A DNA stretch of 64,000 nucleotides from a virus. The stretch is taken from the IMG/VR virus record IMGVR_UViG_3300009152_000030, positions 110,118 through 174,117 of that record; one strand, 5' to 3'. Position 1 is the first letter of the stretch. Each line of letters opens with the position of its first letter. Below the pieces are notes generated by a model, which saw only the letters and a list, made by a program, of their open reading frames with translations, had not been told where the DNA came from and ran no database searches. Shown here piece after piece: positions 1-64,000 of the stretch. The position numbers and the translations under genes are program-made.

Positions 1-2
1 CT

Positions 3-767
3 ACTACTGGCTTAGGATTTAGATGGGGAGGTTACTTTGGTACAGGAAAGTATTATCTTAGAAGTGAAAAAACTACAACTGAGCAATTACGTAAACCGAA
101 TAACGATGGCAAATTCGAGGGAGAAATAGTAGAGTGGAATCCTGGAAAAAAAATCTTTGAAAAACATAAGATTCCCCTAGTTGATGAGGAGGGTGTTCAG
201 GTGGTAGTCTGGAGACCAGATAAGTTTGACAAAAAAGGTAAGCTAATTGAAGCTGCACACTGGGAGAAGCAATATTGGGACGAAGTAGATAATATTGGTT
301 GGGATTCTATGCATTTTGATTTTCGACCGATTGGAGGTGGGTGGAATCCTGGGGGACTAGATTCAAGGTCAAGAGAGTTATTAACAATTCCAGTTGGACT
401 GGGTAACCCAACAGGAGAACCTATCCCTCCAAGAAGTGTAGGGTTGTCAAAGACTGGAGTCCAGAATTTAAGATTACCACTAACTCCAGAAGAGTCTTAC
501 CATAGATTTAATGAAACTTTAGGAATTCCTATTCCTAAAGATTTTGTTGGCGTAGCACCTCCTCCGGTAATGTTAAATAATCGAATATCCGAACTTGAAT
601 ATAATGCACGGGAGGCAGAAATAGAAGCCAGCCAAATGACTCCGTATACCGGCTATTCTGATCCTGATAGTCAGCCTGTAACTGTTCCAATAGTTACAAC
701 AAGTACTAAAAGTAAAACATCGCAGCCGCGTGAGCGTGCACCAAGTGGTCCTTACCGTGAGCGTTAA
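3..767 (+). CDS. 5'-truncated virion protein with C-terminal half of an M15-like (Zn D,D/L,D-peptidase) domain
   Basis: The frame of ORF 201..767 is open from position 3 (TTGLGFRWGGYFGTG...). GxRWGGxF ... WDSMHFDF matches the WGGxW...DxxHF end of M15C/Ply500-type peptidases. It is followed by a Pro/Ser/Thr-rich tail. The true start lies upstream of the window. Confidence 0.6.
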   Translation, partial: TTGLGFRWGGYFGTGKYYLRSEKTTTEQLRKPNNDGKFEGEIVEWNPGKKIFEKHKIPLVDEEGVQVVVWRPDKFDKKGKLIEAAHWEKQYWDEVDNIGWDSMHFDFRPIGGGWNPGGLDSRSRELLTIPVGLGNPTGEPIPPRSVGLSKTGVQNLRLPLTPEESYHRFNETLGIPIPKDFVGVAPPPVMLNNRISELEYNAREAEIEASQMTPYTGYSDPDSQPVTVPIVTTSTKSKTSQPRERAPSGPYRER

Positions 768-886
768 GGCAAGATACAATTGAATAAATAATTCAAGAAA
801 GCAAGAGGACGATAGAATAAAGTAAGTAAATAAATAAATGATCTCCTTGCTTAATATAGTATAGAGATCTAAAAGGAAGATTACTA

Positions 887-3800
887 ATGAGTGAACAAAG
901 AAAAAGTACATATACTTTTGGAACTGATAGGTATGTTCCTGATCCTTGTGCTTCAAAGACTTACTTTAGAAGGGATCCTGCTAAGCGAAATCCTTTAACT
1001 GATGCTCCAGCAGGATGGCATAATCTGGTAGACGTAGATCCTCGTCTAGAAGCTATGATCAAAGCGGCAAGTAAATTTTTGCCTCCAGGCTGGCAGGTAA
1101 CAAATAAAGGTAGTGTAAATGAACCAGGCTCTAAAAATATACCAAGACCTTTTACAGGTCATACAACAAGAGCAAAATCCCAACAACGTCCTGCAACGAT
1201 ACTAAGAAGTACCAGTGGCAAAGCTCATCATCCAAGAGGACGGGCTATAGATACTGCTCTTATAGATGATAATGGTGACGCTCTACCCAACATTAGAAGT
1301 GCTAATTATTTTAGAGTCTATGAGTTATTTGCACAAATAGTTGTTAAGTGTATAAAAGAGGGGTTGGTTGTCAAGGACAATGGAGACGCATACGACTGGA
1401 GTGATCTTCTTCCAGGAGGCGCTGGACATTCAAGAGGCCCAACAAACGATCAGGGAGACGCTTTAGATCGCTCTTATCAGAACGGAGGTTTGAATGCGGC
1501 GGGCCAGCAAACAGGTATTCCGCAGGGAGGTACTGGTGTTCGTTGGATGGGTTATCTAATTGACAATGATGGCACTGGTACTGACATTACTGCAGATACA
1601 ATGCACTTTGACTTTGGTGGAGGTGGAGGTGGAGGTGGAACTTTTGCAACTGGCGCTTCACAAGAGGTAATTACTCGATTAAAGAGACTTGCAAAAAATC
1701 AAAATATCTCTATTAAGAATGAATTAGGTGGGGAAAATCCTATTACTAAGGGTGTTCCAAATTGGGCAGCATTCAAATTGCCACAAAGCGCAGAAGAAAG
1801 TGCAGCTAGGTTCAGAGAAGCTCTTGGGCTACGACCTATTGAAGTTGCACAGGTTGATCCACCTACCCCACCAGTTGAAGTGCCGGCCGTACTACCACCG
1901 CCTCCTGCAGTTGCAGTACTACCAGCACCTCCTGCAGTAGAACCTACGCCGCCTCCTCCTCCTCCTGCAGAAGTTACTCCTGCTCCTACACCAGCACCAG
2001 TGCCCCCGCCACCAGAGCCTGCTAAGCCAGAGATAGCCCCGCCGGCAGAGACTGAAGGCGAACTTTTACTTGCTGTTAGGAAATATAAAAAGCAGATTGA
2101 AGAACTTAAAGAGATGGGATGGAACCTTTACACAAAAGATCTAACTTCATTTGATTTATTCTATAAAGAAAATACGTTGATAATTCCAACGTCAACTAAT
2201 CCTAATATAAAATTTGATAGATCTGGTATAGGCATAGATAATGTCTATACGTCTAGTCACTTATTTTGTGACTTTATATCTGCAACGTCTTTCAACGTAT
2301 TTAAGAAATTACCTATTCAAGGAATTAGTATGCCAACTGCCCAATTTCTTGGGCGTGCTGATAACAGCTTCTTAGTTTCATTTAAGTCTCTTGGTTTAGA
2401 TTCTGTTCGTCAAATAGAAGTCATAAAAGATACTCTAAAGAAGCAAGCTATACAGTATAAGTTTATTCCTGAGTCTTATGTTCTAAGAGTAGAGAATAAC
2501 TTTATTAATGCAATGGGAGATCTATATTTTGTAATCAATGGATTAGATAGTGCAACACTACCTGAAACGCCAGGTACTTATGCAACTGAAATGCGATTAA
2601 CTGCTAATGATATTTACATTAAGAATCCAAAGATTAAAAGACAATCACTAGTCAGTAGTAAAGATATTAAAAGAACTTTTATAGAAGAGTTGCTTTCAAG
2701 AACAAGTGTTACTTATGGGATAGAAGTACCTGGTAAAGAAAATATAATTTCAAGTATTGATTCTATTTCTAATAATTATGATCCAACGTCTATTACGGCA
2801 ACTGATCCAAATGAAGCTGTTATAGACTTATTAGACTCAAGTCTTAATAAGATTCAAGATGAACTTTTCTTGTATTGGAATACAACAAGAAGTGTTTGGT
2901 ACAACGATACCCTTCAAGGCCTAGGTGAAGGCCATAAAGCCTTCATGCGTAATATTTGTGGCATTATTAATCTTTGCAATAGGTTAATTATTCCCAATGG
3001 CTATAGATATATAGATACTGATTATCGACTCAAAATCCCAGAAGGAAAAGAGATAATTGATTTATTCCATCGCAAAGGAAATGGGTTTCTACATCCTACT
3101 CTTAGATACGATGAACCTTATTTATGGCTTAAAGACTATAGTAAAAAATACGAAAGTGAATTTCTTCCAGGAGGTATGGGCACAGTACTTGGACAACAAT
3201 ATATTTTATTCCAGTTGCTTGCTCCTATTGGTCTTGATGGTATTGCTCCGGCCTATTGGGATTTTAAACTTGAGTTTGAGCATACAGAATATGACTTAAG
3301 TGAATTGCCACTTCGTATTGAAGCTTTTAGCTTTGCCGATGGTGAAGGGCAAAGCTCTTATGCTGATGCATTAAATGCTTGGTCTAAGTCAGGAGATGTA
3401 AAAACAAACCCAATGGCTCCATTTATTAGATCTCATAGATCTGTTCTTGCCCTTGCGAGGAATACTTGGTTTCTTTGGATGTGGCGAACTTCTCTTATGC
3501 AACAGAATGCTACTGGAAATAGTGCACTAGGTTATGCCGCATCTTTTTTTGAAGGTACTCCTAGAGTATTTGTTGAGCTTCGTGATGCTAATAAAACCAA
3601 AACAGATACAGCTCTTCGTGAAAATTGGCATTATGTTAGATATTTTGCGCCAAATGAAATTTTCCAGGAAGAAATTCCTGGCCCAAATTTTCTCAGAGGT
3701 CTAACCGTCGAAGCCAAAGAATACGGCGTTAATATATTTGAGCTAGTCAAGCCTATTACAAGTCTTGAAACTCTAATGTTTCCCCAAGATGATATTGGGG

Positions 3801-6800
3801 GAGGCTTTAAAGATGGAGATGACGTCTCTACAAGTAATCCTTATACAATTATGAAGCCTGGCGCTAAGATGTTATTTAAACCTTGGAAAGGTTTTGATGT
3901 TAAAGATATGATTCTTGATATTGCATTAGTTTGGGGTGGTGAATTTGTAGTTGCAAAAATAGGAGCAGGAATTGTAAAGGTTGGATCTTTTATTATTGGC
4001 AAAGGAACTGCTGTAGTCAAAGCAGGAGGAGCAGTAGTTGCTAACACTAAAGCAGGCTCAACGGTAATGACAACCGCAGGAGCTGTTACTGCATGGTGGA
4101 AAACAAGTGGTTTTGTTGTGGCTTGTACGCAAAAACTTTCTGCTATCAGACATTGGCTGCTTTGGAATTCAGCAGCTACGGATATTAGAATTGCTGGTCT
4201 TTTAGTAAAAGATAAAGTTTCTGCTATCGGAAGCCGTCTAGGGATGGCAGCAGCAACTGTTCCCAAGACTTCAATTAGAGCACGCGTAGCTGCCCAAGAT
4301 GCGTTAGCCGCTGGGGGTATGAGCTCAAAGACTATTCAATTTGTTCCAGGAAAACAAACACTTATTACAGCTGCTTCAGTTGCTGGTGAAGATATATACG
4401 ATGCCTACAGTAAGAGTTTAACGCAAGACCAGCTTAATACTGAATTAGCAAAAAACAGAATTAATAATAGTGTTGGTGGGTTTGGTCTGAATTCTGCTAA
4501 TGCTCAATTAAACGTCGAAAGTTTCTATTATGATTTTCATGAAAGAACAATCAATGGCGCAAATCCTAATTATGATCAAGATTCAGTTGTATTAACAAGT
4601 ATTACAAGATGGCAAGGAGGAGCTTCTGGGGATATAATTGATGCCGACGTAGGACTTGATATTGAACGCTTTTTTGAAGCTGCAGGTCGAGATGGAGATC
4701 CAGTTAAAAAACCTCTTCTATTAAAAAATAACAAAGGATACAAAAATCCAAGAAAAGTTGTTGATTTTGTTACTGAGTTTGAAGAGATTATTAATAACCC
4801 AGGATCAAATGGTTGGATGAAGTTAACTGTTCCTAACAAGTACTTTATGGATTATATTTGGAACTATTTAATTATTCCTTATTTGAATAATGTTTTTGAT
4901 TTCGAGAATATCTATAAAATTAGCACTGAGACAGAATTCTTCCCAAAGACAAGAGAACTTTTAATTGCACAAGAACAGAGCCTAGTGGAAGCTACATACG
5001 AAGACTTAGATCTTCCTTTGCATCCTTACTGGAATCAAAGAGTAAGTGCTCTTGGATTTGATGCAGTTGTAGATAATTTTTATCAGAATCAAGATATGCC
5101 TGATAATCAAGTTATTGCTAATTTCTCAAGAGGAAATAGTTTTACTGAGCCAGATTTTTATCTTTATAATCCATCGATTGACGGCAATGACGAACTACTT
5201 GCGGATCGACAGATTGATAACACAAAACTAAGCGCAAGATGGTCCGCTGAAGATATATATAATTTTGGAATTAATATGTCTGCTAACCTTGCTGCTGGAG
5301 ATGTTGAGAGACTTCAAAAAACAGGTAGCCCTTTAAACGCAGATTTACGAGGTGGAACTCCTGCTACCCGCAAAAATTTTAAAGATACATACAAGTCATT
5401 CCTTGATCAGAATAAATTAATGGAAGGAGTAATTGGAGCTTGGAATAACGAAATTCATGATACGCAAGTTGCTCCCAAGCAGGATCCTAATCTTGATAAT
5501 GCTGACAAAGTTGATAAGGCTACTGGTGAAAATCTTGCATATCCAAAGTCAAAAAGCCCAAAGGCTGGATGGGAAGAACTAGTATTATGGCTTGGCCCTA
5601 ATCAAGACTTACTTGCTCCTATGTCTATGAACTTTGACAAAAGTGATAGTGAGAACATTAACCTAAGAATGAGTACACTTGCAAACGTTACTCTTCAGGA
5701 TTTTAATAGAGTCAAAGGAGAAGACTATATTCTTAGAATGCAGCAATATCTTCGAGAAGATTATAACGAGTTCTTAAAAAGCATTAAGCGCCCAGAAGTT
5801 GGCGAGACAGAAGAAGGTATTTCTCCTGATGAGTCCATAGAACCTTCTCCTGCCGGAACTGCAGAAAAACCAAGACAAAAATTTGGACAACCAGAAGAAA
5901 CTAATCAATCAGTGGCAAGACCAGATTTTAATCTTTATAACTTTTTTGATGACGACTGTGGCGGAGGAGATCCTTCAGTCCTGTTACAGTTTTCTACTGA
6001 AAGATACGCAAACTTAACTAGATTACATGATGGACTAAAAAGCATTGGTAGAAAAAAACTAGCAGCAAGAAGAGCTTATCCTGTTTGTAAAATTTATCTA
6101 ATAGAAGAAGACGATATTTATAATTCAGAATATGTAGAGTTAGATGAAATTTATACATATTCTAAAATTGAGCGATTGGAAATTGCTGATAGTCGTAAAC
6201 GTCCAAGTTCTATTTGTCGACTTACATTTGTAGATCCAAATGGTGTCCTTACTGGTTTTAATCAGTTCTCAAAAGCAGCCAACTCTATATTGATTGGCGA
6301 TGATAAGATTACTGAAAGAAGAGCTAATGTTGGAACTGGGTTAGATTTCGAATCTAGCAATGCGCTTGTTAGAGGTACAGAATTTGAGCAATCCGATATT
6401 GGGTTTGTTTTAAATGCGGGGATGAAGATTAAAGTATGCTTAGGTTTTAGTAATGATGCTAATAAGCTAGAAGAGGTATTTCTTGGAGAAATTACTGATA
6501 TTAATCTAGATGGCTCTGGGAATAAGATTGAAGTTGTTGCCCAGTCTTATGGAGCTGAATTAATTGCAAAATTAAAAGGAACTACGCCAAAAGAGACATC
6601 AGTTCAGCATATGGATACTTTTGATCTTTTAGCTAGATTAATGTTTGAGCCAGAAATCATTCACTTTGGTAAAAAGAAATTTGACAGTATTATTTCCTTT
6701 GGTGAAGACAAAAGTATTGAAGTATCAAACTTGGCTTATAAAGAAGGATTTGCTGTTGGCGGTATGCATAATGCTAGAAGAAAAGGTGGTTTTATAAACT

Positions 6801-9052
6801 ATCTTTATACTTTTGAGGATAGTCTTGATATGAACTGGATTGACGGGACTCTTGACGCCTTAGAGAATTGGAAAACAAATGCAAATAAAGCTTATGTTAT
6901 AAAGCCCAATGCAGGTCCTCAGGATGATAATCTATATATCCCTAGCTACCAACCCTTACAAGGTTACTATTGGTATGACTGGTTTGGCACATGGACTGGT
7001 GCACTAACAAGAGATGGTACAGCACGTGTTGTTCAAGTTGAAGATGGGCAAGTAAAAGAATTCGAAGATAGAGCCAAGAAGGCTGGAATTCCTACTTATT
7101 CTGCATGGGCAGCAGCAGCAACAACTCTTCCATTGGCTTGGAAATTGGGTAAAGGTGCGGGCGCTATTACTAAAACAAAAATTGGTCTTATAATAGCAGG
7201 AGCCTTAGGCTTTGGAGTTATACTTAAAGCCGTGTTCCAGGCAATGGGAACAGCCGGATACTATACAGTTGACTGGTTGCTTGGGCCAGATCAAGAGGAA
7301 GTGGAAAAAACGCTTGAAGAAGCAAAGTCTTATGGTGGTACTATCTTAGAAAGACATGCCCTTGCAAAAAGTAACCAAGACGAACATAAACAAAATAGTC
7401 CAATGTTAATTTCCGTTTATGATCCTGAAACATTAATTTATAATGTTTTCTACTCTACAATCTGGGATGTCTTTGAGGAGATGACCTATCGCCACCCTAG
7501 TTATGTCAAGCATCCTAGAATTTATAAGAATAGCAATAGAATGACTATGTTCTTTGGTCTTCCTGATCAAAATATGTGGGAATACTGTGGAGATCCTCTA
7601 GATGTTTATCGTCAAAATAAAATCTTTAGAAAAATACTAAAGTCAGGCGGAAAGCTAGAAGAAGGTAGCCCTTTCTTGCAAGAAACAAGAAGAGATACAA
7701 GAAGTGACTACACTCTTCCTGACTATGGGAATGTGCCAAGTGTTAATTCTGAAGAAATTGCAAATTTTGTCAGAATAGCAAGAAGACGTTTTAGACCATT
7801 CAGAACTTGGCATAATCTCAACTCCTATACAGACATTATTAGCAATGATATAGAGGCTACAGCTGATGGCTGGTATACAGAAGTTGAAGTGCAATTTAAT
7901 GACAGCACCATAAAGGGTGGTGCGGTTACAGAGATTAAAAATCCTAATGCATTCATTGACTGGAATGCTAACAATTCTGTTACAAGAAAGGCAAATATAG
8001 ATTTATCTCCTCAGTTTATAAGAAAGACTACATACCAATTTCCTAACTGCAAAAGTAAAGGAATGGCTTCAACCTATGCAAGATCAATACTTGCGAAACA
8101 AGCAAAAGAAATGTACAAAGGCTCACTTACAATTATGGGTAATCCCCATATCAAACCTTATGATATTTGTATCTTAAACGATACTTATAACAATATTTAT
8201 GGGCCTATAGAAGTTGAGGAAGTGCATCATATCTTTAGTCCAGAAACTGGGTATATTACACAACTTTACCCTGACACACTTGTAGTTGAAGAAGATGTTA
8301 CTCCTTATATTATTTTCAATGGACTACAGAGTGGTGTTTACACTAGAACTCAATACTATATGGAATTAGCCCTTGCAGCTTTCCCAACATGGGGTGAAAA
8401 GAATAATATGACAAGTGAGGGACAGTACTATCTCGATAGTTTAAACCAAGTAATAGAAAATTACAGACAAAAAGTTATTGGAATGCAAGAAGAAATAAGT
8501 GCTGCTGCCGATTTTACTGAGTTTTTATCAACAGGGGCTGGCGCTCTTGGCGGAATTGGCGGTGGATTATTAGGGTTAAGTACTAAAAGATTCGTATTTG
8601 GATTTGGTGGATTTGGCAGTGCCGCTAGCGCACTTCTAGGATCTGCAATTGCTGGAAGCCTAGCTTATTTCTATGCATCTTCATCTTTAACTTCAATCAT
8701 ATATAACTATATTGCTGAAGGTCGGGCCTACATGATGATTCCTTTGACAAGAGAAGGTATCCCCATGGTGGCAGGAACAAACATAGGCATGAGTACTGGT
8801 ATGTATAAGTCCCCTGGTCAATATATCCGTCAGTACTGGATGGATGGTGGACTTGGGCAGTCTATGACAAGAGCGGATTCTATAATGAAAACTGCAAATG
8901 CAAGATTAAGATACGGCGCAGCAATGGATAACACTTTACTTGAAGCTCAGTTCACAGCAGACGACCTAGGCTTCACCTATGATAAGATGTTTGAAGATAT
9001 TGGTGGTAAACTTGCAAATGATTACTTGTTCCCCAAGGTAAAGAAACAATAA
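887..9052 (+). CDS. 2721-aa tail-tip/baseplate hub-like protein with N-terminal M15-like peptidoglycan peptidase, Pro-rich linker and Gly-rich hydrophobic segments
   Basis: HHPRGRAID (HxxGxAxD) ... VRWMGY ... DTMHFDF. Pro-rich linker at ~1855-2045. KGSLTIMGNPHIKPYD...VEEVHHIFSPETGYIT resembles the last barrel of gp27/Mu gp44/gpD hubs. It lies just upstream of the gp25-like and J-like genes. Confidence 0.65.
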   Translation: MSEQRKSTYTFGTDRYVPDPCASKTYFRRDPAKRNPLTDAPAGWHNLVDVDPRLEAMIKAASKFLPPGWQVTNKGSVNEPGSKNIPRPFTGHTTRAKSQQRPATILRSTSGKAHHPRGRAIDTALIDDNGDALPNIRSANYFRVYELFAQIVVKCIKEGLVVKDNGDAYDWSDLLPGGAGHSRGPTNDQGDALDRSYQNGGLNAAGQQTGIPQGGTGVRWMGYLIDNDGTGTDITADTMHFDFGGGGGGGGTFATGASQEVITRLKRLAKNQNISIKNELGGENPITKGVPNWAAFKLPQSAEESAARFREALGLRPIEVAQVDPPTPPVEVPAVLPPPPAVAVLPAPPAVEPTPPPPPPAEVTPAPTPAPVPPPPEPAKPEIAPPAETEGELLLAVRKYKKQIEELKEMGWNLYTKDLTSFDLFYKENTLIIPTSTNPNIKFDRSGIGIDNVYTSSHLFCDFISATSFNVFKKLPIQGISMPTAQFLGRADNSFLVSFKSLGLDSVRQIEVIKDTLKKQAIQYKFIPESYVLRVENNFINAMGDLYFVINGLDSATLPETPGTYATEMRLTANDIYIKNPKIKRQSLVSSKDIKRTFIEELLSRTSVTYGIEVPGKENIISSIDSISNNYDPTSITATDPNEAVIDLLDSSLNKIQDELFLYWNTTRSVWYNDTLQGLGEGHKAFMRNICGIINLCNRLIIPNGYRYIDTDYRLKIPEGKEIIDLFHRKGNGFLHPTLRYDEPYLWLKDYSKKYESEFLPGGMGTVLGQQYILFQLLAPIGLDGIAPAYWDFKLEFEHTEYDLSELPLRIEAFSFADGEGQSSYADALNAWSKSGDVKTNPMAPFIRSHRSVLALARNTWFLWMWRTSLMQQNATGNSALGYAASFFEGTPRVFVELRDANKTKTDTALRENWHYVRYFAPNEIFQEEIPGPNFLRGLTVEAKEYGVNIFELVKPITSLETLMFPQDDIGGGFKDGDDVSTSNPYTIMKPGAKMLFKPWKGFDVKDMILDIALVWGGEFVVAKIGAGIVKVGSFIIGKGTAVVKAGGAVVANTKAGSTVMTTAGAVTAWWKTSGFVVACTQKLSAIRHWLLWNSAATDIRIAGLLVKDKVSAIGSRLGMAAATVPKTSIRARVAAQDALAAGGMSSKTIQFVPGKQTLITAASVAGEDIYDAYSKSLTQDQLNTELAKNRINNSVGGFGLNSANAQLNVESFYYDFHERTINGANPNYDQDSVVLTSITRWQGGASGDIIDADVGLDIERFFEAAGRDGDPVKKPLLLKNNKGYKNPRKVVDFVTEFEEIINNPGSNGWMKLTVPNKYFMDYIWNYLIIPYLNNVFDFENIYKISTETEFFPKTRELLIAQEQSLVEATYEDLDLPLHPYWNQRVSALGFDAVVDNFYQNQDMPDNQVIANFSRGNSFTEPDFYLYNPSIDGNDELLADRQIDNTKLSARWSAEDIYNFGINMSANLAAGDVERLQKTGSPLNADLRGGTPATRKNFKDTYKSFLDQNKLMEGVIGAWNNEIHDTQVAPKQDPNLDNADKVDKATGENLAYPKSKSPKAGWEELVLWLGPNQDLLAPMSMNFDKSDSENINLRMSTLANVTLQDFNRVKGEDYILRMQQYLREDYNEFLKSIKRPEVGETEEGISPDESIEPSPAGTAEKPRQKFGQPEETNQSVARPDFNLYNFFDDDCGGGDPSVLLQFSTERYANLTRLHDGLKSIGRKKLAARRAYPVCKIYLIEEDDIYNSEYVELDEIYTYSKIERLEIADSRKRPSSICRLTFVDPNGVLTGFNQFSKAANSILIGDDKITERRANVGTGLDFESSNALVRGTEFEQSDIGFVLNAGMKIKVCLGFSNDANKLEEVFLGEITDINLDGSGNKIEVVAQSYGAELIAKLKGTTPKETSVQHMDTFDLLARLMFEPEIIHFGKKKFDSIISFGEDKSIEVSNLAYKEGFAVGGMHNARRKGGFINYLYTFEDSLDMNWIDGTLDALENWKTNANKAYVIKPNAGPQDDNLYIPSYQPLQGYYWYDWFGTWTGALTRDGTARVVQVEDGQVKEFEDRAKKAGIPTYSAWAAAATTLPLAWKLGKGAGAITKTKIGLIIAGALGFGVILKAVFQAMGTAGYYTVDWLLGPDQEEVEKTLEEAKSYGGTILERHALAKSNQDEHKQNSPMLISVYDPETLIYNVFYSTIWDVFEEMTYRHPSYVKHPRIYKNSNRMTMFFGLPDQNMWEYCGDPLDVYRQNKIFRKILKSGGKLEEGSPFLQETRRDTRSDYTLPDYGNVPSVNSEEIANFVRIARRRFRPFRTWHNLNSYTDIISNDIEATADGWYTEVEVQFNDSTIKGGAVTEIKNPNAFIDWNANNSVTRKANIDLSPQFIRKTTYQFPNCKSKGMASTYARSILAKQAKEMYKGSLTIMGNPHIKPYDICILNDTYNNIYGPIEVEEVHHIFSPETGYITQLYPDTLVVEEDVTPYIIFNGLQSGVYTRTQYYMELALAAFPTWGEKNNMTSEGQYYLDSLNQVIENYRQKVIGMQEEISAAADFTEFLSTGAGALGGIGGGLLGLSTKRFVFGFGGFGSAASALLGSAIAGSLAYFYASSSLTSIIYNYIAEGRAYMMIPLTREGIPMVAGTNIGMSTGMYKSPGQYIRQYWMDGGLGQSMTRADSIMKTANARLRYGAAMDNTLLEAQFTADDLGFTYDKMFEDIGGKLANDYLFPKVKKQ

Positions 9053-9627
9053 TGCCCAAAGTACCAAAGACAAATATTGGCTATAAAATAAACAAATCCT
9101 TTGACCAGCAGTCGGTAGGTAGTCCAGGGTTACATACTTCTGTGAGTGTTAAGGGTTATATTCAATCGGTTTTCTTTCCAGGGGATATTTTACCCTCAGG
9201 GACTCAACTTGTTGGTAATAGTGTTTATATTGACTTTAGAATTAGCCTAATACAAGGTAGAGATAAAGCTGGAAATAAAAGTATTGTACATGGAGAAGTT
9301 CTGGACGTTGAGTGGAATAATATATTAGAAAGTAACTCTAGGAGTGAAAGTCCTAAAGTATTTAGATTAACTTCTACTCCTCAAGAATTGTTTACTAGCT
9401 TTGGTTCAAAGCAAACAATAGAAAGAATACAACCTGTTATTGAGTATACATTTAGTCCTACAAGTTTTTTATCTGGTGTTGCTACTATAATTGGAGATTC
9501 TAGATTTGGCAATGGAGGAGAAATTTCTCCTGAGCAATGGTCATATACACATAATAAAAATAGATCTGGTAATGCTATTCAAATATTCTCAGCAATGCTA
9601 AATAATATAAAAATCCCTGGGTTTTAA
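9052..9627 (+). CDS. hypothetical baseplate protein (possible spike OB-fold region)
   Basis: TAATG overlap with the hub gene. Beta-rich. It occupies the position between hub and gp25, where spike genes usually sit. Confidence 0.35.
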   Translation: MPKVPKTNIGYKINKSFDQQSVGSPGLHTSVSVKGYIQSVFFPGDILPSGTQLVGNSVYIDFRISLIQGRDKAGNKSIVHGEVLDVEWNNILESNSRSESPKVFRLTSTPQELFTSFGSKQTIERIQPVIEYTFSPTSFLSGVATIIGDSRFGNGGEISPEQWSYTHNKNRSGNAIQIFSAMLNNIKIPGF

Positions 9628-9635
9628 GGAACAAA

Positions 9636-9953
9636 ATGGCTGAAACAAAAATTATCAAGCTCCCTGACGGAGAAGCTTTTATTGAAGTTGGATTAGATTA
9701 TGTAAGAATAGGAGCAGGAACAGAAACTTTCCTTGTCCTAGATAAAAAATCTATGAACGCAGGAGCTGGCTCTATGAACTGGCAAATGAGCCCTGACCAG
9801 ATGACATACTATGGCATGCTAACTCATGTTAATCCAATTGCTGGAATGTTTCCAATTGGTCCAAAGTATATGATTAGTCCAGGTCCACTGCTTGCTTTTG
9901 CTAATATGTTTGCTATGAATGCACTAATAGGCGGCGCTGTAGGTATGCTTTAA
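9636..9953 (+). CDS. hypothetical baseplate protein (possible spike beta-strand repeat region)
   Basis: AGGA RBS. Short beta-hairpin-like repeats (EAFIEVGLDYVRIGAGTETFLVLDKKSMNAG) and a hydrophobic C-terminus. Position supports a baseplate role. Confidence 0.35.
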   Translation: MAETKIIKLPDGEAFIEVGLDYVRIGAGTETFLVLDKKSMNAGAGSMNWQMSPDQMTYYGMLTHVNPIAGMFPIGPKYMISPGPLLAFANMFAMNALIGGAVGML

Positions 9954-10426
9954 TGGCTTCAATTCAAGATCCATATGGAGTAAAAGATATAAAGATTTCA
10001 CCTAACTGGGACTTTGCATTGACTAGCAGACCAGAGGGTTATTCGGATCTTGCTTTTACAGACGAGTCAAGTCTTGATACTTTTAAACAGGTAATTAGAT
10101 TATGTTTAAATACAGCAGTGGGAACATATAAAACTAACTTACAGTTTGGTGCGTCTCCTAAAGGGAAAAAAAGTCTTGTGACTTCAAATGGAATGGCTCA
10201 GCTAAGATCTTATATATATCAGAATATGGTTAATAGTAATATTAATCCAAATAGGTACGCATTAAAAGTTGATGTAATTCCTGATCCAGTTAATAAAGAA
10301 GCAGTTATTATTCATGTGCAATTGAATATTCCTTCAGTTAATGGTGGCACTATACCAGTTATGATCAACTCTGTATTCTATGATGGCACGCAGGAACTTA
10401 AAACAATTACAGGTTTTGGAGAATAA
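9953..10426 (+). CDS. gp25/gpW-like baseplate wedge protein
   Basis: DLAF...KQVIRLCLNTAVGTYKTNLQFGAS matches the gp25 pattern (Q.I...L.T..G......FG). Size 157 aa. Precedes the J-like gene. Confidence 0.65.
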   Translation: MASIQDPYGVKDIKISPNWDFALTSRPEGYSDLAFTDESSLDTFKQVIRLCLNTAVGTYKTNLQFGASPKGKKSLVTSNGMAQLRSYIYQNMVNSNINPNRYALKVDVIPDPVNKEAVIIHVQLNIPSVNGGTIPVMINSVFYDGTQELKTITGFGE

Positions 10427-10428
10427 TA

Positions 10429-11604
10429 ATGGGAATAAGATCTGAAAACGCTATAAGAAAAGAAATCATTAATGATTCAAAGCGTAGACTTGGTGCTACG
10501 TATTATGGAGCTGGCTCTATGTTAGATGGCCTTGCGACGGATATAAGCAAGCAAATTGCACAGCTAGAAGCCCAACAAGAACAAATCTTAAGAGATATAC
10601 ATTTCAATACAATTGCAGAAGACCAAATTTCAAAGTATGCAGAAGATTTTAATGTCAAGAGAAAGATCGGCAGAAAAGCTAAGTCTGAATCCACTGACTT
10701 TAATGTATTAGTTAGTTCAACAAATGGGTTATCCATTAATAGCAATTTAAGACTAAACAATATTGAAATAGTAGGATTAACACTTACAAGTGGAAATAAG
10801 AAATATTTTATAACAGAAATTGAACCTAATGGATATTCTCAGCTAAGTGCGTATGTTGGTGTCCAGGCCTATGCTTTGGGTGCAGATTTCAATGTATCTA
10901 AAGGTGAGTTAAATAAATTTGAAAAATCTTATCAAGGGCTTACCGTTACAAACACAAGAGCAATCTTGAATGGAGAAGATCTAGAAACAATGGATTCTAT
11001 AAGAAATAGAATCCTTGAGAAAATTGAATCAAATGCAAATACTGAATTTATTTTAAATAGCGCAATTTCAAGACTATCTGGATTAGGTAAAACTACAATA
11101 ATAAGAAACTATGATGGCCCTGGAGCTTTAATGGTTTGTGTCCAACCTTACTCTGGAGTTGTATATCCTGAGTCAACAATCCGAGAGCTACAAACAAAGT
11201 TAGAAATGGAAATAGGTGCTGGAAGAAAAGTTCTGGTTAAAAACTTTGATCCAGTTGGATTTGTTTTTAAAACAACAATTACAGCAAAAGCAGGATTTAC
11301 AGCTACAAATCTTATTGATAGTGTAAAGATTGCAATTAGTGATTACTTCAACGGACTTAGTGGAGGCCAAAGTGTTTCACTTGGTGCTCTTGCTGCACGA
11401 GTATTAAATTCAGTTCCTGGTGTTAAAAGTTTAGGCTCCGGCTCAAACAGTTTTGACTCTGTTGTTTACACAACTTACGAAGGAAGTGCAAAGTTTAAAT
11501 ATATAGCAAGTCCAGGTGAAAGTATTTCTATTTTAGATACTCAAATTGCAACATTAGGTTCACCCGATGGTTCTCCCGCTGTAATCATAGATGTAATCGA
11601 ATAA
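10429..11604 (+). CDS. baseplate J-like (gp6/gp47) wedge protein
   Basis: VQAYALGADFNV...VTNTRAILNGEDLETMDSIRNRI and IS DYFNGLSGGQSV...VPGVKS are typical Baseplate_J motifs. Confidence 0.8.
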   Translation: MGIRSENAIRKEIINDSKRRLGATYYGAGSMLDGLATDISKQIAQLEAQQEQILRDIHFNTIAEDQISKYAEDFNVKRKIGRKAKSESTDFNVLVSSTNGLSINSNLRLNNIEIVGLTLTSGNKKYFITEIEPNGYSQLSAYVGVQAYALGADFNVSKGELNKFEKSYQGLTVTNTRAILNGEDLETMDSIRNRILEKIESNANTEFILNSAISRLSGLGKTTIIRNYDGPGALMVCVQPYSGVVYPESTIRELQTKLEMEIGAGRKVLVKNFDPVGFVFKTTITAKAGFTATNLIDSVKIAISDYFNGLSGGQSVSLGALAARVLNSVPGVKSLGSGSNSFDSVVYTTYEGSAKFKYIASPGESISILDTQIATLGSPDGSPAVIIDVIE

Positions 11605-11605
11605 C

Positions 11606-13288
11606 ATGAGTTTTTATAAAGAACTAAGAAAAAGACCTTACTATTCATTAAGTGCGCAAAAACTTGCCAATTCCTTTCCGGATTGGTCTCTTGCAAGATC
11701 GGATAAGCATAGTAATTTCCAAACAATAATGTCTGACATGTCAGAGCAATTTGATATGTTTTCATTTTTAGTGCATAACAACTATAATAATCAATTCTAT
11801 CCAGAACAAGATGTTACCTTACCAACTTATTACTATAAGTACTCTGATGATGGAAGTGTTTTTTTTACAGTAGGCACGGGAACTTTTAATCTACCACCAA
11901 GTACTGTTGTTGGAAAGATTGGAGCAACAACATATGAGCTAACCCCCTGCTCTTATGGTGATATTCTAGATTTAGGAAATCGCCAATACCTAAGCTTTGA
12001 AGAGTCTATTGATAGAGATGCAAGAGTCTCGGTCTTGGAAGCAAAAAATGCGTATGGCTCTAATCCTTATCTTGGTTTTTTTGATAGTATCAAAAGTAAA
12101 AGCGAGTTCATTCTTTTTATTAAAGAGCCAATCTACTTAGGGTTTGCTTTAATACCAAAAGATGAGACTCTTGAAATTGTAAAAGAAGATTTCTTTGCTA
12201 AAAGAAAAAACTCAGCAGGAAAAAGTGCTTATATTTTTGGTAATGCTATTCTTGCAGAATATCAAACAACTGCTAATATATCACTTATTAACCTATTACC
12301 AAAGTATGAACATTCATTTGAAGGAGTTATTGCTCCGGGAATTTATGTTATGAAATTTGACCTACTACTTGAAAGTCAATTAGACAACTTCTATGTACAA
12401 TTGGTAATAAATAATTCGTTTCCTTCTTCAAGAAAGAAAACATTATATACTAGAAACTATACAATTGAAAATGCAAACAAAACATCTTTTATGTCTATAA
12501 AAGATGATTCACTAGTTGTTGAAAGCATTGACTATGTTCAAGAAACTAGCGATTTTGTACTTGATAGTTATCTACTATTTGATGATAACAATGAAACAGT
12601 ATATCCTTCTTCTTTCTTAAAGAAAGAAGTAATCATGTATGCATTAGAGAATCCGAGTGACTCAGAAGAACCTAGCAAACTTCATATGTATGATTTGTTT
12701 TTACATGGAGCTCATAGTGTATACAATGACAACACTACTTATGCAATGAATGTTGTCTGTGATAAGATCGACTACAAGCCTGGAGATGAAATATATCTTG
12801 AAACTAGACCAGTAGAATTTCTTTACGGAAACAAAGTAAGAACTTTTGTAATGCAAGTTGAAAATATTGAAAGTGGATTGAAATATTATATTGGTGCCGA
12901 TGGCTATAACTTCGCAGAGGAAGATCCTTGGGATCCAGGTCCAGTTAGAACTTTTGATTTAAAGAATCAAGAAGTAAGATGGAAGTATACTCTTCCCGTC
13001 GATCTAGTAGGAACTTTTGTCTTTACTGTTTTTGATGTAAATACAAGACTAACAATTGGTAAAAAAATTATTAATGTTGATTACAAAGTGCCTTATAAGA
13101 GTTTTATTTTAGATGCGAATTACACTGGATACGAATTAGGTTTCAATCCAGACCAAGAACTTGAACTTACAAAAAGTATTAATGAAATAAAATGTTTGTC
13201 CTTTATTAAGGATGGTTGGATTTATGATGCAACAAGTAATGCTATTTATACAAATACAGAGTTTGATGAACTTGTAACGGGGTATTAA
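11606..13288 (+). CDS. virion structural protein (baseplate region)
   Basis: 560-aa ORF coupled to its neighbours within the baseplate cluster. N-terminal LANSFPDW resembles wedge-protein starts. Confidence 0.45.
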   Translation: MSFYKELRKRPYYSLSAQKLANSFPDWSLARSDKHSNFQTIMSDMSEQFDMFSFLVHNNYNNQFYPEQDVTLPTYYYKYSDDGSVFFTVGTGTFNLPPSTVVGKIGATTYELTPCSYGDILDLGNRQYLSFEESIDRDARVSVLEAKNAYGSNPYLGFFDSIKSKSEFILFIKEPIYLGFALIPKDETLEIVKEDFFAKRKNSAGKSAYIFGNAILAEYQTTANISLINLLPKYEHSFEGVIAPGIYVMKFDLLLESQLDNFYVQLVINNSFPSSRKKTLYTRNYTIENANKTSFMSIKDDSLVVESIDYVQETSDFVLDSYLLFDDNNETVYPSSFLKKEVIMYALENPSDSEEPSKLHMYDLFLHGAHSVYNDNTTYAMNVVCDKIDYKPGDEIYLETRPVEFLYGNKVRTFVMQVENIESGLKYYIGADGYNFAEEDPWDPGPVRTFDLKNQEVRWKYTLPVDLVGTFVFTVFDVNTRLTIGKKIINVDYKVPYKSFILDANYTGYELGFNPDQELELTKSINEIKCLSFIKDGWIYDATSNAIYTNTEFDELVTGY

Positions 13289-14190
13289 TGTCTACTTTTC
13301 GGAAAATTGATTCGCCAAAGTCTAGCATAGACATAGATAATGCTGCTTTTAAGTTTGGACTTGTTAGAGGAGACAAAGAGTCCATTAAGGATTTTAAAAG
13401 ACGTGTTCTGTCTTTGTTCACACATAGCTCATCATTGACTGACCAAGGTATCTCTGCAACGCTTGCAAGGGCTTTTAACACTAGGCCATACCTTGCTGGC
13501 TATATCGACACCCAACCAAACGCAATGGTACCGCCAACACGGATTAATTTTGATGGATATACCCTAATGGTGGAGAGTGGCGCAGGAAGTAGAGTTTCTC
13601 CTGGTGGAATTCTCTATACAAAAATTGGTGCGGAAACATTAGTATCTGACTGTGTGACTCTTCTTGCAGAAGATAATGTTGCTATATATAACATTATAGA
13701 TCCAAGATTTAATAATAAAAAACTATTATCAATCTTGCCGTTTAAAAACTATGAAGATGATCTCTCGGCAGACGTAAGACCAGGAGTTAATAGATTACCT
13801 CATAGGAATATAGTTCCAGATTCTTTTATCTCCGATAGCATTATTATTAGAACTAGAAAATCAAGCCCAAGAGAAGTTGCGTCTTCTGGAGACTATTATT
13901 ACGATGGAGTAGATAAATTAATTATTTATGATTCTAGTAGATTTGGAGATATTAAAGTATCATATTCAGTAGTGCATAGATATATACCAATTTACTATTG
14001 TCCAGTAAAAGTAGTAAGTGCATACAAAATATTACAAACCATGGCTTCAAATGTTGAAACTGCCTCTTCAGTCGTACCTGTCTCAGACAGTGATATAGAT
14101 ATTCTTTGGGATATCTTCATTACAAGTAAGGTCTGGAAAAGCAATCAAACAAGCCCCATATCTGCAAACGGAACATTCTATGGCTCTTAA
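13288..14190 (+). CDS. baseplate wedge protein (gpI/gp48-like N-terminus)
   Basis: IDNAAFKFGLVRGDKESIKDFKRRVL...GISATLARAF matches the LD..G...GL.R...ES...YR.RI motif of P2 gpI-like proteins. Confidence 0.55.
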   Translation: MSTFRKIDSPKSSIDIDNAAFKFGLVRGDKESIKDFKRRVLSLFTHSSSLTDQGISATLARAFNTRPYLAGYIDTQPNAMVPPTRINFDGYTLMVESGAGSRVSPGGILYTKIGAETLVSDCVTLLAEDNVAIYNIIDPRFNNKKLLSILPFKNYEDDLSADVRPGVNRLPHRNIVPDSFISDSIIIRTRKSSPREVASSGDYYYDGVDKLIIYDSSRFGDIKVSYSVVHRYIPIYYCPVKVVSAYKILQTMASNVETASSVVPVSDSDIDILWDIFITSKVWKSNQTSPISANGTFYGS

Positions 14191-17125
14191 AAATATAGAA
14201 AATAGCATACAAGAAATTAATTTCCCAATTAATATCTATAGCTATATTGGAGACGTAGACGAAATAAAAAAAGAATATCCAAAAGATTCAGGACTAAATT
14301 ACAATAGTACTTTTGGCCAAGGTAATTTTTTCAATGAAGTTGTAGGAAATAAATTTTTTCCTGTTTATATGCCAACCAATGAAATACCGAGATCTTCTTA
14401 TCGGAGTGGTGTTGAGAACTTTAATGATTTGACTTCATCTCTTAAGGATGGAGTTTTTTACGTTAAGCCAGGAGAGTACAGTATTCAAGGTACAGTTATG
14501 TACTTAAACTACTTAAACTATCAAAACCTAGCAACTAGTACATTGGCCCAACAGGTATTAACTCTACCAACCTATAACACTAAGCCTAGTTTAAATTTCT
14601 TTAAAGCAGCAGTGTATAAAAATGAATCTTTCTGGATGTCTCCCAGTGAACATAATATTGCCGGTGAATATAGCCCACAAAACTATATAGGTTATAGTTT
14701 TACAAATGATCAAAATCTTTTGGTCAATAATTATGTCTATAGAGGATCAGAAATTAAATTGCCTGTTGTCAGTAAAAGATTTTATGAAGCAGACTTTGAT
14801 ATATCAAGTGAAAGTTTAGAACTGCATGCAGAACTTCTTGGTGTTATTCAAGCTAAAAATGTGAAAACTACCCAATACTTTAACTCTGTATACTCACCTA
14901 TGACAGAAATAACTAGTAGTCCAGGAGTTCTTACTGATAGTAAAACACATATTGCTGTAGACACAGATGGCACTGTAGATTTCTACACTTTAAAGAACTC
15001 ATATATGGAAGCTGAGCTATATGGACTTGAGCAAATTTTAAAGAAAATTGCAGATGATCCAGGTGGGCCTGGAATAAGCGAGTATGATGGGGAAAAAGTA
15101 TGTTATGTAAATAGATATAAAGGTGAAGTCTTTTTTAGTAAACGGACATTACTGGGAAATATTAGTTCCTTATCTTTGCCTAATTTTGGTGGAACTGGTG
15201 TAGCTATTCCAAGTCAGTATTTAACAGGTGGGGAATTAGATCCTAGTGAAAATCCTTATTTTGTAATTACCTTTGATGAGCCTTCAATAGCTGCTATGTT
15301 TGATGATTGTGGTCTTGTTCGTATAACCGGAGTAGACAGCGGCTATATACCTAAGGAAAACGTTTTAATCTTTAATAAGATTGGCAGCAAGACCGTACAG
15401 TTCAGATGGCCAGACTTTGAAGAGTACTTAGGAGATCCTTTATATACAAAAGAAACATTTGGAAATAAGATTTTTATAAATCCTTATACTGCAATGCTTA
15501 CTCCAGACGTAGACTCCAAAGTATATGCGCTTTATGATGCAGTAATTGAGTTTCAAAAAGAAGTTCCAATTGCCAAAAGAGAATTTTTATTCTCAGAAAT
15601 AAAGCCTTGGCTTTGGAAGAAGCAGAGAACAATTGCTGTTCTCTCAAAAAGTGAAAAGGTTTACCCTTATTACATTTCTTTAAAACCAATAGATACACCT
15701 TATCTTTATACAAAAAATGGAATCAGTGTATATGGACCATTGTACAATGGAGCAGAGATAGTTTTACTAGAAGGGCAAGTTACATCTTATGATGGTCAAC
15801 CTGTTATTGAGTGCGATGTAACTGTAAATGTTTTAACAGGAGAAGGTAACCTTGATGGTGAAACATCAATTGTTGTAACAACAGATGACGAAGGTAAGTT
15901 TTATACTTCTTATGATCCTAAATCTTCACGAGCTGCTTGGTTAAACTTCAAAGATGGCGATATTATAAGAGGCGCAACTTCTACAACTTTACATGCTAAT
16001 AGCGACTATAATGATTCTAAGTTATTTGAATACATTAACAGTGGTGATCAAGAAGTTATTATATATACAATATTAAAAGATGACGGTAGTCTTGGTACAT
16101 TAGGTAATAGGTTAATACTTGGAAGTAAAGACTATTTACTATCTGGTATGTCTCCAAGAGAAGAATATAAGAAAATGCTAACCGGGCCCTTTGGATACCG
16201 ATTTGAAGGAAGAGGATTACATGGATTTTATATTTTTGATTTTCTGAGTGAAGAAGATGTTGCTAAGTATGTTGGTGGAAAAGTTAAACTATCTTATCTC
16301 TCATACTCAGGCTCTGATACTGAGGCAGATTTTATAATTAAAGATATACAAAGTTATCCTGAAGTTTGGCGTACTGCAGATCCACTTGTTTACCAATACC
16401 CTAAAGATATTATTGATTACCGATTTAATACTTATCTAGTTTTTATTGAAGAGATAGATACTAATGGAGTAGTAAACGCAGCGGATATAAATACTATAGG
16501 AGTAGCGTCTTTCTTCACGTCTTCAGACGTACAATATGACAACGCTAAACTGAATGGAAGAAGAGTTGTTATTGCAGAAGCAAAAACCCATCGAGAGGAT
16601 TGGTTACATCCAAGTATAGATGACTATTTAATTGATAAACAAATATTTGGCCCTGTTTTTACTAGCACTTATAACTCGTACAATAGGAGTTTTACAGTAA
16701 ACTCTGTGCTACCTTTATCAGATTCAAGTGATCCAAGTAAAATAATTGCAGGATTTTCTTTATTCCCAGAAAAGTTTGCAACTTTACAAGCAACAACTCT
16801 GGGCAAATATAACATCCCAATTTACTCTAATAAAGCTCAGTTCTATATAACTTTAAATGATAGAGATAGAGGTGTTGTAAAAACACTATTAAATAAATAT
16901 GTCCCTTATGGCTTTAGAATAAGAGATGATGTGAACTACGTAGGAAGTTCGACTATAGATATGGAAACATTTCTTACAATTAATGTAACTTCAGGAAATT
17001 CCTTTTCAAGTCATAAATTTCCTTTAATTTCCTACCTAGATGGCAATGGTATTATTTATTCAGGCACAGCATACAAAACAGATTCTTCGTCTTTGGGCTT
17101 GACTTTAAAATCAACTGAAGATTAA
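14180..17125 (+). CDS. large virion structural protein with Ig-like domain
   Basis: 981 aa. LEGQVTSYDGQPVIECDVTVNV..GEGNL...VVTTDDEGKFYTSY is a Big_1/invasin-like Ig strand pattern. Confidence 0.5.
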   Translation: MALKNIENSIQEINFPINIYSYIGDVDEIKKEYPKDSGLNYNSTFGQGNFFNEVVGNKFFPVYMPTNEIPRSSYRSGVENFNDLTSSLKDGVFYVKPGEYSIQGTVMYLNYLNYQNLATSTLAQQVLTLPTYNTKPSLNFFKAAVYKNESFWMSPSEHNIAGEYSPQNYIGYSFTNDQNLLVNNYVYRGSEIKLPVVSKRFYEADFDISSESLELHAELLGVIQAKNVKTTQYFNSVYSPMTEITSSPGVLTDSKTHIAVDTDGTVDFYTLKNSYMEAELYGLEQILKKIADDPGGPGISEYDGEKVCYVNRYKGEVFFSKRTLLGNISSLSLPNFGGTGVAIPSQYLTGGELDPSENPYFVITFDEPSIAAMFDDCGLVRITGVDSGYIPKENVLIFNKIGSKTVQFRWPDFEEYLGDPLYTKETFGNKIFINPYTAMLTPDVDSKVYALYDAVIEFQKEVPIAKREFLFSEIKPWLWKKQRTIAVLSKSEKVYPYYISLKPIDTPYLYTKNGISVYGPLYNGAEIVLLEGQVTSYDGQPVIECDVTVNVLTGEGNLDGETSIVVTTDDEGKFYTSYDPKSSRAAWLNFKDGDIIRGATSTTLHANSDYNDSKLFEYINSGDQEVIIYTILKDDGSLGTLGNRLILGSKDYLLSGMSPREEYKKMLTGPFGYRFEGRGLHGFYIFDFLSEEDVAKYVGGKVKLSYLSYSGSDTEADFIIKDIQSYPEVWRTADPLVYQYPKDIIDYRFNTYLVFIEEIDTNGVVNAADINTIGVASFFTSSDVQYDNAKLNGRRVVIAEAKTHREDWLHPSIDDYLIDKQIFGPVFTSTYNSYNRSFTVNSVLPLSDSSDPSKIIAGFSLFPEKFATLQATTLGKYNIPIYSNKAQFYITLNDRDRGVVKTLLNKYVPYGFRIRDDVNYVGSSTIDMETFLTINVTSGNSFSSHKFPLISYLDGNGIIYSGTAYKTDSSSLGLTLKSTED

Positions 17126-17141
17126 ATATAAGGAATTATAA

Positions 17142-20100
17142 ATGAGTGATTTTCTTAAGACTCCGGCTACCAATGTAGTGTCAACTATCTGGACGGCAGG
17201 AGAGCAGCCAACAGCAAGGAAGTTCAATGTTACGTTTAATAGCTATTATCAAGCTTTAAATACTGTATGTAAAATCCTAGGACCCCTGGACAATGATAAT
17301 CCTTCATTTAATAGTCGAGGAACCATAGTCTCTTCTTATACATATGGAAAAATGAATGATGAGGAGCGAGAGATCCTGTATGAAGATGCCGAAAAAGCTA
17401 TAGTAAATAGCTTTAATCTTGCAAGAATTATTGGACCTCATGCTTCTTTAAATCCTATTTATCTTCCAGGGTCAGTGCATACAAAAGTAGAGCAGGCAAC
17501 TGGATGGCTCTTGAACTCTACCAAGAAAGTTCAGCAATTACCTTTCCCACCTTATACAGCAGGAACTCCATATACACAGGCCGGTGCCAATTGGACTTGT
17601 AGTTATGACGTAGAGATATGGAGTGGTGGAGCACTATCCTCTGCTTGGAAACCAGTTCCAACACCAAGTATGGCCGTAACAACTAAGACTAATAAGGTTT
17701 GGCATTTAAGTGTTGATGGAACACTTTACTCCAATCAAGCTTTTACTTCTGGAGATTACATCAAGTATACTTTACGTGTCCCTAATACATTTGGAGTGCT
17801 AGATTCAGGTTACAATTGCATTCCTGACTTGTCTATTTTTTCTCTAACCGATTATGCGCGTGGGATTTTATACGACGAATTGGAATACAAAGGAGCGCTA
17901 ATTGTAAGCTATATTAGTTCAGATGGCTCTTACTCAAAATGGCAAGTTATATTGCCAAAAATCATATCAGCAAAAGATAGTCTTGTTAACTTAGATGGAA
18001 GAGGATTTTCTGCCACTGGAAGTAGTGATACCTTTGAGCCATTTGGAAAATATATTCCAGCAAATCCGTCTGTTGGAATCCCAACATCAGGTAAACGTTA
18101 TACATTGCCTTACCATTATATATCAGTCAATGGAACTAATTTAACTGAAAATGTTCTTAGTCTATACGACTCTGCGAGAGGAAAAAGTTATAGTCTTAAT
18201 TTAAAGTGGGAAAGAACTAGTAATGAATGTGTCTTATATTTTTATGGACCTCTGTCATTAAAAGATCAGTTTGTCGCAAATGATGGCACAACGTTATTGT
18301 CTAGTGGCACTTCACTTACAAATAGTAAAGATTTTGTTTTATTTTGTCTTGGTACAAATATTTCAGACACACTTGCTCAAACTACATTAAACTATGCAAG
18401 ACATAGACATGATGGTTTAGACTCTTATCGTATTAGCCACAGAAATCTTCTTGATCAAGAAAATAATATGCAAGGATTCCCTGATGATCAAGATGGAAGT
18501 AATGGTGGTCTAGATTTTATTAACTATAATAGGCAACTTAGTTTTAGTATGGTAAGAGATAATCCGCATACGCAGTATTTGAATAGGCTTGGTTATAGAT
18601 TTGGTGGAAGTCAAGGCTTCTATAGTAACTTTTCAAGTAGCCTGGCTGTTGATCTGAATGCAATGCATGGTGACCTACTTTTCTATCCTATTTACAATTC
18701 CAATCCTTCATATCAGTATTCAAGCGAAATAAACTATAATGCTAATTTTGCTATAGGTGATACCGTAGAGGAAATAACTTGGGATTTAACCAATCTTAGC
18801 TCAACAAAAACAGACGACTTTGTGGCCAGAAGAAGTCATGCAATGATATTTGGTTTCCCCGCACAATCTTCAAATAAAAAGTATTTGCTAGGAGCAACTA
18901 AGCTTTATTATGAGCCATACAATTTTATAAACTCTAGTAGCTGGGACAATACTGGGGAAAAATGGAATCTCTGGAGACATGGTTTTATTCCTGGTAATAC
19001 TACTGGCAACGGTACTTATGGTAGAGGTTTAAACATTGGATGGGGTAATCTATTTTTTGGACATAGAGAAGATATACTGAATGGTAGATTTACTCAAACT
19101 GAAACTAAAACAGAAGCAAGTGCTTTTTGGAGAACAAGTGAATTTAATGTAGTTACTACTGGTAATAATCAGGCTGGAAATAATACTAATAGTGAAATTA
19201 AAAATGGTTATGCCTATAGAGATGGATTCAATGTAAGAGCAGTAAAAGGTTCTAGTATTTGGTTATCCGCTGGAGATTCTTTTGCTGCTGGCTTGGGGCC
19301 AGCTGGTGGTAAAAATGTAGATTCTAATCCGGGAACAATTGCAATTGAGGCTAACTATCCTGCATATGAAGGCAGTGTTGTTACAGGAGGCGCTCGCAGT
19401 CTTTTAACATTGAATGAGTATAAAGAGCAAGGATCCTCTGGAGTCGGTATTTTTGCAAGCCCAGGGCCAAAAACAACTGTTGTTACAGGCGGCTCTATTG
19501 AAAATCGCATACCATGGGCTACAAAGATTCCAAGTAACTATACATTTGCTCAGCTATGGGATAAAAATTCTTTCATTACCTTACCAAGCACGGCGGTGGA
19601 TGAATTATGGGGTCGTGGACCGCTTTTAGATATATTTAGTCTTGCTCTAGATGTAAATAAAAAAAGTATTGATCCGGCTGGAGATTACTTCAATACTTTA
19701 AGTTCTGCAACTAATATTCCTGTTGGGAAAGATAGCAATCTTGGAAGTTGGCCGTTTGGAAGACCTCTAGTTAGAGGTACATATGGTATTGATTTTTGCC
19801 TAAGTGGACAATTAGATAACTTATCTACAGATTTCAAAACTGGAAATACGCTGTATGGGACATATGAACATGAAGATACTGTTCCAAGTGAATGGGGACC
19901 ATATAAGGCAGTTCTTAAAACTTCAAGTAATCTCAATGAATTTGTACATAGAGAGTTTAGATTTTGGGGTAAAAATAGTAAAGAACTACCTAGTTCAGAT
20001 TATGGAGATCTTGCTAATACACAAGGCGGTAATATTAACTTGCTTTATGGGTTAAATCAGCCCTACAAAAGATTTGGAAAATCTATCACAGATCTTACTA

Positions 20101-21458
20101 GCCAGCTTAGTGGTGGAGACGCAACCACATACAGCCCATGGCTAAATGCAAGAGCAATTTCTTTAGGCTCTTCCAATGCTATGAATTATGGATCAGCTAT
20201 AAGAAATGCATCATACGTAGATGCTTTCCAGGGTATACGTCACGATCCTTTGCAGTCTTATGTTGCGGAATATGTTTATCCTTTTAGAGCTGTAATAGAC
20301 ACAGGTTATTTTGTTAATCATTTTGTTTCGGCTATTGATGCTGCTACTGGCAATTTAACATATGTGGCAAATGGTGGGCCTAGTGAGGATGCAATCAATT
20401 CCGACATTACACAAATTATATGTCAGAGGAATATTGTTATTAAAGAATCTACTAATGCGGATAATCCTCTGCCTGATAATTACTATAGCAATAGTTTGGT
20501 TTTTGCATATATTGAAGATAATGCATTGCCATCAATAGATGCTTTAATAAGAGGAAGTGAAGAAATTTTTCTTCAGAATAGCTCAAGTTCTTATAGCAAT
20601 CTTTTTCCTAGATGCCTTGTTGATTTTAAAGTTAATTTAGATTACTTTATCGGTAAAAAAGTTGCCAACTATGAGACTACTTGGACATTGACTGAAAGTA
20701 ATGATCCTCAAAAAAACTCTCCGCATGAAGGGTTAATGGGTTTAGCTCCAGAGCATGAAAACGAAAGATCTTATGGAAGAGTTCTTGTCGGGTATAACGT
20801 TATGGTTCCTGCATCTGGTTTTGGTGTAAATGGTGTCACAGCACCTCTCGAATCTTATTCGGGCCAAGATAACTATACTGGAGTTGGTCTAAACCAGCAA
20901 GGCGTTAACAGATTGAATGTTGTTATGTCAAATAGACAGCCTCAACCTTTTATGGGCTATCTAGGGACCTCGACTGCCAACGCAAATTTACGGGTAAGGA
21001 ATAATCCCAATACTATTATTGGTTATCAGGATTTTCTTGGAAGAATACATGCCACCAATATGCCAGCATTGAATGCAAAATATCCATTATTCTCATCAGT
21101 ATATGATAACAAGTACCATACAAAAAAGAAATTCGCTTACGAAATAGATAATACAAAAGGCATCATTGACCAGTTATTTGTTCCAGTAGTTAATATTCCT
21201 GATTTTTATTTTGCAAGATACAGGGACGGAGGAGCCTGGAAACATAATTATAACTACTCTGTTCCTTATAGAGTGTATATAGCTGATCCTTCTACATTAA
21301 AGCCAGTATACAGAACTGGAACTGGAGCTTTTAAATATGCAGATGATATTGGTACGCCCAACCAAAGTTATTCTTTAATGAAAGTAATGGTTGAATTAAG
21401 AGGAAAAATAATAATTAAAGTAGTAACTGCTCCTATGACAAACCCAATTGTAGATTAA
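17142..21458 (+). CDS. large tail-fibre/baseplate-associated protein
   Basis: AAGGA RBS. N-terminal WTAGEQPTARKFN. RHRHDG and DNPHTQYL are His-containing trimerisation motifs common in fibres. Confidence 0.55.
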   Translation: MSDFLKTPATNVVSTIWTAGEQPTARKFNVTFNSYYQALNTVCKILGPLDNDNPSFNSRGTIVSSYTYGKMNDEEREILYEDAEKAIVNSFNLARIIGPHASLNPIYLPGSVHTKVEQATGWLLNSTKKVQQLPFPPYTAGTPYTQAGANWTCSYDVEIWSGGALSSAWKPVPTPSMAVTTKTNKVWHLSVDGTLYSNQAFTSGDYIKYTLRVPNTFGVLDSGYNCIPDLSIFSLTDYARGILYDELEYKGALIVSYISSDGSYSKWQVILPKIISAKDSLVNLDGRGFSATGSSDTFEPFGKYIPANPSVGIPTSGKRYTLPYHYISVNGTNLTENVLSLYDSARGKSYSLNLKWERTSNECVLYFYGPLSLKDQFVANDGTTLLSSGTSLTNSKDFVLFCLGTNISDTLAQTTLNYARHRHDGLDSYRISHRNLLDQENNMQGFPDDQDGSNGGLDFINYNRQLSFSMVRDNPHTQYLNRLGYRFGGSQGFYSNFSSSLAVDLNAMHGDLLFYPIYNSNPSYQYSSEINYNANFAIGDTVEEITWDLTNLSSTKTDDFVARRSHAMIFGFPAQSSNKKYLLGATKLYYEPYNFINSSSWDNTGEKWNLWRHGFIPGNTTGNGTYGRGLNIGWGNLFFGHREDILNGRFTQTETKTEASAFWRTSEFNVVTTGNNQAGNNTNSEIKNGYAYRDGFNVRAVKGSSIWLSAGDSFAAGLGPAGGKNVDSNPGTIAIEANYPAYEGSVVTGGARSLLTLNEYKEQGSSGVGIFASPGPKTTVVTGGSIENRIPWATKIPSNYTFAQLWDKNSFITLPSTAVDELWGRGPLLDIFSLALDVNKKSIDPAGDYFNTLSSATNIPVGKDSNLGSWPFGRPLVRGTYGIDFCLSGQLDNLSTDFKTGNTLYGTYEHEDTVPSEWGPYKAVLKTSSNLNEFVHREFRFWGKNSKELPSSDYGDLANTQGGNINLLYGLNQPYKRFGKSITDLTSQLSGGDATTYSPWLNARAISLGSSNAMNYGSAIRNASYVDAFQGIRHDPLQSYVAEYVYPFRAVIDTGYFVNHFVSAIDAATGNLTYVANGGPSEDAINSDITQIICQRNIVIKESTNADNPLPDNYYSNSLVFAYIEDNALPSIDALIRGSEEIFLQNSSSSYSNLFPRCLVDFKVNLDYFIGKKVANYETTWTLTESNDPQKNSPHEGLMGLAPEHENERSYGRVLVGYNVMVPASGFGVNGVTAPLESYSGQDNYTGVGLNQQGVNRLNVVMSNRQPQPFMGYLGTSTANANLRVRNNPNTIIGYQDFLGRIHATNMPALNAKYPLFSSVYDNKYHTKKKFAYEIDNTKGIIDQLFVPVVNIPDFYFARYRDGGAWKHNYNYSVPYRVYIADPSTLKPVYRTGTGAFKYADDIGTPNQSYSLMKVMVELRGKIIIKVVTAPMTNPIVD

Positions 21459-21459
21459 C

Positions 21460-23676
21460 ATGAGTATTGCAATTACAATAAGAGTAACTGGTAATCCGGT
21501 TGAGTATGAATATGATATTCAAGTATATACTCATGTTCAACGTGATTATATTTACTATAGACAAGAAGTTAAGTCTAACGAGATTCAACTTGCCTACTTA
21601 GAAACATTACCTATTCTTTCACATGAAGCAATCGAATTAAATTCTTATTTGGAAAATATTATTCCGCCAATTGATACAACAGTATACAGTACAAAAGAAA
21701 ACGTAGTATACAGCGAGAAGAGTAACCTTATCTTTACTACGGTAACTGCGCCGGAGTCATACGGTAAAAAACCATTATTCTTTTGTCACAAGATAAAAGG
21801 AAAAGTTTCTAATGTAAGTTTTATTCCTTGGAAGAATGGGATAGATTCTTCTAACTGGATATATTTAGAGAAATATAATGCTATTTTTTCTGATCTTATG
21901 AATGATCTTGATAGCGAAATTGGAAGATACAATGCTAATTATGTACAGTATACGACTGGCTCAGGTTCAATCTATGCCCAAAGCGGTCAATCTATTAAGG
22001 AAATTTACAAAAGAGAACCATTGTTTTCAGAACAAACAGTATTTGATTATGATGAAGAGACTCTAGAAATTAATGAAAATGCGCCCGTCTACTACAAAAG
22101 TCAAGAAGCCAATGGGCAATGGAAATATCAATTTATAAAGCCGGTAAATGAAACACTATACTATACTGAGTATAGGCAAGCAAAACTCTCGGCAAGAATG
22201 AATCCTGGCTTGCCATTAAACTATAGTTGGCCAATAGAAATTATTGGTAGTTCTCTTACAGTTAAACCAAGCCAAGGGGCCAGCATAACTTATAACTGGG
22301 CAAACCCAGATGCTGATAGGTGGTTTCCTTACTATCCATACCTAACATTAAAAAAACAAGCTTACTATGTTAATAGAACTAGTTTTCAAGTTTTAAATAG
22401 CCATATTGTTTTAAATCCCTCAGAAAGTATTCATCTAACATTTAAAGTCTATAGATACTCAGAGAGCAGTAAAGACTATAACTTATTGTTTGCTCAATCA
22501 ACTGATATTGCTTATGTTGGTAAAAAAATATCCGGAAATTACATAGATAATAATATTATTAAATATACTAAGTTTACTGGCTCAGTAGATTACTCACTTG
22601 GAATAGTTACAATATCAGATCAAGTACCTCTTAATCCAAGAGACAAGATCATTGCAGAGTATGTAGTTAAAGAAGAAGAAAGTGAATATAACTTCTATAA
22701 CGTTAATCCTTTGCACAACAAAAAAGTCCTTGATGGATATCTATTTTTCTTTGCTACCCCAAAGACAGAAAGTGAAAACTCTAAAATATACTGGGCATGG
22801 ATAAAAGATAGATACAATGATGAAATATCTGCATACTCAGAATATGTCTATGATACAAACTATCCAAATAAATCTTTAATCCTAGGATTATTTGTTTCTG
22901 ATTTTAAAGATATGTGTACTTATAACTTTATAGAAAGTTATGTTCCTGACAGTCTTACAGCTGATATGAAATTCTTGCCAATATGTTCTGCTTCTTTTAA
23001 GAAAAAGAAATATACAGAGTTTTCTTCTATTAAAGACCTAAGAGTTCTAGGTGCACTTAAAGAGGATTATGAAATTGAAAAGAAAAACAAAAACGCTGTT
23101 TTTTCTAATATCTTAAATGCTTCTGGCTTTATCAATGTAGATAGTAGTTCTCAAGTTTTTGTCTATATCGACAAAGATCAAAGTTTCTATCCTGATTCTC
23201 TTGATGATTTAAACTTTAAAAACATTATCAATCAAAATCTTCCTGTTACTCTAGTAGGACATCAAAAAAGTATAAACTATGTAGACATTAGTTATTTACA
23301 TATTAAAGGTAGAACTGAGTCAGAAGAACAAATCTTGACCATAAACATGGAAGTTCTCCACAAAGGTAATAGACTTGCAGTTTACGTAGTGGATAATCCA
23401 AACGGTGTTTCTAGCAAAGACATTCTATTAACTACATTGGATGTAGTTGACTACTCAGAGTCAAATGCCGAACTAGAAAGTAATGGCACAGTACGTTATA
23501 CTAAGGAAGTAAATTTAGTGCCGGAGTCTGCAACTAGTACGACTTTAAATGATACTGTAAAAGATTTCATCTATCTTGCTTTCGAATCATATCAATATGA
23601 TCTTGCAACTGGTGAAGAAACTTTGCTTGGCCCAAGATCACAGGTATCTTGCTACTACATAGATAGGAGTCTCTAA
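21460..23676 (+). CDS. virion structural protein
   Basis: 738-aa ORF in the late operon. GSVDYSLGIVTI is the 'VDY..G.I' strand motif that recurs in baseplate proteins. Confidence 0.45.
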   Translation: MSIAITIRVTGNPVEYEYDIQVYTHVQRDYIYYRQEVKSNEIQLAYLETLPILSHEAIELNSYLENIIPPIDTTVYSTKENVVYSEKSNLIFTTVTAPESYGKKPLFFCHKIKGKVSNVSFIPWKNGIDSSNWIYLEKYNAIFSDLMNDLDSEIGRYNANYVQYTTGSGSIYAQSGQSIKEIYKREPLFSEQTVFDYDEETLEINENAPVYYKSQEANGQWKYQFIKPVNETLYYTEYRQAKLSARMNPGLPLNYSWPIEIIGSSLTVKPSQGASITYNWANPDADRWFPYYPYLTLKKQAYYVNRTSFQVLNSHIVLNPSESIHLTFKVYRYSESSKDYNLLFAQSTDIAYVGKKISGNYIDNNIIKYTKFTGSVDYSLGIVTISDQVPLNPRDKIIAEYVVKEEESEYNFYNVNPLHNKKVLDGYLFFFATPKTESENSKIYWAWIKDRYNDEISAYSEYVYDTNYPNKSLILGLFVSDFKDMCTYNFIESYVPDSLTADMKFLPICSASFKKKKYTEFSSIKDLRVLGALKEDYEIEKKNKNAVFSNILNASGFINVDSSSQVFVYIDKDQSFYPDSLDDLNFKNIINQNLPVTLVGHQKSINYVDISYLHIKGRTESEEQILTINMEVLHKGNRLAVYVVDNPNGVSSKDILLTTLDVVDYSESNAELESNGTVRYTKEVNLVPESATSTTLNDTVKDFIYLAFESYQYDLATGEETLLGPRSQVSCYYIDRSL

Positions 23677-24287
23677 TGAATTTATCATGGTTTAGTTCTT
23701 CTCCGTTTACAACGGCAAATAATTTGATTAACGATAATAGTGTTATTAATGCTGTTTATTCCTCTGGAACTCCTGGTGGACAAATTCTTTCCTTCTGGGT
23801 GGTTAATAATGGGAATGAATTACCAAATACAGTTGTTGGAGAATTAGTTAATTTTGGATTTTATATTGACTCTGATAATCCAGAAGACAAAAATAAAATC
23901 TTAGACTTAGCTAGTCTTAAGAATGACGACGACGAGACTCCTTACGGACTTTATATTTTCTTCGGATGGACTGGAAGCAATGTGCCATCTGTTGATAGAG
24001 TTAGTGGATCTAGTGATTCAGAGTTACTTTCTAAGTTTAAAGTATCCTGGACAAAAGGAAATAGTGTAATAAATCCTATTCTTTTATCAGAATCTTATAC
24101 TTTTAATGGATCAAACTATACAAAAAGAACTAATCTTCAAGTGAATGAAGGAAATCTTGATGCCGACAATGAGGGTAAAGGTTCTCTGTATGTTGTTTTG
24201 GCATTAGTTGTTCCTCCCTCAGAGAGTAACTATGGTTCTTTCCTCTCAAAGATTAGATTAAATGCAACGTGCATAAAGGAAATATAA
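23676..24287 (+). CDS. hypothetical (probably virion) protein
   Basis: TAATG coupling and operon context only. Confidence 0.4.
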   Translation: MNLSWFSSSPFTTANNLINDNSVINAVYSSGTPGGQILSFWVVNNGNELPNTVVGELVNFGFYIDSDNPEDKNKILDLASLKNDDDETPYGLYIFFGWTGSNVPSVDRVSGSSDSELLSKFKVSWTKGNSVINPILLSESYTFNGSNYTKRTNLQVNEGNLDADNEGKGSLYVVLALVVPPSESNYGSFLSKIRLNATCIKEI

Positions 24288-24677
24288 ATGATGTGGCAGG
24301 AAAAAGGAAATAATAATATTTGGTTGATTGAAAAGACACCAGTCTTTAATCTAAGGTCACCGGGAGTAACATTAAGTTTTCCTAATAAAAATATTGTTAT
24401 TGACTTATCTGGTATATATTCAATAAGAAAAAGAAGAATTATAAGAGATAATAGTTACGAGATAGTTTACAAGGTAACTATTGAAGAAATCCTCACAACT
24501 AGTAAGTTTGTTGGAATTGAGGAGATAGAAAGTCGAGAAACAAAAGTTGATCTTATCTTTCCAATCATCAAAACAATAAATAGTCTATCTGGTAAACGTC
24601 AGCGCCGCTTGCTAGTCAGTGAAAGAAGAAAAGCAATTGAATTTTCAGTTAATTCTCAAGGTAAAGTTATAGGATAA
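24288..24677 (+). CDS. hypothetical protein
   Basis: AAGGA RBS; abuts both neighbours. Confidence 0.45.
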   Translation: MMWQEKGNNNIWLIEKTPVFNLRSPGVTLSFPNKNIVIDLSGIYSIRKRRIIRDNSYEIVYKVTIEEILTTSKFVGIEEIESRETKVDLIFPIIKTINSLSGKRQRRLLVSERRKAIEFSVNSQGKVIG

Positions 24678-24679
24678 CT

Positions 24680-26053
24680 ATGTCTGAACAATGTTACTTT
24701 ATAAATCCTAACTTTACTGCTAATACAACTATAGCTCAACCTTACTTCAATACTTTTGATATTGCAGGAAGAGTGCAAATTGTTGAGTCTATGTTCACTG
24801 ATCTTTCTCTAACAGTCCAAAGAGGAATGGTTGGCTTGGATGGTCTAATGAATAGACAAAAGAAACAGCAACTTACTCTAATGAATATGATGAGAGATGT
24901 AACTAGTGATTTATTTATAGAAAAAGCCTTTGTAACACTAGGCATAACAAAGTCGAAAGACACATTTAATGTTTGGCAATCATCTTGGCCTATTCTAGAG
25001 TGGGATACTATTGTAATAGATAAAGTGTCGAAAGAATTTGAAATAATTCAAGGAGATTTTAAGGCTCAAATAGTTGACAATGCTATTGTGAGTATAGATA
25101 CCGATACCCTAGGAACATATACAAGGGTTCACTATCGACTTTCTTCTGGAAAGGTTGCACCTGTAATAGTGGAAATTTCTAAAGATAAAGTTGCAAGTAA
25201 AAATAATATAAATCAGATATATATAAAAACACCACAAAGTGATTTCAATTTGTATCAAGATTTTTTTTCCAATGAAATTGGAATATCTAATGAAATAGAC
25301 CGTTTGATTATTCCAACAATGGTTTCTGAGTTAATTATATTTTATAAGAATACTCTTATAGATAAAAGAAACCATTTATATGTGAAAGCTTACCCGGTAG
25401 AGGCTCTAAGAGATGAGATTATAAGCGGAGAAACAACCTGGAAAACTGACACTGAAATATCTAACATCTCAGTGCTGAGTTTAGGTGAATACAATATCTG
25501 TGATCTAACTATTATTGCAGAAAATAGAACTTATAAAATGCAGTGTGGAAGCTCATTTACTAATAATTTTTCCAGATTAGATCTTCTAGGTTATTCCCCT
25601 AGTCTGAACGCAACTTACTTTAAGTTTCCATTCCCTGTAGATCTAACAGATACAATTACTATTTATAAGAATTTGAATACAGGTGTTCCAATATTAGATT
25701 GGGAGTATAGTTTTACTAGCGCATTAGGACCTTGGGATCCGGCTGAGAAACTTAGTGATTCTCAACAGGTATATCCTGTTACGGAGTTTACAGCTGCCAA
25801 AAAAGAGCTATACATTAAAGTAAATACATTCTGCGATAGTGGATATGCCCGCTATACTGGAAGTCAAGGAATAAACTGCAGTTGGCCTCTTAGTGAGGAT
25901 AAAAAATTTTTATGGACAGGTGGAAAAATTGAGTGTAAAGTAACTGGACCTATGCAGATTACTGCAAGAATAACATCTGGCTATAATCAGTTTAATTGGA
26001 ATAGTGAACTTTTAAATTTTATTTTTCCACTTGGACAAATAGGAATTAGTTAA
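24680..26053 (+). CDS. hypothetical virion protein
   Basis: 457-aa ORF with an N-terminal helical/coiled segment followed by a beta-rich body, like the next two genes. Confidence 0.45.
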   Translation: MSEQCYFINPNFTANTTIAQPYFNTFDIAGRVQIVESMFTDLSLTVQRGMVGLDGLMNRQKKQQLTLMNMMRDVTSDLFIEKAFVTLGITKSKDTFNVWQSSWPILEWDTIVIDKVSKEFEIIQGDFKAQIVDNAIVSIDTDTLGTYTRVHYRLSSGKVAPVIVEISKDKVASKNNINQIYIKTPQSDFNLYQDFFSNEIGISNEIDRLIIPTMVSELIIFYKNTLIDKRNHLYVKAYPVEALRDEIISGETTWKTDTEISNISVLSLGEYNICDLTIIAENRTYKMQCGSSFTNNFSRLDLLGYSPSLNATYFKFPFPVDLTDTITIYKNLNTGVPILDWEYSFTSALGPWDPAEKLSDSQQVYPVTEFTAAKKELYIKVNTFCDSGYARYTGSQGINCSWPLSEDKKFLWTGGKIECKVTGPMQITARITSGYNQFNWNSELLNFIFPLGQIGIS

Positions 26054-28654
26054 ATGATAAAGAAAATCAAAAACAAACTATATGATATTGAGTCAAAAGT
26101 AAGTGGAAACTTCATTGTCCCAATTGAGATAAGTGCTCCAGGCGATACCTTAGCTATTCCAACTGTCCTTAGGCATAGTACTCTTATTAAAGGTAACACT
26201 TCGGATCCTATTACTTCAGTAAATGCGGAGATGCAATCTTTAGAGTTATGCTATGCTGACTTACTGCGACTTTCTACTATTTTTTATAATAGTAGAGAAT
26301 ATCAGTTAAAAAATTTAAAGCAAAGATATGATCTTCTTAGATTAAGAAAGCAAGGACTGACTAGTCTAGGTCTAGGAGTAAAGACTAGTGCTATACAGCT
26401 AAATGATAAAAAGTTATTAGTGGCAAGTAATACCTATGAGTTTGTTAATTCTGGAATTACTGGAAAGCCAACAAAAATAGAACTAGTTACTCCTAAAACT
26501 TTTGGGATTAGCACAGACTCAAACATTATTGTTGGAGATTCACGAAATAAAATTTTAAATTCTTTAGCTGATAGTATTTTTAGTTCAGATCAAAATGATT
26601 TATTCTCAGTACATCGGCGAGATGGAACAGATCTAAGTCTCATTATGTTTTTTGAATTCAAAAAAAAGAAAGAAATTATTAATGAGTTAATGATTAAGCT
26701 TATTGAAAAGCGCGGTCAAGAAGTTAAAATAGCTCTTTACGATATTGAAAGCCAAGAGTTAGTTTACTCTGGTCTATATAGTCCTGAGCCTATTCTGTTT
26801 GAAAAGCCAGTCAAAACATCTGGCTTAGAAATGGTTATTACATCTACTGGTATCCAAGGAAACCAACTAGATATTATTGAAATAGTATTCTATAGAAAGA
26901 CATTCAGAAATTCTTTGGGCAATGGTACTTACGGATTAAAAGCTACTACAGTAAATATGCCGTCATTCTCAGGCAAATATCTTACACTTGAAGATATAAC
27001 CCTGCAATATCCTTCTCACAAGTCTCTTCTTGATTTTGAAGTTAAATCTAATAACGAAAAATTATTTGCCTTAAGAGATGAAGAGCAACTAAGTGGACCA
27101 TATATTGATCCTAACTTTGAATTTACTTGCACTTTAAAAGACCCTAATACACTCTTAGAGTACCTAGGAGATCTTGAGTATGAGAAGTGTAGGATAGACC
27201 AAATCAACGACTCTTATAAGCTTTTTTCATCTATAATGACTGAAGATTCATATAAGATCACAAGAAATATTCCTGGGAATGAAGACGAAAATTTAGTTTT
27301 ACTTCCATTAAATATTAAAAATTTTGAAAGTTTTTTTATTGTCAAGGTTAATGGTGAAAGGTATTCGCAAATAGCAGAGTCTGACACCTATGATGGAAGA
27401 ACTTATAAAGTTGTCTTCACTGGAGATGGTTATATTTTTAAGTTTAAAAGTGTTGTTCAAAACTCTGAAATACTTATCAATGTCAATGGGTGTCCATCTT
27501 ATGTTGAAAAAGTAGAAAATGATTATAAAATAGTTTTTCCATGGCTAGGCCTTGGAACAACAGTAGCTTTCCATTATCCTACTAGCCAAGTTTCAACTTC
27601 AAAAGTTATTGATACTAGTTCATCAGTCATGAACTTGGACTGTAAAAGTATTGTTAGATTATCAATTGATAATTCGGCTTTTACAGAAAAACCCTTAGGG
27701 GCTGTTCTAGGAACAAACAATTATTCAGTTGATTATGCAAATGGATTCTTGTACAGAGGAACAGATATTAGTGGAAGAGTTTCAATTGTTCACTTTAACA
27801 GTAAAATGCATTCAACAAAAATATTGCATGATACTTACTCAGTAAAGATTCCAAACATAGAACAAAGTGAAAGACGTGATAACTCCGGTATCTCTATAAT
27901 CAATGTTAATAGTAGCATTGCCAATTTGAATAAAGTGAATTTTTTTAGCTATCACAAAGACAACGTATTAAAAGTTAATGTAAATAATGAGTTGAATTAC
28001 ATTCAAATCCCATCTGCATTGTCTTTAGTTAGGGGCTCTATTGTTCTAACTAATAGTACGACTTCAAAAAAAGAAATGCTATTCTATAATGGTATTGATG
28101 AATTAAATGATGAAAGTAAGGTTTTTGTTTATTATGACTATGTCGGACTAACAAATTCTTTACATGAATATAAAATAAGACACTACTCTAGGATTCCAGG
28201 GAATTTGTCCTCTTTAAAAATAGAAGTTCAAGATGTATATTTTTCGAATAGAAAGGGACTTAGAAGTCAAATTTCAAACGAAGGAGATTACTATTTTGAA
28301 AGTGAGACAGCAACCGAACTTGTAGGAAGATCTCTCTTTATAAAGTTAGACCAAAAGCCACCTTCTAGTATTCCAGTAACAATTACTACCACTGAAGTAG
28401 ATAATACTTTTAGTGTAGACTATTTACGTAATAGAATCTATATGAATAACCTTGGTACATTTACTGGAAATGTGAAGTTTTCTTATACAAGTTTATTATT
28501 AAAAGACTTTGAAGTTGCAATAGAGGTTAACAAAAAAGAAATCTGGGCTCCAAATGAATATGGAGTTATTGCCTCAAACCAAAAAGATTTAAGTGAACTT
28601 TTACCTTACTTTAGTCCAGTAGTAAAGTCTTTTTCTATAGGAATCATTGGCTAA
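26054..28654 (+). CDS. virion structural protein
   Basis: 866 aa. N-terminal coiled coil and repeated YSVDYANG/FSVDYLRN motifs. ISNEGDYYF echoes VASSGDYYY of 13288..14190. Confidence 0.5.
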   Translation: MIKKIKNKLYDIESKVSGNFIVPIEISAPGDTLAIPTVLRHSTLIKGNTSDPITSVNAEMQSLELCYADLLRLSTIFYNSREYQLKNLKQRYDLLRLRKQGLTSLGLGVKTSAIQLNDKKLLVASNTYEFVNSGITGKPTKIELVTPKTFGISTDSNIIVGDSRNKILNSLADSIFSSDQNDLFSVHRRDGTDLSLIMFFEFKKKKEIINELMIKLIEKRGQEVKIALYDIESQELVYSGLYSPEPILFEKPVKTSGLEMVITSTGIQGNQLDIIEIVFYRKTFRNSLGNGTYGLKATTVNMPSFSGKYLTLEDITLQYPSHKSLLDFEVKSNNEKLFALRDEEQLSGPYIDPNFEFTCTLKDPNTLLEYLGDLEYEKCRIDQINDSYKLFSSIMTEDSYKITRNIPGNEDENLVLLPLNIKNFESFFIVKVNGERYSQIAESDTYDGRTYKVVFTGDGYIFKFKSVVQNSEILINVNGCPSYVEKVENDYKIVFPWLGLGTTVAFHYPTSQVSTSKVIDTSSSVMNLDCKSIVRLSIDNSAFTEKPLGAVLGTNNYSVDYANGFLYRGTDISGRVSIVHFNSKMHSTKILHDTYSVKIPNIEQSERRDNSGISIINVNSSIANLNKVNFFSYHKDNVLKVNVNNELNYIQIPSALSLVRGSIVLTNSTTSKKEMLFYNGIDELNDESKVFVYYDYVGLTNSLHEYKIRHYSRIPGNLSSLKIEVQDVYFSNRKGLRSQISNEGDYYFESETATELVGRSLFIKLDQKPPSSIPVTITTTEVDNTFSVDYLRNRIYMNNLGTFTGNVKFSYTSLLLKDFEVAIEVNKKEIWAPNEYGVIASNQKDLSELLPYFSPVVKSFSIGIIG

Positions 28655-30816
28655 TGAATATAACATTTGAAAATAAACTCTTTCATGGAAAAATAGAAGA
28701 CTCATTAACAGAGTCACTTATTCCTGTTGATAAAAATCTGTTCAATAATCCTTCTGTTCTGTCAGGAAAAATAACAGAACTAAGACAAAGAAGTGATCAG
28801 TTACAAGATCTAATTTACAGAAAGGCTATTGGTTTAGAGAGACAAATAATTGATTGGAATCTTGCATATCCTAAAATGCTTGTACAGCTAGAGGAATATG
28901 AGAAACATATCAATGACCAGTTATTTCTTAGAAGCGACAGCGATGGTTTCTTTAAAGTAATAGGAGACAATTTTAGTACATCTTCTAAGTTTGATCAGGC
29001 TTTAAGTAGCCAAGTTGTACTTGATGAGGCTTTACATAGCGTATCCCTAGAACACTCTATGGAACCTGCAAAGTTAACTTTACCAGCAGGCGCGTATTCA
29101 ATTAATATGTATATGGCTCCAGGTTCTGGGAATGACAGAATTGTTCCAGTGTATGGAAGTAACTTAAATAATCTTTTTGCAAGTAGTATGTCCAGTTGGA
29201 CTGGGCAAGTCATTACAGATGAACCAAAAAAGGTTTCTGTAATTCTTGAAATTGTTTTTCCGGAAACAAGAGAGGTTGGTGAATTAGCAATATCAGTTGT
29301 TGATTCTTCATTAAGTGGGTCTATAGACGCAATATCAATAGACAGTGAAAACGTTGCAACGCCAATTGTTCAAGGACAAGCTATTACTAACACTAACACA
29401 GTCCTAGTAAATAGAGCAGTAAAGAAAATTAATATACAAATTACAAAATCTAATTACGATGAGAAATATGATAGTGGAAAATATAGATATATTTTTCATA
29501 TCAAACGACTTGCTATAAAAGTCTCTACAGATGGATATGAAATAGAAGGTAAATTCAGATCTGTTGGAGAAAGTGTACAAGCGTCTAAGTTTGCAATAGA
29601 AGTTTGTGACTTTGAAGATGATGAGACAGCAATTCATTATTATATTGTTGCCAAAAATCTTTCTGGACTTACTAATGGTGGCTATGCCGTTCCAGTTGGA
29701 AGTAGCTCTGGACTAAATGCAATCTTAGCATTTAACTATTCAAGTCTCCCAATTGCTAATCCAGGCGATGAGACAGGCTATTATGCTGATGTACTTCCCT
29801 ATCTTACAATTGAAACTGGTGGCGAAAATTATGAAGTTAATGATCTTCTTATGTTTCGTGGAGACAATCTTGGCGGTCAATCTCCTGGCAATGATCTCTA
29901 CATTAGAGTTACAGATGTAAGTGAGTCTGGTAGCCTTGTTAGTTTTGATGTTATAAGTGGAACCTATTTTCTAGGTCAGGTTGCTGAGATCACTCCGCTT
30001 AACAAGCCTCCTGGTTCGGCCCCTTACTTCTTCAGTCTAAATGAGAACAATATAACAAATAATTATATTGTTCCTAATGCACTAGACACTACTAAAGCTA
30101 GTTCAGAAATACTAACATCACTTGGGTCTTATGGATTTTTGCAAGAGTACAACTATCACTATGTAAATCAAGTCCTAAGCCCAACTATAAATTCTCTTGA
30201 TTCCATTAATCTTTTTGGTAATTACGTTTCAAAAAACTCAGTAGAAGATTTACTTGAGTCTAAGGACGGATATTATATGACTTGGGTATATGCTGATGGA
30301 ACAATAAATTCTGAGATAAATGTGGGAGATTCTGGAGTTATATTTGAGGGATTAGTTCCTACTAACAAAGTATATAGGTTTACCAAAAATGGGTGGTACA
30401 AAGTTAAGATTCCTATCACGTCATATACAGATGTGGGAAATATTTTTTCGGATAACGAAAATTTAAGAAATCTAGATACTAAATATCCATATAATGGAAA
30501 ATATCTAATAGAAGGAACTAATCTTAATCTTGATCCTTATAAAGGGTTTAAAATAAGAGCAAAGAAAAAGTTTACTCGTTGCCATAGTTTAGCAAATCTT
30601 GGGAAAGAAAACTTTTATCTTATGGCATTTAATCCAAGTCAATACATTTTAGTATTACATAATCAAGTAGATATAAAAGACGCTTATGTTGAATTCCCTA
30701 GACAAACTGGTTTTGCAACACAAAGCAAAGAAGTGTCTTTGATTGCTAAATTTAAAACAACAAACACATCAAAAACACCTATCTTAGGTAGTTATAAAAT
30801 AAAGTTAGGAGAATAG
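28654..30816 (+). CDS. virion structural protein
   Basis: 720 aa. N-terminal coiled coil and C-terminal SKTPILGSYKIK (TP.L..Y.I end motif of phage baseplate proteins). Contains an inserted GGENYEVND...LGGQSPGNDLYIRVT module. Confidence 0.5.
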   Translation: MNITFENKLFHGKIEDSLTESLIPVDKNLFNNPSVLSGKITELRQRSDQLQDLIYRKAIGLERQIIDWNLAYPKMLVQLEEYEKHINDQLFLRSDSDGFFKVIGDNFSTSSKFDQALSSQVVLDEALHSVSLEHSMEPAKLTLPAGAYSINMYMAPGSGNDRIVPVYGSNLNNLFASSMSSWTGQVITDEPKKVSVILEIVFPETREVGELAISVVDSSLSGSIDAISIDSENVATPIVQGQAITNTNTVLVNRAVKKINIQITKSNYDEKYDSGKYRYIFHIKRLAIKVSTDGYEIEGKFRSVGESVQASKFAIEVCDFEDDETAIHYYIVAKNLSGLTNGGYAVPVGSSSGLNAILAFNYSSLPIANPGDETGYYADVLPYLTIETGGENYEVNDLLMFRGDNLGGQSPGNDLYIRVTDVSESGSLVSFDVISGTYFLGQVAEITPLNKPPGSAPYFFSLNENNITNNYIVPNALDTTKASSEILTSLGSYGFLQEYNYHYVNQVLSPTINSLDSINLFGNYVSKNSVEDLLESKDGYYMTWVYADGTINSEINVGDSGVIFEGLVPTNKVYRFTKNGWYKVKIPITSYTDVGNIFSDNENLRNLDTKYPYNGKYLIEGTNLNLDPYKGFKIRAKKKFTRCHSLANLGKENFYLMAFNPSQYILVLHNQVDIKDAYVEFPRQTGFATQSKEVSLIAKFKTTNTSKTPILGSYKIKLGE

Positions 30817-30817
30817 T

Positions 30818-32578
30818 ATGGCGCAGATAACTCCAGTAGGAACAGTTGATGTCGGTATTTTTATAAATCCAAATACTTTTACTCGTCAGATTGCCAAGTC
30901 TTATGAAATTGTTGGTAACAGAATAAACTTACTTTCAACTATTTTTACCTCTGGGCAAAGATCGCCAGTTCGCGTGTCAGATACTAGATGGACATTCAAT
31001 ATACCTTCTAATTTGAGTGCAAATGGCAGTATAAACGATAGCGCTAACGGACTAGATGGTACTACTATCTACACCTATGCCGGTGCTGATTACCTACTAA
31101 AGAATCCATTATTTTTAGTGACTAACAATCTAGTTACGACAGAGGTAAGACCAGCTACTATATATGAGTCTTTCCTAAAGATGATGGAATATATAGATAC
31201 ACAAATAGCTACTAGATACCAGGCTGTTCTTAGCGCAACTAATACTGGCGGCGGCACTGCTGGCAATGCAGATACTGGACTGATTACATTTGATAATGTA
31301 AGAATTATTGGTGCAGGAACAGCCAGTGGTGACCTTAGTGGCTATGGTACGATAGAACTTGTCCCAGATCTTAATCGATATATTCATGAACAATATTTAG
31401 TTATTGATCCTACTACTGGTGGACATATTCATATTCGTGCTGGAGGAGATCAAGATGCATCAAACAGTGTACTATTCTTAGGGGCAGAAAATACTCATGT
31501 TCGGGTATCAAACAATGATAGCGAACTAGGTGATGTAAGAGACAATACAGTTTCTATTCGGACATATAATGCTACAGATGAACTGTCTTATGACTGGGTC
31601 TTTAATAACGATGGAAGAATTTCTCTTCCTACAAAAGAAATTACTGGATATCAATACAATTACATACTGGAAGGAAATACGCTACAATTAGGTACCCCTA
31701 ATGTTGAAACTGTTATTACGGGACCAGCTGCAAATAGTACCTATCCTAACGCATCGCGTCTTGTCATACAAGGACAGCAAGGATATGGAACCGGCGAGGG
31801 CGGCGATATTTATATTTGGGGAGGTTGCGGTGATAATGAAGGACTTCCAGATCCTGGAACGTTAGGAGCTCCCGGCGGTAATGTAAAGGTACGAGGTGGT
31901 TACTCTTATGGAACTGCAGATGCTGGATATGTTAATATCCAAGGAGGCTTTCCTATTGGCAGTGGTGATGGTGGATATATTAATCTTCATGCCGGTGAGG
32001 CTAGTTCGGGATATGGTGGAAATATTTCTATTAAGGCCGGGCTTGCGTTATCTGGCACTGGAGGAGATGTAAGAATTGAAGCAGGAAGCGGGGATACTTC
32101 AGATGGTTCTGTATATATAAAAACAAGCAATATTGGTGTTGGTACTAGCGAATGGCAATTTGATGATAGTGGAAATATAATTTTACCTGCTGGTGGAGAT
32201 ATTTTAAACAGTGAAGGTAATTCAGTATTAAGTCCTGGAGTAGAAACTGTTTACGCTGAAACACTTGACACAGCAAGTGGACCTTATACTCTTGCATCAA
32301 AATTAGTCTCAACCTTAAGTAAATATACCCATTTAATAGATGCAGATGGAGCAGTACAAATTACACTACCAGATGATATGACAACTCCTATTGAGTATAC
32401 TATTGTAGATATAAGTGGCACCGCTGGAACTAATACAATATCAGTATATCCTGCTTCAGGCCATTCAGTTATCAGTGCACCGGCTTATCCACCTTTAATA
32501 ATAAATACGAATTACGGAGTAACTAGTTTTAAATGGATACCCGATTTAACTTCTTGGATCATACTTTACGGGAGATAA
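30818..32578 (+). CDS. tail fibre protein A (Gly-rich GGx[VI]xIxGG repeats)
   Basis: Repeats GGDIYIWGG, GGNVKVRGG, AGYVNIQGG, GGYINLHAG, GGNISIKAG and GGDVRIEAG. The C-terminal ITLP...YTIVD...NTISV...INTNYG...W domain is typical of fibre tips. Confidence 0.65.
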   Translation: MAQITPVGTVDVGIFINPNTFTRQIAKSYEIVGNRINLLSTIFTSGQRSPVRVSDTRWTFNIPSNLSANGSINDSANGLDGTTIYTYAGADYLLKNPLFLVTNNLVTTEVRPATIYESFLKMMEYIDTQIATRYQAVLSATNTGGGTAGNADTGLITFDNVRIIGAGTASGDLSGYGTIELVPDLNRYIHEQYLVIDPTTGGHIHIRAGGDQDASNSVLFLGAENTHVRVSNNDSELGDVRDNTVSIRTYNATDELSYDWVFNNDGRISLPTKEITGYQYNYILEGNTLQLGTPNVETVITGPAANSTYPNASRLVIQGQQGYGTGEGGDIYIWGGCGDNEGLPDPGTLGAPGGNVKVRGGYSYGTADAGYVNIQGGFPIGSGDGGYINLHAGEASSGYGGNISIKAGLALSGTGGDVRIEAGSGDTSDGSVYIKTSNIGVGTSEWQFDDSGNIILPAGGDILNSEGNSVLSPGVETVYAETLDTASGPYTLASKLVSTLSKYTHLIDADGAVQITLPDDMTTPIEYTIVDISGTAGTNTISVYPASGHSVISAPAYPPLIINTNYGVTSFKWIPDLTSWIILYGR

Positions 32579-32579
32579 A

Positions 32580-35177
32580 ATGGCCAGCATACCTACTTTA
32601 CGCACATCTGACTTAAATATAAAATACTTTGACTTTGTTGTTAGAGCTGATGGAAAAGGAACTCACCAAACCATTGTGGACGCAATGGAAGCTGCTAGTC
32701 TTTTGCCAGGGCAACAATGTGTTTTTGTTAGTCCAGGGGTATATAATGAGGATCTGTTCCTATACTCAAATGTTTCACTTTTAAGTTTAGGCGTACCAGC
32801 TACTAGGGTACTAGAAGAGGGATCTGTTTTAGAAACTGGAGCTCCATTGGATGGAGCAATCCCTGATCTAGCAGAGCCCATCATAAGAGGAAATCATACT
32901 ATTTTCTATAGTGTTGACGAAGTTGGAGATGTTGTTCGTTCTCATTCTGTTGTTTATGATTCTATAAGATTTGAGTCAGCAAATACAGATAAGCCAATAA
33001 TTAATCTTCATAATACTTCACAAACTGTAAATAGTATTATTTATAATTCGGTTATTGAGTTTAAAGATTGTACTATTTCACAAATTGAAATAGGTGCTCC
33101 TACTAGTATGCAAGCTATAGCATGTCCTCCAGAAAATATGTTTAGTCGTCTTAGCTTAAGTCTTAATAATTGTACTTTTATACTTAGCACTAATGAATGT
33201 TTTCTTTTTAGCTCAAACACAACAGACCCTGAAGGTGTTGCAGGTAATATTTTTAATTTTGAAGATTGTAAATGTTTTAATATTCAAGATCTAGTAGCAA
33301 ACTTTCCTTATATGCAGATTAATGGCTGCAATGTTTGGGTTAAAGACTCTCATCTAGGTTATTTGTCTTATTGCTTTAATAGTGAAGATCAAAGTTGTTC
33401 TTTTGTAGGATACAATTCTATTCTATTAACAGCTAATCAATATATTTTTATTGAATCAGCGGTAGAAGGCGCAACTGGTGCGTCATCAATCAATTTAAAT
33501 AAATGCCAATTATCCACAAATAGCCCCCCTGAAGGTCCTATTAAGGAATACTTCTATGGTGATTATAATGTTATGGAAGCCAATCTAACAGATTGTACTT
33601 TAATAGATAGACCTACCAGTTTAGTTTCAGGTCTTGTTTCTGTAAGTATTACTAATACACTAAGTACAAGTATGGCTTATACTGGGGACATAACCTTTGA
33701 TGGTGTTAAGATAAAAGGAGCTTTAGGCGGAAGTGGTGACGGACTTGGCGCAGACACTATAGAATTAGTTCCTGATGTCGATCTGTATGCTGCTCATCAG
33801 TATTTAGTTATTGATCCTACTGGTCCAGATCATATACATATTAGAGCTGGCGGACCTCAAGATAATAGTGATGCTACACTTATTCTTGGAGGAGAAAGAA
33901 CAGCAGTACAGGTAAGTGATGAAACTGGTAATGTATATATTATCTCGAAGAATCCAGATCAGTTGAGAAATCTCGGAAATTCCGGCACAGGTAATGAACA
34001 ATTTATTCATTCAACTGCTATTGATCCTCCTATTGATATTGTTGTTGGTGATACTGTGCAATTATATCCAGACGGAGATCTTTTTACAGTAACAGAAGTT
34101 ACTGAGGGTGAAAGCTCAATAACGGTTGTTGCTGACGGGCTAACTTTTATGTCTGGATACGAATATATCTTTCATAGAAATCAAGGAGAAAATGTTTGGA
34201 CCTTTAATAATGATGGCAGAATCTCTCTTCCTACAAAGACTATGCCTGGGTATTACGCTGGTTATACGTTATCAGGAAGTACTTTGCAATTAGGCGCGGC
34301 TGGAAGTGAAACCATTATTACTGGTCCAACTCCTAATAGTGTAACTCCAAATGCTGAACGTTTTATAATTCAAGGCCAACAAGGTTACGCACAAGGTGAA
34401 GGTGGAGATGTTTATCTTTGGGCAGGCTGTGGTAATGATGATCTTGCAGATCCCCTAACAGAAGCAGGCCCTGGCGGTGACGCGAAGGTTCGAGGTGGCT
34501 ATTCATATGGTATTGCAGATGCAGGATATGTGAATATTGAAGGTGGTTGGGCTCAGGGAAGTGGAGCTGGAGGACATATCAATATTGAAGGTGGCCGTGC
34601 CCAAGGAGTTGGAGCTGGTGGATATGTTAATATTAAAGGAGGTTACGCAAATTCAACCGGTGACGGTGGTAAAGTCTGGATTAAAGGTGCAAATTCAAAC
34701 AGCGGTATAGGCGGAGACGTAGAACTTGAAGCTGGTACTGGAGCCACAGCCGGAGCCATTAAGATTACAAATGGTGACTATACTTGGAATTTTGATAATA
34801 ATAAAAAATTAAACTTTCCGGGTTCTCAAAACTCCCAGTCCTTTAACAAGGCAAATGGTAGCCTTGTAATAGGTGACACTGAAACAGGAGTAGCCTGGAC
34901 AGGTAATGAATATATATCTACGGCAAAAGTAATTCTTCAAGCAGAATACGATAATGGAAGTTCTTGGAGAACACATAGCTGTGAAGTATTGGTAATCAGA
35001 AAAAAACTTAGTGATACTGTTAATCACATAGTATATGGAGCCGTATATACTGATGACCCATTATTTACATTGTCTACTACTGTTGTAGACGGAATGACTA
35101 TTTTATCAATAGCTAATCTAGATGGTGGGTATTTACATGTTTCTACATTTGTTACTGAAATTGGCACCTGCAGTTAG
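32580..35177 (+). CDS. tail fibre/tailspike protein B (pectin-lyase-like beta-helix plus shared Gly-rich fibre module)
   Basis: VVRADGKGTHQTIVDAMEAA...VFVSPGVYNEDL is a pectinesterase-like start, followed by Cys/Asn-ladder repeats (FKDCTI, LNNCTF, FEDCKC). The C-terminal half is paralogous to 30818..32578. Confidence 0.65.
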   Translation: MASIPTLRTSDLNIKYFDFVVRADGKGTHQTIVDAMEAASLLPGQQCVFVSPGVYNEDLFLYSNVSLLSLGVPATRVLEEGSVLETGAPLDGAIPDLAEPIIRGNHTIFYSVDEVGDVVRSHSVVYDSIRFESANTDKPIINLHNTSQTVNSIIYNSVIEFKDCTISQIEIGAPTSMQAIACPPENMFSRLSLSLNNCTFILSTNECFLFSSNTTDPEGVAGNIFNFEDCKCFNIQDLVANFPYMQINGCNVWVKDSHLGYLSYCFNSEDQSCSFVGYNSILLTANQYIFIESAVEGATGASSINLNKCQLSTNSPPEGPIKEYFYGDYNVMEANLTDCTLIDRPTSLVSGLVSVSITNTLSTSMAYTGDITFDGVKIKGALGGSGDGLGADTIELVPDVDLYAAHQYLVIDPTGPDHIHIRAGGPQDNSDATLILGGERTAVQVSDETGNVYIISKNPDQLRNLGNSGTGNEQFIHSTAIDPPIDIVVGDTVQLYPDGDLFTVTEVTEGESSITVVADGLTFMSGYEYIFHRNQGENVWTFNNDGRISLPTKTMPGYYAGYTLSGSTLQLGAAGSETIITGPTPNSVTPNAERFIIQGQQGYAQGEGGDVYLWAGCGNDDLADPLTEAGPGGDAKVRGGYSYGIADAGYVNIEGGWAQGSGAGGHINIEGGRAQGVGAGGYVNIKGGYANSTGDGGKVWIKGANSNSGIGGDVELEAGTGATAGAIKITNGDYTWNFDNNKKLNFPGSQNSQSFNKANGSLVIGDTETGVAWTGNEYISTAKVILQAEYDNGSSWRTHSCEVLVIRKKLSDTVNHIVYGAVYTDDPLFTLSTTVVDGMTILSIANLDGGYLHVSTFVTEIGTCS

Positions 35178-35185
35178 GAGGAATT

Positions 35186-36748
35186 ATGAGCACTAAACCA
35201 TTTACAGTTTCAGATCATAACAGCAATAGTATTGTTACTATTTATGGTTATAGTGCAACACAGTTTGTTGTTGGAGTAGCAGGAAAAGCGCCCTATACAA
35301 GTATACAAACAGCCATTAATGATGCATATACATTAGCTAGTAGTAGTGATAGTGCACAAGTAGTTTATGTAAAGCCAGGCTTATATTTAGAAAACTTAAG
35401 TTTTAAACCTGGTGTAGCTGTAGTTGGTACTGAAGTACCTAGTACACTGGATAATGTCTCATACGATCCAACAGATGTTTCTCAAAATTATGGAGTATTT
35501 ATAAAAGGAACACATACTTTTGACGAAAGTCTGGGAGAGTTTAATGTTAAAAACATAATATTCTTTTGTGAGCGAACTGAAGGTGATATCATTAACTTTA
35601 CTGGAAGTACTTATATTACAAGTACTTATACTTTTGAGAACTGCAAATTTATTTTTATAAATCCTTCAATAGATAGTGCTAAGTTTTTTAACTGCACTAG
35701 TTCAAATGCTGCTTACGAAGGTCTTGCTGTTTTCTTTAAAAGTTGTCTTTTTTATGCCAAAGATGGCTATGGAGATGATGACTATTGTATGTTTTATTTG
35801 CTAGGAGCAAATGGAACTAAATATACTTTTGATAATTGCACAATCAAAAGCACATGGGATAGTACAGGTAGGATTGCATACTTATATGCTATAGAGGCAG
35901 GATCGGGAGATGCTTGGTACGTTAATTTTTCTGACTGTAAAATAGATAAAGTGCAATTAATAATACAGGGTGGAACTAGTGAAATTATTCTATCTATAGA
36001 TAATTGCAATCTTACTAGTTATGACACACCAGTAATTAATTTTGGCGATTCCAGTTATATGTGTAAAGTTATTAATTCGTATATCTATATCTCAGAGGCA
36101 GTTGGCTATGCAATAGCAGGAGATTTTACGGACATACTTGATTTAACAGGAACAATCTTTGCAAGTCAACACTCTAGTGCGCCAAAAACTTGGCTTGCTA
36201 ATATAGCTCACTGGCCCAATATTACTAATAGCTCAATAGTATCTTCTGGTCCTGTTTACTGTGTTTACACTGATAATCAAAATCAAGTAGCAGCAGCAGC
36301 AAACACAGCATATCCTATGCGTTTTAATACATTAGAAGAAGGATATGGAATTACTGTTGTAAATGATAGTCAAAGTCCACCACAACCCACTAAGATTACT
36401 TTTGAGTATCCTGGAGTATATAATCTTCAATTCTCAGCTCAACTTGATAGAGTCTCAGGTTCTGGTAATGCAGATGTGAATATTTGGCTTAGAAAAAATG
36501 GCACGACTGGAGCTGCAAATGTTGCTAATACTGATACTAAAATTACTATGTCTGGCGGTGCATCTGCGGCTAAGACAGTAGCAGCTTGGAACCTTATGTT
36601 TACTGCTGTTGCAGGAGACTATGTGCAGCTATGTTGGGCGACTGAAGATATACATATAGAAATAATACATGCAGATGCGGTGACAACTGCCGGTCAGGAA
36701 CGTCCTGCTACACCAAGTGTTATATTAACTGTATACAAAATAAAGTAA
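35186..36748 (+). CDS. tail fibre/tailspike protein C (pectin-lyase-like beta-helix plus C1q/BclA-like C-terminal domain)
   Basis: AGGAGG RBS. PYTSIQTAINDA...VYVKPGLYLENL, with FENCKF/FDNCTI/FSDCKI ladder. C-terminal ITFEYPGVYNLQFSAQL...IWLRKNG...AGDYVQL jelly-roll. Confidence 0.65.
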   Translation: MSTKPFTVSDHNSNSIVTIYGYSATQFVVGVAGKAPYTSIQTAINDAYTLASSSDSAQVVYVKPGLYLENLSFKPGVAVVGTEVPSTLDNVSYDPTDVSQNYGVFIKGTHTFDESLGEFNVKNIIFFCERTEGDIINFTGSTYITSTYTFENCKFIFINPSIDSAKFFNCTSSNAAYEGLAVFFKSCLFYAKDGYGDDDYCMFYLLGANGTKYTFDNCTIKSTWDSTGRIAYLYAIEAGSGDAWYVNFSDCKIDKVQLIIQGGTSEIILSIDNCNLTSYDTPVINFGDSSYMCKVINSYIYISEAVGYAIAGDFTDILDLTGTIFASQHSSAPKTWLANIAHWPNITNSSIVSSGPVYCVYTDNQNQVAAAANTAYPMRFNTLEEGYGITVVNDSQSPPQPTKITFEYPGVYNLQFSAQLDRVSGSGNADVNIWLRKNGTTGAANVANTDTKITMSGGASAAKTVAAWNLMFTAVAGDYVQLCWATEDIHIEIIHADAVTTAGQERPATPSVILTVYKIK

Positions 36749-36760
36749 GGGGTACTTAAG

Positions 36761-37309
36761 ATGTCTAATCAAAATCTTGTAGATATTGCGCTAAAGGAAG
36801 TTGGCGTTCGTGAAGTTCCTATTAATAGTAATAGAGGTCCTCGGGTAGAGGAATTCCAAAAGTATGTTGGTGCTTGGCTAGTAGGTAGTGCCTGGTGTGC
36901 TGCATTTGTAGCCTGGTGCTTTGGGCAAGCTTATCCTGGTGCTAACCCTGCTGGTAAACAGAGTGCCGCTGTAATGGGCTTCTGGTCTCGTAATAAAGAC
37001 CGTAAAGATTTTGTTCGTTTCTTACCTGCAGATGTAAAGTCTGGCAAGTATAAAGTAGAAGCAGGAGATATCTTTGTCTTATGCCATGATGCAACTAAAA
37101 TACCTCAAGTTCAGTCTGGAGCTATTAAAGGCCATATTGGACATTGTGGTATTTGTGATGGCAAAATGTTATCTGATACTAAGTTTGGAACAATTGAAGG
37201 TAACACTAATGATGCAGGAAGCCGTGAAGGTGGTGGTGTCTATCATCGTTCGCGTAACCTTGACGAAGCTAAGCTTGTGGGATTTGTGCGTTATCTAGGC
37301 AAGAAGTAA
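36761..37309 (+). CDS. endolysin, CHAP-family cysteine amidase/peptidase
   Basis: EVGVRE...NRGPRVEEF, AWCAAFVAW (catalytic Cys), GHCGI (His), TIEGNT. Confidence 0.85.
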   Translation: MSNQNLVDIALKEVGVREVPINSNRGPRVEEFQKYVGAWLVGSAWCAAFVAWCFGQAYPGANPAGKQSAAVMGFWSRNKDRKDFVRFLPADVKSGKYKVEAGDIFVLCHDATKIPQVQSGAIKGHIGHCGICDGKMLSDTKFGTIEGNTNDAGSREGGGVYHRSRNLDEAKLVGFVRYLGKK

Positions 37310-37608
37310 TGTTTAATCTTTCCGCTATACTTTTTAAAAGATTTAGTGGAGCTTTTCTTGGGGACAAGAGTAGCTATATTAGTCGTAAGCTTGGCCTGGT
37401 ATACTGGGCCTTGCATACGTTAACATTCTTATATCTTATGAGTCCAGTGGGTCAAGCTACTGGTTTGTATATGATTCCTCAGTTAATGAGTGATGATGTA
37501 TTCACTGCAGCTTTTGTAGGACTTGTAGGATTATATATGGGTGCTAATGTTATAGATAGAACAAGAGGCACGGATACAAAGATAAAAGAAGATAAGGTGG
37601 AGGAGTAA
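37309..37608 (+). CDS. putative holin (2 TM helices)
   Basis: SRKL followed by a hydrophobic helix, a second helix ending GLYMGANV and a charged C-tail. Coupled to the endolysin gene. Confidence 0.6.
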   Translation: MFNLSAILFKRFSGAFLGDKSSYISRKLGLVYWALHTLTFLYLMSPVGQATGLYMIPQLMSDDVFTAAFVGLVGLYMGANVIDRTRGTDTKIKEDKVEE

Positions 37609-37808
37609 TGGCTATTGATAATAACTATATTCTAGAAAGAATTGGTGCTATTGAAAAACGTATCAATGATCTTCAAAAGATTATTGAAGGGATTCCTAAG
37701 TTGCGCCAAGTAGGAGCGCTTAAAGCAGTCTTAGAGCAAGAACAAAAAGATATGAACAGTAAGCTATTTGATCTAACTGCTAGAGTTGAGAAACTTGAAA
37801 ATAAGTAG
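37608..37808 (+). CDS. small coiled-coil protein (lysis cassette)
   Basis: GGAGGAG RBS. Heptad pattern throughout. No TM segment or lipobox. Confidence 0.55.
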   Translation: MAIDNNYILERIGAIEKRINDLQKIIEGIPKLRQVGALKAVLEQEQKDMNSKLFDLTARVEKLENK

Positions 37809-37826
37809 ACTAGATTAGATAGAAAT

Positions 37827-37865
37827 AAAAAACCCCAGCCAAATCAATGACTGGGGTTTTCTTTT
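37827..37865. terminator. bidirectional rho-independent terminator between the convergent arms
   Basis: AAAAAA-CCCCAGCCA-AATCAA-TGACTGGGG-TTTTCTTTT. The stem is fully paired (one G.U) on the minus strand, with U-tracts on both strands. Confidence 0.85.
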
Positions 37866-37880
37866 GCCTTAATCTATTGT

Positions 37881-38309
37881 CTAGCAGACATAGATTGAAA
37901 TAGATGTAAATTCCGGAACAAAGTTACTTCTAGAGCCATCATAATTGATAGCCATATAGCGAGTACTAACATGGAATGGCAGCAATAGTGGAAGATTGAC
38001 TGGATCTGAAAAGGATACAATTTGTGTAGGCGTACCATTAATAACAGCGTCTTCTAGTTCTTGGCGAGTTTCTGCAAACCAAAGGTTATACACAGCAGTT
38101 CTATGTTCACCATCAGCATAAGCTGTCATCATATTAAATTTAATAGATCTGCTAGTCTGTTGTTGACCAGAAAGCTCAAGAAAATCAATATAAACGGTCT
38201 CCGAGGGATCAAATCCGCCACCGTCCATAAAGCTAAGTTCTGTTAATCCAGCTGAAGGCACCCAATGGAATGCCTGTATCTTTTTATCTGTAGCATTAAG
38301 CCAAGGCAT
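37881..38309 (-). CDS. hypothetical protein (possible galactose-binding/discoidin-like beta-sandwich)
   Basis: TAATG coupling. STRYMAINY...EFTSISIY loosely resembles the discoidin RY.RL...E motif. Confidence 0.4.
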   Translation of the reverse strand: MPWLNATDKKIQAFHWVPSAGLTELSFMDGGGFDPSETVYIDFLELSGQQQTSRSIKFNMMTAYADGEHRTAVYNLWFAETRQELEDAVINGTPTQIVSFSDPVNLPLLLPFHVSTRYMAINYDGSRSNFVPEFTSISIYVC

Positions 38310-38773
38310 TATTCGGACTCCTCAGTTTCTAGATCATCAGAATCAGAAGACTCATCGCTTTCTACAGCAACTTTCTTACGGCCACGCTTCTTAGAAGCGG
38401 ACTTCTGTGTTGGGATAGATGTTGAATCTTCTTCCTTCTCTGACTCAATAGCAGCTTCAGTAACAGCTGGAACAAAAAGGTCTTCACGCTCTTCTACGTT
38501 TGCCTCGCCATCGTCGATAAGAACCTTCTTGGCAAAGTCAACAGTAGCCTTAAGATTCTTAAGACCAGCCAAGTCAATTAGATACTGAGTATCAGGAGGA
38601 GCTTCGCCAATTAGCTTTACAATGCTGGTAACTACTAAACCATTGCGAATGTATGTTGGATTAACATAAAAACGAAAAGATGTAGCGCCAAGAGATTCTG
38701 CAATCTTAATGCACTCCTTTACTACTCTTAAAGACTGCGTACGTAGATCTACTAATTTAATATCTGATTCCAT
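38309..38773 (-). CDS. hypothetical protein with acidic/basic disordered tail
   Basis: AAGGTGA RBS. C-terminus SKKRGRKKVAVESDESSDSDDLETEESE. Confidence 0.55.
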   Translation of the reverse strand: MESDIKLVDLRTQSLRVVKECIKIAESLGATSFRFYVNPTYIRNGLVVTSIVKLIGEAPPDTQYLIDLAGLKNLKATVDFAKKVLIDDGEANVEEREDLFVPAVTEAAIESEKEEDSTSIPTQKSASKKRGRKKVAVESDESSDSDDLETEESE

Positions 38774-38855
38774 ATTTCACCTTAACAATAACGAAAAATA
38801 ATAAAAATGAGTATGGCTACAACACCATGCAAGAAGGCGTTCTTATCGCCATTCA

Positions 38856-39395
38856 TTAGATATTGTTCTTTCTACGAAGAAAGAGTAGTGTGCCAACTAC
38901 CGCAAAGATACCGAAAATGCTAGCAATAGCAGGAGCAGCGGAACAGCCTGAACCCTCTTTGCTTTTGGCGGCAGCATCGGCCGCTCCTGAGCCGCTGCCA
39001 TCAGTCTCGGGAAGAGTTGTATCGGTACCAGTATCAACACCTGAACCACTACCATCTACGGGAGTGACTTCACCTGAACCTGAACCACCAGCATCAGCTT
39101 CTCCAGATCCACAATCAGGATCAACGGCAGCTGAGCCCTCAGAACCTGAACCGGAACCTGAAGTAGCGGTATCGCAAGGAGCAGGAATTGCCTCTGGGAC
39201 ACAAGCAAGTAGCTCGGTGGCACAAGAGTCACAGGCTGAGCCTTCGGCACAAGGAGGACACTCTGCACTAGCAACAGCAGCACAGACTTCGCCGGTAGCG
39301 CAATCTGTAGTGGTAACGCACTCAGTAGCATATGCAGCTGAAGCTACAAGTAGGGTAGCAAGAAATGAAACTAGGGTAAACTTAATCTTATTCAT
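38856..39395 (-). CDS. secreted Cys-rich surface protein with MYXO-CTERM-like C-terminal sorting signal
   Basis: The probable start is MNKIKF (GGAG RBS). Sec signal ending AYA, ECVTTTDCATGEVC, a GSGSG acidic linker, then GSGCSAAP + TM helix + RRK. Confidence 0.7.
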   Translation of the reverse strand: MNKIKFTLVSFLATLLVASAAYATECVTTTDCATGEVCAAVASAECPPCAEGSACDSCATELLACVPEAIPAPCDTATSGSGSGSEGSAAVDPDCGSGEADAGGSGSGEVTPVDGSGSGVDTGTDTTLPETDGSGSGAADAAAKSKEGSGCSAAPAIASIFGIFAVVGTLLFLRRKNNI

Positions 39396-39418
39396 TTTAA
39401 TCTCCATTTTATAATTGA

Positions 39419-40138
39419 CTAGTTAGTAGGAAGAACAACTGCGTAATAGGCAGGGTTCCATGCAACATTTTTATAAATATCTTTCTTTAAAGCATTATAA
39501 ACTTTTTCAGGATTACCGAATGTAGCAAGTTCTTCTTTTCTTGCAATCCATTCTTTATCAAGTCGTGCTTTAAGTTCAGGCTCCTTAGCAAGATGATCAG
39601 TGAGAAGAGTCTCTCTTGTCTTATCCTTGCTAACAAAAATATCTAAAGTCCAAAACCAACGAGTGTTGCCGTCTACGACCTTCGAGTCTTGACGATAACT
39701 AAACCCAATTGCTTTAGAATTAGTATAAACTAATTTACTAATTAGTTCGGCAGCATCAAGTTTGCTAATCTTTGTAGGATTTGCGACTTCATGCTTAACA
39801 GGAATATAGTCATAACTGGGACCACACACTAGACGCAGTTCAGTAAGATTACCATAAGAACTAATAGCAGTATGAATGCTGGTAGTAAGTAACTCTTGTT
39901 TTAGAAATACTTCACCACTTGGAACAAGTAGCGCAGGATTAGTAAAGACATGAATGTTAGAGCTGACAGGAGCAAACTCCTTCATCTTATTTACAATGTC
40001 TGTCTGTGAAGTGGCGTTAACAATAATATTCTTAATTTCAGGTTGATCCTGTAATTCCCTTCGTAGATCCTCAGTTAGTAATTCTTCTCCACTGGGTCTT
40101 CCACTCACAACAGGTAATACGCCTTTTGCTCTTGCCAT
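39419..40138 (-). CDS. hypothetical protein
   Basis: AAGGAG RBS; 239-aa ORF; no recognised motif. Confidence 0.6.
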   Translation of the reverse strand: MARAKGVLPVVSGRPSGEELLTEDLRRELQDQPEIKNIIVNATSQTDIVNKMKEFAPVSSNIHVFTNPALLVPSGEVFLKQELLTTSIHTAISSYGNLTELRLVCGPSYDYIPVKHEVANPTKISKLDAAELISKLVYTNSKAIGFSYRQDSKVVDGNTRWFWTLDIFVSKDKTRETLLTDHLAKEPELKARLDKEWIARKEELATFGNPEKVYNALKKDIYKNVAWNPAYYAVVLPTN

Positions 40139-40147
40139 TCTATCTCC

Positions 40148-40372
40148 TTAATCAGTTAATATATTTATCATTTCTTGTTTTAGTTCTTTGTACTCATTTA
40201 CTGTAATAGACATAATGTCTTGTATTTCAATTTGAGTCATTCCTAAAAAGTAAGATCTCACAAATGAACGAAGAGTAGGCGGCATTTTATCATATTTTTT
40301 TATTATATCTAACTTATTTATTAGATTTCTTTCTAGGTTTACGAGTATTTTTACTTTTGGTAGGTTTTGCAT
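40148..40372 (-). CDS. small HTH protein resembling sigma70 region 4
   Basis: MPPTLRSFVRSYFLGMTQIEIQDIMSITVNEYKELKQEMINIL follows the LP...R.V....Y..G.T..EIA..L..S pattern. Confidence 0.45.
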   Translation of the reverse strand: MQNLPKVKILVNLERNLINKLDIIKKYDKMPPTLRSFVRSYFLGMTQIEIQDIMSITVNEYKELKQEMINILTD

Positions 40373-40856
40373 CTGTAGACTTTTTCTTTGGCTTGGTTTT
40401 CTTCTGATCCTCAGTCGCCAATAAAGTATTGGGAATAGGATACTCTACTCCGTCTAGGATAGGTAACACTTCAATTACTACCCTAGGGTTGAGTGGGTCG
40501 TAATGTTTAAATAAAGTCATAGAAACAATCTGACAATCATCTCCATAGACTTGACCAGTCAAAGCGTCGCAGGTTGTTTTTGGAAGATTAGGTAAGTCTT
40601 TGCGTCGCTTAGTGCCTAGAAAGTAATGTATATTCATCTGAACTGGTCCAACTTTGAAAAGTGGCCGTTCAACACCTGGGAACTCATTTAGATATTGATC
40701 TATCTGATGAGTAATAAGTTTCTCATAGTCTAGAAACTTTTCAGGTACGTAAACTTCGCTTTTCTTAGTCTTCCAATTAAACCTACTCATAGTAGCATTG
40801 CTTTTGCTAATAGGTTCGCCATCAATAACAATTCTAAATAGGCTAACTTGACTCAA
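40314..40856 (-). CDS. rusA: RusA-family Holliday junction resolvase
   Basis: GEPISKSN, RRKDLPNLPKTTCDAL..VYGDDCQIV, NPRVVIEV. Confidence 0.8.
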   Translation of the reverse strand: MSQVSLFRIVIDGEPISKSNATMSRFNWKTKKSEVYVPEKFLDYEKLITHQIDQYLNEFPGVERPLFKVGPVQMNIHYFLGTKRRKDLPNLPKTTCDALTGQVYGDDCQIVSMTLFKHYDPLNPRVVIEVLPILDGVEYPIPNTLLATEDQKKTKPKKKSTDAKPTKSKNTRKPRKKSNK

Positions 40857-40864
40857 GCAATTCC

Positions 40865-41425
40865 TTATTTCTTTTTGAAGAATCCTGTATTCGATTTAAA
40901 CCCAGTCTTCCCATTGTCTTTCTGTTCTTGGTATATACGCTTTGTATATTCTTTGCTCATAGAGGATACAAGCTTTCTATGGTCAAGGATATCTTGATTA
41001 GGTTCCACGGCAACTTTTGTAAAGCCATGATTGCCAAGTTCAAGTATAGCTTCTTTGTGTTTGTTGTCAAACACTTCTTGCGTAAAGTTATCTTTATAAC
41101 TAAAAGCAATGTAGATAAGCCCCGATCTTTTAGCAGACAGGGCTTTCTCTACATCACGTAAAGAGCCTTTTGCAAAGTTAAAAGATGCCTTCTCTTCTGA
41201 GATACCACCAAATCTAACAGCTTTATAGTGTTGCTCACCATGCACCTCAACAACAAGGCTAAGGGCAGGTATATAAAAATCAAATCTATCTAAAGGATTA
41301 GGATGATCTGGGCAAATCTCCTTAACATTCTGCTCTTGGTAAATACCAAGGCCAGTTAAATTTAACTGTTCAAGGAGAGCACCCATTGCTTTGTGATATT
41401 GACTAGCACTATCTTGATAAATCAT
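40865..41425 (-). CDS. PD-(D/E)xK endonuclease (Vsr/DUF559-like)
   Basis: RFDFYIPALSLVVEVHGEQHY ... RDVEK. Confidence 0.7.
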   Translation of the reverse strand: MIYQDSASQYHKAMGALLEQLNLTGLGIYQEQNVKEICPDHPNPLDRFDFYIPALSLVVEVHGEQHYKAVRFGGISEEKASFNFAKGSLRDVEKALSAKRSGLIYIAFSYKDNFTQEVFDNKHKEAILELGNHGFTKVAVEPNQDILDHRKLVSSMSKEYTKRIYQEQKDNGKTGFKSNTGFFKKK

Positions 41426-41727
41426 TCTTTACCAAATTTAATGCCACTTATATCACTAAGCCAATCATCAACAAACTTGGCTATTTCTTTATACTCTTCG
41501 TCATCTTGAATTACTTCAAACTGTCCGGTAGTCGTCTCGTTCAAGTACCATTTCTGATCTGGTCCTGTTTCGATCGTAACCATACAAAATGTTCGAAATC
41601 CTTTTGTGACAGTACAAATATGTTTAACAATAGTTTTGCCAGTTGGATTTGGCATCGCATTTGTTAACTCATATTGATTACCGTCTGTTACTTGAAGTGA
41701 TCCAAAGTATTTATTGAAAGTTGCCAT
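41422..41727 (-). CDS. hypothetical protein
   Basis: AAGGA RBS; ATGA overlap with the next gene. Confidence 0.55.
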   Translation of the reverse strand: MATFNKYFGSLQVTDGNQYELTNAMPNPTGKTIVKHICTVTKGFRTFCMVTIETGPDQKWYLNETTTGQFEVIQDDEEYKEIAKFVDDWLSDISGIKFGKE

Positions 41728-41735
41728 ATATATCC

Positions 41736-42296
41736 TTAGCCTGAGCTACCAAATCCATTCTCTCCCCTTTGAGTATTAAGATACTCTTTTGGGACCTGAC
41801 TAATGTCATCTACAAGTTTAAATGAAAATTTAGTAGGTTCCATTGGAATAGCTTGAAGATAAGCTCTGTTAGAGTCAACTCTAAAGTCTCTGTCTACATA
41901 AACCAAAGATTGCCATTCGTTTCTATAATCCCAATCAATGTAGCCCATTGTGTTAGATAAATGAATTGCATCTGCATCAAAGACTTTAATATTTGCATTT
42001 TTACAGGCCTCAAGATAAGGAGGATCATCTATCGTCGGAGCAAGCTTACGTAAATTGCCAGAACTACTTCTAGGAAGTAGAAGCATATCTGCCCCATGCG
42101 GAGCGTAAGTCTTGAAACCAAGTGGAATCATATAAGTTAATTGATCTTCGCTGTTCTGTCTACCAAGCAGAAGAAAATTATCTGGAATATTAAAAAATAA
42201 ATCAAGTGTCTTAGCTTCGTAATTAGAAGACATCTTAGCTGTCATCAAATTAGCAGTGTCTCTATTTGTTGCTAAAACATAAATATAATCTGACAT
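41736..42296 (-). CDS. dut: trimeric dUTPase
   Basis: Motif II LLPRSS, motif III NTMGYIDWDYRNE, motif IV LQAI, motif V RGENGFGSSG. Confidence 0.85.
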   Translation of the reverse strand: MSDYIYVLATNRDTANLMTAKMSSNYEAKTLDLFFNIPDNFLLLGRQNSEDQLTYMIPLGFKTYAPHGADMLLLPRSSSGNLRKLAPTIDDPPYLEACKNANIKVFDADAIHLSNTMGYIDWDYRNEWQSLVYVDRDFRVDSNRAYLQAIPMEPTKFSFKLVDDISQVPKEYLNTQRGENGFGSSG

Positions 42297-42318
42297 CTTT
42301 ACCTCAATAAATTAAATA

Positions 42319-42693
42319 TTACTTATAATTGTTTCCAAGAATTGTCTTGCAGGTTCTTGGGATCTTAACTATTGCTCTTGCATATAGAGTCTCCATAACT
42401 GAAGGATCTTCGGCAGCTTGACTTTGGAAATCCATAAATGAAATTCCATTCTCTTCGCAGTATAGAGTCCTCTCTTTGAAAATTGCGTTTTGCAATTGTC
42501 TTAGTTCGTACTCCGCTCTCTTGCGATAGAGACGGTCAATGTTGTATTTGCCACCTGGATTAGGTCTATATGCATTATGCATTCTTAGCATATTAGCTTC
42601 ATCGCCATATATGCGTCTTGTCCTTGGAGCATCTAGGCTATCTGTTGCTGGTTGAATAGCAGTAATAGGATTATCAAAGTCAATAGGTTCCAT
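42319..42693 (-). CDS. hypothetical protein
   Basis: AAGGAG RBS; TAATG coupling. Confidence 0.55.
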   Translation of the reverse strand: MEPIDFDNPITAIQPATDSLDAPRTRRIYGDEANMLRMHNAYRPNPGGKYNIDRLYRKRAEYELRQLQNAIFKERTLYCEENGISFMDFQSQAAEDPSVMETLYARAIVKIPRTCKTILGNNYK

Positions 42694-43448
42694 TAGCTCT
42701 CCTTGCTATCTGAATACATGCTATTGCATTTTGTATACAATGGACATGTTTGTAATTTACAATTAAAAATTGGCAAGTAAACATTTTTCTTGTAAGCAAA
42801 AAGTGTACTCGCGTATACGCTATTTAATTTCCTCAGATCAATATCTTTATCTGTGAAATTCTCTATATTATAATTAGATCCACTCAAATATACAATATAT
42901 ATTTTCTTATTCCAATGCTTTAGCAATGGTAAGTGGAAGTAAGGTGTCTTAATGAATTCCTTTTTAGGGAAAAAACTAAATAAATAAATAGCTTTTTCAG
43001 TAATTAAAGGAATAGCAAAATTAACTGTTACTCCTAAACTTTCATAAAACTCAATATGATTAACATCAGTAATTGAAAGTTCTTGTAAGTAAGATCTCCA
43101 TTTAAATATAGAGAAAAGAATATCATTATTTTTATTATGAAAAATAAAACTATTCCCTGCTTTCTTCAAAAGATTTTGAGCTATCGAAAATCTTAGGACT
43201 ATGTCGGTGTCACTTGGGAAATCTCCTTTCTTTCCATAATAATTTAAAACATATACCATTAAATGGTGTAGTAACAAACTATATGGATCTTTAGAGAAAT
43301 CCCAAGCAACAACACGATCGAGTATCTCATTCCTAAAATACTCTCCGCACCTCATAAAGCTAACTAATTGATTCACGTTAAGAGCACGAAGTTTTTTACT
43401 TGTATCAACTAGATCATCAATGGGTGCAGAGATTCTAGGCATCGTCAT
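42693..43448 (-). CDS. degenerate Cas4/PD-(D/E)xK-like protein (likely Fe-S binding, catalytically inactive)
   Basis: NQLVSFMRC at the N-terminus and CKLQTCPLYTKC at the C-terminus (1+3 Cys). No D/ExK catalytic motif where expected (FAIPLITEKAIYLFSF). Confidence 0.5.
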   Translation of the reverse strand: MTMPRISAPIDDLVDTSKKLRALNVNQLVSFMRCGEYFRNEILDRVVAWDFSKDPYSLLLHHLMVYVLNYYGKKGDFPSDTDIVLRFSIAQNLLKKAGNSFIFHNKNNDILFSIFKWRSYLQELSITDVNHIEFYESLGVTVNFAIPLITEKAIYLFSFFPKKEFIKTPYFHLPLLKHWNKKIYIVYLSGSNYNIENFTDKDIDLRKLNSVYASTLFAYKKNVYLPIFNCKLQTCPLYTKCNSMYSDSKES

Positions 43449-45984
43449 CCTCTAAAGCCCAGACGTCAACGTCTTCTTTCTTGGCATAGTCTTTGTTGTT
43501 CTTATCATCAGCCTGGTCTCTGGCATTAACAACCTGAGCAATCTCATAGGTGTCAACTTCTTCGAACCATGAGCTCGTGGGATGGAATAGGAAACAGTGA
43601 GTATCCTTATCGCCTGAGATCTTGTTCTTGCCAATGATTGCCTCAATGACTGGGAACTTCTGGACAACACCAGGACGGCTAACACTCTTAGTCTCATGGT
43701 ACCAGTTACTCTTATCGCCAAATACATGCTTATGATTATAAACGTGTACAATAGCGCTAGCGTCGTATCTAAAGGCACGGGACTCTGCTAGGCTAGAGTT
43801 AGTCGGGCGCTGATCCTTCTGCCTCTTATTCGAGTCGCTGTTGTACTCTAGGGTACCGCCAATAGCAATGTTGTGACGGACTGAAGCCATCTTAACACGA
43901 TTAGAGATATCCTTGAATGCAAGACGCGCATCAGCATTACCAAGCGGAAGCTTATGAATATTATCTAGGTAAGCAAAGATATTATCGCTAGGATACTTTT
44001 TACGAAAACTAGCAATAGCACGCTCAAAGTCTTCTAGGTTCTGGGCATGTGGAATGCCAAAGAGCACTAGACGTTCTTCGCGGGCCATCTTCATAATCTC
44101 CTGATAGCCAACCTTGTAAGCATAAAGCATATCCTGCTCTAGCTGAGGATCAATATCACGAAGGATCTTACCCCAGTACTTAGGACGAACAATATGATTG
44201 ATCTCTAGAGGAAAGCCATCCTCGTATCCGCGATAACCACGAGTACGATGACGACCAGCCATGGCTACAAACTTAGGAAACAACTCAGGAACGCTATCGT
44301 CAATGGTCATGTAAAGAACATGAAGATTGTTCTCAGCTTCTGGCAGTGCTAGGTTATAACATGTAAAGCTACTGAATGAACTCTTACCTGCATTCTCTTC
44401 ACCACCTATGCAAATCATGCGACCTCTTGACCAGTCATTGTTAAATGCACTGGCAAATCCGGGCATGAGTGGCATTTGAAAACCAGGGAAAACAGCTTCA
44501 AACGCTTCTGCCTCATCTTGAAAACGAAGCATCTCTTGAAGATAAAAATCACCGCTACTGACACTGGTATTGGTATCAGCCTGAATGCTTTCAATCCTGG
44601 TCCTGAGGCCATCAAGAACTGAGATAGCACTAGTAGGATTCTTACGGATATCAAGCATAGCTTGATCAGTAAGGTCTTTTACCTTCTGCTTCTGGGTAAG
44701 TTCCTTCTCATTTACGATGTTATCAATCTCTTCAGTAATAGTATTGAAGCTGTAACCAGTTTTCATACTAAGACTACGAGCTAAATCTTCTCGTTCTAGA
44801 GGACTATGGAAGCTAGAGATAAGCTTAATAAGATCAAGCATAACCTCGCGGGATCCATTCTCTCTAGTCAACTCACCAAAGAGCCAGTCAAAAGCAGGAA
44901 CATTCTCAACAGTCTTGAATACTTCAATGTCATTAGCTCTGATGAACTCATCCGGGTCAAGATCGCCGTTAACGCGAAGATCTTTAACATAAAGCTTATG
45001 GCCGCCTAGAGTACTAGCATGTTCTCTAATGGCATTGATGGTGCATTTAATGCCTGCGTCATCAGGATCAAAGCAAAGTACATACTTACTAGGATTGAGA
45101 TTCTTAAGAAGTCTAGCTTGACCTGGAGTTAGACTAGAGCCACCTGCTGCCACCGTAGCTTTAAGGCCGTTATGGTAACAAGTAATTGCACTACTCTGAC
45201 CCTCAAAGACATATAGAGTATCAGCTCCTGCCTTAATAGCTTGCTTGGCAATCTTATGATTATAAAGCAGGTTGCTCTTATCAAAGATTGGAACAATGCC
45301 ACTAGTGTTTACCCACTTATCCTTGTCGCCTTTTTGCCAAGTAATCTTACGAGCTGCAAAGCCAACGGTTCTACCTTTCTCGTCATAGAATGTGGTTACT
45401 AGTTTGTTCTGGGGATCGGCAAACATACTTGTGTCATAAATGCCAAATCCCTGGTCAGGACGCTCTTCTCTTAGCTTATCTAGTACAGTAAGCCCATCTC
45501 CAATCTCTACATAGCCAACGCCCATCTCAAGCAGTTTATCTGCATTCCATGAGCGCTCTGCAATGTACTTATACAAATCTTGGTGAGCAGTATCAGTAAT
45601 CTTGGTAATAGATGAGGAGACCTCATGATATACTTGAAAATACTTTTGACGCTCGATTTCCTCTGGGCTTGGCTTGCCAAAGTTATAGTCAATAGCAAAT
45701 AGATCTGCTACTTCCTTAGCAACATCAACAAACTCATCACCAGCAAGTTGCCGGCCAGTTCTAATTGCGTGGACGTTCAAAGAACTACCATAAAAGCCGC
45801 AACTAAAACACTTTACATATCCACGGTCATCATAAACATGCATACTAGGATTATGGTCGTCATGGTCTGGATTGACACAGACAACTTTCTTATTCTTTGT
45901 AACCTCAACACCAATCTTCTCAAGGTACTGAGAGACTGGGATTCTATCAATTGTTTCTACTAACTCACTCAGATTCGTAATCAT
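43435..45984 (-). CDS. DnaG-type primase fused to DnaB-like SF4 helicase
   Basis: CHC2-like Zn finger (CVNPDH...KCFSCG), TOPRIM (FEG, CFDPDDAG, DPDE), Walker A GEENAGKS, YLDNIH, RPTNSSLAES...YDAS and GKNK. Confidence 0.9.
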   Translation of the reverse strand: MITNLSELVETIDRIPVSQYLEKIGVEVTKNKKVVCVNPDHDDHNPSMHVYDDRGYVKCFSCGFYGSSLNVHAIRTGRQLAGDEFVDVAKEVADLFAIDYNFGKPSPEEIERQKYFQVYHEVSSSITKITDTAHQDLYKYIAERSWNADKLLEMGVGYVEIGDGLTVLDKLREERPDQGFGIYDTSMFADPQNKLVTTFYDEKGRTVGFAARKITWQKGDKDKWVNTSGIVPIFDKSNLLYNHKIAKQAIKAGADTLYVFEGQSSAITCYHNGLKATVAAGGSSLTPGQARLLKNLNPSKYVLCFDPDDAGIKCTINAIREHASTLGGHKLYVKDLRVNGDLDPDEFIRANDIEVFKTVENVPAFDWLFGELTRENGSREVMLDLIKLISSFHSPLEREDLARSLSMKTGYSFNTITEEIDNIVNEKELTQKQKVKDLTDQAMLDIRKNPTSAISVLDGLRTRIESIQADTNTSVSSGDFYLQEMLRFQDEAEAFEAVFPGFQMPLMPGFASAFNNDWSRGRMICIGGEENAGKSSFSSFTCYNLALPEAENNLHVLYMTIDDSVPELFPKFVAMAGRHRTRGYRGYEDGFPLEINHIVRPKYWGKILRDIDPQLEQDMLYAYKVGYQEIMKMAREERLVLFGIPHAQNLEDFERAIASFRKKYPSDNIFAYLDNIHKLPLGNADARLAFKDISNRVKMASVRHNIAIGGTLEYNSDSNKRQKDQRPTNSSLAESRAFRYDASAIVHVYNHKHVFGDKSNWYHETKSVSRPGVVQKFPVIEAIIGKNKISGDKDTHCFLFHPTSSWFEEVDTYEIAQVVNARDQADDKNNKDYAKKEDVDVWALEDDDA

Positions 45985-45992
45985 ACATTCCT

Positions 45993-47090
45993 CTATTTTA
46001 GTATTTCAGTAGCTATCTTTATAAGAACAGTTTTCTTAAAAAAGATAGGTTGTTTAATATTAACACTCTTAAGCCATTCTCTTATTTCAATTGGAGTATG
46101 CTCATTGTAGCCTTGAATACCATATTTTCTATAGATGAACTCTTGTTCAAGAGTATTCAATTTGTCAATTACTGAAGAGAAATTAGAACAAAAAGTTTTT
46201 TGATCTAAGTTTAAATTTACATCTTCGATTTGTTCATCTTTCTTTTCCTTGTCCACTATAAGTGTCATCGGATCTTCAGAAAATGCCTGATCATTATTGT
46301 ACAAAGCAATCTGATTGTATGGTGTATAGCTATAAATATAACCAAAGGCATGAGAAACACTTGACTCTTTCATCCTGGTAAGGCTAGAAAGTTTACCAAT
46401 ATTCTTACTAGAGTAAGGAATATTATGTTTCCGTATTGCTCCAAGGACTTTAGTTATATCAATTGTTAGATGGACTGGCAAGCGAATTAATCTAGCTTTA
46501 TTAGATAAAGCACGAGTAATCTTCTGCTTAATCCACCAAGTCGCATATGTTCCAAGTTTAACGTTTTTGTTTGGGTCATATCTATCTATTGCATACATAA
46601 ACCCAAAAACACCTTCTTGTATTAGATCATCAACAGATAATCCTTTACCGCCATAGCTACTTGCAATCTTCACTATCAAACGAAGATTATGAGCCACTAG
46701 AGTCTCTTCAAGCTCTAGAAAAACTTCCTTATATGGAATTAATTCTAGAAGATAAGATAACTCCTCTTTCTCGGCAACTAAAAGACTAGTTGTTATAGCA
46801 TCATTAGGAGATTCTAGTTTAAGTGCCACAACACCTAAGCGGTCTTTTAAATGTGTATACTGCTGCTTCAAGTAGAAATATTTACAGGCAAGACGATGCA
46901 TCTCAGCATCTTTCATTCTAGGATGGTTTTTAATGTAGTCGCTAAGATAAGCAATACTATCTTTTTCCATTCCATAGATTACAGAAGAAGAGTCAGAGAT
47001 TCGAGGCTCAAGACTGAGTGTATAGTTCCTTGTTTTCTTAGGAACTAATGTATTCAGACTAACTACCGAGTTGCTATTCGTCTTCTTCAT
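45993..47090 (-). CDS. sigma70-family (RpoD/RpoS-like) RNA polymerase sigma factor
   Basis: Region 2: NLRLIVKIA..Y..DDLIQEG..G...AIDRYDP....LGTYATWWIKQKITRAL..KARLIRLPVH. Confidence 0.9.
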   Translation of the reverse strand: MKKTNSNSVVSLNTLVPKKTRNYTLSLEPRISDSSSVIYGMEKDSIAYLSDYIKNHPRMKDAEMHRLACKYFYLKQQYTHLKDRLGVVALKLESPNDAITTSLLVAEKEELSYLLELIPYKEVFLELEETLVAHNLRLIVKIASSYGGKGLSVDDLIQEGVFGFMYAIDRYDPNKNVKLGTYATWWIKQKITRALSNKARLIRLPVHLTIDITKVLGAIRKHNIPYSSKNIGKLSSLTRMKESSVSHAFGYIYSYTPYNQIALYNNDQAFSEDPMTLIVDKEKKDEQIEDVNLNLDQKTFCSNFSSVIDKLNTLEQEFIYRKYGIQGYNEHTPIEIREWLKSVNIKQPIFFKKTVLIKIATEILK

Positions 47091-48255
47091 CGGAACCCTC
47101 CATTGTGCTAATTCTTTCTATATCAGTAACATCTAGTTTAGTTAGATCTCTAGGAGTCCCATTTGCCTCATAGCATATATTCTTGAATGGACAGTAACTA
47201 CAGTTCCAGTCGCCTTTTCTAACTTTCTTGCCTTTCGTAAACAACTCCATGTCTATTTTCGATAGTTCTTTACGACTAGCTAAGGTGGCTATCTTAGCCT
47301 GGTCATAGAAAAGTTCAAAGTCTCTGCCAGGAAGTGTTTCATTCTCAAGATGAGTATGAAGTTCCTGATAACGTTGAAGTATATGTTCAGCATACAACAC
47401 ATGCTTATATGGCTCACGATCTACATAAACTCTATGCAAGAACTTACCATTGGATACTTTCTCTTTTATAAGATCGATATCAAACTCTTTTCGCTCGCCA
47501 TTCTCACGATTAATATATGCAAGTTTCCAGTATCTATATTCCTTTTTAAGAATACAGAAATACATATGGTAAAGAATTGACTGAAGCAAATGCTCAGGCT
47601 TTGGCTCAGGTAAACTAATCCAGTGGCCTTTCTTACTCTTTACTCCAAATACTTGTCGAGGTCCTTTGTATCCTGAGATACTTTTAATCTCAATGCCAAC
47701 AATGTTATTAGTCTTAATATCACTAGAGTTTATTGAAGGATTGCCGTCTCGATCAAAGGTTGGAAGTTCATAGTCTTCTTTGGCAGGTATTGTGACTGCA
47801 AGATCTAATTCACCACTAATTACTGGTTTCAATAATTTATACGGGAATGGAAGTTCCCATTTAAATCTAAGACTATTTGTTTCATATACACAAGCTCTTT
47901 TGCTTTCATCAGTAATTGCTATTTCTGCGTATTTACTTAATGAAAACTTCCAAAGTTCCTTCGGGGTAAAAGGTTCAGCAGCTAGCACATGATCAAGATT
48001 AGGCTTGATGCTGGTAGCTTCCATGCGCTGAATCATAGCTCTGAACCATGACTTGCGAACACAACCGCCGATAATTATATCTTCGTTGTGCTCGTTTTTA
48101 ATTTTAGCGCTTGCCTCACTGGGATACAGATTAATATCTGGACGAATTCTGCTAGGTTGATTAGCAATACTTCGATCTAGTGTGCCCCAAAAGGAAAATT
48201 TATGTTCTGAGCTTGGGAATGAAACCTTTGTATCTTTCTTCGGTTTCTTCGCCAT
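47074..48255 (-). CDS. Cas4-like/PD-(D/E)xK exonuclease
   Basis: YPSEAS...GCVRKSWF, ISGELD, EIKS, QSILY, WNCSYCPFKNIC (Fe-S Cys cluster). Confidence 0.75.
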   Translation of the reverse strand: MAKKPKKDTKVSFPSSEHKFSFWGTLDRSIANQPSRIRPDINLYPSEASAKIKNEHNEDIIIGGCVRKSWFRAMIQRMEATSIKPNLDHVLAAEPFTPKELWKFSLSKYAEIAITDESKRACVYETNSLRFKWELPFPYKLLKPVISGELDLAVTIPAKEDYELPTFDRDGNPSINSSDIKTNNIVGIEIKSISGYKGPRQVFGVKSKKGHWISLPEPKPEHLLQSILYHMYFCILKKEYRYWKLAYINRENGERKEFDIDLIKEKVSNGKFLHRVYVDREPYKHVLYAEHILQRYQELHTHLENETLPGRDFELFYDQAKIATLASRKELSKIDMELFTKGKKVRKGDWNCSYCPFKNICYEANGTPRDLTKLDVTDIERISTMEGSDEEDE

Positions 48256-48282
48256 TGTTTTCCTTAAAATATAGATAATCAG

Positions 48283-48355
48283 CTCTGGCTACAGGATTCG
48301 AACCTGTGACCTAGAAATTAACAGTTTCCCGCTTCTACCGCTGAGCTAAGCCAGA
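48283..48355 (-). tRNA. tRNA-Asn (GTT), CCA not encoded
   Basis: Minus strand TCTGGCT-TA-GCTCAGCGGTAGAAGC-G-GGAAA-CTGTTAA-TTTCT-AGGTC-ACAGG-TTCGAAT-CCTGT-AGCCAGA-G forms a full cloverleaf. Confidence 0.92.
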
Positions 48356-48365
48356 ATTGATTATA

Positions 48366-48393
48366 ATAATAGACTATTTTAAAACAATGTCAA
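48366..48393 (-). promoter_or_regulatory. sigma70-type promoter upstream of tRNA-Asn
   Basis: TTGACA-16 nt-TATTAT (immediately followed by TATAAT), ending ~10 nt upstream of the tRNA. Confidence 0.6.
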
Positions 48394-48397
48394 CAGA

Positions 48398-48766
48398 TTA
48401 AATCAGCTTAATCTCAGGTGTAGGAACAACAGGAACAGGCTGAGGATCCGCAGAAAGCATATCTTCATCAGACATCTCTCTCATCTTATCGTTTGCAATC
48501 TTTGCGAACTCGCCATTCCGTCTAAGGAATTCTGCCATAAACTTGTCCTTCTCAATGGCTATACCATTAGCAGCAAGAGTGTCAACCAGAGTATCGACTA
48601 GTGCTGAAACCATGTATCCCTGATAGAGGCCAACGCTATTGTTAACAGCCATATATACATTATTCATGTATTGATTGACTTCTTCGCGGGTAGGTGAACC
48701 CTTAAGAAAGTCTTCGCTGTACTCGGGCTCTGCGGTATTGTCTTGTAGGTTATCTTGTTCAATCAT
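48398..48766 (-). CDS. hypothetical protein
   Basis: GAGGT RBS; 122 aa. Confidence 0.55.
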   Translation of the reverse strand: MIEQDNLQDNTAEPEYSEDFLKGSPTREEVNQYMNNVYMAVNNSVGLYQGYMVSALVDTLVDTLAANGIAIEKDKFMAEFLRRNGEFAKIANDKMREMSDEDMLSADPQPVPVVPTPEIKLI

Positions 48767-48776
48767 CTTGTACCTC

Positions 48777-49937
48777 TTACTTTAAATAGTTTAATGTTCC
48801 GCAATACTTAACGTCAGTCTCGTTAAATAATGTATTGCCATCTTGGTCTTGGTAAACGACTGCATATCCTAATGTAACTGCTTCCTTTGTGAACTTAGCA
48901 CTGCGCTGATAGTCCATCAACTTAACTAAGCAACCTTGCTCCATTACAAGTTTACCCTTGTAGACAAGCTTACCTAGCTTATGTGTATGTCCCATAACAA
49001 CACAATCATAACTATCCCATTCTAGGAAGTTTTGCAAATAATCGCAAGCTTTAACTACAGTGCCGAGAGGCGCGCTGAGATAAGTGCTTGGGTGTAAAAA
49101 TACGGTCTTGTTTAGTTGAAGGATCCAAGGATTACCCTGTGGATTGTATATAACGTTTGGTAGTTCTACAGTGCCAATATGAGCACCATCCTCATCTAGG
49201 ATATAACCCTTTGCTAGATAGTATAGAGTGTCCTTGCATGCAAACATCTGCATGGTTGGATCAATCTTATTAGCAAAGTATTTTTCAAGTCTATGCTCGT
49301 GGTTGCCACGTACGATATAAACCTGAGGAAAGATTCCAGCAACTTTACGAACAAATTCCAAAGCCATTGTGTACTCTAGATGCATTGGGATGTTCTTATC
49401 CTTGGCAAAGCTACTAGCGGCGTAACCGTCTAGTAAGTCGCCATTAAGAACAAGAATATCTGCATCTTTGTGTAGCCCAATAACTTCGTCAATTATTTCT
49501 TGGTTTTGGAATGGAAAGTGAATATCACTTAAACTAAGAATCTTAATTGCTGCTTCTGCTGTGCTAGCTCTCTTGGTTAGGAAAACCTTGTCCTTTGCGT
49601 CCTTAACGGCATCGAGATAAGCTTGTATACTACCTGCCTTCTCGACATCCTTTGTGACATCCTTGGGGTCTTCTGCGCTTGCTAGAGCTTGGATAACAGT
49701 TGGCTTAGTAGGGCCAATCTTCTTAGTCTTGATGTTCTTACTACTTGGGATCTTATAGTAATTAATAATCTTATTCAAGGTAGAAGTAGCTTTAGGATTG
49801 TCACCCTTCTGTACTTCTATGGCTCCCCTCTTGGCAAGGCGCTCTAGCGTATGCCTAGATATATTGTACTTAATAGAAAGTAAAGTACCAGGAATCCAAG
49901 TATCAAGATCTTCTTTTTGCCAAATAACTGTATTCAT
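48777..49937 (-). CDS. calcineurin-like metallophosphoesterase with N-terminal HTH-like region
   Basis: SDIH, NGDLLD, RGNHE, LHP, GHTH. The N-terminal LSIKYNISRHTLERLAKRGAI is HTH-like. Confidence 0.8.
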   Translation of the reverse strand: MNTVIWQKEDLDTWIPGTLLSIKYNISRHTLERLAKRGAIEVQKGDNPKATSTLNKIINYYKIPSSKNIKTKKIGPTKPTVIQALASAEDPKDVTKDVEKAGSIQAYLDAVKDAKDKVFLTKRASTAEAAIKILSLSDIHFPFQNQEIIDEVIGLHKDADILVLNGDLLDGYAASSFAKDKNIPMHLEYTMALEFVRKVAGIFPQVYIVRGNHEHRLEKYFANKIDPTMQMFACKDTLYYLAKGYILDEDGAHIGTVELPNVIYNPQGNPWILQLNKTVFLHPSTYLSAPLGTVVKACDYLQNFLEWDSYDCVVMGHTHKLGKLVYKGKLVMEQGCLVKLMDYQRSAKFTKEAVTLGYAVVYQDQDGNTLFNETDVKYCGTLNYLK

Positions 49938-49946
49938 ATAGGGACC

Positions 49947-52364
49947 TTACTTTATTAAAGTAATTTTTCCTACTGGGCGAATCCGTAAGAAGTCATCTTT
50001 CTTAGTTGCTTTGTAGGAGAAAAATAATAGGGAACAATAGTCAAGTTTGTCTTTCAATTCTTCATATTGATCTGAGAACAATGTGACTTCTGATATAGAA
50101 GATAAATCTTCGATTGTCAATGTTGCCATTAATTTTCCTTTCGATTTACCACTTTTAATTTGCTGTTCTTTAATATGAGATACCGCAACGAGCAGATTGC
50201 CTTCGTTACTATTTGTTTCATCTATATCCTCTATTTGACTAATTAAAATGCCAGGAGGCGTCTTAGTGATATAGGACAGAGGATGGCGGCTAATAAAGAA
50301 CTTACAATATTCAGATTCCCATTTGACAATTTGAAGTGGGACTTTGTATCCCAGACTTTTCTTGATAGATTCTAGGTCAGGAAAGACAGGCTGTTCTGGA
50401 ACTTTGAGTACCAATGGCTTCTTAGGTCTTAGTTCAGAGTAAACCTTCTTACTGTCAGAATCTAGTTGGACTGTAATGACACCAGCTTTTACTTTGGTAG
50501 TCCAGTCATCGAGCAATGCAGGATAAGCATCTAGCTCTTTGTTACGCTCAAAAGCTTGAACTATTCTTGTTTGATAGTTTTCAACCTTTGTATAGTAATC
50601 AAAGATATCAGAAAGTTTCTCTACAAGCTTAACTCTGTCATATCCAAAACTATCAAAGGCACCAACCTTTGCAAGTATGCTAACAACGCCAGCATTAATC
50701 TTTGTTCGATTAATTCTAGTAAAGAAGTCAGCCATGCTTGTAAAGGACTTTCGGCCACGAGCCTTCAGTATAAGATCGCTAGCTTTGTTACCAATGCCAT
50801 TGATCATGCCAAGGCCAAATAGGATAGTGTTATCATCCAGCTTAGTAAAACCAATATCACTATTGTTAATGCTAGGTGGAAGAATATTGTATCCCATCTG
50901 CCGATACTCGTTGATATAACGAACCAGTTTCTCTGGCTTACCACTCCTAACAGTCATTAGCGTAAGCATAAAGTCTGTAGGATAGTAAGTTTTAAGATAT
51001 GCATTGAAATATGTAATGAAAGCATAAGCAAGAGCATGACTTTTATTAAATCCATACTCAGCAAATGCTGCAATGATATTCCATATACGAGTTGCTTCGC
51101 TAGTATTAATCTGATGAAGACGTCCACACCCGTCCACAAAAAGTGTGCGATACTCTTCCATTAGAATAGCGTCCTTTTTGCCCATTGCTTTTCTAATCTT
51201 ATCAGCTTCTTGTAAGGTTACACCTGCAAGAATTTGACATGCTGCCATAATTTGTTCTTGGTAAATAAGAACACCTCCGGTCTCAGCAAGTATACCATCA
51301 AGTAAGGGATGCAATTTATTTTGAGTCTCTTTAGTTGTCTTGTAATCGATATAGTCTTGGAGAAGACCAGAGTCACGAGGACCAGGACGATTAAGAGCTG
51401 AGAAAACTGCAAGATCCTGAACGCTCTGTGGCTTAAGATCAGCTACAAGCTTTAGGAGATAAGTCTCCTCCATCTGGAATAGGCCAGCAGTAAATCCTTT
51501 ATTGATTAATTCAAACACTGCAGGATCATCTACTGGAACTTCTTCCTCTAGCCATTTAAGGGACTTGCCAATACGCTTACAGGTAAGATCATTAATAGTA
51601 AGACAGTCAATTCTAAGGATATCGAACTTAATAAAGTTCATCTTCTCTAGAGTTGGACCTTCCCACTGCGTAAGATTAAACCAGTCTGCGCCTTCAGTCT
51701 TGCTTTTGCGAATTGAAATCATCTGGTCTACTGGACTTGTACCAATTAAAACTGCGCTAGCATGTACGCTGACCTCCTTGGCTTGACCATCGACTGGTCC
51801 GCAAAGACTAAAGATTTCCTCATTAGCTTCTACAACCTTCTTAATGTGCTCACTATTGTCTTCAATTAGCTCTTTGTAAGTTACGTATTTACCACGGTGA
51901 CTTTCAGGCAAACTATCAGCAAGACGTTCTGCGTCAGCAATAGTTCTGTATGATCCATCTGCGTTCTTAAGTAACTTAGTAAAAGCCTTAACACTAGTCT
52001 TAAGAGACCATGGCTTATAAGTTGAGACACGAAGAACACGGTCATGACCATATTTAGTTTGCAGTGCTTTGATTAGATCATCAGCACGGACATTACAAAA
52101 GTCAGTGTCAATGTCTGGACCTTCGCCGTCAACGTTATAAGTTATACGTGAATCAGAATTGTAATTATCAGACAACTTAAGCAAATATAGAATTGCACTA
52201 TTAGACTTATTAGACAATGATTTCTGCGAATCATAAGCATTGTTTATAAATACTAGAGTTTCAGGAGTAAGATACTTAATCTCAAACTCCAAATAGTCTT
52301 TATTAACACCTGGCAACCTTTCCTTGTTAAAGAAAGATCGTATGTTTTCTATAGTAATTGACAT
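49947..52364 (-). CDS. dnaE: DNA polymerase III alpha, C-terminal part (catalytic palm aspartates, thumb, fingers, HhH, OB)
   Basis: Start at ATG 52364 after GGAG. PDIDTDF, SVHASAV, KFDIL, GLFQME, ALNRPGP, LIYQEQIM, FAEYGFNKSHA, PPSINNS, GKLMATLTIEDLS. Confidence 0.9.
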   Translation of the reverse strand: MSITIENIRSFFNKERLPGVNKDYLEFEIKYLTPETLVFINNAYDSQKSLSNKSNSAILYLLKLSDNYNSDSRITYNVDGEGPDIDTDFCNVRADDLIKALQTKYGHDRVLRVSTYKPWSLKTSVKAFTKLLKNADGSYRTIADAERLADSLPESHRGKYVTYKELIEDNSEHIKKVVEANEEIFSLCGPVDGQAKEVSVHASAVLIGTSPVDQMISIRKSKTEGADWFNLTQWEGPTLEKMNFIKFDILRIDCLTINDLTCKRIGKSLKWLEEEVPVDDPAVFELINKGFTAGLFQMEETYLLKLVADLKPQSVQDLAVFSALNRPGPRDSGLLQDYIDYKTTKETQNKLHPLLDGILAETGGVLIYQEQIMAACQILAGVTLQEADKIRKAMGKKDAILMEEYRTLFVDGCGRLHQINTSEATRIWNIIAAFAEYGFNKSHALAYAFITYFNAYLKTYYPTDFMLTLMTVRSGKPEKLVRYINEYRQMGYNILPPSINNSDIGFTKLDDNTILFGLGMINGIGNKASDLILKARGRKSFTSMADFFTRINRTKINAGVVSILAKVGAFDSFGYDRVKLVEKLSDIFDYYTKVENYQTRIVQAFERNKELDAYPALLDDWTTKVKAGVITVQLDSDSKKVYSELRPKKPLVLKVPEQPVFPDLESIKKSLGYKVPLQIVKWESEYCKFFISRHPLSYITKTPPGILISQIEDIDETNSNEGNLLVAVSHIKEQQIKSGKSKGKLMATLTIEDLSSISEVTLFSDQYEELKDKLDYCSLLFFSYKATKKDDFLRIRPVGKITLIK

Positions 52365-52365
52365 T

Positions 52366-52656
52366 CTAACTCCAGCATTGACGGGCAATAGATTTAAATA
52401 AGTGTAAAGTTTCTTTACGCTTATGATGTGCATTAGATACTTGGTTATTAACCATAATGTATCTAAAGAATAAAGCAAGTAATATTAAAAAAGGATGCTT
52501 AATAGCCCAGAAGTTCTTCTTGTTAAATATAGACTTAAGAATAAAAGACTCCTTTAGAGATTCTATGCTTTGAGTTTCTGTATTGTAAACAAATTCTTCT
52601 GCAATTGTGTTGCGATAAGGAACCTCTGGCATATCTATTTTTATATTTTTAAGCAT
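52366..52656 (-). CDS. hypothetical 96-aa protein between the two dnaE halves
   Basis: Its ATG overlaps the end of dnaE-N (ATGCTTAA) with an AAGGA RBS. Its TAG ends 1 nt before the dnaE-C ATG. It has one hydrophobic stretch (PFLILLALFFRYIMV). Confidence 0.5.
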   Translation of the reverse strand: MLKNIKIDMPEVPYRNTIAEEFVYNTETQSIESLKESFILKSIFNKKNFWAIKHPFLILLALFFRYIMVNNQVSNAHHKRKETLHLFKSIARQCWS

Positions 52657-53929
52657 TTAATTCCTTCATATCCTCTGAAAAGTCTAAAGATATTCTTACT
52701 CGACCAGGATTCAGGAAGCGCTCAAAGAGTAAGCCATGCTTAACAGGATCAAGATGCTTAGCAGTGATTCCAAGTGACCATGAGATCAAAGATCCGCCAC
52801 CAGAACCACGTGCTGGGCCAACGGGTATACCCATACCCTTAGCAAGACTAACATAGTCCTGAACGACAAGGAAATAAGAACTATAACGAGCCTCGTCAAT
52901 GACTTGGAACTCGTATTTAATTCTATCCTTATATGCCTTAGGAACATCCGCCCAGGTAGCTACGCCAAGTCTAGCTATAAGTCCAGCCTTAGCCTTCTTA
53001 AGCAACATTAAGCTTGTGCCTTCCGGAGTAAGACCTTCAAGCTGAAGATTGGGAGCTCTAGTGACTCTTTCAAAGTAGTCACCATCTACAAGATCTGCTA
53101 CATGCTGAGTATTAGTAATTGCTTCGTGTGGCAATTGCCAATCGTCGCATAAGCCCTTAGCAAATTCCGCATCATACATCCAAGCATTGTGGTCTTGGAC
53201 TTCATATGGCATTGTATCTGGAGTCTTATGCATACTCACACACATAACATAGCTACGTAGTTTATACTGATCTTGGTTCTGATGATGTGCATCTGCAGTA
53301 AGGACAAGGGGAATATTCTTGCGTTTACTTAGATCAATTAGATATTGATTATAGCCATATTGCTTTTCAACATTGTTATGCTGAAGCTCAAGGAAGAAGC
53401 TGTCGTCGCCGACTGCCTCTCTAACTTCATCACACCATCTATCAATCTTTGCATGTTCACCCCAGTGCCAGTACTTAAAGCACTGACTACTGATACAAGT
53501 ACTAGTAGCAATCAAGCCCTTAGCATGTTGCTTAAACATCTCTAAGTCAATGCGAGGATAACGATAAAAGCCATCCTCATATGAATACTTAGTAAGCTTC
53601 ATAAGATTCTTATAGCCTTCTTCATTCTTAGCAAGTAATAAGAAGTGGCCATTGTTAACTGCCTTCTCTGCAACGCCATTCTCTGGCATAAAATCAGACT
53701 TAGTCTTAGCATCATTAAATGCAAGATAAGTCTCATTGCCAATAATAGGCTTTACATTAGCAGCCCGGCAACCTTTTACAAACTCTGGAATGCCACCCAT
53801 ATATCCATGGTCGGTCAAAGCAACTGCATTCATCCCTCTAGACGCAACAATCTTGCCCATTTGATCAGCTGGCTGTAAGCCATCAAGCAATGAATAATAA
53901 CTATGTGCGTGAAGATGTACCATTCCCAT
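52649..53929 (-). CDS. dnaE: DNA polymerase III alpha, N-terminal part (PHP domain plus first half of palm)
   Basis: HLHAHSYYSLLDG, ALTDHG, GNETY, GHFLLLAKN, TSTC, TADAH, GPARGSGGGSL, LLFERFLNPGR, then a stop 16 aa later. Confidence 0.9.
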   Translation of the reverse strand: MGMVHLHAHSYYSLLDGLQPADQMGKIVASRGMNAVALTDHGYMGGIPEFVKGCRAANVKPIIGNETYLAFNDAKTKSDFMPENGVAEKAVNNGHFLLLAKNEEGYKNLMKLTKYSYEDGFYRYPRIDLEMFKQHAKGLIATSTCISSQCFKYWHWGEHAKIDRWCDEVREAVGDDSFFLELQHNNVEKQYGYNQYLIDLSKRKNIPLVLTADAHHQNQDQYKLRSYVMCVSMHKTPDTMPYEVQDHNAWMYDAEFAKGLCDDWQLPHEAITNTQHVADLVDGDYFERVTRAPNLQLEGLTPEGTSLMLLKKAKAGLIARLGVATWADVPKAYKDRIKYEFQVIDEARYSSYFLVVQDYVSLAKGMGIPVGPARGSGGGSLISWSLGITAKHLDPVKHGLLFERFLNPGRVRISLDFSEDMKELNA

Positions 53930-53968
53930 ATCATTCTCTCTTATGTTAAAAATGAACAAACACCAATA

Positions 53969-54010
53969 GGTGACAAGGCTAAGTATAGCCCGTCACCACA
54001 TGGTTTGCAA
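53969..54010 (-). promoter_or_regulatory. sigma70-type promoter of dnaE-N embedded in an inverted repeat
   Basis: TTGCAA-17 nt-TATACT. The -10 box lies at the centre of GGTGAC-g-GGCTA-tact-TAGCC-tt-GTCACC. Confidence 0.6.
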
Positions 54011-54022
54011 TAGCAAAAAGTA

Positions 54023-54925
54023 TTAAGCGACTAGTTTCTTGCAGATCTGTATTCCAAGCTCAGCCAAAGGACTGCGCTCAATTTCAATAAGTTCTACGAA
54101 ACTAGTAAGCGGACTCTCTTGATAAATGTCAAGTCCGATTGTTTGAAGGACTGGGCAAAGTTTACCTTTACGGTTTTCTTTTTCGTCAATCTGATCTGTA
54201 TCAGCCATAAGTATTAACTTACTCTTCTCACCTAGACGAGTGATTAGAGTCTTGAACTGATGGATCTCAACGTTCTGGGCTTCATCACAAATGACTAAAG
54301 CATTTGTAAAGTCTTCACCACGCATATATTCCAAAGGAATGCATTCAATCTTGCCTTCTTCGAGCTTCTGCTCAAAGATCTTTAGGTAAGTTTTACCCCA
54401 GATCTTTGCAAGAGCGCGTTCGTAAGAGCTGAAAACAGGTTTCATCTTGTCTATGATTGTGCCTGGAACATCGCCAATTCTGCCACCGCTAGCAGTCGTA
54501 GCTTGGGCTCTGCTTTTAGTTAGAATAATTCTTTCGAATTTCTTCTCATCAAGCATATTAATTGCAGCAACCATTGTTACATAAGTCTTACCTGAGCCAG
54601 CGCCACCAAAGACTGTAAGCATTGGGATAGTTTGATCATATAAAGCAGACAGTAAATATTTTTGCTCTAAGTTCTTAGGTGTAAATTTCTTAACTGTAGG
54701 TAGATTTATATTGACTAAAGCTTCTCCATTCCAACGTTTAAGAGCACTATAGCTTCCATGTCTAAAACACCAATAGCTATTAACTGGGGGTGGTGTCATC
54801 TCAAGCCATGGATCAAAGTCAAGATCATCAATAGTAACAGGGTCGTCTGTGAATAAAGGCCCTAAATCTGCTGAATATTCCACATCAATTATTGTAGGAT
54901 GAAATATTTCCTTTGGCTCTTGCAT
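54023..54925 (-). CDS. phoH: PhoH-family ATPase
   Basis: PKNLEQ, GGAGSGKT, IGDVPG, LEYMRG, ICDEAQN, ITRLGEKSK, DTDQID, ERSPLA. Confidence 0.9.
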   Translation of the reverse strand: MQEPKEIFHPTIIDVEYSADLGPLFTDDPVTIDDLDFDPWLEMTPPPVNSYWCFRHGSYSALKRWNGEALVNINLPTVKKFTPKNLEQKYLLSALYDQTIPMLTVFGGAGSGKTYVTMVAAINMLDEKKFERIILTKSRAQATTASGGRIGDVPGTIIDKMKPVFSSYERALAKIWGKTYLKIFEQKLEEGKIECIPLEYMRGEDFTNALVICDEAQNVEIHQFKTLITRLGEKSKLILMADTDQIDEKENRKGKLCPVLQTIGLDIYQESPLTSFVELIEIERSPLAELGIQICKKLVA

Positions 54926-54933
54926 TGAGTTCC

Positions 54934-56277
54934 TTACAAATAGATCTTGTTCAAGTTAGGTAATTTACGATTGACTGTCTCCTTTGGCACAACTAGATAA
55001 AATTTATTTGTAATATTACTTTTATTTATTTCTGGAATTATCCCATCAGTGAAACATAATATTGCGTCATATTTGTATCTACCGTTATGTTGATTAATTC
55101 TTTTTATTGCAGGATTCAAATCTGTTCCGCCACCACCTTTCCAATCAATACTATCTGCAAAGCTTCTGTTCTTTGTCTTTACTAATTCTTCTCTAACGAC
55201 TGTATCACCCATCAGGTAATGTATGTTTGCATGCCTTGATAACTTCTTTATATAAGATACAAATTTTTGAGCAAGCAACAAGTCAATGCTACCACTTGTA
55301 TCAAGAATACAAGCAATTAGAGGGCGAGTAGTTTTCTCATGACCAGGCAATACTCCAGGAAGTACGCAGTTATACTTAGCCCAAGAAGGGTTAGATTTAT
55401 TTTTCTTACCTGCTCTTTTTAACTGTTCAATTAGTCGCAAAGCAGTGTCAGAAGTTTCTTTTACTGTAATCCTTTGAGTATCATATTTCTCAAAACTAGT
55501 GTCATTTAAAAATGGGTCTTGAGAGATATCTGGAATTTTTGCTATCTGTTTTTCTAATGTAGCTTCTCTATCCTTAATCTCTTCATCTGTCAGCTCAAAG
55601 TCGTCAAGCATATCATCAGAAAGATCTGATTCAGCTTTCAAGATGTCTTCATCAGTGACATTAAGTTTAAGCCATTCAAAAATTTCCTCAGTAGTTATCT
55701 TAAAAATACTTCTTCTTAGTCCGCCTAGTCCCTGATACAAAGGACTAGATGGAGAAAGATAGTGAAGAGATAGACTAGGATGATTTATGTTTCCTAGCTC
55801 TTTCACTCCAGTATAAAAGACATTGTCTACAACATTAGTAAACCCGTAATCCGGCTGTAAACAATCGTAAGACTGATCTTCGAATAGGAGTTCGGTGTTT
55901 AACTTTATGTCCTGAGCAATGTTAAGTAACAAATGATATTGTCTTGGCGTCTTATACATCTTCACAGGATGGGCATATATAAAATGCTTTAACTCGTGAA
56001 GAATAATAAAAGCGTTCTGATGCTCAGAGTAAGTTGCCATCTTGTCTGCGTGCAGATAGAGACAATACTCTTTGCTTTCCTTATCCCAGGATATAGCAGC
56101 AATGAACTTCTCACCAAAACCTTGTTCTTTTACTGTTGTATCGTTTAGATAATGCTTATTTATATATGGCAAGTATCGAAATAAATAATTGTAATTAAAT
56201 ACATAAGATTTAGTACTTGAAGATGATTTAAAGGATAAATCCGAAATGTATTTTATTAATTTATTTATATTGCTCAT
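54934..56277 (-). CDS. HEXXH metallopeptidase-like plus vWA domain protein (DUF2201-like)
   Basis: LHELKH...NIAQDIKLN. MIDAS DTSGS, GGGGTD and FTDG. Probable start MSNINK, with ATGA overlap with the AAA gene. Confidence 0.8.
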   Translation of the reverse strand: MSNINKLIKYISDLSFKSSSSTKSYVFNYNYLFRYLPYINKHYLNDTTVKEQGFGEKFIAAISWDKESKEYCLYLHADKMATYSEHQNAFIILHELKHFIYAHPVKMYKTPRQYHLLLNIAQDIKLNTELLFEDQSYDCLQPDYGFTNVVDNVFYTGVKELGNINHPSLSLHYLSPSSPLYQGLGGLRRSIFKITTEEIFEWLKLNVTDEDILKAESDLSDDMLDDFELTDEEIKDREATLEKQIAKIPDISQDPFLNDTSFEKYDTQRITVKETSDTALRLIEQLKRAGKKNKSNPSWAKYNCVLPGVLPGHEKTTRPLIACILDTSGSIDLLLAQKFVSYIKKLSRHANIHYLMGDTVVREELVKTKNRSFADSIDWKGGGGTDLNPAIKRINQHNGRYKYDAILCFTDGIIPEINKSNITNKFYLVVPKETVNRKLPNLNKIYL

Positions 56278-57377
56278 TCTAATGTATTGACCTGCCATTT
56301 TGTTTGAGACAACATAGCATAGAATTCAGGATACTCTTTTGCATATTGCAAAATATACTGAGTACTAGCTAGTTGATCCTTTGTCAAGGTTGGAATTAAG
56401 TTCTTATACTCAGAGAAAACAAGAACACTATCATAGTAGTCTATGGTCTTTGAGTTAATTCTATTAAGAATAGAATCGTTAAAGAATGATTCTTTAGCAA
56501 TCCAGTCCTTGTTAAGAAGAATGTTAAGCCATTTATTAGCAATGTTAGATTTAATTAGACCACTGGCAAGTGCAAAGACTGCCGTCTTTGTCTCCCCAGT
56601 AATCTCTATGCCATTAGTTCTGGCCCAGAGAGTCCAAAGAGCAAGACGATTAAGCATCTCGATAGTACGAGGACATGGGCTAATTTCTTTTTCGATATCC
56701 CATTCTCCTGCAAGTTGACCCGACTGTATATTCTCAATAGGATTATTCATATTAGAGAGGATATACGACATAGCTGGATCAATTATGTCGGAGCATTGAG
56801 ATAGGAATTCAGAAGTTGTTAAGTTGTAATGGACATGAGCCCATCTGCTTTTCATAGCTTTGTCTAGTGTATCTGTGTTGAACTCACCAACAGGAGGGTT
56901 ACAAGCACTGATTAGGCGGCTATTTTGAGGTAAGGCATACTCACCTAGCCGACGCTCTGCTGTGATACTCATCATTGCGTTAATGCCTTCTTGCGTGCCA
57001 CGATTTAATTCGTCTACAAAAAGAACAAAGAAATCTGAGTCTACAGAGTTTGGAAGCCAGGAAGGCTTTGTCTTTCTATGGACCATCCGTTCAGCATCTA
57101 CAACTGGTATACCCCAGTCTGCAGTGTCCGTATGTGCTAATCTAAGATCAAAAGATGAAGGATTAAACACACTAGATACTTGACGTTTAGCAAAAATACT
57201 CTTACAAAACATAGGAGTCTCAAGCTTTAGGTCTCGAAAGAAATTATCTATTGTCTTGGATATAATCGTGCTTTTACCAATGCCACTAGCGCCCCAGACG
57301 CAAACAGGAATGTCTGCGTCCAGGGCTATTCTAGCGACTTTTTCTAATTCACTAGAGGAGATTGTCAATGACGCCAT
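56274..57377 (-). CDS. MoxR/AAA_5-like ATPase
   Basis: WGASGIGKS, DLRL, GIP, LFVDELNRG, ACNP, LDKAMKSRW, PCPRT. Confidence 0.85.
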   Translation of the reverse strand: MASLTISSSELEKVARIALDADIPVCVWGASGIGKSTIISKTIDNFFRDLKLETPMFCKSIFAKRQVSSVFNPSSFDLRLAHTDTADWGIPVVDAERMVHRKTKPSWLPNSVDSDFFVLFVDELNRGTQEGINAMMSITAERRLGEYALPQNSRLISACNPPVGEFNTDTLDKAMKSRWAHVHYNLTTSEFLSQCSDIIDPAMSYILSNMNNPIENIQSGQLAGEWDIEKEISPCPRTIEMLNRLALWTLWARTNGIEITGETKTAVFALASGLIKSNIANKWLNILLNKDWIAKESFFNDSILNRINSKTIDYYDSVLVFSEYKNLIPTLTKDQLASTQYILQYAKEYPEFYAMLSQTKWQVNTLE

Positions 57378-57378
57378 T

Positions 57379-58497
57379 CTAGTCCTTGGTTTCGTATGCG
57401 ATTTTGCGCTTACGTGTTAGCGGATAGCGAGCTTCAAAATGATTGACTCCAAGTAGATCACAAAGAGAAGCTCTTGCAGCTGCATCACTTCTAAGTAGTT
57501 CTGCAAGATTATTCCTGCCTTGAACCTTAAGAGCAATAGCAGGAACCTGGAGCCAGGCACCAGCAGCAACGATATGCTTCTGAGCTAGACCCATAGTAAT
57601 AAGCGAGTCAACTCGGTCAAGACCGATACCCCACTTAATACTAATCTCTACCTCGTCCTCTGCACGAGCCGCACCCTGCGCCTTAACAATCTGGACCTTT
57701 CTAAGATTCTCTTTGCCATCACCAGGGATAGGAAGAATCTTGAGACGAAGTCTAGCATAGTAGCGAATAGCCCGGCCACCTGTAGTGATAGTACCGCGAG
57801 CACCCATTGGAGTAATATTAACTCTCATCTGGTTACTCGTAATTAAAGTACAGTCATAGGTCTTGTATGAAGTAGCAAGCCTACCAAGTACCTTAGAGCT
57901 AAGCAAAGCATGCCAGCCAATTGCGCCGTCACCAGCCTCTGCATTATTATCTGCAGACGCAGGAGGACTAAGAGCAGCCCAGCTATCTAATCCAATACAT
58001 GAAAACATACCACTACGAATCAGTTGGTCTAGAAGGGTAAGAGCTTGCTTGCCATTCTGAGGAAGACTATAGACAAATCTTTCGTCGTCCACGGGTACTC
58101 CAAGGTGACGTGCATACTCGGCATCGAAGTTACCTTCCATGTCGATAAATGCAATACCACGTTCTGGAAAAGCCTTAGCAAAGCTAGCTAATGCTTCGTA
58201 CATCAGAGTAGTCTTACCAGACGACTCCTCGCCCGCAATTTCAATAAAGGTGCCACGAGGCCATCCTGCATTCTCACCAAATCCACCAAGCAAACTATCC
58301 AGACAAGGATCACTTGTCGGAACAAAGCTGAATGTAGGTAAGCTGTCCTTGCCAGTGACAAGAACAAGTTCTTCGCCATATTGCTTAATCTTGCTTATCT
58401 TAAAAGCATTAAAAGTTTTAGGATTCCAGGTTACAGCTCCCGGCGTAGCAAAAGAAGATTCTTCTTCTGTTTCCCATTCTGTTTCTTCTAAACTCAT
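57379..58497 (-). CDS. recA: RecA-family recombinase
   Basis: GWPRGTFIEIAGEESSGKTT, AFIDMEG, LDSWAAL, NQMR, TTGGRAIRYYARLRL. Confidence 0.92.
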   Translation of the reverse strand: MSLEETEWETEEESSFATPGAVTWNPKTFNAFKISKIKQYGEELVLVTGKDSLPTFSFVPTSDPCLDSLLGGFGENAGWPRGTFIEIAGEESSGKTTLMYEALASFAKAFPERGIAFIDMEGNFDAEYARHLGVPVDDERFVYSLPQNGKQALTLLDQLIRSGMFSCIGLDSWAALSPPASADNNAEAGDGAIGWHALLSSKVLGRLATSYKTYDCTLITSNQMRVNITPMGARGTITTGGRAIRYYARLRLKILPIPGDGKENLRKVQIVKAQGAARAEDEVEISIKWGIGLDRVDSLITMGLAQKHIVAAGAWLQVPAIALKVQGRNNLAELLRSDAAARASLCDLLGVNHFEARYPLTRKRKIAYETKD

Positions 58498-58558
58498 ATA
58501 TCACCTTATGATTATTTTAAATAAAATAAAAATCTATAACAATAGGAAAGTTGTATTG

Positions 58559-58756
58559 CTATTCAGTATAAAATAGATCTCTTAAATCCTGTTTAGTATA
58601 TTTACGCCCGTTAAGATCAATAGATCTGTTTCCTTGCATAAATTCCTTTAGATTATTTTGAAGATCATCTTCTAAGTCTAAAGAGAAAACATCTTTTAAG
58701 ATGCGCAAAAGACTCTGCGGATCTGGAATTTTTTCATCTAGTTTAATGTTTGACAT
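58559..58756 (-). CDS. small hypothetical protein
   Basis: Probable start MSNIKL, 7 nt after the nrdJ stop (AGGGA RBS). Confidence 0.45.
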   Translation of the reverse strand: MSNIKLDEKIPDPQSLLRILKDVFSLDLEDDLQNNLKEFMQGNRSIDLNGRKYTKQDLRDLFYTE

Positions 58757-58763
58757 GTATTCC

Positions 58764-60692
58764 CTACTTGACAGGACAGAATCCACCTTCGCAATCGCTA
58801 GAGTCAACACTCGCGTCAAATGAAATACCATTGATTAACTTAGTTGTTCTAACCAGTTCATTATAGACATCTTCTGTGATTTCTTCAAGAGGCGCTTGCT
58901 TAAAACCATGCTCAGAATGTAATAAGAATGAAAGACTTTTATGATTTAAAGTATAGTTCTCACGAAGATATTCTTTAACCTGATCAAGTTCTTCTTTCCT
59001 ATAGTAGATAGTGCAAGATACACTATTGTCTGACCAATCTTCCTGTAGTCTTTTAACAACTGCAAGCTGATCAAGAGCTGTCATGTCTCTAGCTAGAAGT
59101 GTACCTTCTGGGTAAGAGAATGGAAACTCAGCCACCATAGTTGAATAGTCAAGGCTACCGTCAAAGTTTTCCTGATACTCAATCTTATAATTGTGTGAAC
59201 GCACTACTTCAATCAATGGATGATTAGCAGCAATACGAATACGACGAATAAGATGTCTAGCATAAGCAGGATGTGCACCCGGTGTAACACCAGGAAGCAA
59301 ACTAAGTGTACCGCTAGGTTTTACGGTAGTAAGTTTAACGCTAACAGGGAATCCCTTTGCAGCGCTATACTCAACATCGTAAGCACGAAGCTCGCCATAA
59401 ACATCCCTGAGCCAAGACTTTTGTTCATCTGTAGCTTGAAGATATCCAGTGATACCAATACCCATACGCATATGTTTATTGACAATCTCTTCTGTCTCTG
59501 AGTGGTGGCAATGTAAAGCCAAGCTATGCTTGTTAATACGGTAAAGTAGCTTACATACGTCAGCTAATTCAGCTGGACTTGTTATGTTAGGAAGAAATAC
59601 TTCTGCCAAACAGCAAGTCTCAAAGTTAGCAAGACTCTGTTCTGCGCATGGGTTATAGCCCATGACAGCAGGATCAGGATACTCTGTTTCGCCAAGGCGA
59701 CCCATAGCACGCGAAAGCTTAAGGTTAATTAAACCATAAGGCTCTCCCTTGCCTTCATAACCATCCCAGAACATATCTGGAAGGTCATTGATATCGTCAC
59801 AAGCTACACTATTATTAGACATTGCACGCCAGCTTGGGATAGTACCCAAGTCCCAACGCTTAGCAAGTAAGAACTCAATATCGTCACAGTCACCGATGGC
59901 GATCTGTGCGCTACGTCGGACGTTACCAGCAACTACAATGCTGCCAATAATGTTCATGATATCTAGACAATCAACACTGCGTAATTGCTTACCAGCGCGC
60001 CTCTCTAGAACCTTACCAATATTAGCTATACCTTCACATAAAATCTCAGGTCCGCTAGCTACGCCACCAAAGCCTTTGATTGGCGCGCCCTTACCACGAA
60101 TTAGCTGAGTGCTAAATGTAAATGTATTCTTCTTGTCTGCAAGGAATGCAGCCTTAAGAGTCTTAGCTAATAGTGCAACCCAACCTTCTCTTGTGTCAGA
60201 CACAATGAAGTCAGAGTCTCCTTGATCTCTGCGGGTTGGGCTCTTAAAGTTCTTACGAACCTTAGGAAGTTTATTAATGTGCTCACGCTGAATATTGTAG
60301 CCAACGCCACAGCCAAGCATAAGCATATCCATTGTCCAAGTGAATGGACGAACAGGTCCGTCTACAACAGTAAAAGCACAGTTCTGTAAGCTAGGAAGAC
60401 CTAAGTCCTTAACAGTTCTAGTGCCTAGTTGCCACAGAAAGCGGCCAGCAACGGTACCTTTGAGCTCAAGCATATAAGTCCTAAGCCTAGCTTTCTCATA
60501 GGCCGTAAAACCCACCTTAAGCTGCTTCTCACTAGCATTAAGAACACGATCTACGGTGTCAGTCCATTCCTCTGTTGGGCCATTAAGATCAGTCTCACTA
60601 AGCCTTCTAGCATAGGTTCTCTTGTAAGTTAGATAGCCTACAGTGCTCCAAGGTGTAACTATATCTTTTGTAAAATTATCAATATTTGGCAT
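58764..60692 (-). CDS. nrdJ: class II (B12-dependent) ribonucleotide reductase, monomeric RTPR-like
   Basis: TYKRTYAR, LQNCAF, VVAGNVRRSA, NPCAEQSL, ETCCL, TTVKPSGT, C-terminal CEGGFCPVK. No NrdB partner is nearby. Confidence 0.9.
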   Translation of the reverse strand: MPNIDNFTKDIVTPWSTVGYLTYKRTYARRLSETDLNGPTEEWTDTVDRVLNASEKQLKVGFTAYEKARLRTYMLELKGTVAGRFLWQLGTRTVKDLGLPSLQNCAFTVVDGPVRPFTWTMDMLMLGCGVGYNIQREHINKLPKVRKNFKSPTRRDQGDSDFIVSDTREGWVALLAKTLKAAFLADKKNTFTFSTQLIRGKGAPIKGFGGVASGPEILCEGIANIGKVLERRAGKQLRSVDCLDIMNIIGSIVVAGNVRRSAQIAIGDCDDIEFLLAKRWDLGTIPSWRAMSNNSVACDDINDLPDMFWDGYEGKGEPYGLINLKLSRAMGRLGETEYPDPAVMGYNPCAEQSLANFETCCLAEVFLPNITSPAELADVCKLLYRINKHSLALHCHHSETEEIVNKHMRMGIGITGYLQATDEQKSWLRDVYGELRAYDVEYSAAKGFPVSVKLTTVKPSGTLSLLPGVTPGAHPAYARHLIRRIRIAANHPLIEVVRSHNYKIEYQENFDGSLDYSTMVAEFPFSYPEGTLLARDMTALDQLAVVKRLQEDWSDNSVSCTIYYRKEELDQVKEYLRENYTLNHKSLSFLLHSEHGFKQAPLEEITEDVYNELVRTTKLINGISFDASVDSSDCEGGFCPVK

Positions 60693-60743
60693 TTTAAACT
60701 CTCTTAAAATAAACGGGAATAGAAGCGGGTAAGGATTATCTTA

Positions 60744-61256
60744 TCACTGGGTTTCGAAGCCCTCTGATCCTTTACCAAAAGCTTTTAACTCACTATTGAC
60801 TGAGTAAGCTACGCTCTCCAGTACCCTTCTCATACCTATAAGTTGGCCCTGAATTCTTTCAAAGAAATCTACTAGAAAGCTATGTAAAACTTCCTTTGTA
60901 TTATCGTCATCAAACTCCACGTCAAGACTTGCCTGTAACTGATCTACAGTAAACTTAGGATTATCTTTCTTAAGTTGCAAAAGTTTTGCAGCTTTATAAG
61001 ACTTGGTAGCAGAGTGATGAAGATCTCTGGCCAGAACGGCTTGACTGTGCTTGTGATTCACATCACTAAGTAAGTCCGCAATACGTCTAAATTGCCTATA
61101 GACGTCCTTAACAGTCATATCATCGGGCAAACTTACCCGATAATACTCAGCCCATTCTGTCAGAGTCTTCTTATTGAAAGAAATAGTATTGACTAGGTTG
61201 ATATCAGTTACGCAGCTTTTCTTTGCAGACTCAACTTTATCTTTATCTATTTCCAT
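60744..61256 (-). CDS. helical protein, possibly UvsY-like recombination mediator
   Basis: All-helical, 170 aa. LVDFFERIQGQLIGMRRVLESV loosely resembles the UvsY C-terminal helix. Located near recA. Confidence 0.35.
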   Translation of the reverse strand: MEIDKDKVESAKKSCVTDINLVNTISFNKKTLTEWAEYYRVSLPDDMTVKDVYRQFRRIADLLSDVNHKHSQAVLARDLHHSATKSYKAAKLLQLKKDNPKFTVDQLQASLDVEFDDDNTKEVLHSFLVDFFERIQGQLIGMRRVLESVAYSVNSELKAFGKGSEGFETQ

Positions 61257-61266
61257 CAGTTACTCC

Positions 61267-61686
61267 TTAGTCAGTTTCCCACTCGTCTGACGTGCTAGCT
61301 TTAGCAGTAACTTTGGCAGGAGCGGGCTTCTTTGCAAGGTATGCGTCAGGAACACTGCTCTTCGCAGCTGGCTTACCTGCAGCAGGCTTAGCAGCTGACG
61401 ATGCCGAGCGTGTCTGGCCACCCGTCTGACTCTCATATTCATCAACAAGCGCCTGCTTAATATCAAGCAAGAACTGGCCACTTTCCTTAGGAGCAATAAT
61501 CGTATCCTCATATGCCTCCCCGCGCTTAGCGCTAGGAGCACCAGCAAATAGACCGTTCTTACCCTTAACTACCTTCCATCCCTTCAGGATAAGATCACCA
61601 TCGTCGGTCACAAGAGTGACATCAGCCATAGCGACAACAGGACCAGTAGGATTACTAAGGGGATTGACACGAACTTTAATTTCCAT
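61267..61686 (-). CDS. SpoVG-family nucleic-acid-binding protein with SSB-like acidic tail
   Basis: VAMADVTL...LKGWKVVKGKNGLFAGAPS...YEDTI..P...IKQALVDEY matches SpoVG. It is followed by an Ala/Lys/Pro linker and SDEWETD. Confidence 0.8.
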   Translation of the reverse strand: MEIKVRVNPLSNPTGPVVAMADVTLVTDDGDLILKGWKVVKGKNGLFAGAPSAKRGEAYEDTIIAPKESGQFLLDIKQALVDEYESQTGGQTRSASSAAKPAAGKPAAKSSVPDAYLAKKPAPAKVTAKASTSDEWETD

Positions 61687-61825
61687 AATTTACCTCTTTG
61701 ATTTTGGCAAGTTTACTTTCGTTGTACTTGGCCAGCAAGTTAAAACCAATCTCAAAAATGATTGGTGTAGCAATAATAATAGCCTGTTTAACGGCATATT
61801 TATTTTTTAATAAATAATAATACAT
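61676..61825 (-). CDS. unannotated 49-aa ORF
   Basis: MYYYLLKNKYAVKQAIIIATPIIFEIGFNLLAKYNESKLAKIKEVNYGN, preceded by AAGAG. It fills the gap and overlaps the spoVG-like start. Confidence 0.35.
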   Translation of the reverse strand: MYYYLLKNKYAVKQAIIIATPIIFEIGFNLLAKYNESKLAKIKEVNYGN

Positions 61826-61849
61826 GTAATACTCTTAAATAATAATTAG

Positions 61850-62188
61850 TTACTCAGTCTCAATATCTGACTTGAATGATTCAACTTCACTAACTACAGT
61901 AAAATCTCCTGATCCTACTAGACTACCGATTTGAAAAGCAACAAAAAGTAGAAGACCTGCGGCATTAAGTGTCTTCTCTCCACCAAGAACGCCCAGTGCA
62001 GTAAGCATAGGATCATTCTGAGCTAGAAGAGTCTCAATCATAAGCATGACTGCCTTCTTGCCTTTCGTATTCTCAATGCCTTCAGGTTGGTTGATCTTAT
62101 CAACAATTGCCTTAAGCAAAGAAGCAAAAGGAATTTCCTCTGAGTCTTTGTTTAGGATTTTAATCTTGACATCGTTTTCTTGTTCCAT
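61850..62188 (-). CDS. hypothetical protein
   Basis: GAGG RBS, TAATG coupling and one hydrophobic helix. Confidence 0.55.
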   Translation of the reverse strand: MEQENDVKIKILNKDSEEIPFASLLKAIVDKINQPEGIENTKGKKAVMLMIETLLAQNDPMLTALGVLGGEKTLNAAGLLLFVAFQIGSLVGSGDFTVVSEVESFKSDIETE

Positions 62189-62736
62189 TAGCCCTCTTTT
62201 TTATAAGTTATGAATAAGTTGCCATTATTATGTGAAAAATTATATGGAATACCATGTTGATCCATTGCTTTCATTCCCATTGCTTGGAAGAAATATGGAT
62301 TATATCCGTACGGATCTTTGAATCTACTTAAGTGGTTTCGAAGCTCTCCAGCTACATATGGACTATTAGTATAGATTCTAAGTTTTGTGCCAGTCATTAG
62401 GCTATTAAATCCTAAGCCACTAGTATACTGCTTTAGTGCAAGACTTGCAAGCAAAAAAGTAGTTTTAGTGTAGATATCGTAGCCTTCAGGCAGCAACTCT
62501 TTATACTTATAAACAAAGAAATCTGTCTTGTCCATATCTATATCTGGACCTTCGGTAGACCCGTATCTATAGACAACCATTTGCTCTACATCATCAAAGA
62601 ATAGACCAATATGGGTCCAGAGGCCGTGCCTATATGGAAATCCAAGTCTGGGATTAAAGCCATATCCAAAGGAAAAAGCTATAGTCCACATATAAGTACG
62701 AATCTTATCTAATACTTTATAGTAAAAATTCTTCAT
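62188..62736 (-). CDS. hypothetical protein
   Basis: 182-aa ORF coupled to its neighbours. Confidence 0.5.
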   Translation of the reverse strand: MKNFYYKVLDKIRTYMWTIAFSFGYGFNPRLGFPYRHGLWTHIGLFFDDVEQMVVYRYGSTEGPDIDMDKTDFFVYKYKELLPEGYDIYTKTTFLLASLALKQYTSGLGFNSLMTGTKLRIYTNSPYVAGELRNHLSRFKDPYGYNPYFFQAMGMKAMDQHGIPYNFSHNNGNLFITYKKEG

Positions 62737-62744
62737 AGTAGTTC

Positions 62745-63272
62745 TTACTTCTTTGGATCTCTTTCACGCTGAAGATCAAGATGTAAGCCGGTCATATAGA
62801 TACTAGCTGTACGACACAGGTTAATGAAGATATCCATCTCACCTGAGGTCATTGAGGTAGAGATACTATCACCAGCCTCATTGCGCATCGTAAGCATATA
62901 AGTACCAAGGTACTTGTCTACGCCACTCTGCATTGTAAGCTTCTTGACGTTATCCTCGCTAGCGCCAGGCGGCACGTGAATAAGGTTTAAGGTCTGACGC
63001 TGTGAGGTGTCAACCCAACCATTCATTACACCATTATAGAAACTAAGAATCTGATAGATATCGTTAATGCCTACGGCAAAAACAATCTTATTACCCCAGT
63101 CAAAGGTATTATGACCACCTTCGTTCTTCCCACCAGTTGCACGAGCAAACTGGAGATATACTGCACCCTCCTTTTCTACTTGCTTACCGTACTCACTATC
63201 TTTAGTGGTTACAGGAATGTAAGAGATCTGAAGGGCACTACTCTTTTTAACAATCTGAAACTGCTTTGACAT
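62745..63272 (-). CDS. Whirly-like ssDNA-binding protein
   Basis: AAGGTGA RBS. FQIVKKSSAL, EGAVYLQFARATG, FDWGNKIVFAVGINDI, LIHVP, VKKLTM and SMTSGEMDIF...IYMTG occur in the same order as the plant Whirly motifs. Confidence 0.7.
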   Translation of the reverse strand: MSKQFQIVKKSSALQISYIPVTTKDSEYGKQVEKEGAVYLQFARATGGKNEGGHNTFDWGNKIVFAVGINDIYQILSFYNGVMNGWVDTSQRQTLNLIHVPPGASEDNVKKLTMQSGVDKYLGTYMLTMRNEAGDSISTSMTSGEMDIFINLCRTASIYMTGLHLDLQRERDPKK

Positions 63273-63293
63273 TACTTCACCTTATTCTATTGT

Positions 63294-63764
63294 TTATTCT
63301 TGAGGAAATAATTCCCACTTGTCTAGTATTAAATTCTTGTTTTCCAATTTCCAATTAAATGCTTCAGATAACTTCTGAAGATAGAAGAATAAAACTTCCT
63401 CATCTTCAAAGAAATCAGTATAAACGAATTGCAATTCCTCTGTAGAAACTACATCCTTGTCAGAAGCATCCTTTTGACTGTTATAGACAAAAGTAAATAA
63501 TTCTTTATATAACGTACTATTAACAACAAGGAGAGGTTCATCCTTAGCTAAGGATTTAAACTCTTTTGAGTTTGCTGTGAATACTCCCTTACAGTAGCAA
63601 GTCAATTTGAATTTGTCAAGATCTTCTCGCTCCCAAATCATATTAAAACCTATTGCTTTAAAATCATTGTCGGCTTTAACAAGAATGGGAGTTTCCAATG
63701 TTTGTAATTCTGAGATACTCTTTAGTTCAAAGTCTGCTTTAGTAGCGGTAAATCTCTGAGGCAT
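63294..63764 (-). CDS. hypothetical protein
   Basis: AAGGA RBS; 156 aa. Confidence 0.55.
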   Translation of the reverse strand: MPQRFTATKADFELKSISELQTLETPILVKADNDFKAIGFNMIWEREDLDKFKLTCYCKGVFTANSKEFKSLAKDEPLLVVNSTLYKELFTFVYNSQKDASDKDVVSTEELQFVYTDFFEDEEVLFFYLQKLSEAFNWKLENKNLILDKWELFPQE

Positions 63765-64000
63765 TTAATATTCCTTCTATTAGTTCCATTACTTTCAGAT
63801 AAATATCTACCAGAAAGTATTTTCGGGTGTTTAATAAGAGCTTGGAATTGTTTAATACGATTTAAATTTGAAAAATGCTCTAACCAATTTTCCATAAGTA
63901 CTGGCTCAGTAATAAAAATATCCAGTGAAGCCTTAGGTTCATTTTGCTCTATCTTTATCTCTGGAAGTATAGATAGTAAAAGATAAGTCTTATAGTCTAA
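63722..64000 (-). CDS. 5'-truncated hypothetical protein
   Basis: The minus frame is open from the window end to TAA at 63722 (LDYKTYLLLSILPEIK...). Confidence 0.35.
   Translation of the reverse strand, partial: LDYKTYLLLSILPEIKIEQNEPKASLDIFITEPVLMENWLEHFSNLNRIKQFQALIKHPKILSGRYLSESNGTNRRNIKCLRDLPLLKQTLN

Follow-up and report, generated by a model that had tools for sequence, protein, structure and literature searches.

A phage DnaE polymerase encoded as two adjacent genes, split inside the palm domain without intein or intron signals

1. Introduction

The locus described here raises a simple question: how could a phage obtain a working DnaE replicative polymerase from a gene that is cut through the region encoding its active site? 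The host genome of the locus is that of an uncultured phage of 174 kb (IMG/VR record IMGVR_UViG_3300009152_000030). The window, i.e., the whole stretch of 64,000 nucleotides that was analysed, covers positions 110,118 to 174,117 of this record, and all coordinates given below are those of the window. An earlier note had proposed that DnaE is divided here between two genes; all the features that it quoted are indeed present at this locus, on the minus strand. The answer that appears fairly probable to us is that the polymerase would consist of two subunits, translated separately and held together without a covalent bond, which share one composite site and are joined by a clasp formed from the leftovers of a short overlap.

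2. Organization of the dnaE Locus

Three genes follow one another on the minus strand, in order of transcription: dnaE-N (52649-53929, ATG at 53929), the small ORF96 (52366-52656) and dnaE-C (49947-52364). The first encodes 426 aa, a PHP domain followed by the beginning of the palm, where NTP is bound; the last encodes 805 aa, in which a leader precedes the metal-binding portion of the palm and then the thumb, fingers, HhH and OB (coordinates of both genes include the stop codon). The motifs of a DnaE active site are not found on one polypeptide, a stop codon, a frame change and a 291-nt ORF being interposed between the GS/Arg motifs and the DxD motif. Of the 260 positions of the Pfam palm model PF07733, the break falls at ~101-109 and separates FERFLNPGR from PDIDTDF, and a Pfam search assigns profile positions 5-109 to the N-half and 101-259 to the C-half, from its residue 82. 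In the same way, the two halves abut with an overlap of ~7 aa when compared by tblastn with contiguous phage DnaE genes.

These two genes are the only PF07733 matches in the 174-kb genome, where no match to a family A polymerase, a family B polymerase (PF00136) or DnaN was found. Judging from the genome sequence, the only recognisable DNA polymerase of this phage is of the DnaE type and is encoded as two proteins.

The ATG of ORF96 overlaps the stop codon of dnaE-N (AATGCTTAA) and its TAG ends 1 base before the dnaE-C ATG at 52364. The C-half has its own start signals, as the earlier note had stated: a GGAG ribosome-binding site, read in the sequence at 52370-52373 (minus strand), lies 5 nt upstream of the ATG (52362-52364). 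No terminator-like site was found between dnaE-N and dnaE-C, and the three co-oriented genes would be translationally coupled.

ORF96 is predicted to form one hydrophobic helix and matches no Pfam or PHROG family. Four relatives (L004-L007) carry a homologue of 104 aa (30% identity, E 2.7e-8). In other relatives, ORF96 is missing or unrelated genes are found instead. The gap can hold nothing (15 nt, from gene calls only), ORFs without relationship to it and 96 to 185 aa long, one reverse-strand ORF or even three reverse-strand genes over 2.5 kb. Sequence comparison thus indicates that ORF96 is accessory, neither a universal partner of the polymerase nor a third subunit that it would need. The middle ORF would rather be an optional passenger and the gap a hot spot for inserted genes.

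3. Conservation of the Split

Since the record is a metagenomic assembly, it could be supposed that the split arose through an error of sequencing or assembly, or that the gene is a freshly broken pseudogene in a phage that uses the host polymerase. This is hardly credible. The same break is found in at least 11 independent assemblies (L003-L007, L027, L028, L032, L029, L033 and L010) from four sources (IMG/VR, ENA, JGI and Logan), and this recurrence means that the arrangement is due neither to chance nor to misassembly. Furthermore, every catalytic residue is intact and both cores are under purifying selection (pN 0.026 vs pS 0.48), with a pN/pS of ~0.05 in both halves. The identity of the N-half among split relatives ranges from 99% down to 34%, the N-half tail from 10 to 35 aa and the C-half leader from 81 to 92 aa. 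Stand-alone homologues of the N-half form a family of proteins of 396-441 aa (P0001-P0021). The split is, on these comparisons, real and old. It is also not peculiar to a single phage, as it is shared by these relatives, and jumbo phages have a minimal Pol III alpha for which a similar break was deduced computationally (PMC7824862).

4. Reciprocal Distribution of the Motifs

The contents attributed to the N-half in the earlier note, i.e., PHP metal ligands, PARGSGGGS and FERFLNPGR, are all in place. The PHP domain (aa 5-184; 53378..53917, minus strand) matches PF02811 with an E value of 9e-41 and keeps all nine metal-ligand positions (H5, H7, H9, D16, H41, E66, H95, C145 and D213/H215), these residues being invariant or nearly so among homologues. 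By analogy with PHP-active DnaE1 enzymes, this domain is likely an intrinsic 3'-5' proofreader. The palm N-lobe (aa 311-410; 52700..52999, minus strand), which matches PF07733, includes two motifs read in the sequence on the same strand: the GS loop PARGSGGGS (residues 372-380; 52790-52816) and FERFLNPGR (residues 402-410; 52700-52726). Their residues P372, R374, G375, S376, G379, R404, F405, N407 and R410 are invariant in 42 N-halves or DnaE N-portions. We take R362/G363/S364, R390 and R396 to be the E. coli counterparts of the GS loop and arginines. This set (R374, G375, S376, R404 and R410) is confined to the N-half.

Conversely, the catalytic triad D84, D86 and D248, with K246, is present in the C-half and confined to it. 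The DxD strand PDIDTDF (aa 83-89; 52098..52118, minus strand) has invariant P83, D84, D86 and D88, and KFD (aa 246-248; 51621..51629, minus strand) provides the third catalytic Asp and a conserved Lys, both also invariant; D84, D86, D88, K246 and D248 do not vary in 30 C-halves or C-portions. The E. coli counterparts of the triad are D401, D403 and D555. Downstream, Pfam recognises the fingers (PF17657, E 7e-43) and HHH_6 (PF14579, E 3e-23), with a weak OB match (E 0.057). The reciprocal loss of motifs described in the earlier note is therefore found in both chains, with R374, G375, S376, G379, R404 and R410 kept on one side (n=42) and D84, D86, D88, K246 and D248 on the other (n=30).

The break would lie inside a short overlap, the N-half ending in a degenerate DxD strand and the C-half opening with a helical leader of 82 aa. 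The N-half tail VRISLDFSEDMKELNA (aa 411-426; 52652..52699, minus strand) is conserved and beta-strand-like, has no catalytic Asp residues and is predicted to be a clasp strand. Its pattern R-[VI]-x-h-x-L-x-[FL] is preserved among relatives and its coding sequence is constrained (pN 0.13-0.18 vs pS >0.9). The leader (aa 1-82; 52119..52364, minus strand), which includes KDYLEFEIKYL and NSAILYLLKLSD, is a small helical module conserved in all split relatives and a predicted docking module; it is also under purifying selection (pN 0.3 vs pS 0.6-0.8).

5. Could the Two Halves Be Rejoined?

The break falls where the gene is most conserved, and such regions are typical targets of inserted introns and inteins. 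It could therefore be imagined that one chain is restored from the ORFs, whether through a self-splicing intron, through protein splicing by an intein that is cryptic or split in an atypical way, or through recoding of the frameshift or bypass type. Removal of a hypothetical intron spanning 52126-52697, with a U before its 5' site and a G at its 3' end, would even give FERFLNPGR-VEG-PDIDTDF, and L010 has an intein-like N-fragment at a different site of its dnaE. However, no group I or II intron was matched in Rfam at E values up to 10, a search that can miss odd introns and is not decisive alone. The sequence that would form the intron encodes protein in three frames and is constrained by purifying selection (a change from AGA to CGC, for instance, keeps the tail Arg), and relatives carry reverse-strand genes between the halves. 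The intein signals are lacking as well: the tail starts without Cys or Ser, neither TxxH nor HN is present, no conserved Cys, Ser or Thr precedes PDID, and no Hint or intein Pfam match was obtained in halves or leaders. Furthermore, the leader is helical and does not have the HINT beta fold. Rejoining by any of these routes is thus very improbable, and the "intein-free" split announced in the earlier note is genuine and conserved.

Because neither intein nor intron was detected, the two chains probably build the active site jointly. Within these two subunits, dnaE-N would contribute the PHP domain, with probable proofreading, together with the palm half that binds nucleotides, including its GS loop and the FERF...R arginines. 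For its part, dnaE-C would bring the metal-binding DxD strand, the third Asp and the Lys, as well as thumb, fingers, HhH and OB, so as to form a single active site.

6. The Leader as a Probable Diverged Palm Segment

The leader weakly but collinearly resembles the palm segment that ends the N-half, which makes a decayed duplicate likely, as the earlier note had proposed. Compared with 121 canonical DnaE proteins by hhalign, it aligns in the right register with a local P of 5e-4 and a global collinear P of 0.009, and only 2 of 300 column shuffles matched the local score. A profile-profile comparison with the split family's own N-halves is also collinear and weak (P 0.022). In addition, the leaders of clade A and clade B each match the same palm helix and BLAST alignments to contiguous phage DnaE continue collinearly into the leader; the Pfam palm model does not extend into it. 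Gly-Ser is absent from the leader at the functional position, as is the entire FERF helix. The leader is therefore likely, though not proven by these sequence comparisons, to be a diverged copy of the palm segment. The description as mere decay does not hold, since E28, N52, N55, S56 and G80 are invariant across the split family.

7. Modelling of the Proposed Complex

The N-half was modelled with residues 1-570 of the C-half in three runs, along with 3 controls. The complex reached an ipSAE of 0.85 in the three runs, the best of the 3 controls being 0.00; this mark is attained by 58 of 80 solved complexes and by 2 of 110 mismatched pairs. The runs share at least 97% of their contacts, with a partner pLDDT of 91. 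In the model, F89 of the DxD strand contacts the N-half GS strand at 369-370 and L97 contacts N-half residues 362-368. Tail residues 413-416 pair with leader residues 75-77, and most of the leader is in the interface (residues 27-59). The tail (N 401-426, of low pLDDT in the single-chain AF2 model) and the end of the leader (C 71-84) are of low confidence alone and have a low expected error in the complex.

This model supports a predicted binding of the two halves. It should be emphasized that its score may stem from single-chain DnaE structures, already solved, that the program has learned, and that ipSAE shows likeness and not binding, because the halves of a split gene tend to pass. The tail-leader pairing is the sole modelled contact without solved analogue and comes from one program only. 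The in-trans active site of the earlier note is in agreement with the modelled GS strand placed against F89, while the site itself is something that we still infer. Tail and leader look, in this model, like a clasp and not like dead weight. They would have been retained because together they clasp the halves, by intermolecular strand pairing and helix packing.

A second reading of the same proteins should be considered, in which the C-half is self-sufficient: the leader would replace the palm N-lobe and give substitute nucleotide contacts (N52, N55 and S56), the N-half being a docked PHP proofreader. The leader folds confidently alone (pLDDT ~90 over aa 1-70 in the single-chain AF2 model) and its invariant polar residues open a helix matching the post-GS helix. 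The C-half model aligns with Taq Pol III alpha 3e0d (Z 16.7, 371 residues, rmsd 6.9 A) and with 5lew (Z 16.4, 349 residues, rmsd 6.5 A). The VIA alignments to the Taq and Mtb DnaE begin at leader residues 19-21, facing chain residues ~300-312, which adds ~50 aligned residues. As they reach leader residue 19, the leader might occupy the N-lobe site and compete with the N-half. However, these ranges are end points only, at an rmsd of 6.5-6.9 A, and the leader has neither Gly-Ser at the functional position nor a FERF helix. Moreover, the complex model sets the N-half GS strand, and not the leader, beside the DxD strand, and the invariance of R374, G375, S376, G379, R404 and R410 in N-halves down to 34% identity is hard to explain without dNTP binding. 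We consider a self-sufficient C-half unlikely and retain the two-subunit enzyme.

8. Comparison with Known Polymerases

Single-chain DnaE proteins (E. coli 2HNH and 5FKU; T. aquaticus 2HPI and 3E0D; M. tuberculosis 5LEW) have the same domains, motifs and fold. They are made of one polypeptide without tail/leader overlap, whereas the cut detaches here the FERFLNPxR helix from the PDxDxDF strand. A contiguous relative, P0128 (1121 aa), has the same gene neighbourhood on a 160-kb phage contig.

The closest published precedent comes from the T4-like jumbo phages of group 2.2, whose "minimal" Pol III alpha is split (Iyer, Anantharaman, Krishnan, Burroughs and Aravind 2021, Viruses 13:63, PMC7824862). 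Without inteins, this C-family catalytic module consists of an N-terminal protein that binds NTP and a C-terminal one that binds Mg2+ and template, and the two are considered "likely to reconstitute" a single enzyme. Judged from this description, the cut would be conceptually the same as the one that lies here between GS/Arg and DxD, and both cases are computational. However, the jumbo-phage enzyme is minimal, without PHP or other Pol III domains, its two genes are far from each other and a family B replicase is present beside it. In the present phage, the enzyme is full-size (PHP, palm, thumb, fingers, HhH and weak OB), its coupled genes are neighbours, neither a family A nor a family B polymerase was found in the genome, and a conserved overlap, tail and leader, is present at both ends of the break.

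In cyanobacterial split DnaE and in the "fractured genes" of metagenomic phage-like sequences, split inteins heal the break by protein trans-splicing (Dassa et al. 2009, PMC2677866). As here, dnaE is in two or more genes, and in the fractured genes a free-standing gene often lies between the parts, but the breaks are at other sites. In the present case, neither an intein motif nor a Hint domain nor a +1 nucleophile is present, so that the two chains have to remain apart. Among isolated phages, AnnaSerena (Microbacterium cluster EF) also has two adjacent DnaE-annotated genes, 56 and 57, without intein (Jacobs-Sera et al. 2020, PMC7302621). However, its cut is at the PHP/palm boundary: gene 56 encodes PHP only and gene 57 keeps PF07733 15-260 intact, which leaves the active site undivided.

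Lastly, the split family B polymerase of PhiKZ, of unrelated family and fold, is also a replicative polymerase in two separately encoded parts. DNAP-N and DNAP-C were shown experimentally to form a stable 1:1 complex (Basu et al. 2026 preprint, PMC13648687), which demonstrates that non-covalent two-part phage polymerases work; the case described here is known from sequence and model.

9. Evolution of the Junction

Both core trees set the split clades apart, among unsplit DnaE genes, and AU tests reject a single clade of split forms (p 0.0015 for the N-half, 0.038 for the C-half). The leaders of clades A and B are nevertheless homologous over 80 columns (hhalign P 1.3e-16). This implies either re-fusions or a transfer of the junction.

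One reading is that of a single ancient split followed by several re-fusions. Another, which we put forward tentatively and consider rather unlikely, is that the junction (tail, optional ORF and leader) is a transferable gene-splitting cassette moving between phage dnaE genes. It could spread by recombination in the conserved codons of FERFLNPxR and PDxDxDF that flank it, perhaps with the help of nucleases that the gap would encode. Such a cassette would account for homologous leaders joined to separated core clades, for a synonymous divergence that is higher in the junction than in the flanks, and for the gap being a hot spot of ORFs. If this is true, it would carry its own non-covalent clasp and be the counterpart, in function, of a split intein, but without any splicing.

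The distant relative L010, with its intein-like N-fragment elsewhere in the gene, seems to combine an intein-type break and a non-intein break in dnaE.

Organisation and Recurrence of the Split dnaE Locus

The 174,117-bp IMG/VR record, rated complete by CheckV and of which the window forms the last 64 kb, carries DnaE, the alpha subunit of DNA polymerase III, as two genes separated by a small ORF, all three being co-oriented on the minus strand. The Pfam matches of dnaE-N (52649-53929, 426 aa) comprise the PHP domain (E 9e-41) and part of the DnaE palm model (positions 5-109 out of 260). Those of dnaE-C (49947-52364, 805 aa), whose start codon has a GGAG five bases ahead of it, comprise positions 101-259 of the palm model from residue 82 onwards, then the fingers, HhH and a weak OB. 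The intervening gene, ORF96 (52366-52656), starts with an ATG that overlaps the stop of dnaE-N and finishes with a TAG one base ahead of the dnaE-C ATG; no terminator-like site was found between the two halves. In tblastn searches of about 1,400 phage DnaE genes, matches to the N-half end at residue ~417-424 and most matches to the C-half begin at residue 83, so that on contiguous genes they abut. Beyond the two halves, the genome contains no PF07733 match, and family A polymerase, family B polymerase and DnaN gave no match in its 174,117 bp.

The split described in the earlier note is confirmed, since all the motifs that it quoted are in place on direct inspection and since the same break point recurs at related loci in IMG/VR and in assemblies of ENA, JGI and Logan origin. 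Five of these loci (L003 to L007) share 91-99% identity with the C-half of the window, and the N-half identities of L027, L028, L032, L029, L033 and L010 range from 62% down to 34%. In all of these loci, the N-half stops 10-35 residues past FERFLNPGR and a leader of 81-92 residues precedes PDIDxDF. No close relatives were found by blastn among isolated phages, the best tblastn identities being below 40%. Word-based searches with the leader gave matches confined to the near subclade, and no C-half lies on the contigs of P0155 and P0028, two proteins of the more distant clade B (L010, L033 and their relatives).

The content of the gap is highly variable. According to gene calls, the halves are 15 nt apart with nothing between them on the P0003 contig; elsewhere, the gap ORFs are 96/104, 110, 146, 181 or 185 aa long. 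Those of 96, 104, 110, 181 and 185 aa have no family match and, except for the 96/104 pair, no mutual similarity. The gap of L010 holds one reverse-strand ORF and that of L033 holds three reverse-strand genes over 2.5 kb (L033:6251-8625), encoding a GDSL-lipase-like protein of 215 aa and unknown proteins of 434 aa and 136 aa. The gap between the halves thus acts like a hot spot for insertions.

ORF96 itself, which encodes one hydrophobic helix (AIKHPFLILLALFFRYIMV), is small and evolves fast, but is a genuine gene. It shares 30% identity with the 104-aa ORF found at the equivalent place in L004-L007, and is missing or replaced by unrelated ORFs in other split relatives. A role as third subunit was rejected because ORF96 belongs to no Pfam or PHROG family and has homologues only in the closest subclade, the other gap ORFs being unlike ORF96 and unlike each other.

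Exclusion of Introns and Inteins

An intron spanning 52126-52697 is formally possible. However, it is ruled out by the protein-level conservation in relatives of ORF96, of the end of the N-half (residues 411-426, the tail) and of the leader (C-half residues 1-82), as well as by the reverse-strand genes in the gaps of relatives; the DNA concerned is translated. Searches for group I and II introns in Rfam returned only a tRNA over the whole window at the gathering threshold, and only noise over 51900-52950 at E values up to 10. Between the window and L004-L006, pN is 0.13-0.18 against a pS above 0.9 in the tail, about 0.3 against 0.6-0.8 in the leader, and 0.026 against 0.48 in both dnaE cores.

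The hallmarks of inteins (Cys/Ser at position 1, TxxH, HN and the +1 nucleophile) are neither present nor conserved, and neither the halves of the window nor the leaders of the family have a Hint or intein match in Pfam. These negative results bear out the earlier description of the split as intein-free. Since the leader is moreover helical, an intein or a dead intein acting as a clasp was also rejected. The split of dnaE is thus neither an artefact, nor an intron, nor an intein.

Origin of the Leader and Tail

It was proposed in the earlier note that the leader is a decayed copy of the palm segment carried by the N-half, and a profile-profile alignment with the DnaE palm was suggested. This alignment gives a weak collinear match in the expected register: with 121 contiguous DnaE segments as the target profile, SAILYLLKLSD of the leader aligns with SLVAYxLGIT (local P 5e-4), a local score matched by only 2 of 300 column-shuffled leaders, and the global collinear alignment has a P of 0.009. 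In the same way, the leader profile is collinear with the N-half ends of the family (P 0.022), KDYLEFE aligning with KDRIKYE and NSAILYLLKLSD with GSLISWSLGIT. The same palm helix is matched independently by the leaders of the clade of the window (clade A) and of clade B (P 2.8e-3 and 2.2e-4). Furthermore, collinear BLAST alignments to the contiguous DnaE of Pseudomonas phage Y1 and of a Listeria phage extend from PDID back into the leader.

Residues 1-70 of the leader are predicted by AF2 to form a confident fold (pLDDT about 90) of three or four helices, whose order and lengths agree in the model with those of the palm helices. Several structural alignments to the Taq and Mtb DnaE place leader residue ~19 onward against chain residue ~300-312, although these concern end points only, with an rmsd of 6.5-6.9 A. 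In the tail a strand-like pattern persists, R-[VI]-x-h-x-L-x-[FL], at the place of R-V-S-M-P-D-I-D-I-D-F in contiguous enzymes, but it has none of the aspartates of the latter. An origin of the leader by duplication is likely, short of proof. The collinear similarity gives moderate support to the proposed copy, but the leader is not in free decay: E28, N52, N55, S56 and G80 are invariant throughout the split family.

A Putative Composite Active Site

The reciprocal loss of motifs noticed earlier is mirrored by a reciprocal pattern of constraint. Among 42 N-halves or N-portions, R374, G375, S376, G379, R404, F405, N407 and R410 never vary, and the same is true of P83, D84, D86, D88, K246 and D248 among 30 C-halves or C-portions; the leader has kept neither a Gly-Ser at the functional position nor any part of the FERF helix, and the tail has lost the DxD. 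Quite probably, the halves are obligate subunits of one DnaE, its active site being composite and its clasp being made from the two overlap remnants. Nucleotide binding would be provided by dnaE-N and metal binding by dnaE-C, one site being formed from both chains, and the tail and leader would form the clasp holding the halves together.

The predicted complex of the N-half with residues 1-570 of the C-half reaches an ipSAE of 0.85 in all three runs (best of three controls, 0.00). Of 80 solved complexes, 58 attain this mark, as do 2 of 110 mismatched pairs. The score expresses likeness rather than binding, and it may stem from solved structures of single-chain DnaE known to the predictor, which are similar to the pair. 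At least 97% of contacts agree between runs and the partner pLDDT is 91. The model rebuilds the canonical palm across the chains, F89 lying against N-half residues 369-370 and L97 against 362-368. The part that has no solved analogue is the pairing of tail residues 413-416 with leader residues 75-77 and the placing of most of leader residues 27-59 in the interface. The tail region (N-half residues 401-426) and the end of the leader (C-half residues 71-84) coincide exactly with the segments that have low confidence in the two single-chain AF2 models.

Single-chain and complex models hint at different positions for the leader, the canonical N-lobe site or one beside it. In the main rival reading, the leader would replace the N-lobe, the C-half polymerising alone with the N-half docked as a PHP proofreader; set beside the nucleotide-binding motifs that the leader lacks and that stay invariant in the N-half, this is unlikely. 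As a whole, the interpretation of the earlier note, an active site assembled in trans after duplication and subfunctionalisation, is partly supported.

Comparison with Known Systems

To our knowledge, the active site of the C-family replicases studied so far always lies within one chain. If nucleotide and metal binding are truly on different polypeptides, this would be a natural heterodimeric DnaE, of solid interest to replication enzymologists, allowing direct tests of the cooperation between the two palm sub-lobes. It would also document a case in which a gene was split through overlap duplication with complementary decay, and the tail and leader would constitute a small docking module of natural origin that joins protein halves without splicing. 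The split has a bearing on annotation too: phages of this type are easily scored as having a broken or partial dnaE.

The dnaE splits of cyanobacteria and of fractured genes are intein-mediated and trans-spliced (PMC2677866), and their breaks are at other sites than that of the window. Microbacterium cluster EF phages also have a DnaE in two parts (PMC7302621), but it is cut at the PHP/palm boundary, leaving the palm whole, whereas the cut of the window is inside the palm. The closest published precedent for the cut position, compared by description only, is the minimal Pol III alpha of T4-like jumbo phages, inferred to be split into NTP-binding and Mg2+/template-binding proteins (Iyer et al. 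2021, PMC7824862); its parts are encoded far from each other, and the phages also have a family B replicase. The split polymerase of PhiKZ likewise belongs to a phage, but is of family B and was demonstrated by experiment to form a stable 1:1 complex (PMC13648687). No description of a full-size DnaE that is interrupted within the palm and bears an overlapping tail and leader was found in the literature searched.

Evolution of the Junction

P0128, a contiguous relative of 1121 aa (47% identity to the N-half and 37% to the C-half), is encoded on a 160-kb contig in the same RecA...DUF2201-PhoH-DnaE neighbourhood as that of the window. In both N-core and C-core trees (FastTree and LG+G4), clade A groups with P0128 and clade B with other unsplit genes. 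A single clade of split forms is rejected by AU tests (N core, p 0.0015; C core, p 0.038), which used quick trees and a group defined once a first tree had been seen. However, clade A and clade B leaders show homology to each other along 80 columns (31% identity, P 1.3e-16), even in the initial 20 residues, to which nothing in the palm corresponds. The history of the junction therefore differs from that of the cores: either several re-fusions occurred or the junction moved as a cassette. Synonymous divergence points likewise to a separate history, pS being 0.6-0.98 in the junction (52119-52699, window versus L004-L007) against 0.48 in the flanking dnaE cores. This suggests that recombination has exchanged the junction even among close relatives; whether junctions of this kind move from one phage genome to another is a further question.

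Genomic Context and Other DnaE Variants

The halves belong to a minus-strand string of replication and recombination genes (45993-57377) encoding RecA, unknown and AAA proteins, a DUF2201/vWA-like protein, PhoH, dnaE-N, dnaE-C and a metallophosphatase, which is conserved in L027, L028, L029, L032 and L034. In the window, the metallophosphatase gene is followed by those of a candidate PD-(D/E)XK-like exonuclease and of a sigma-70-like factor. A short way downstream of these replication genes is a minus-strand tRNA gene (48283-48355; Rfam, 62 bits), whose anticodon loop, CUGUUAA, contains the anticodon GUU (Asn).

The N-halves of clade B (L010:2126-3439 (+) and P0155) have a longer tail with a Cys/His-rich end (e.g., ...HTHCTHKHKCSCPGDH), which may be a metal-binding knob absent from the clade of the window. 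The dnaE-C of L010 (3998-5614 (+)) is broken a second time around residues ~442-536, reading CLHGDTKV... after GFADY, and it ends in a segment resembling an intein N-fragment (PF14890, 31 bits, under the 35.8 cut-off). Its next large ORF (5897-7321) encodes a repeat-rich protein and not the DnaE remainder, which must therefore be elsewhere. The dnaE of L010 thus seems to combine one intein-type break with one intein-free break. Another phage locus, L009, encodes a 970-aa DnaE without PHP domain (3611-6523 (+)), with PF07733 positions 19-260 intact, preceded on the locus by a gene for a DNA methylase and by an ORF of 174 aa; phages thus have one more way of trimming DnaE.
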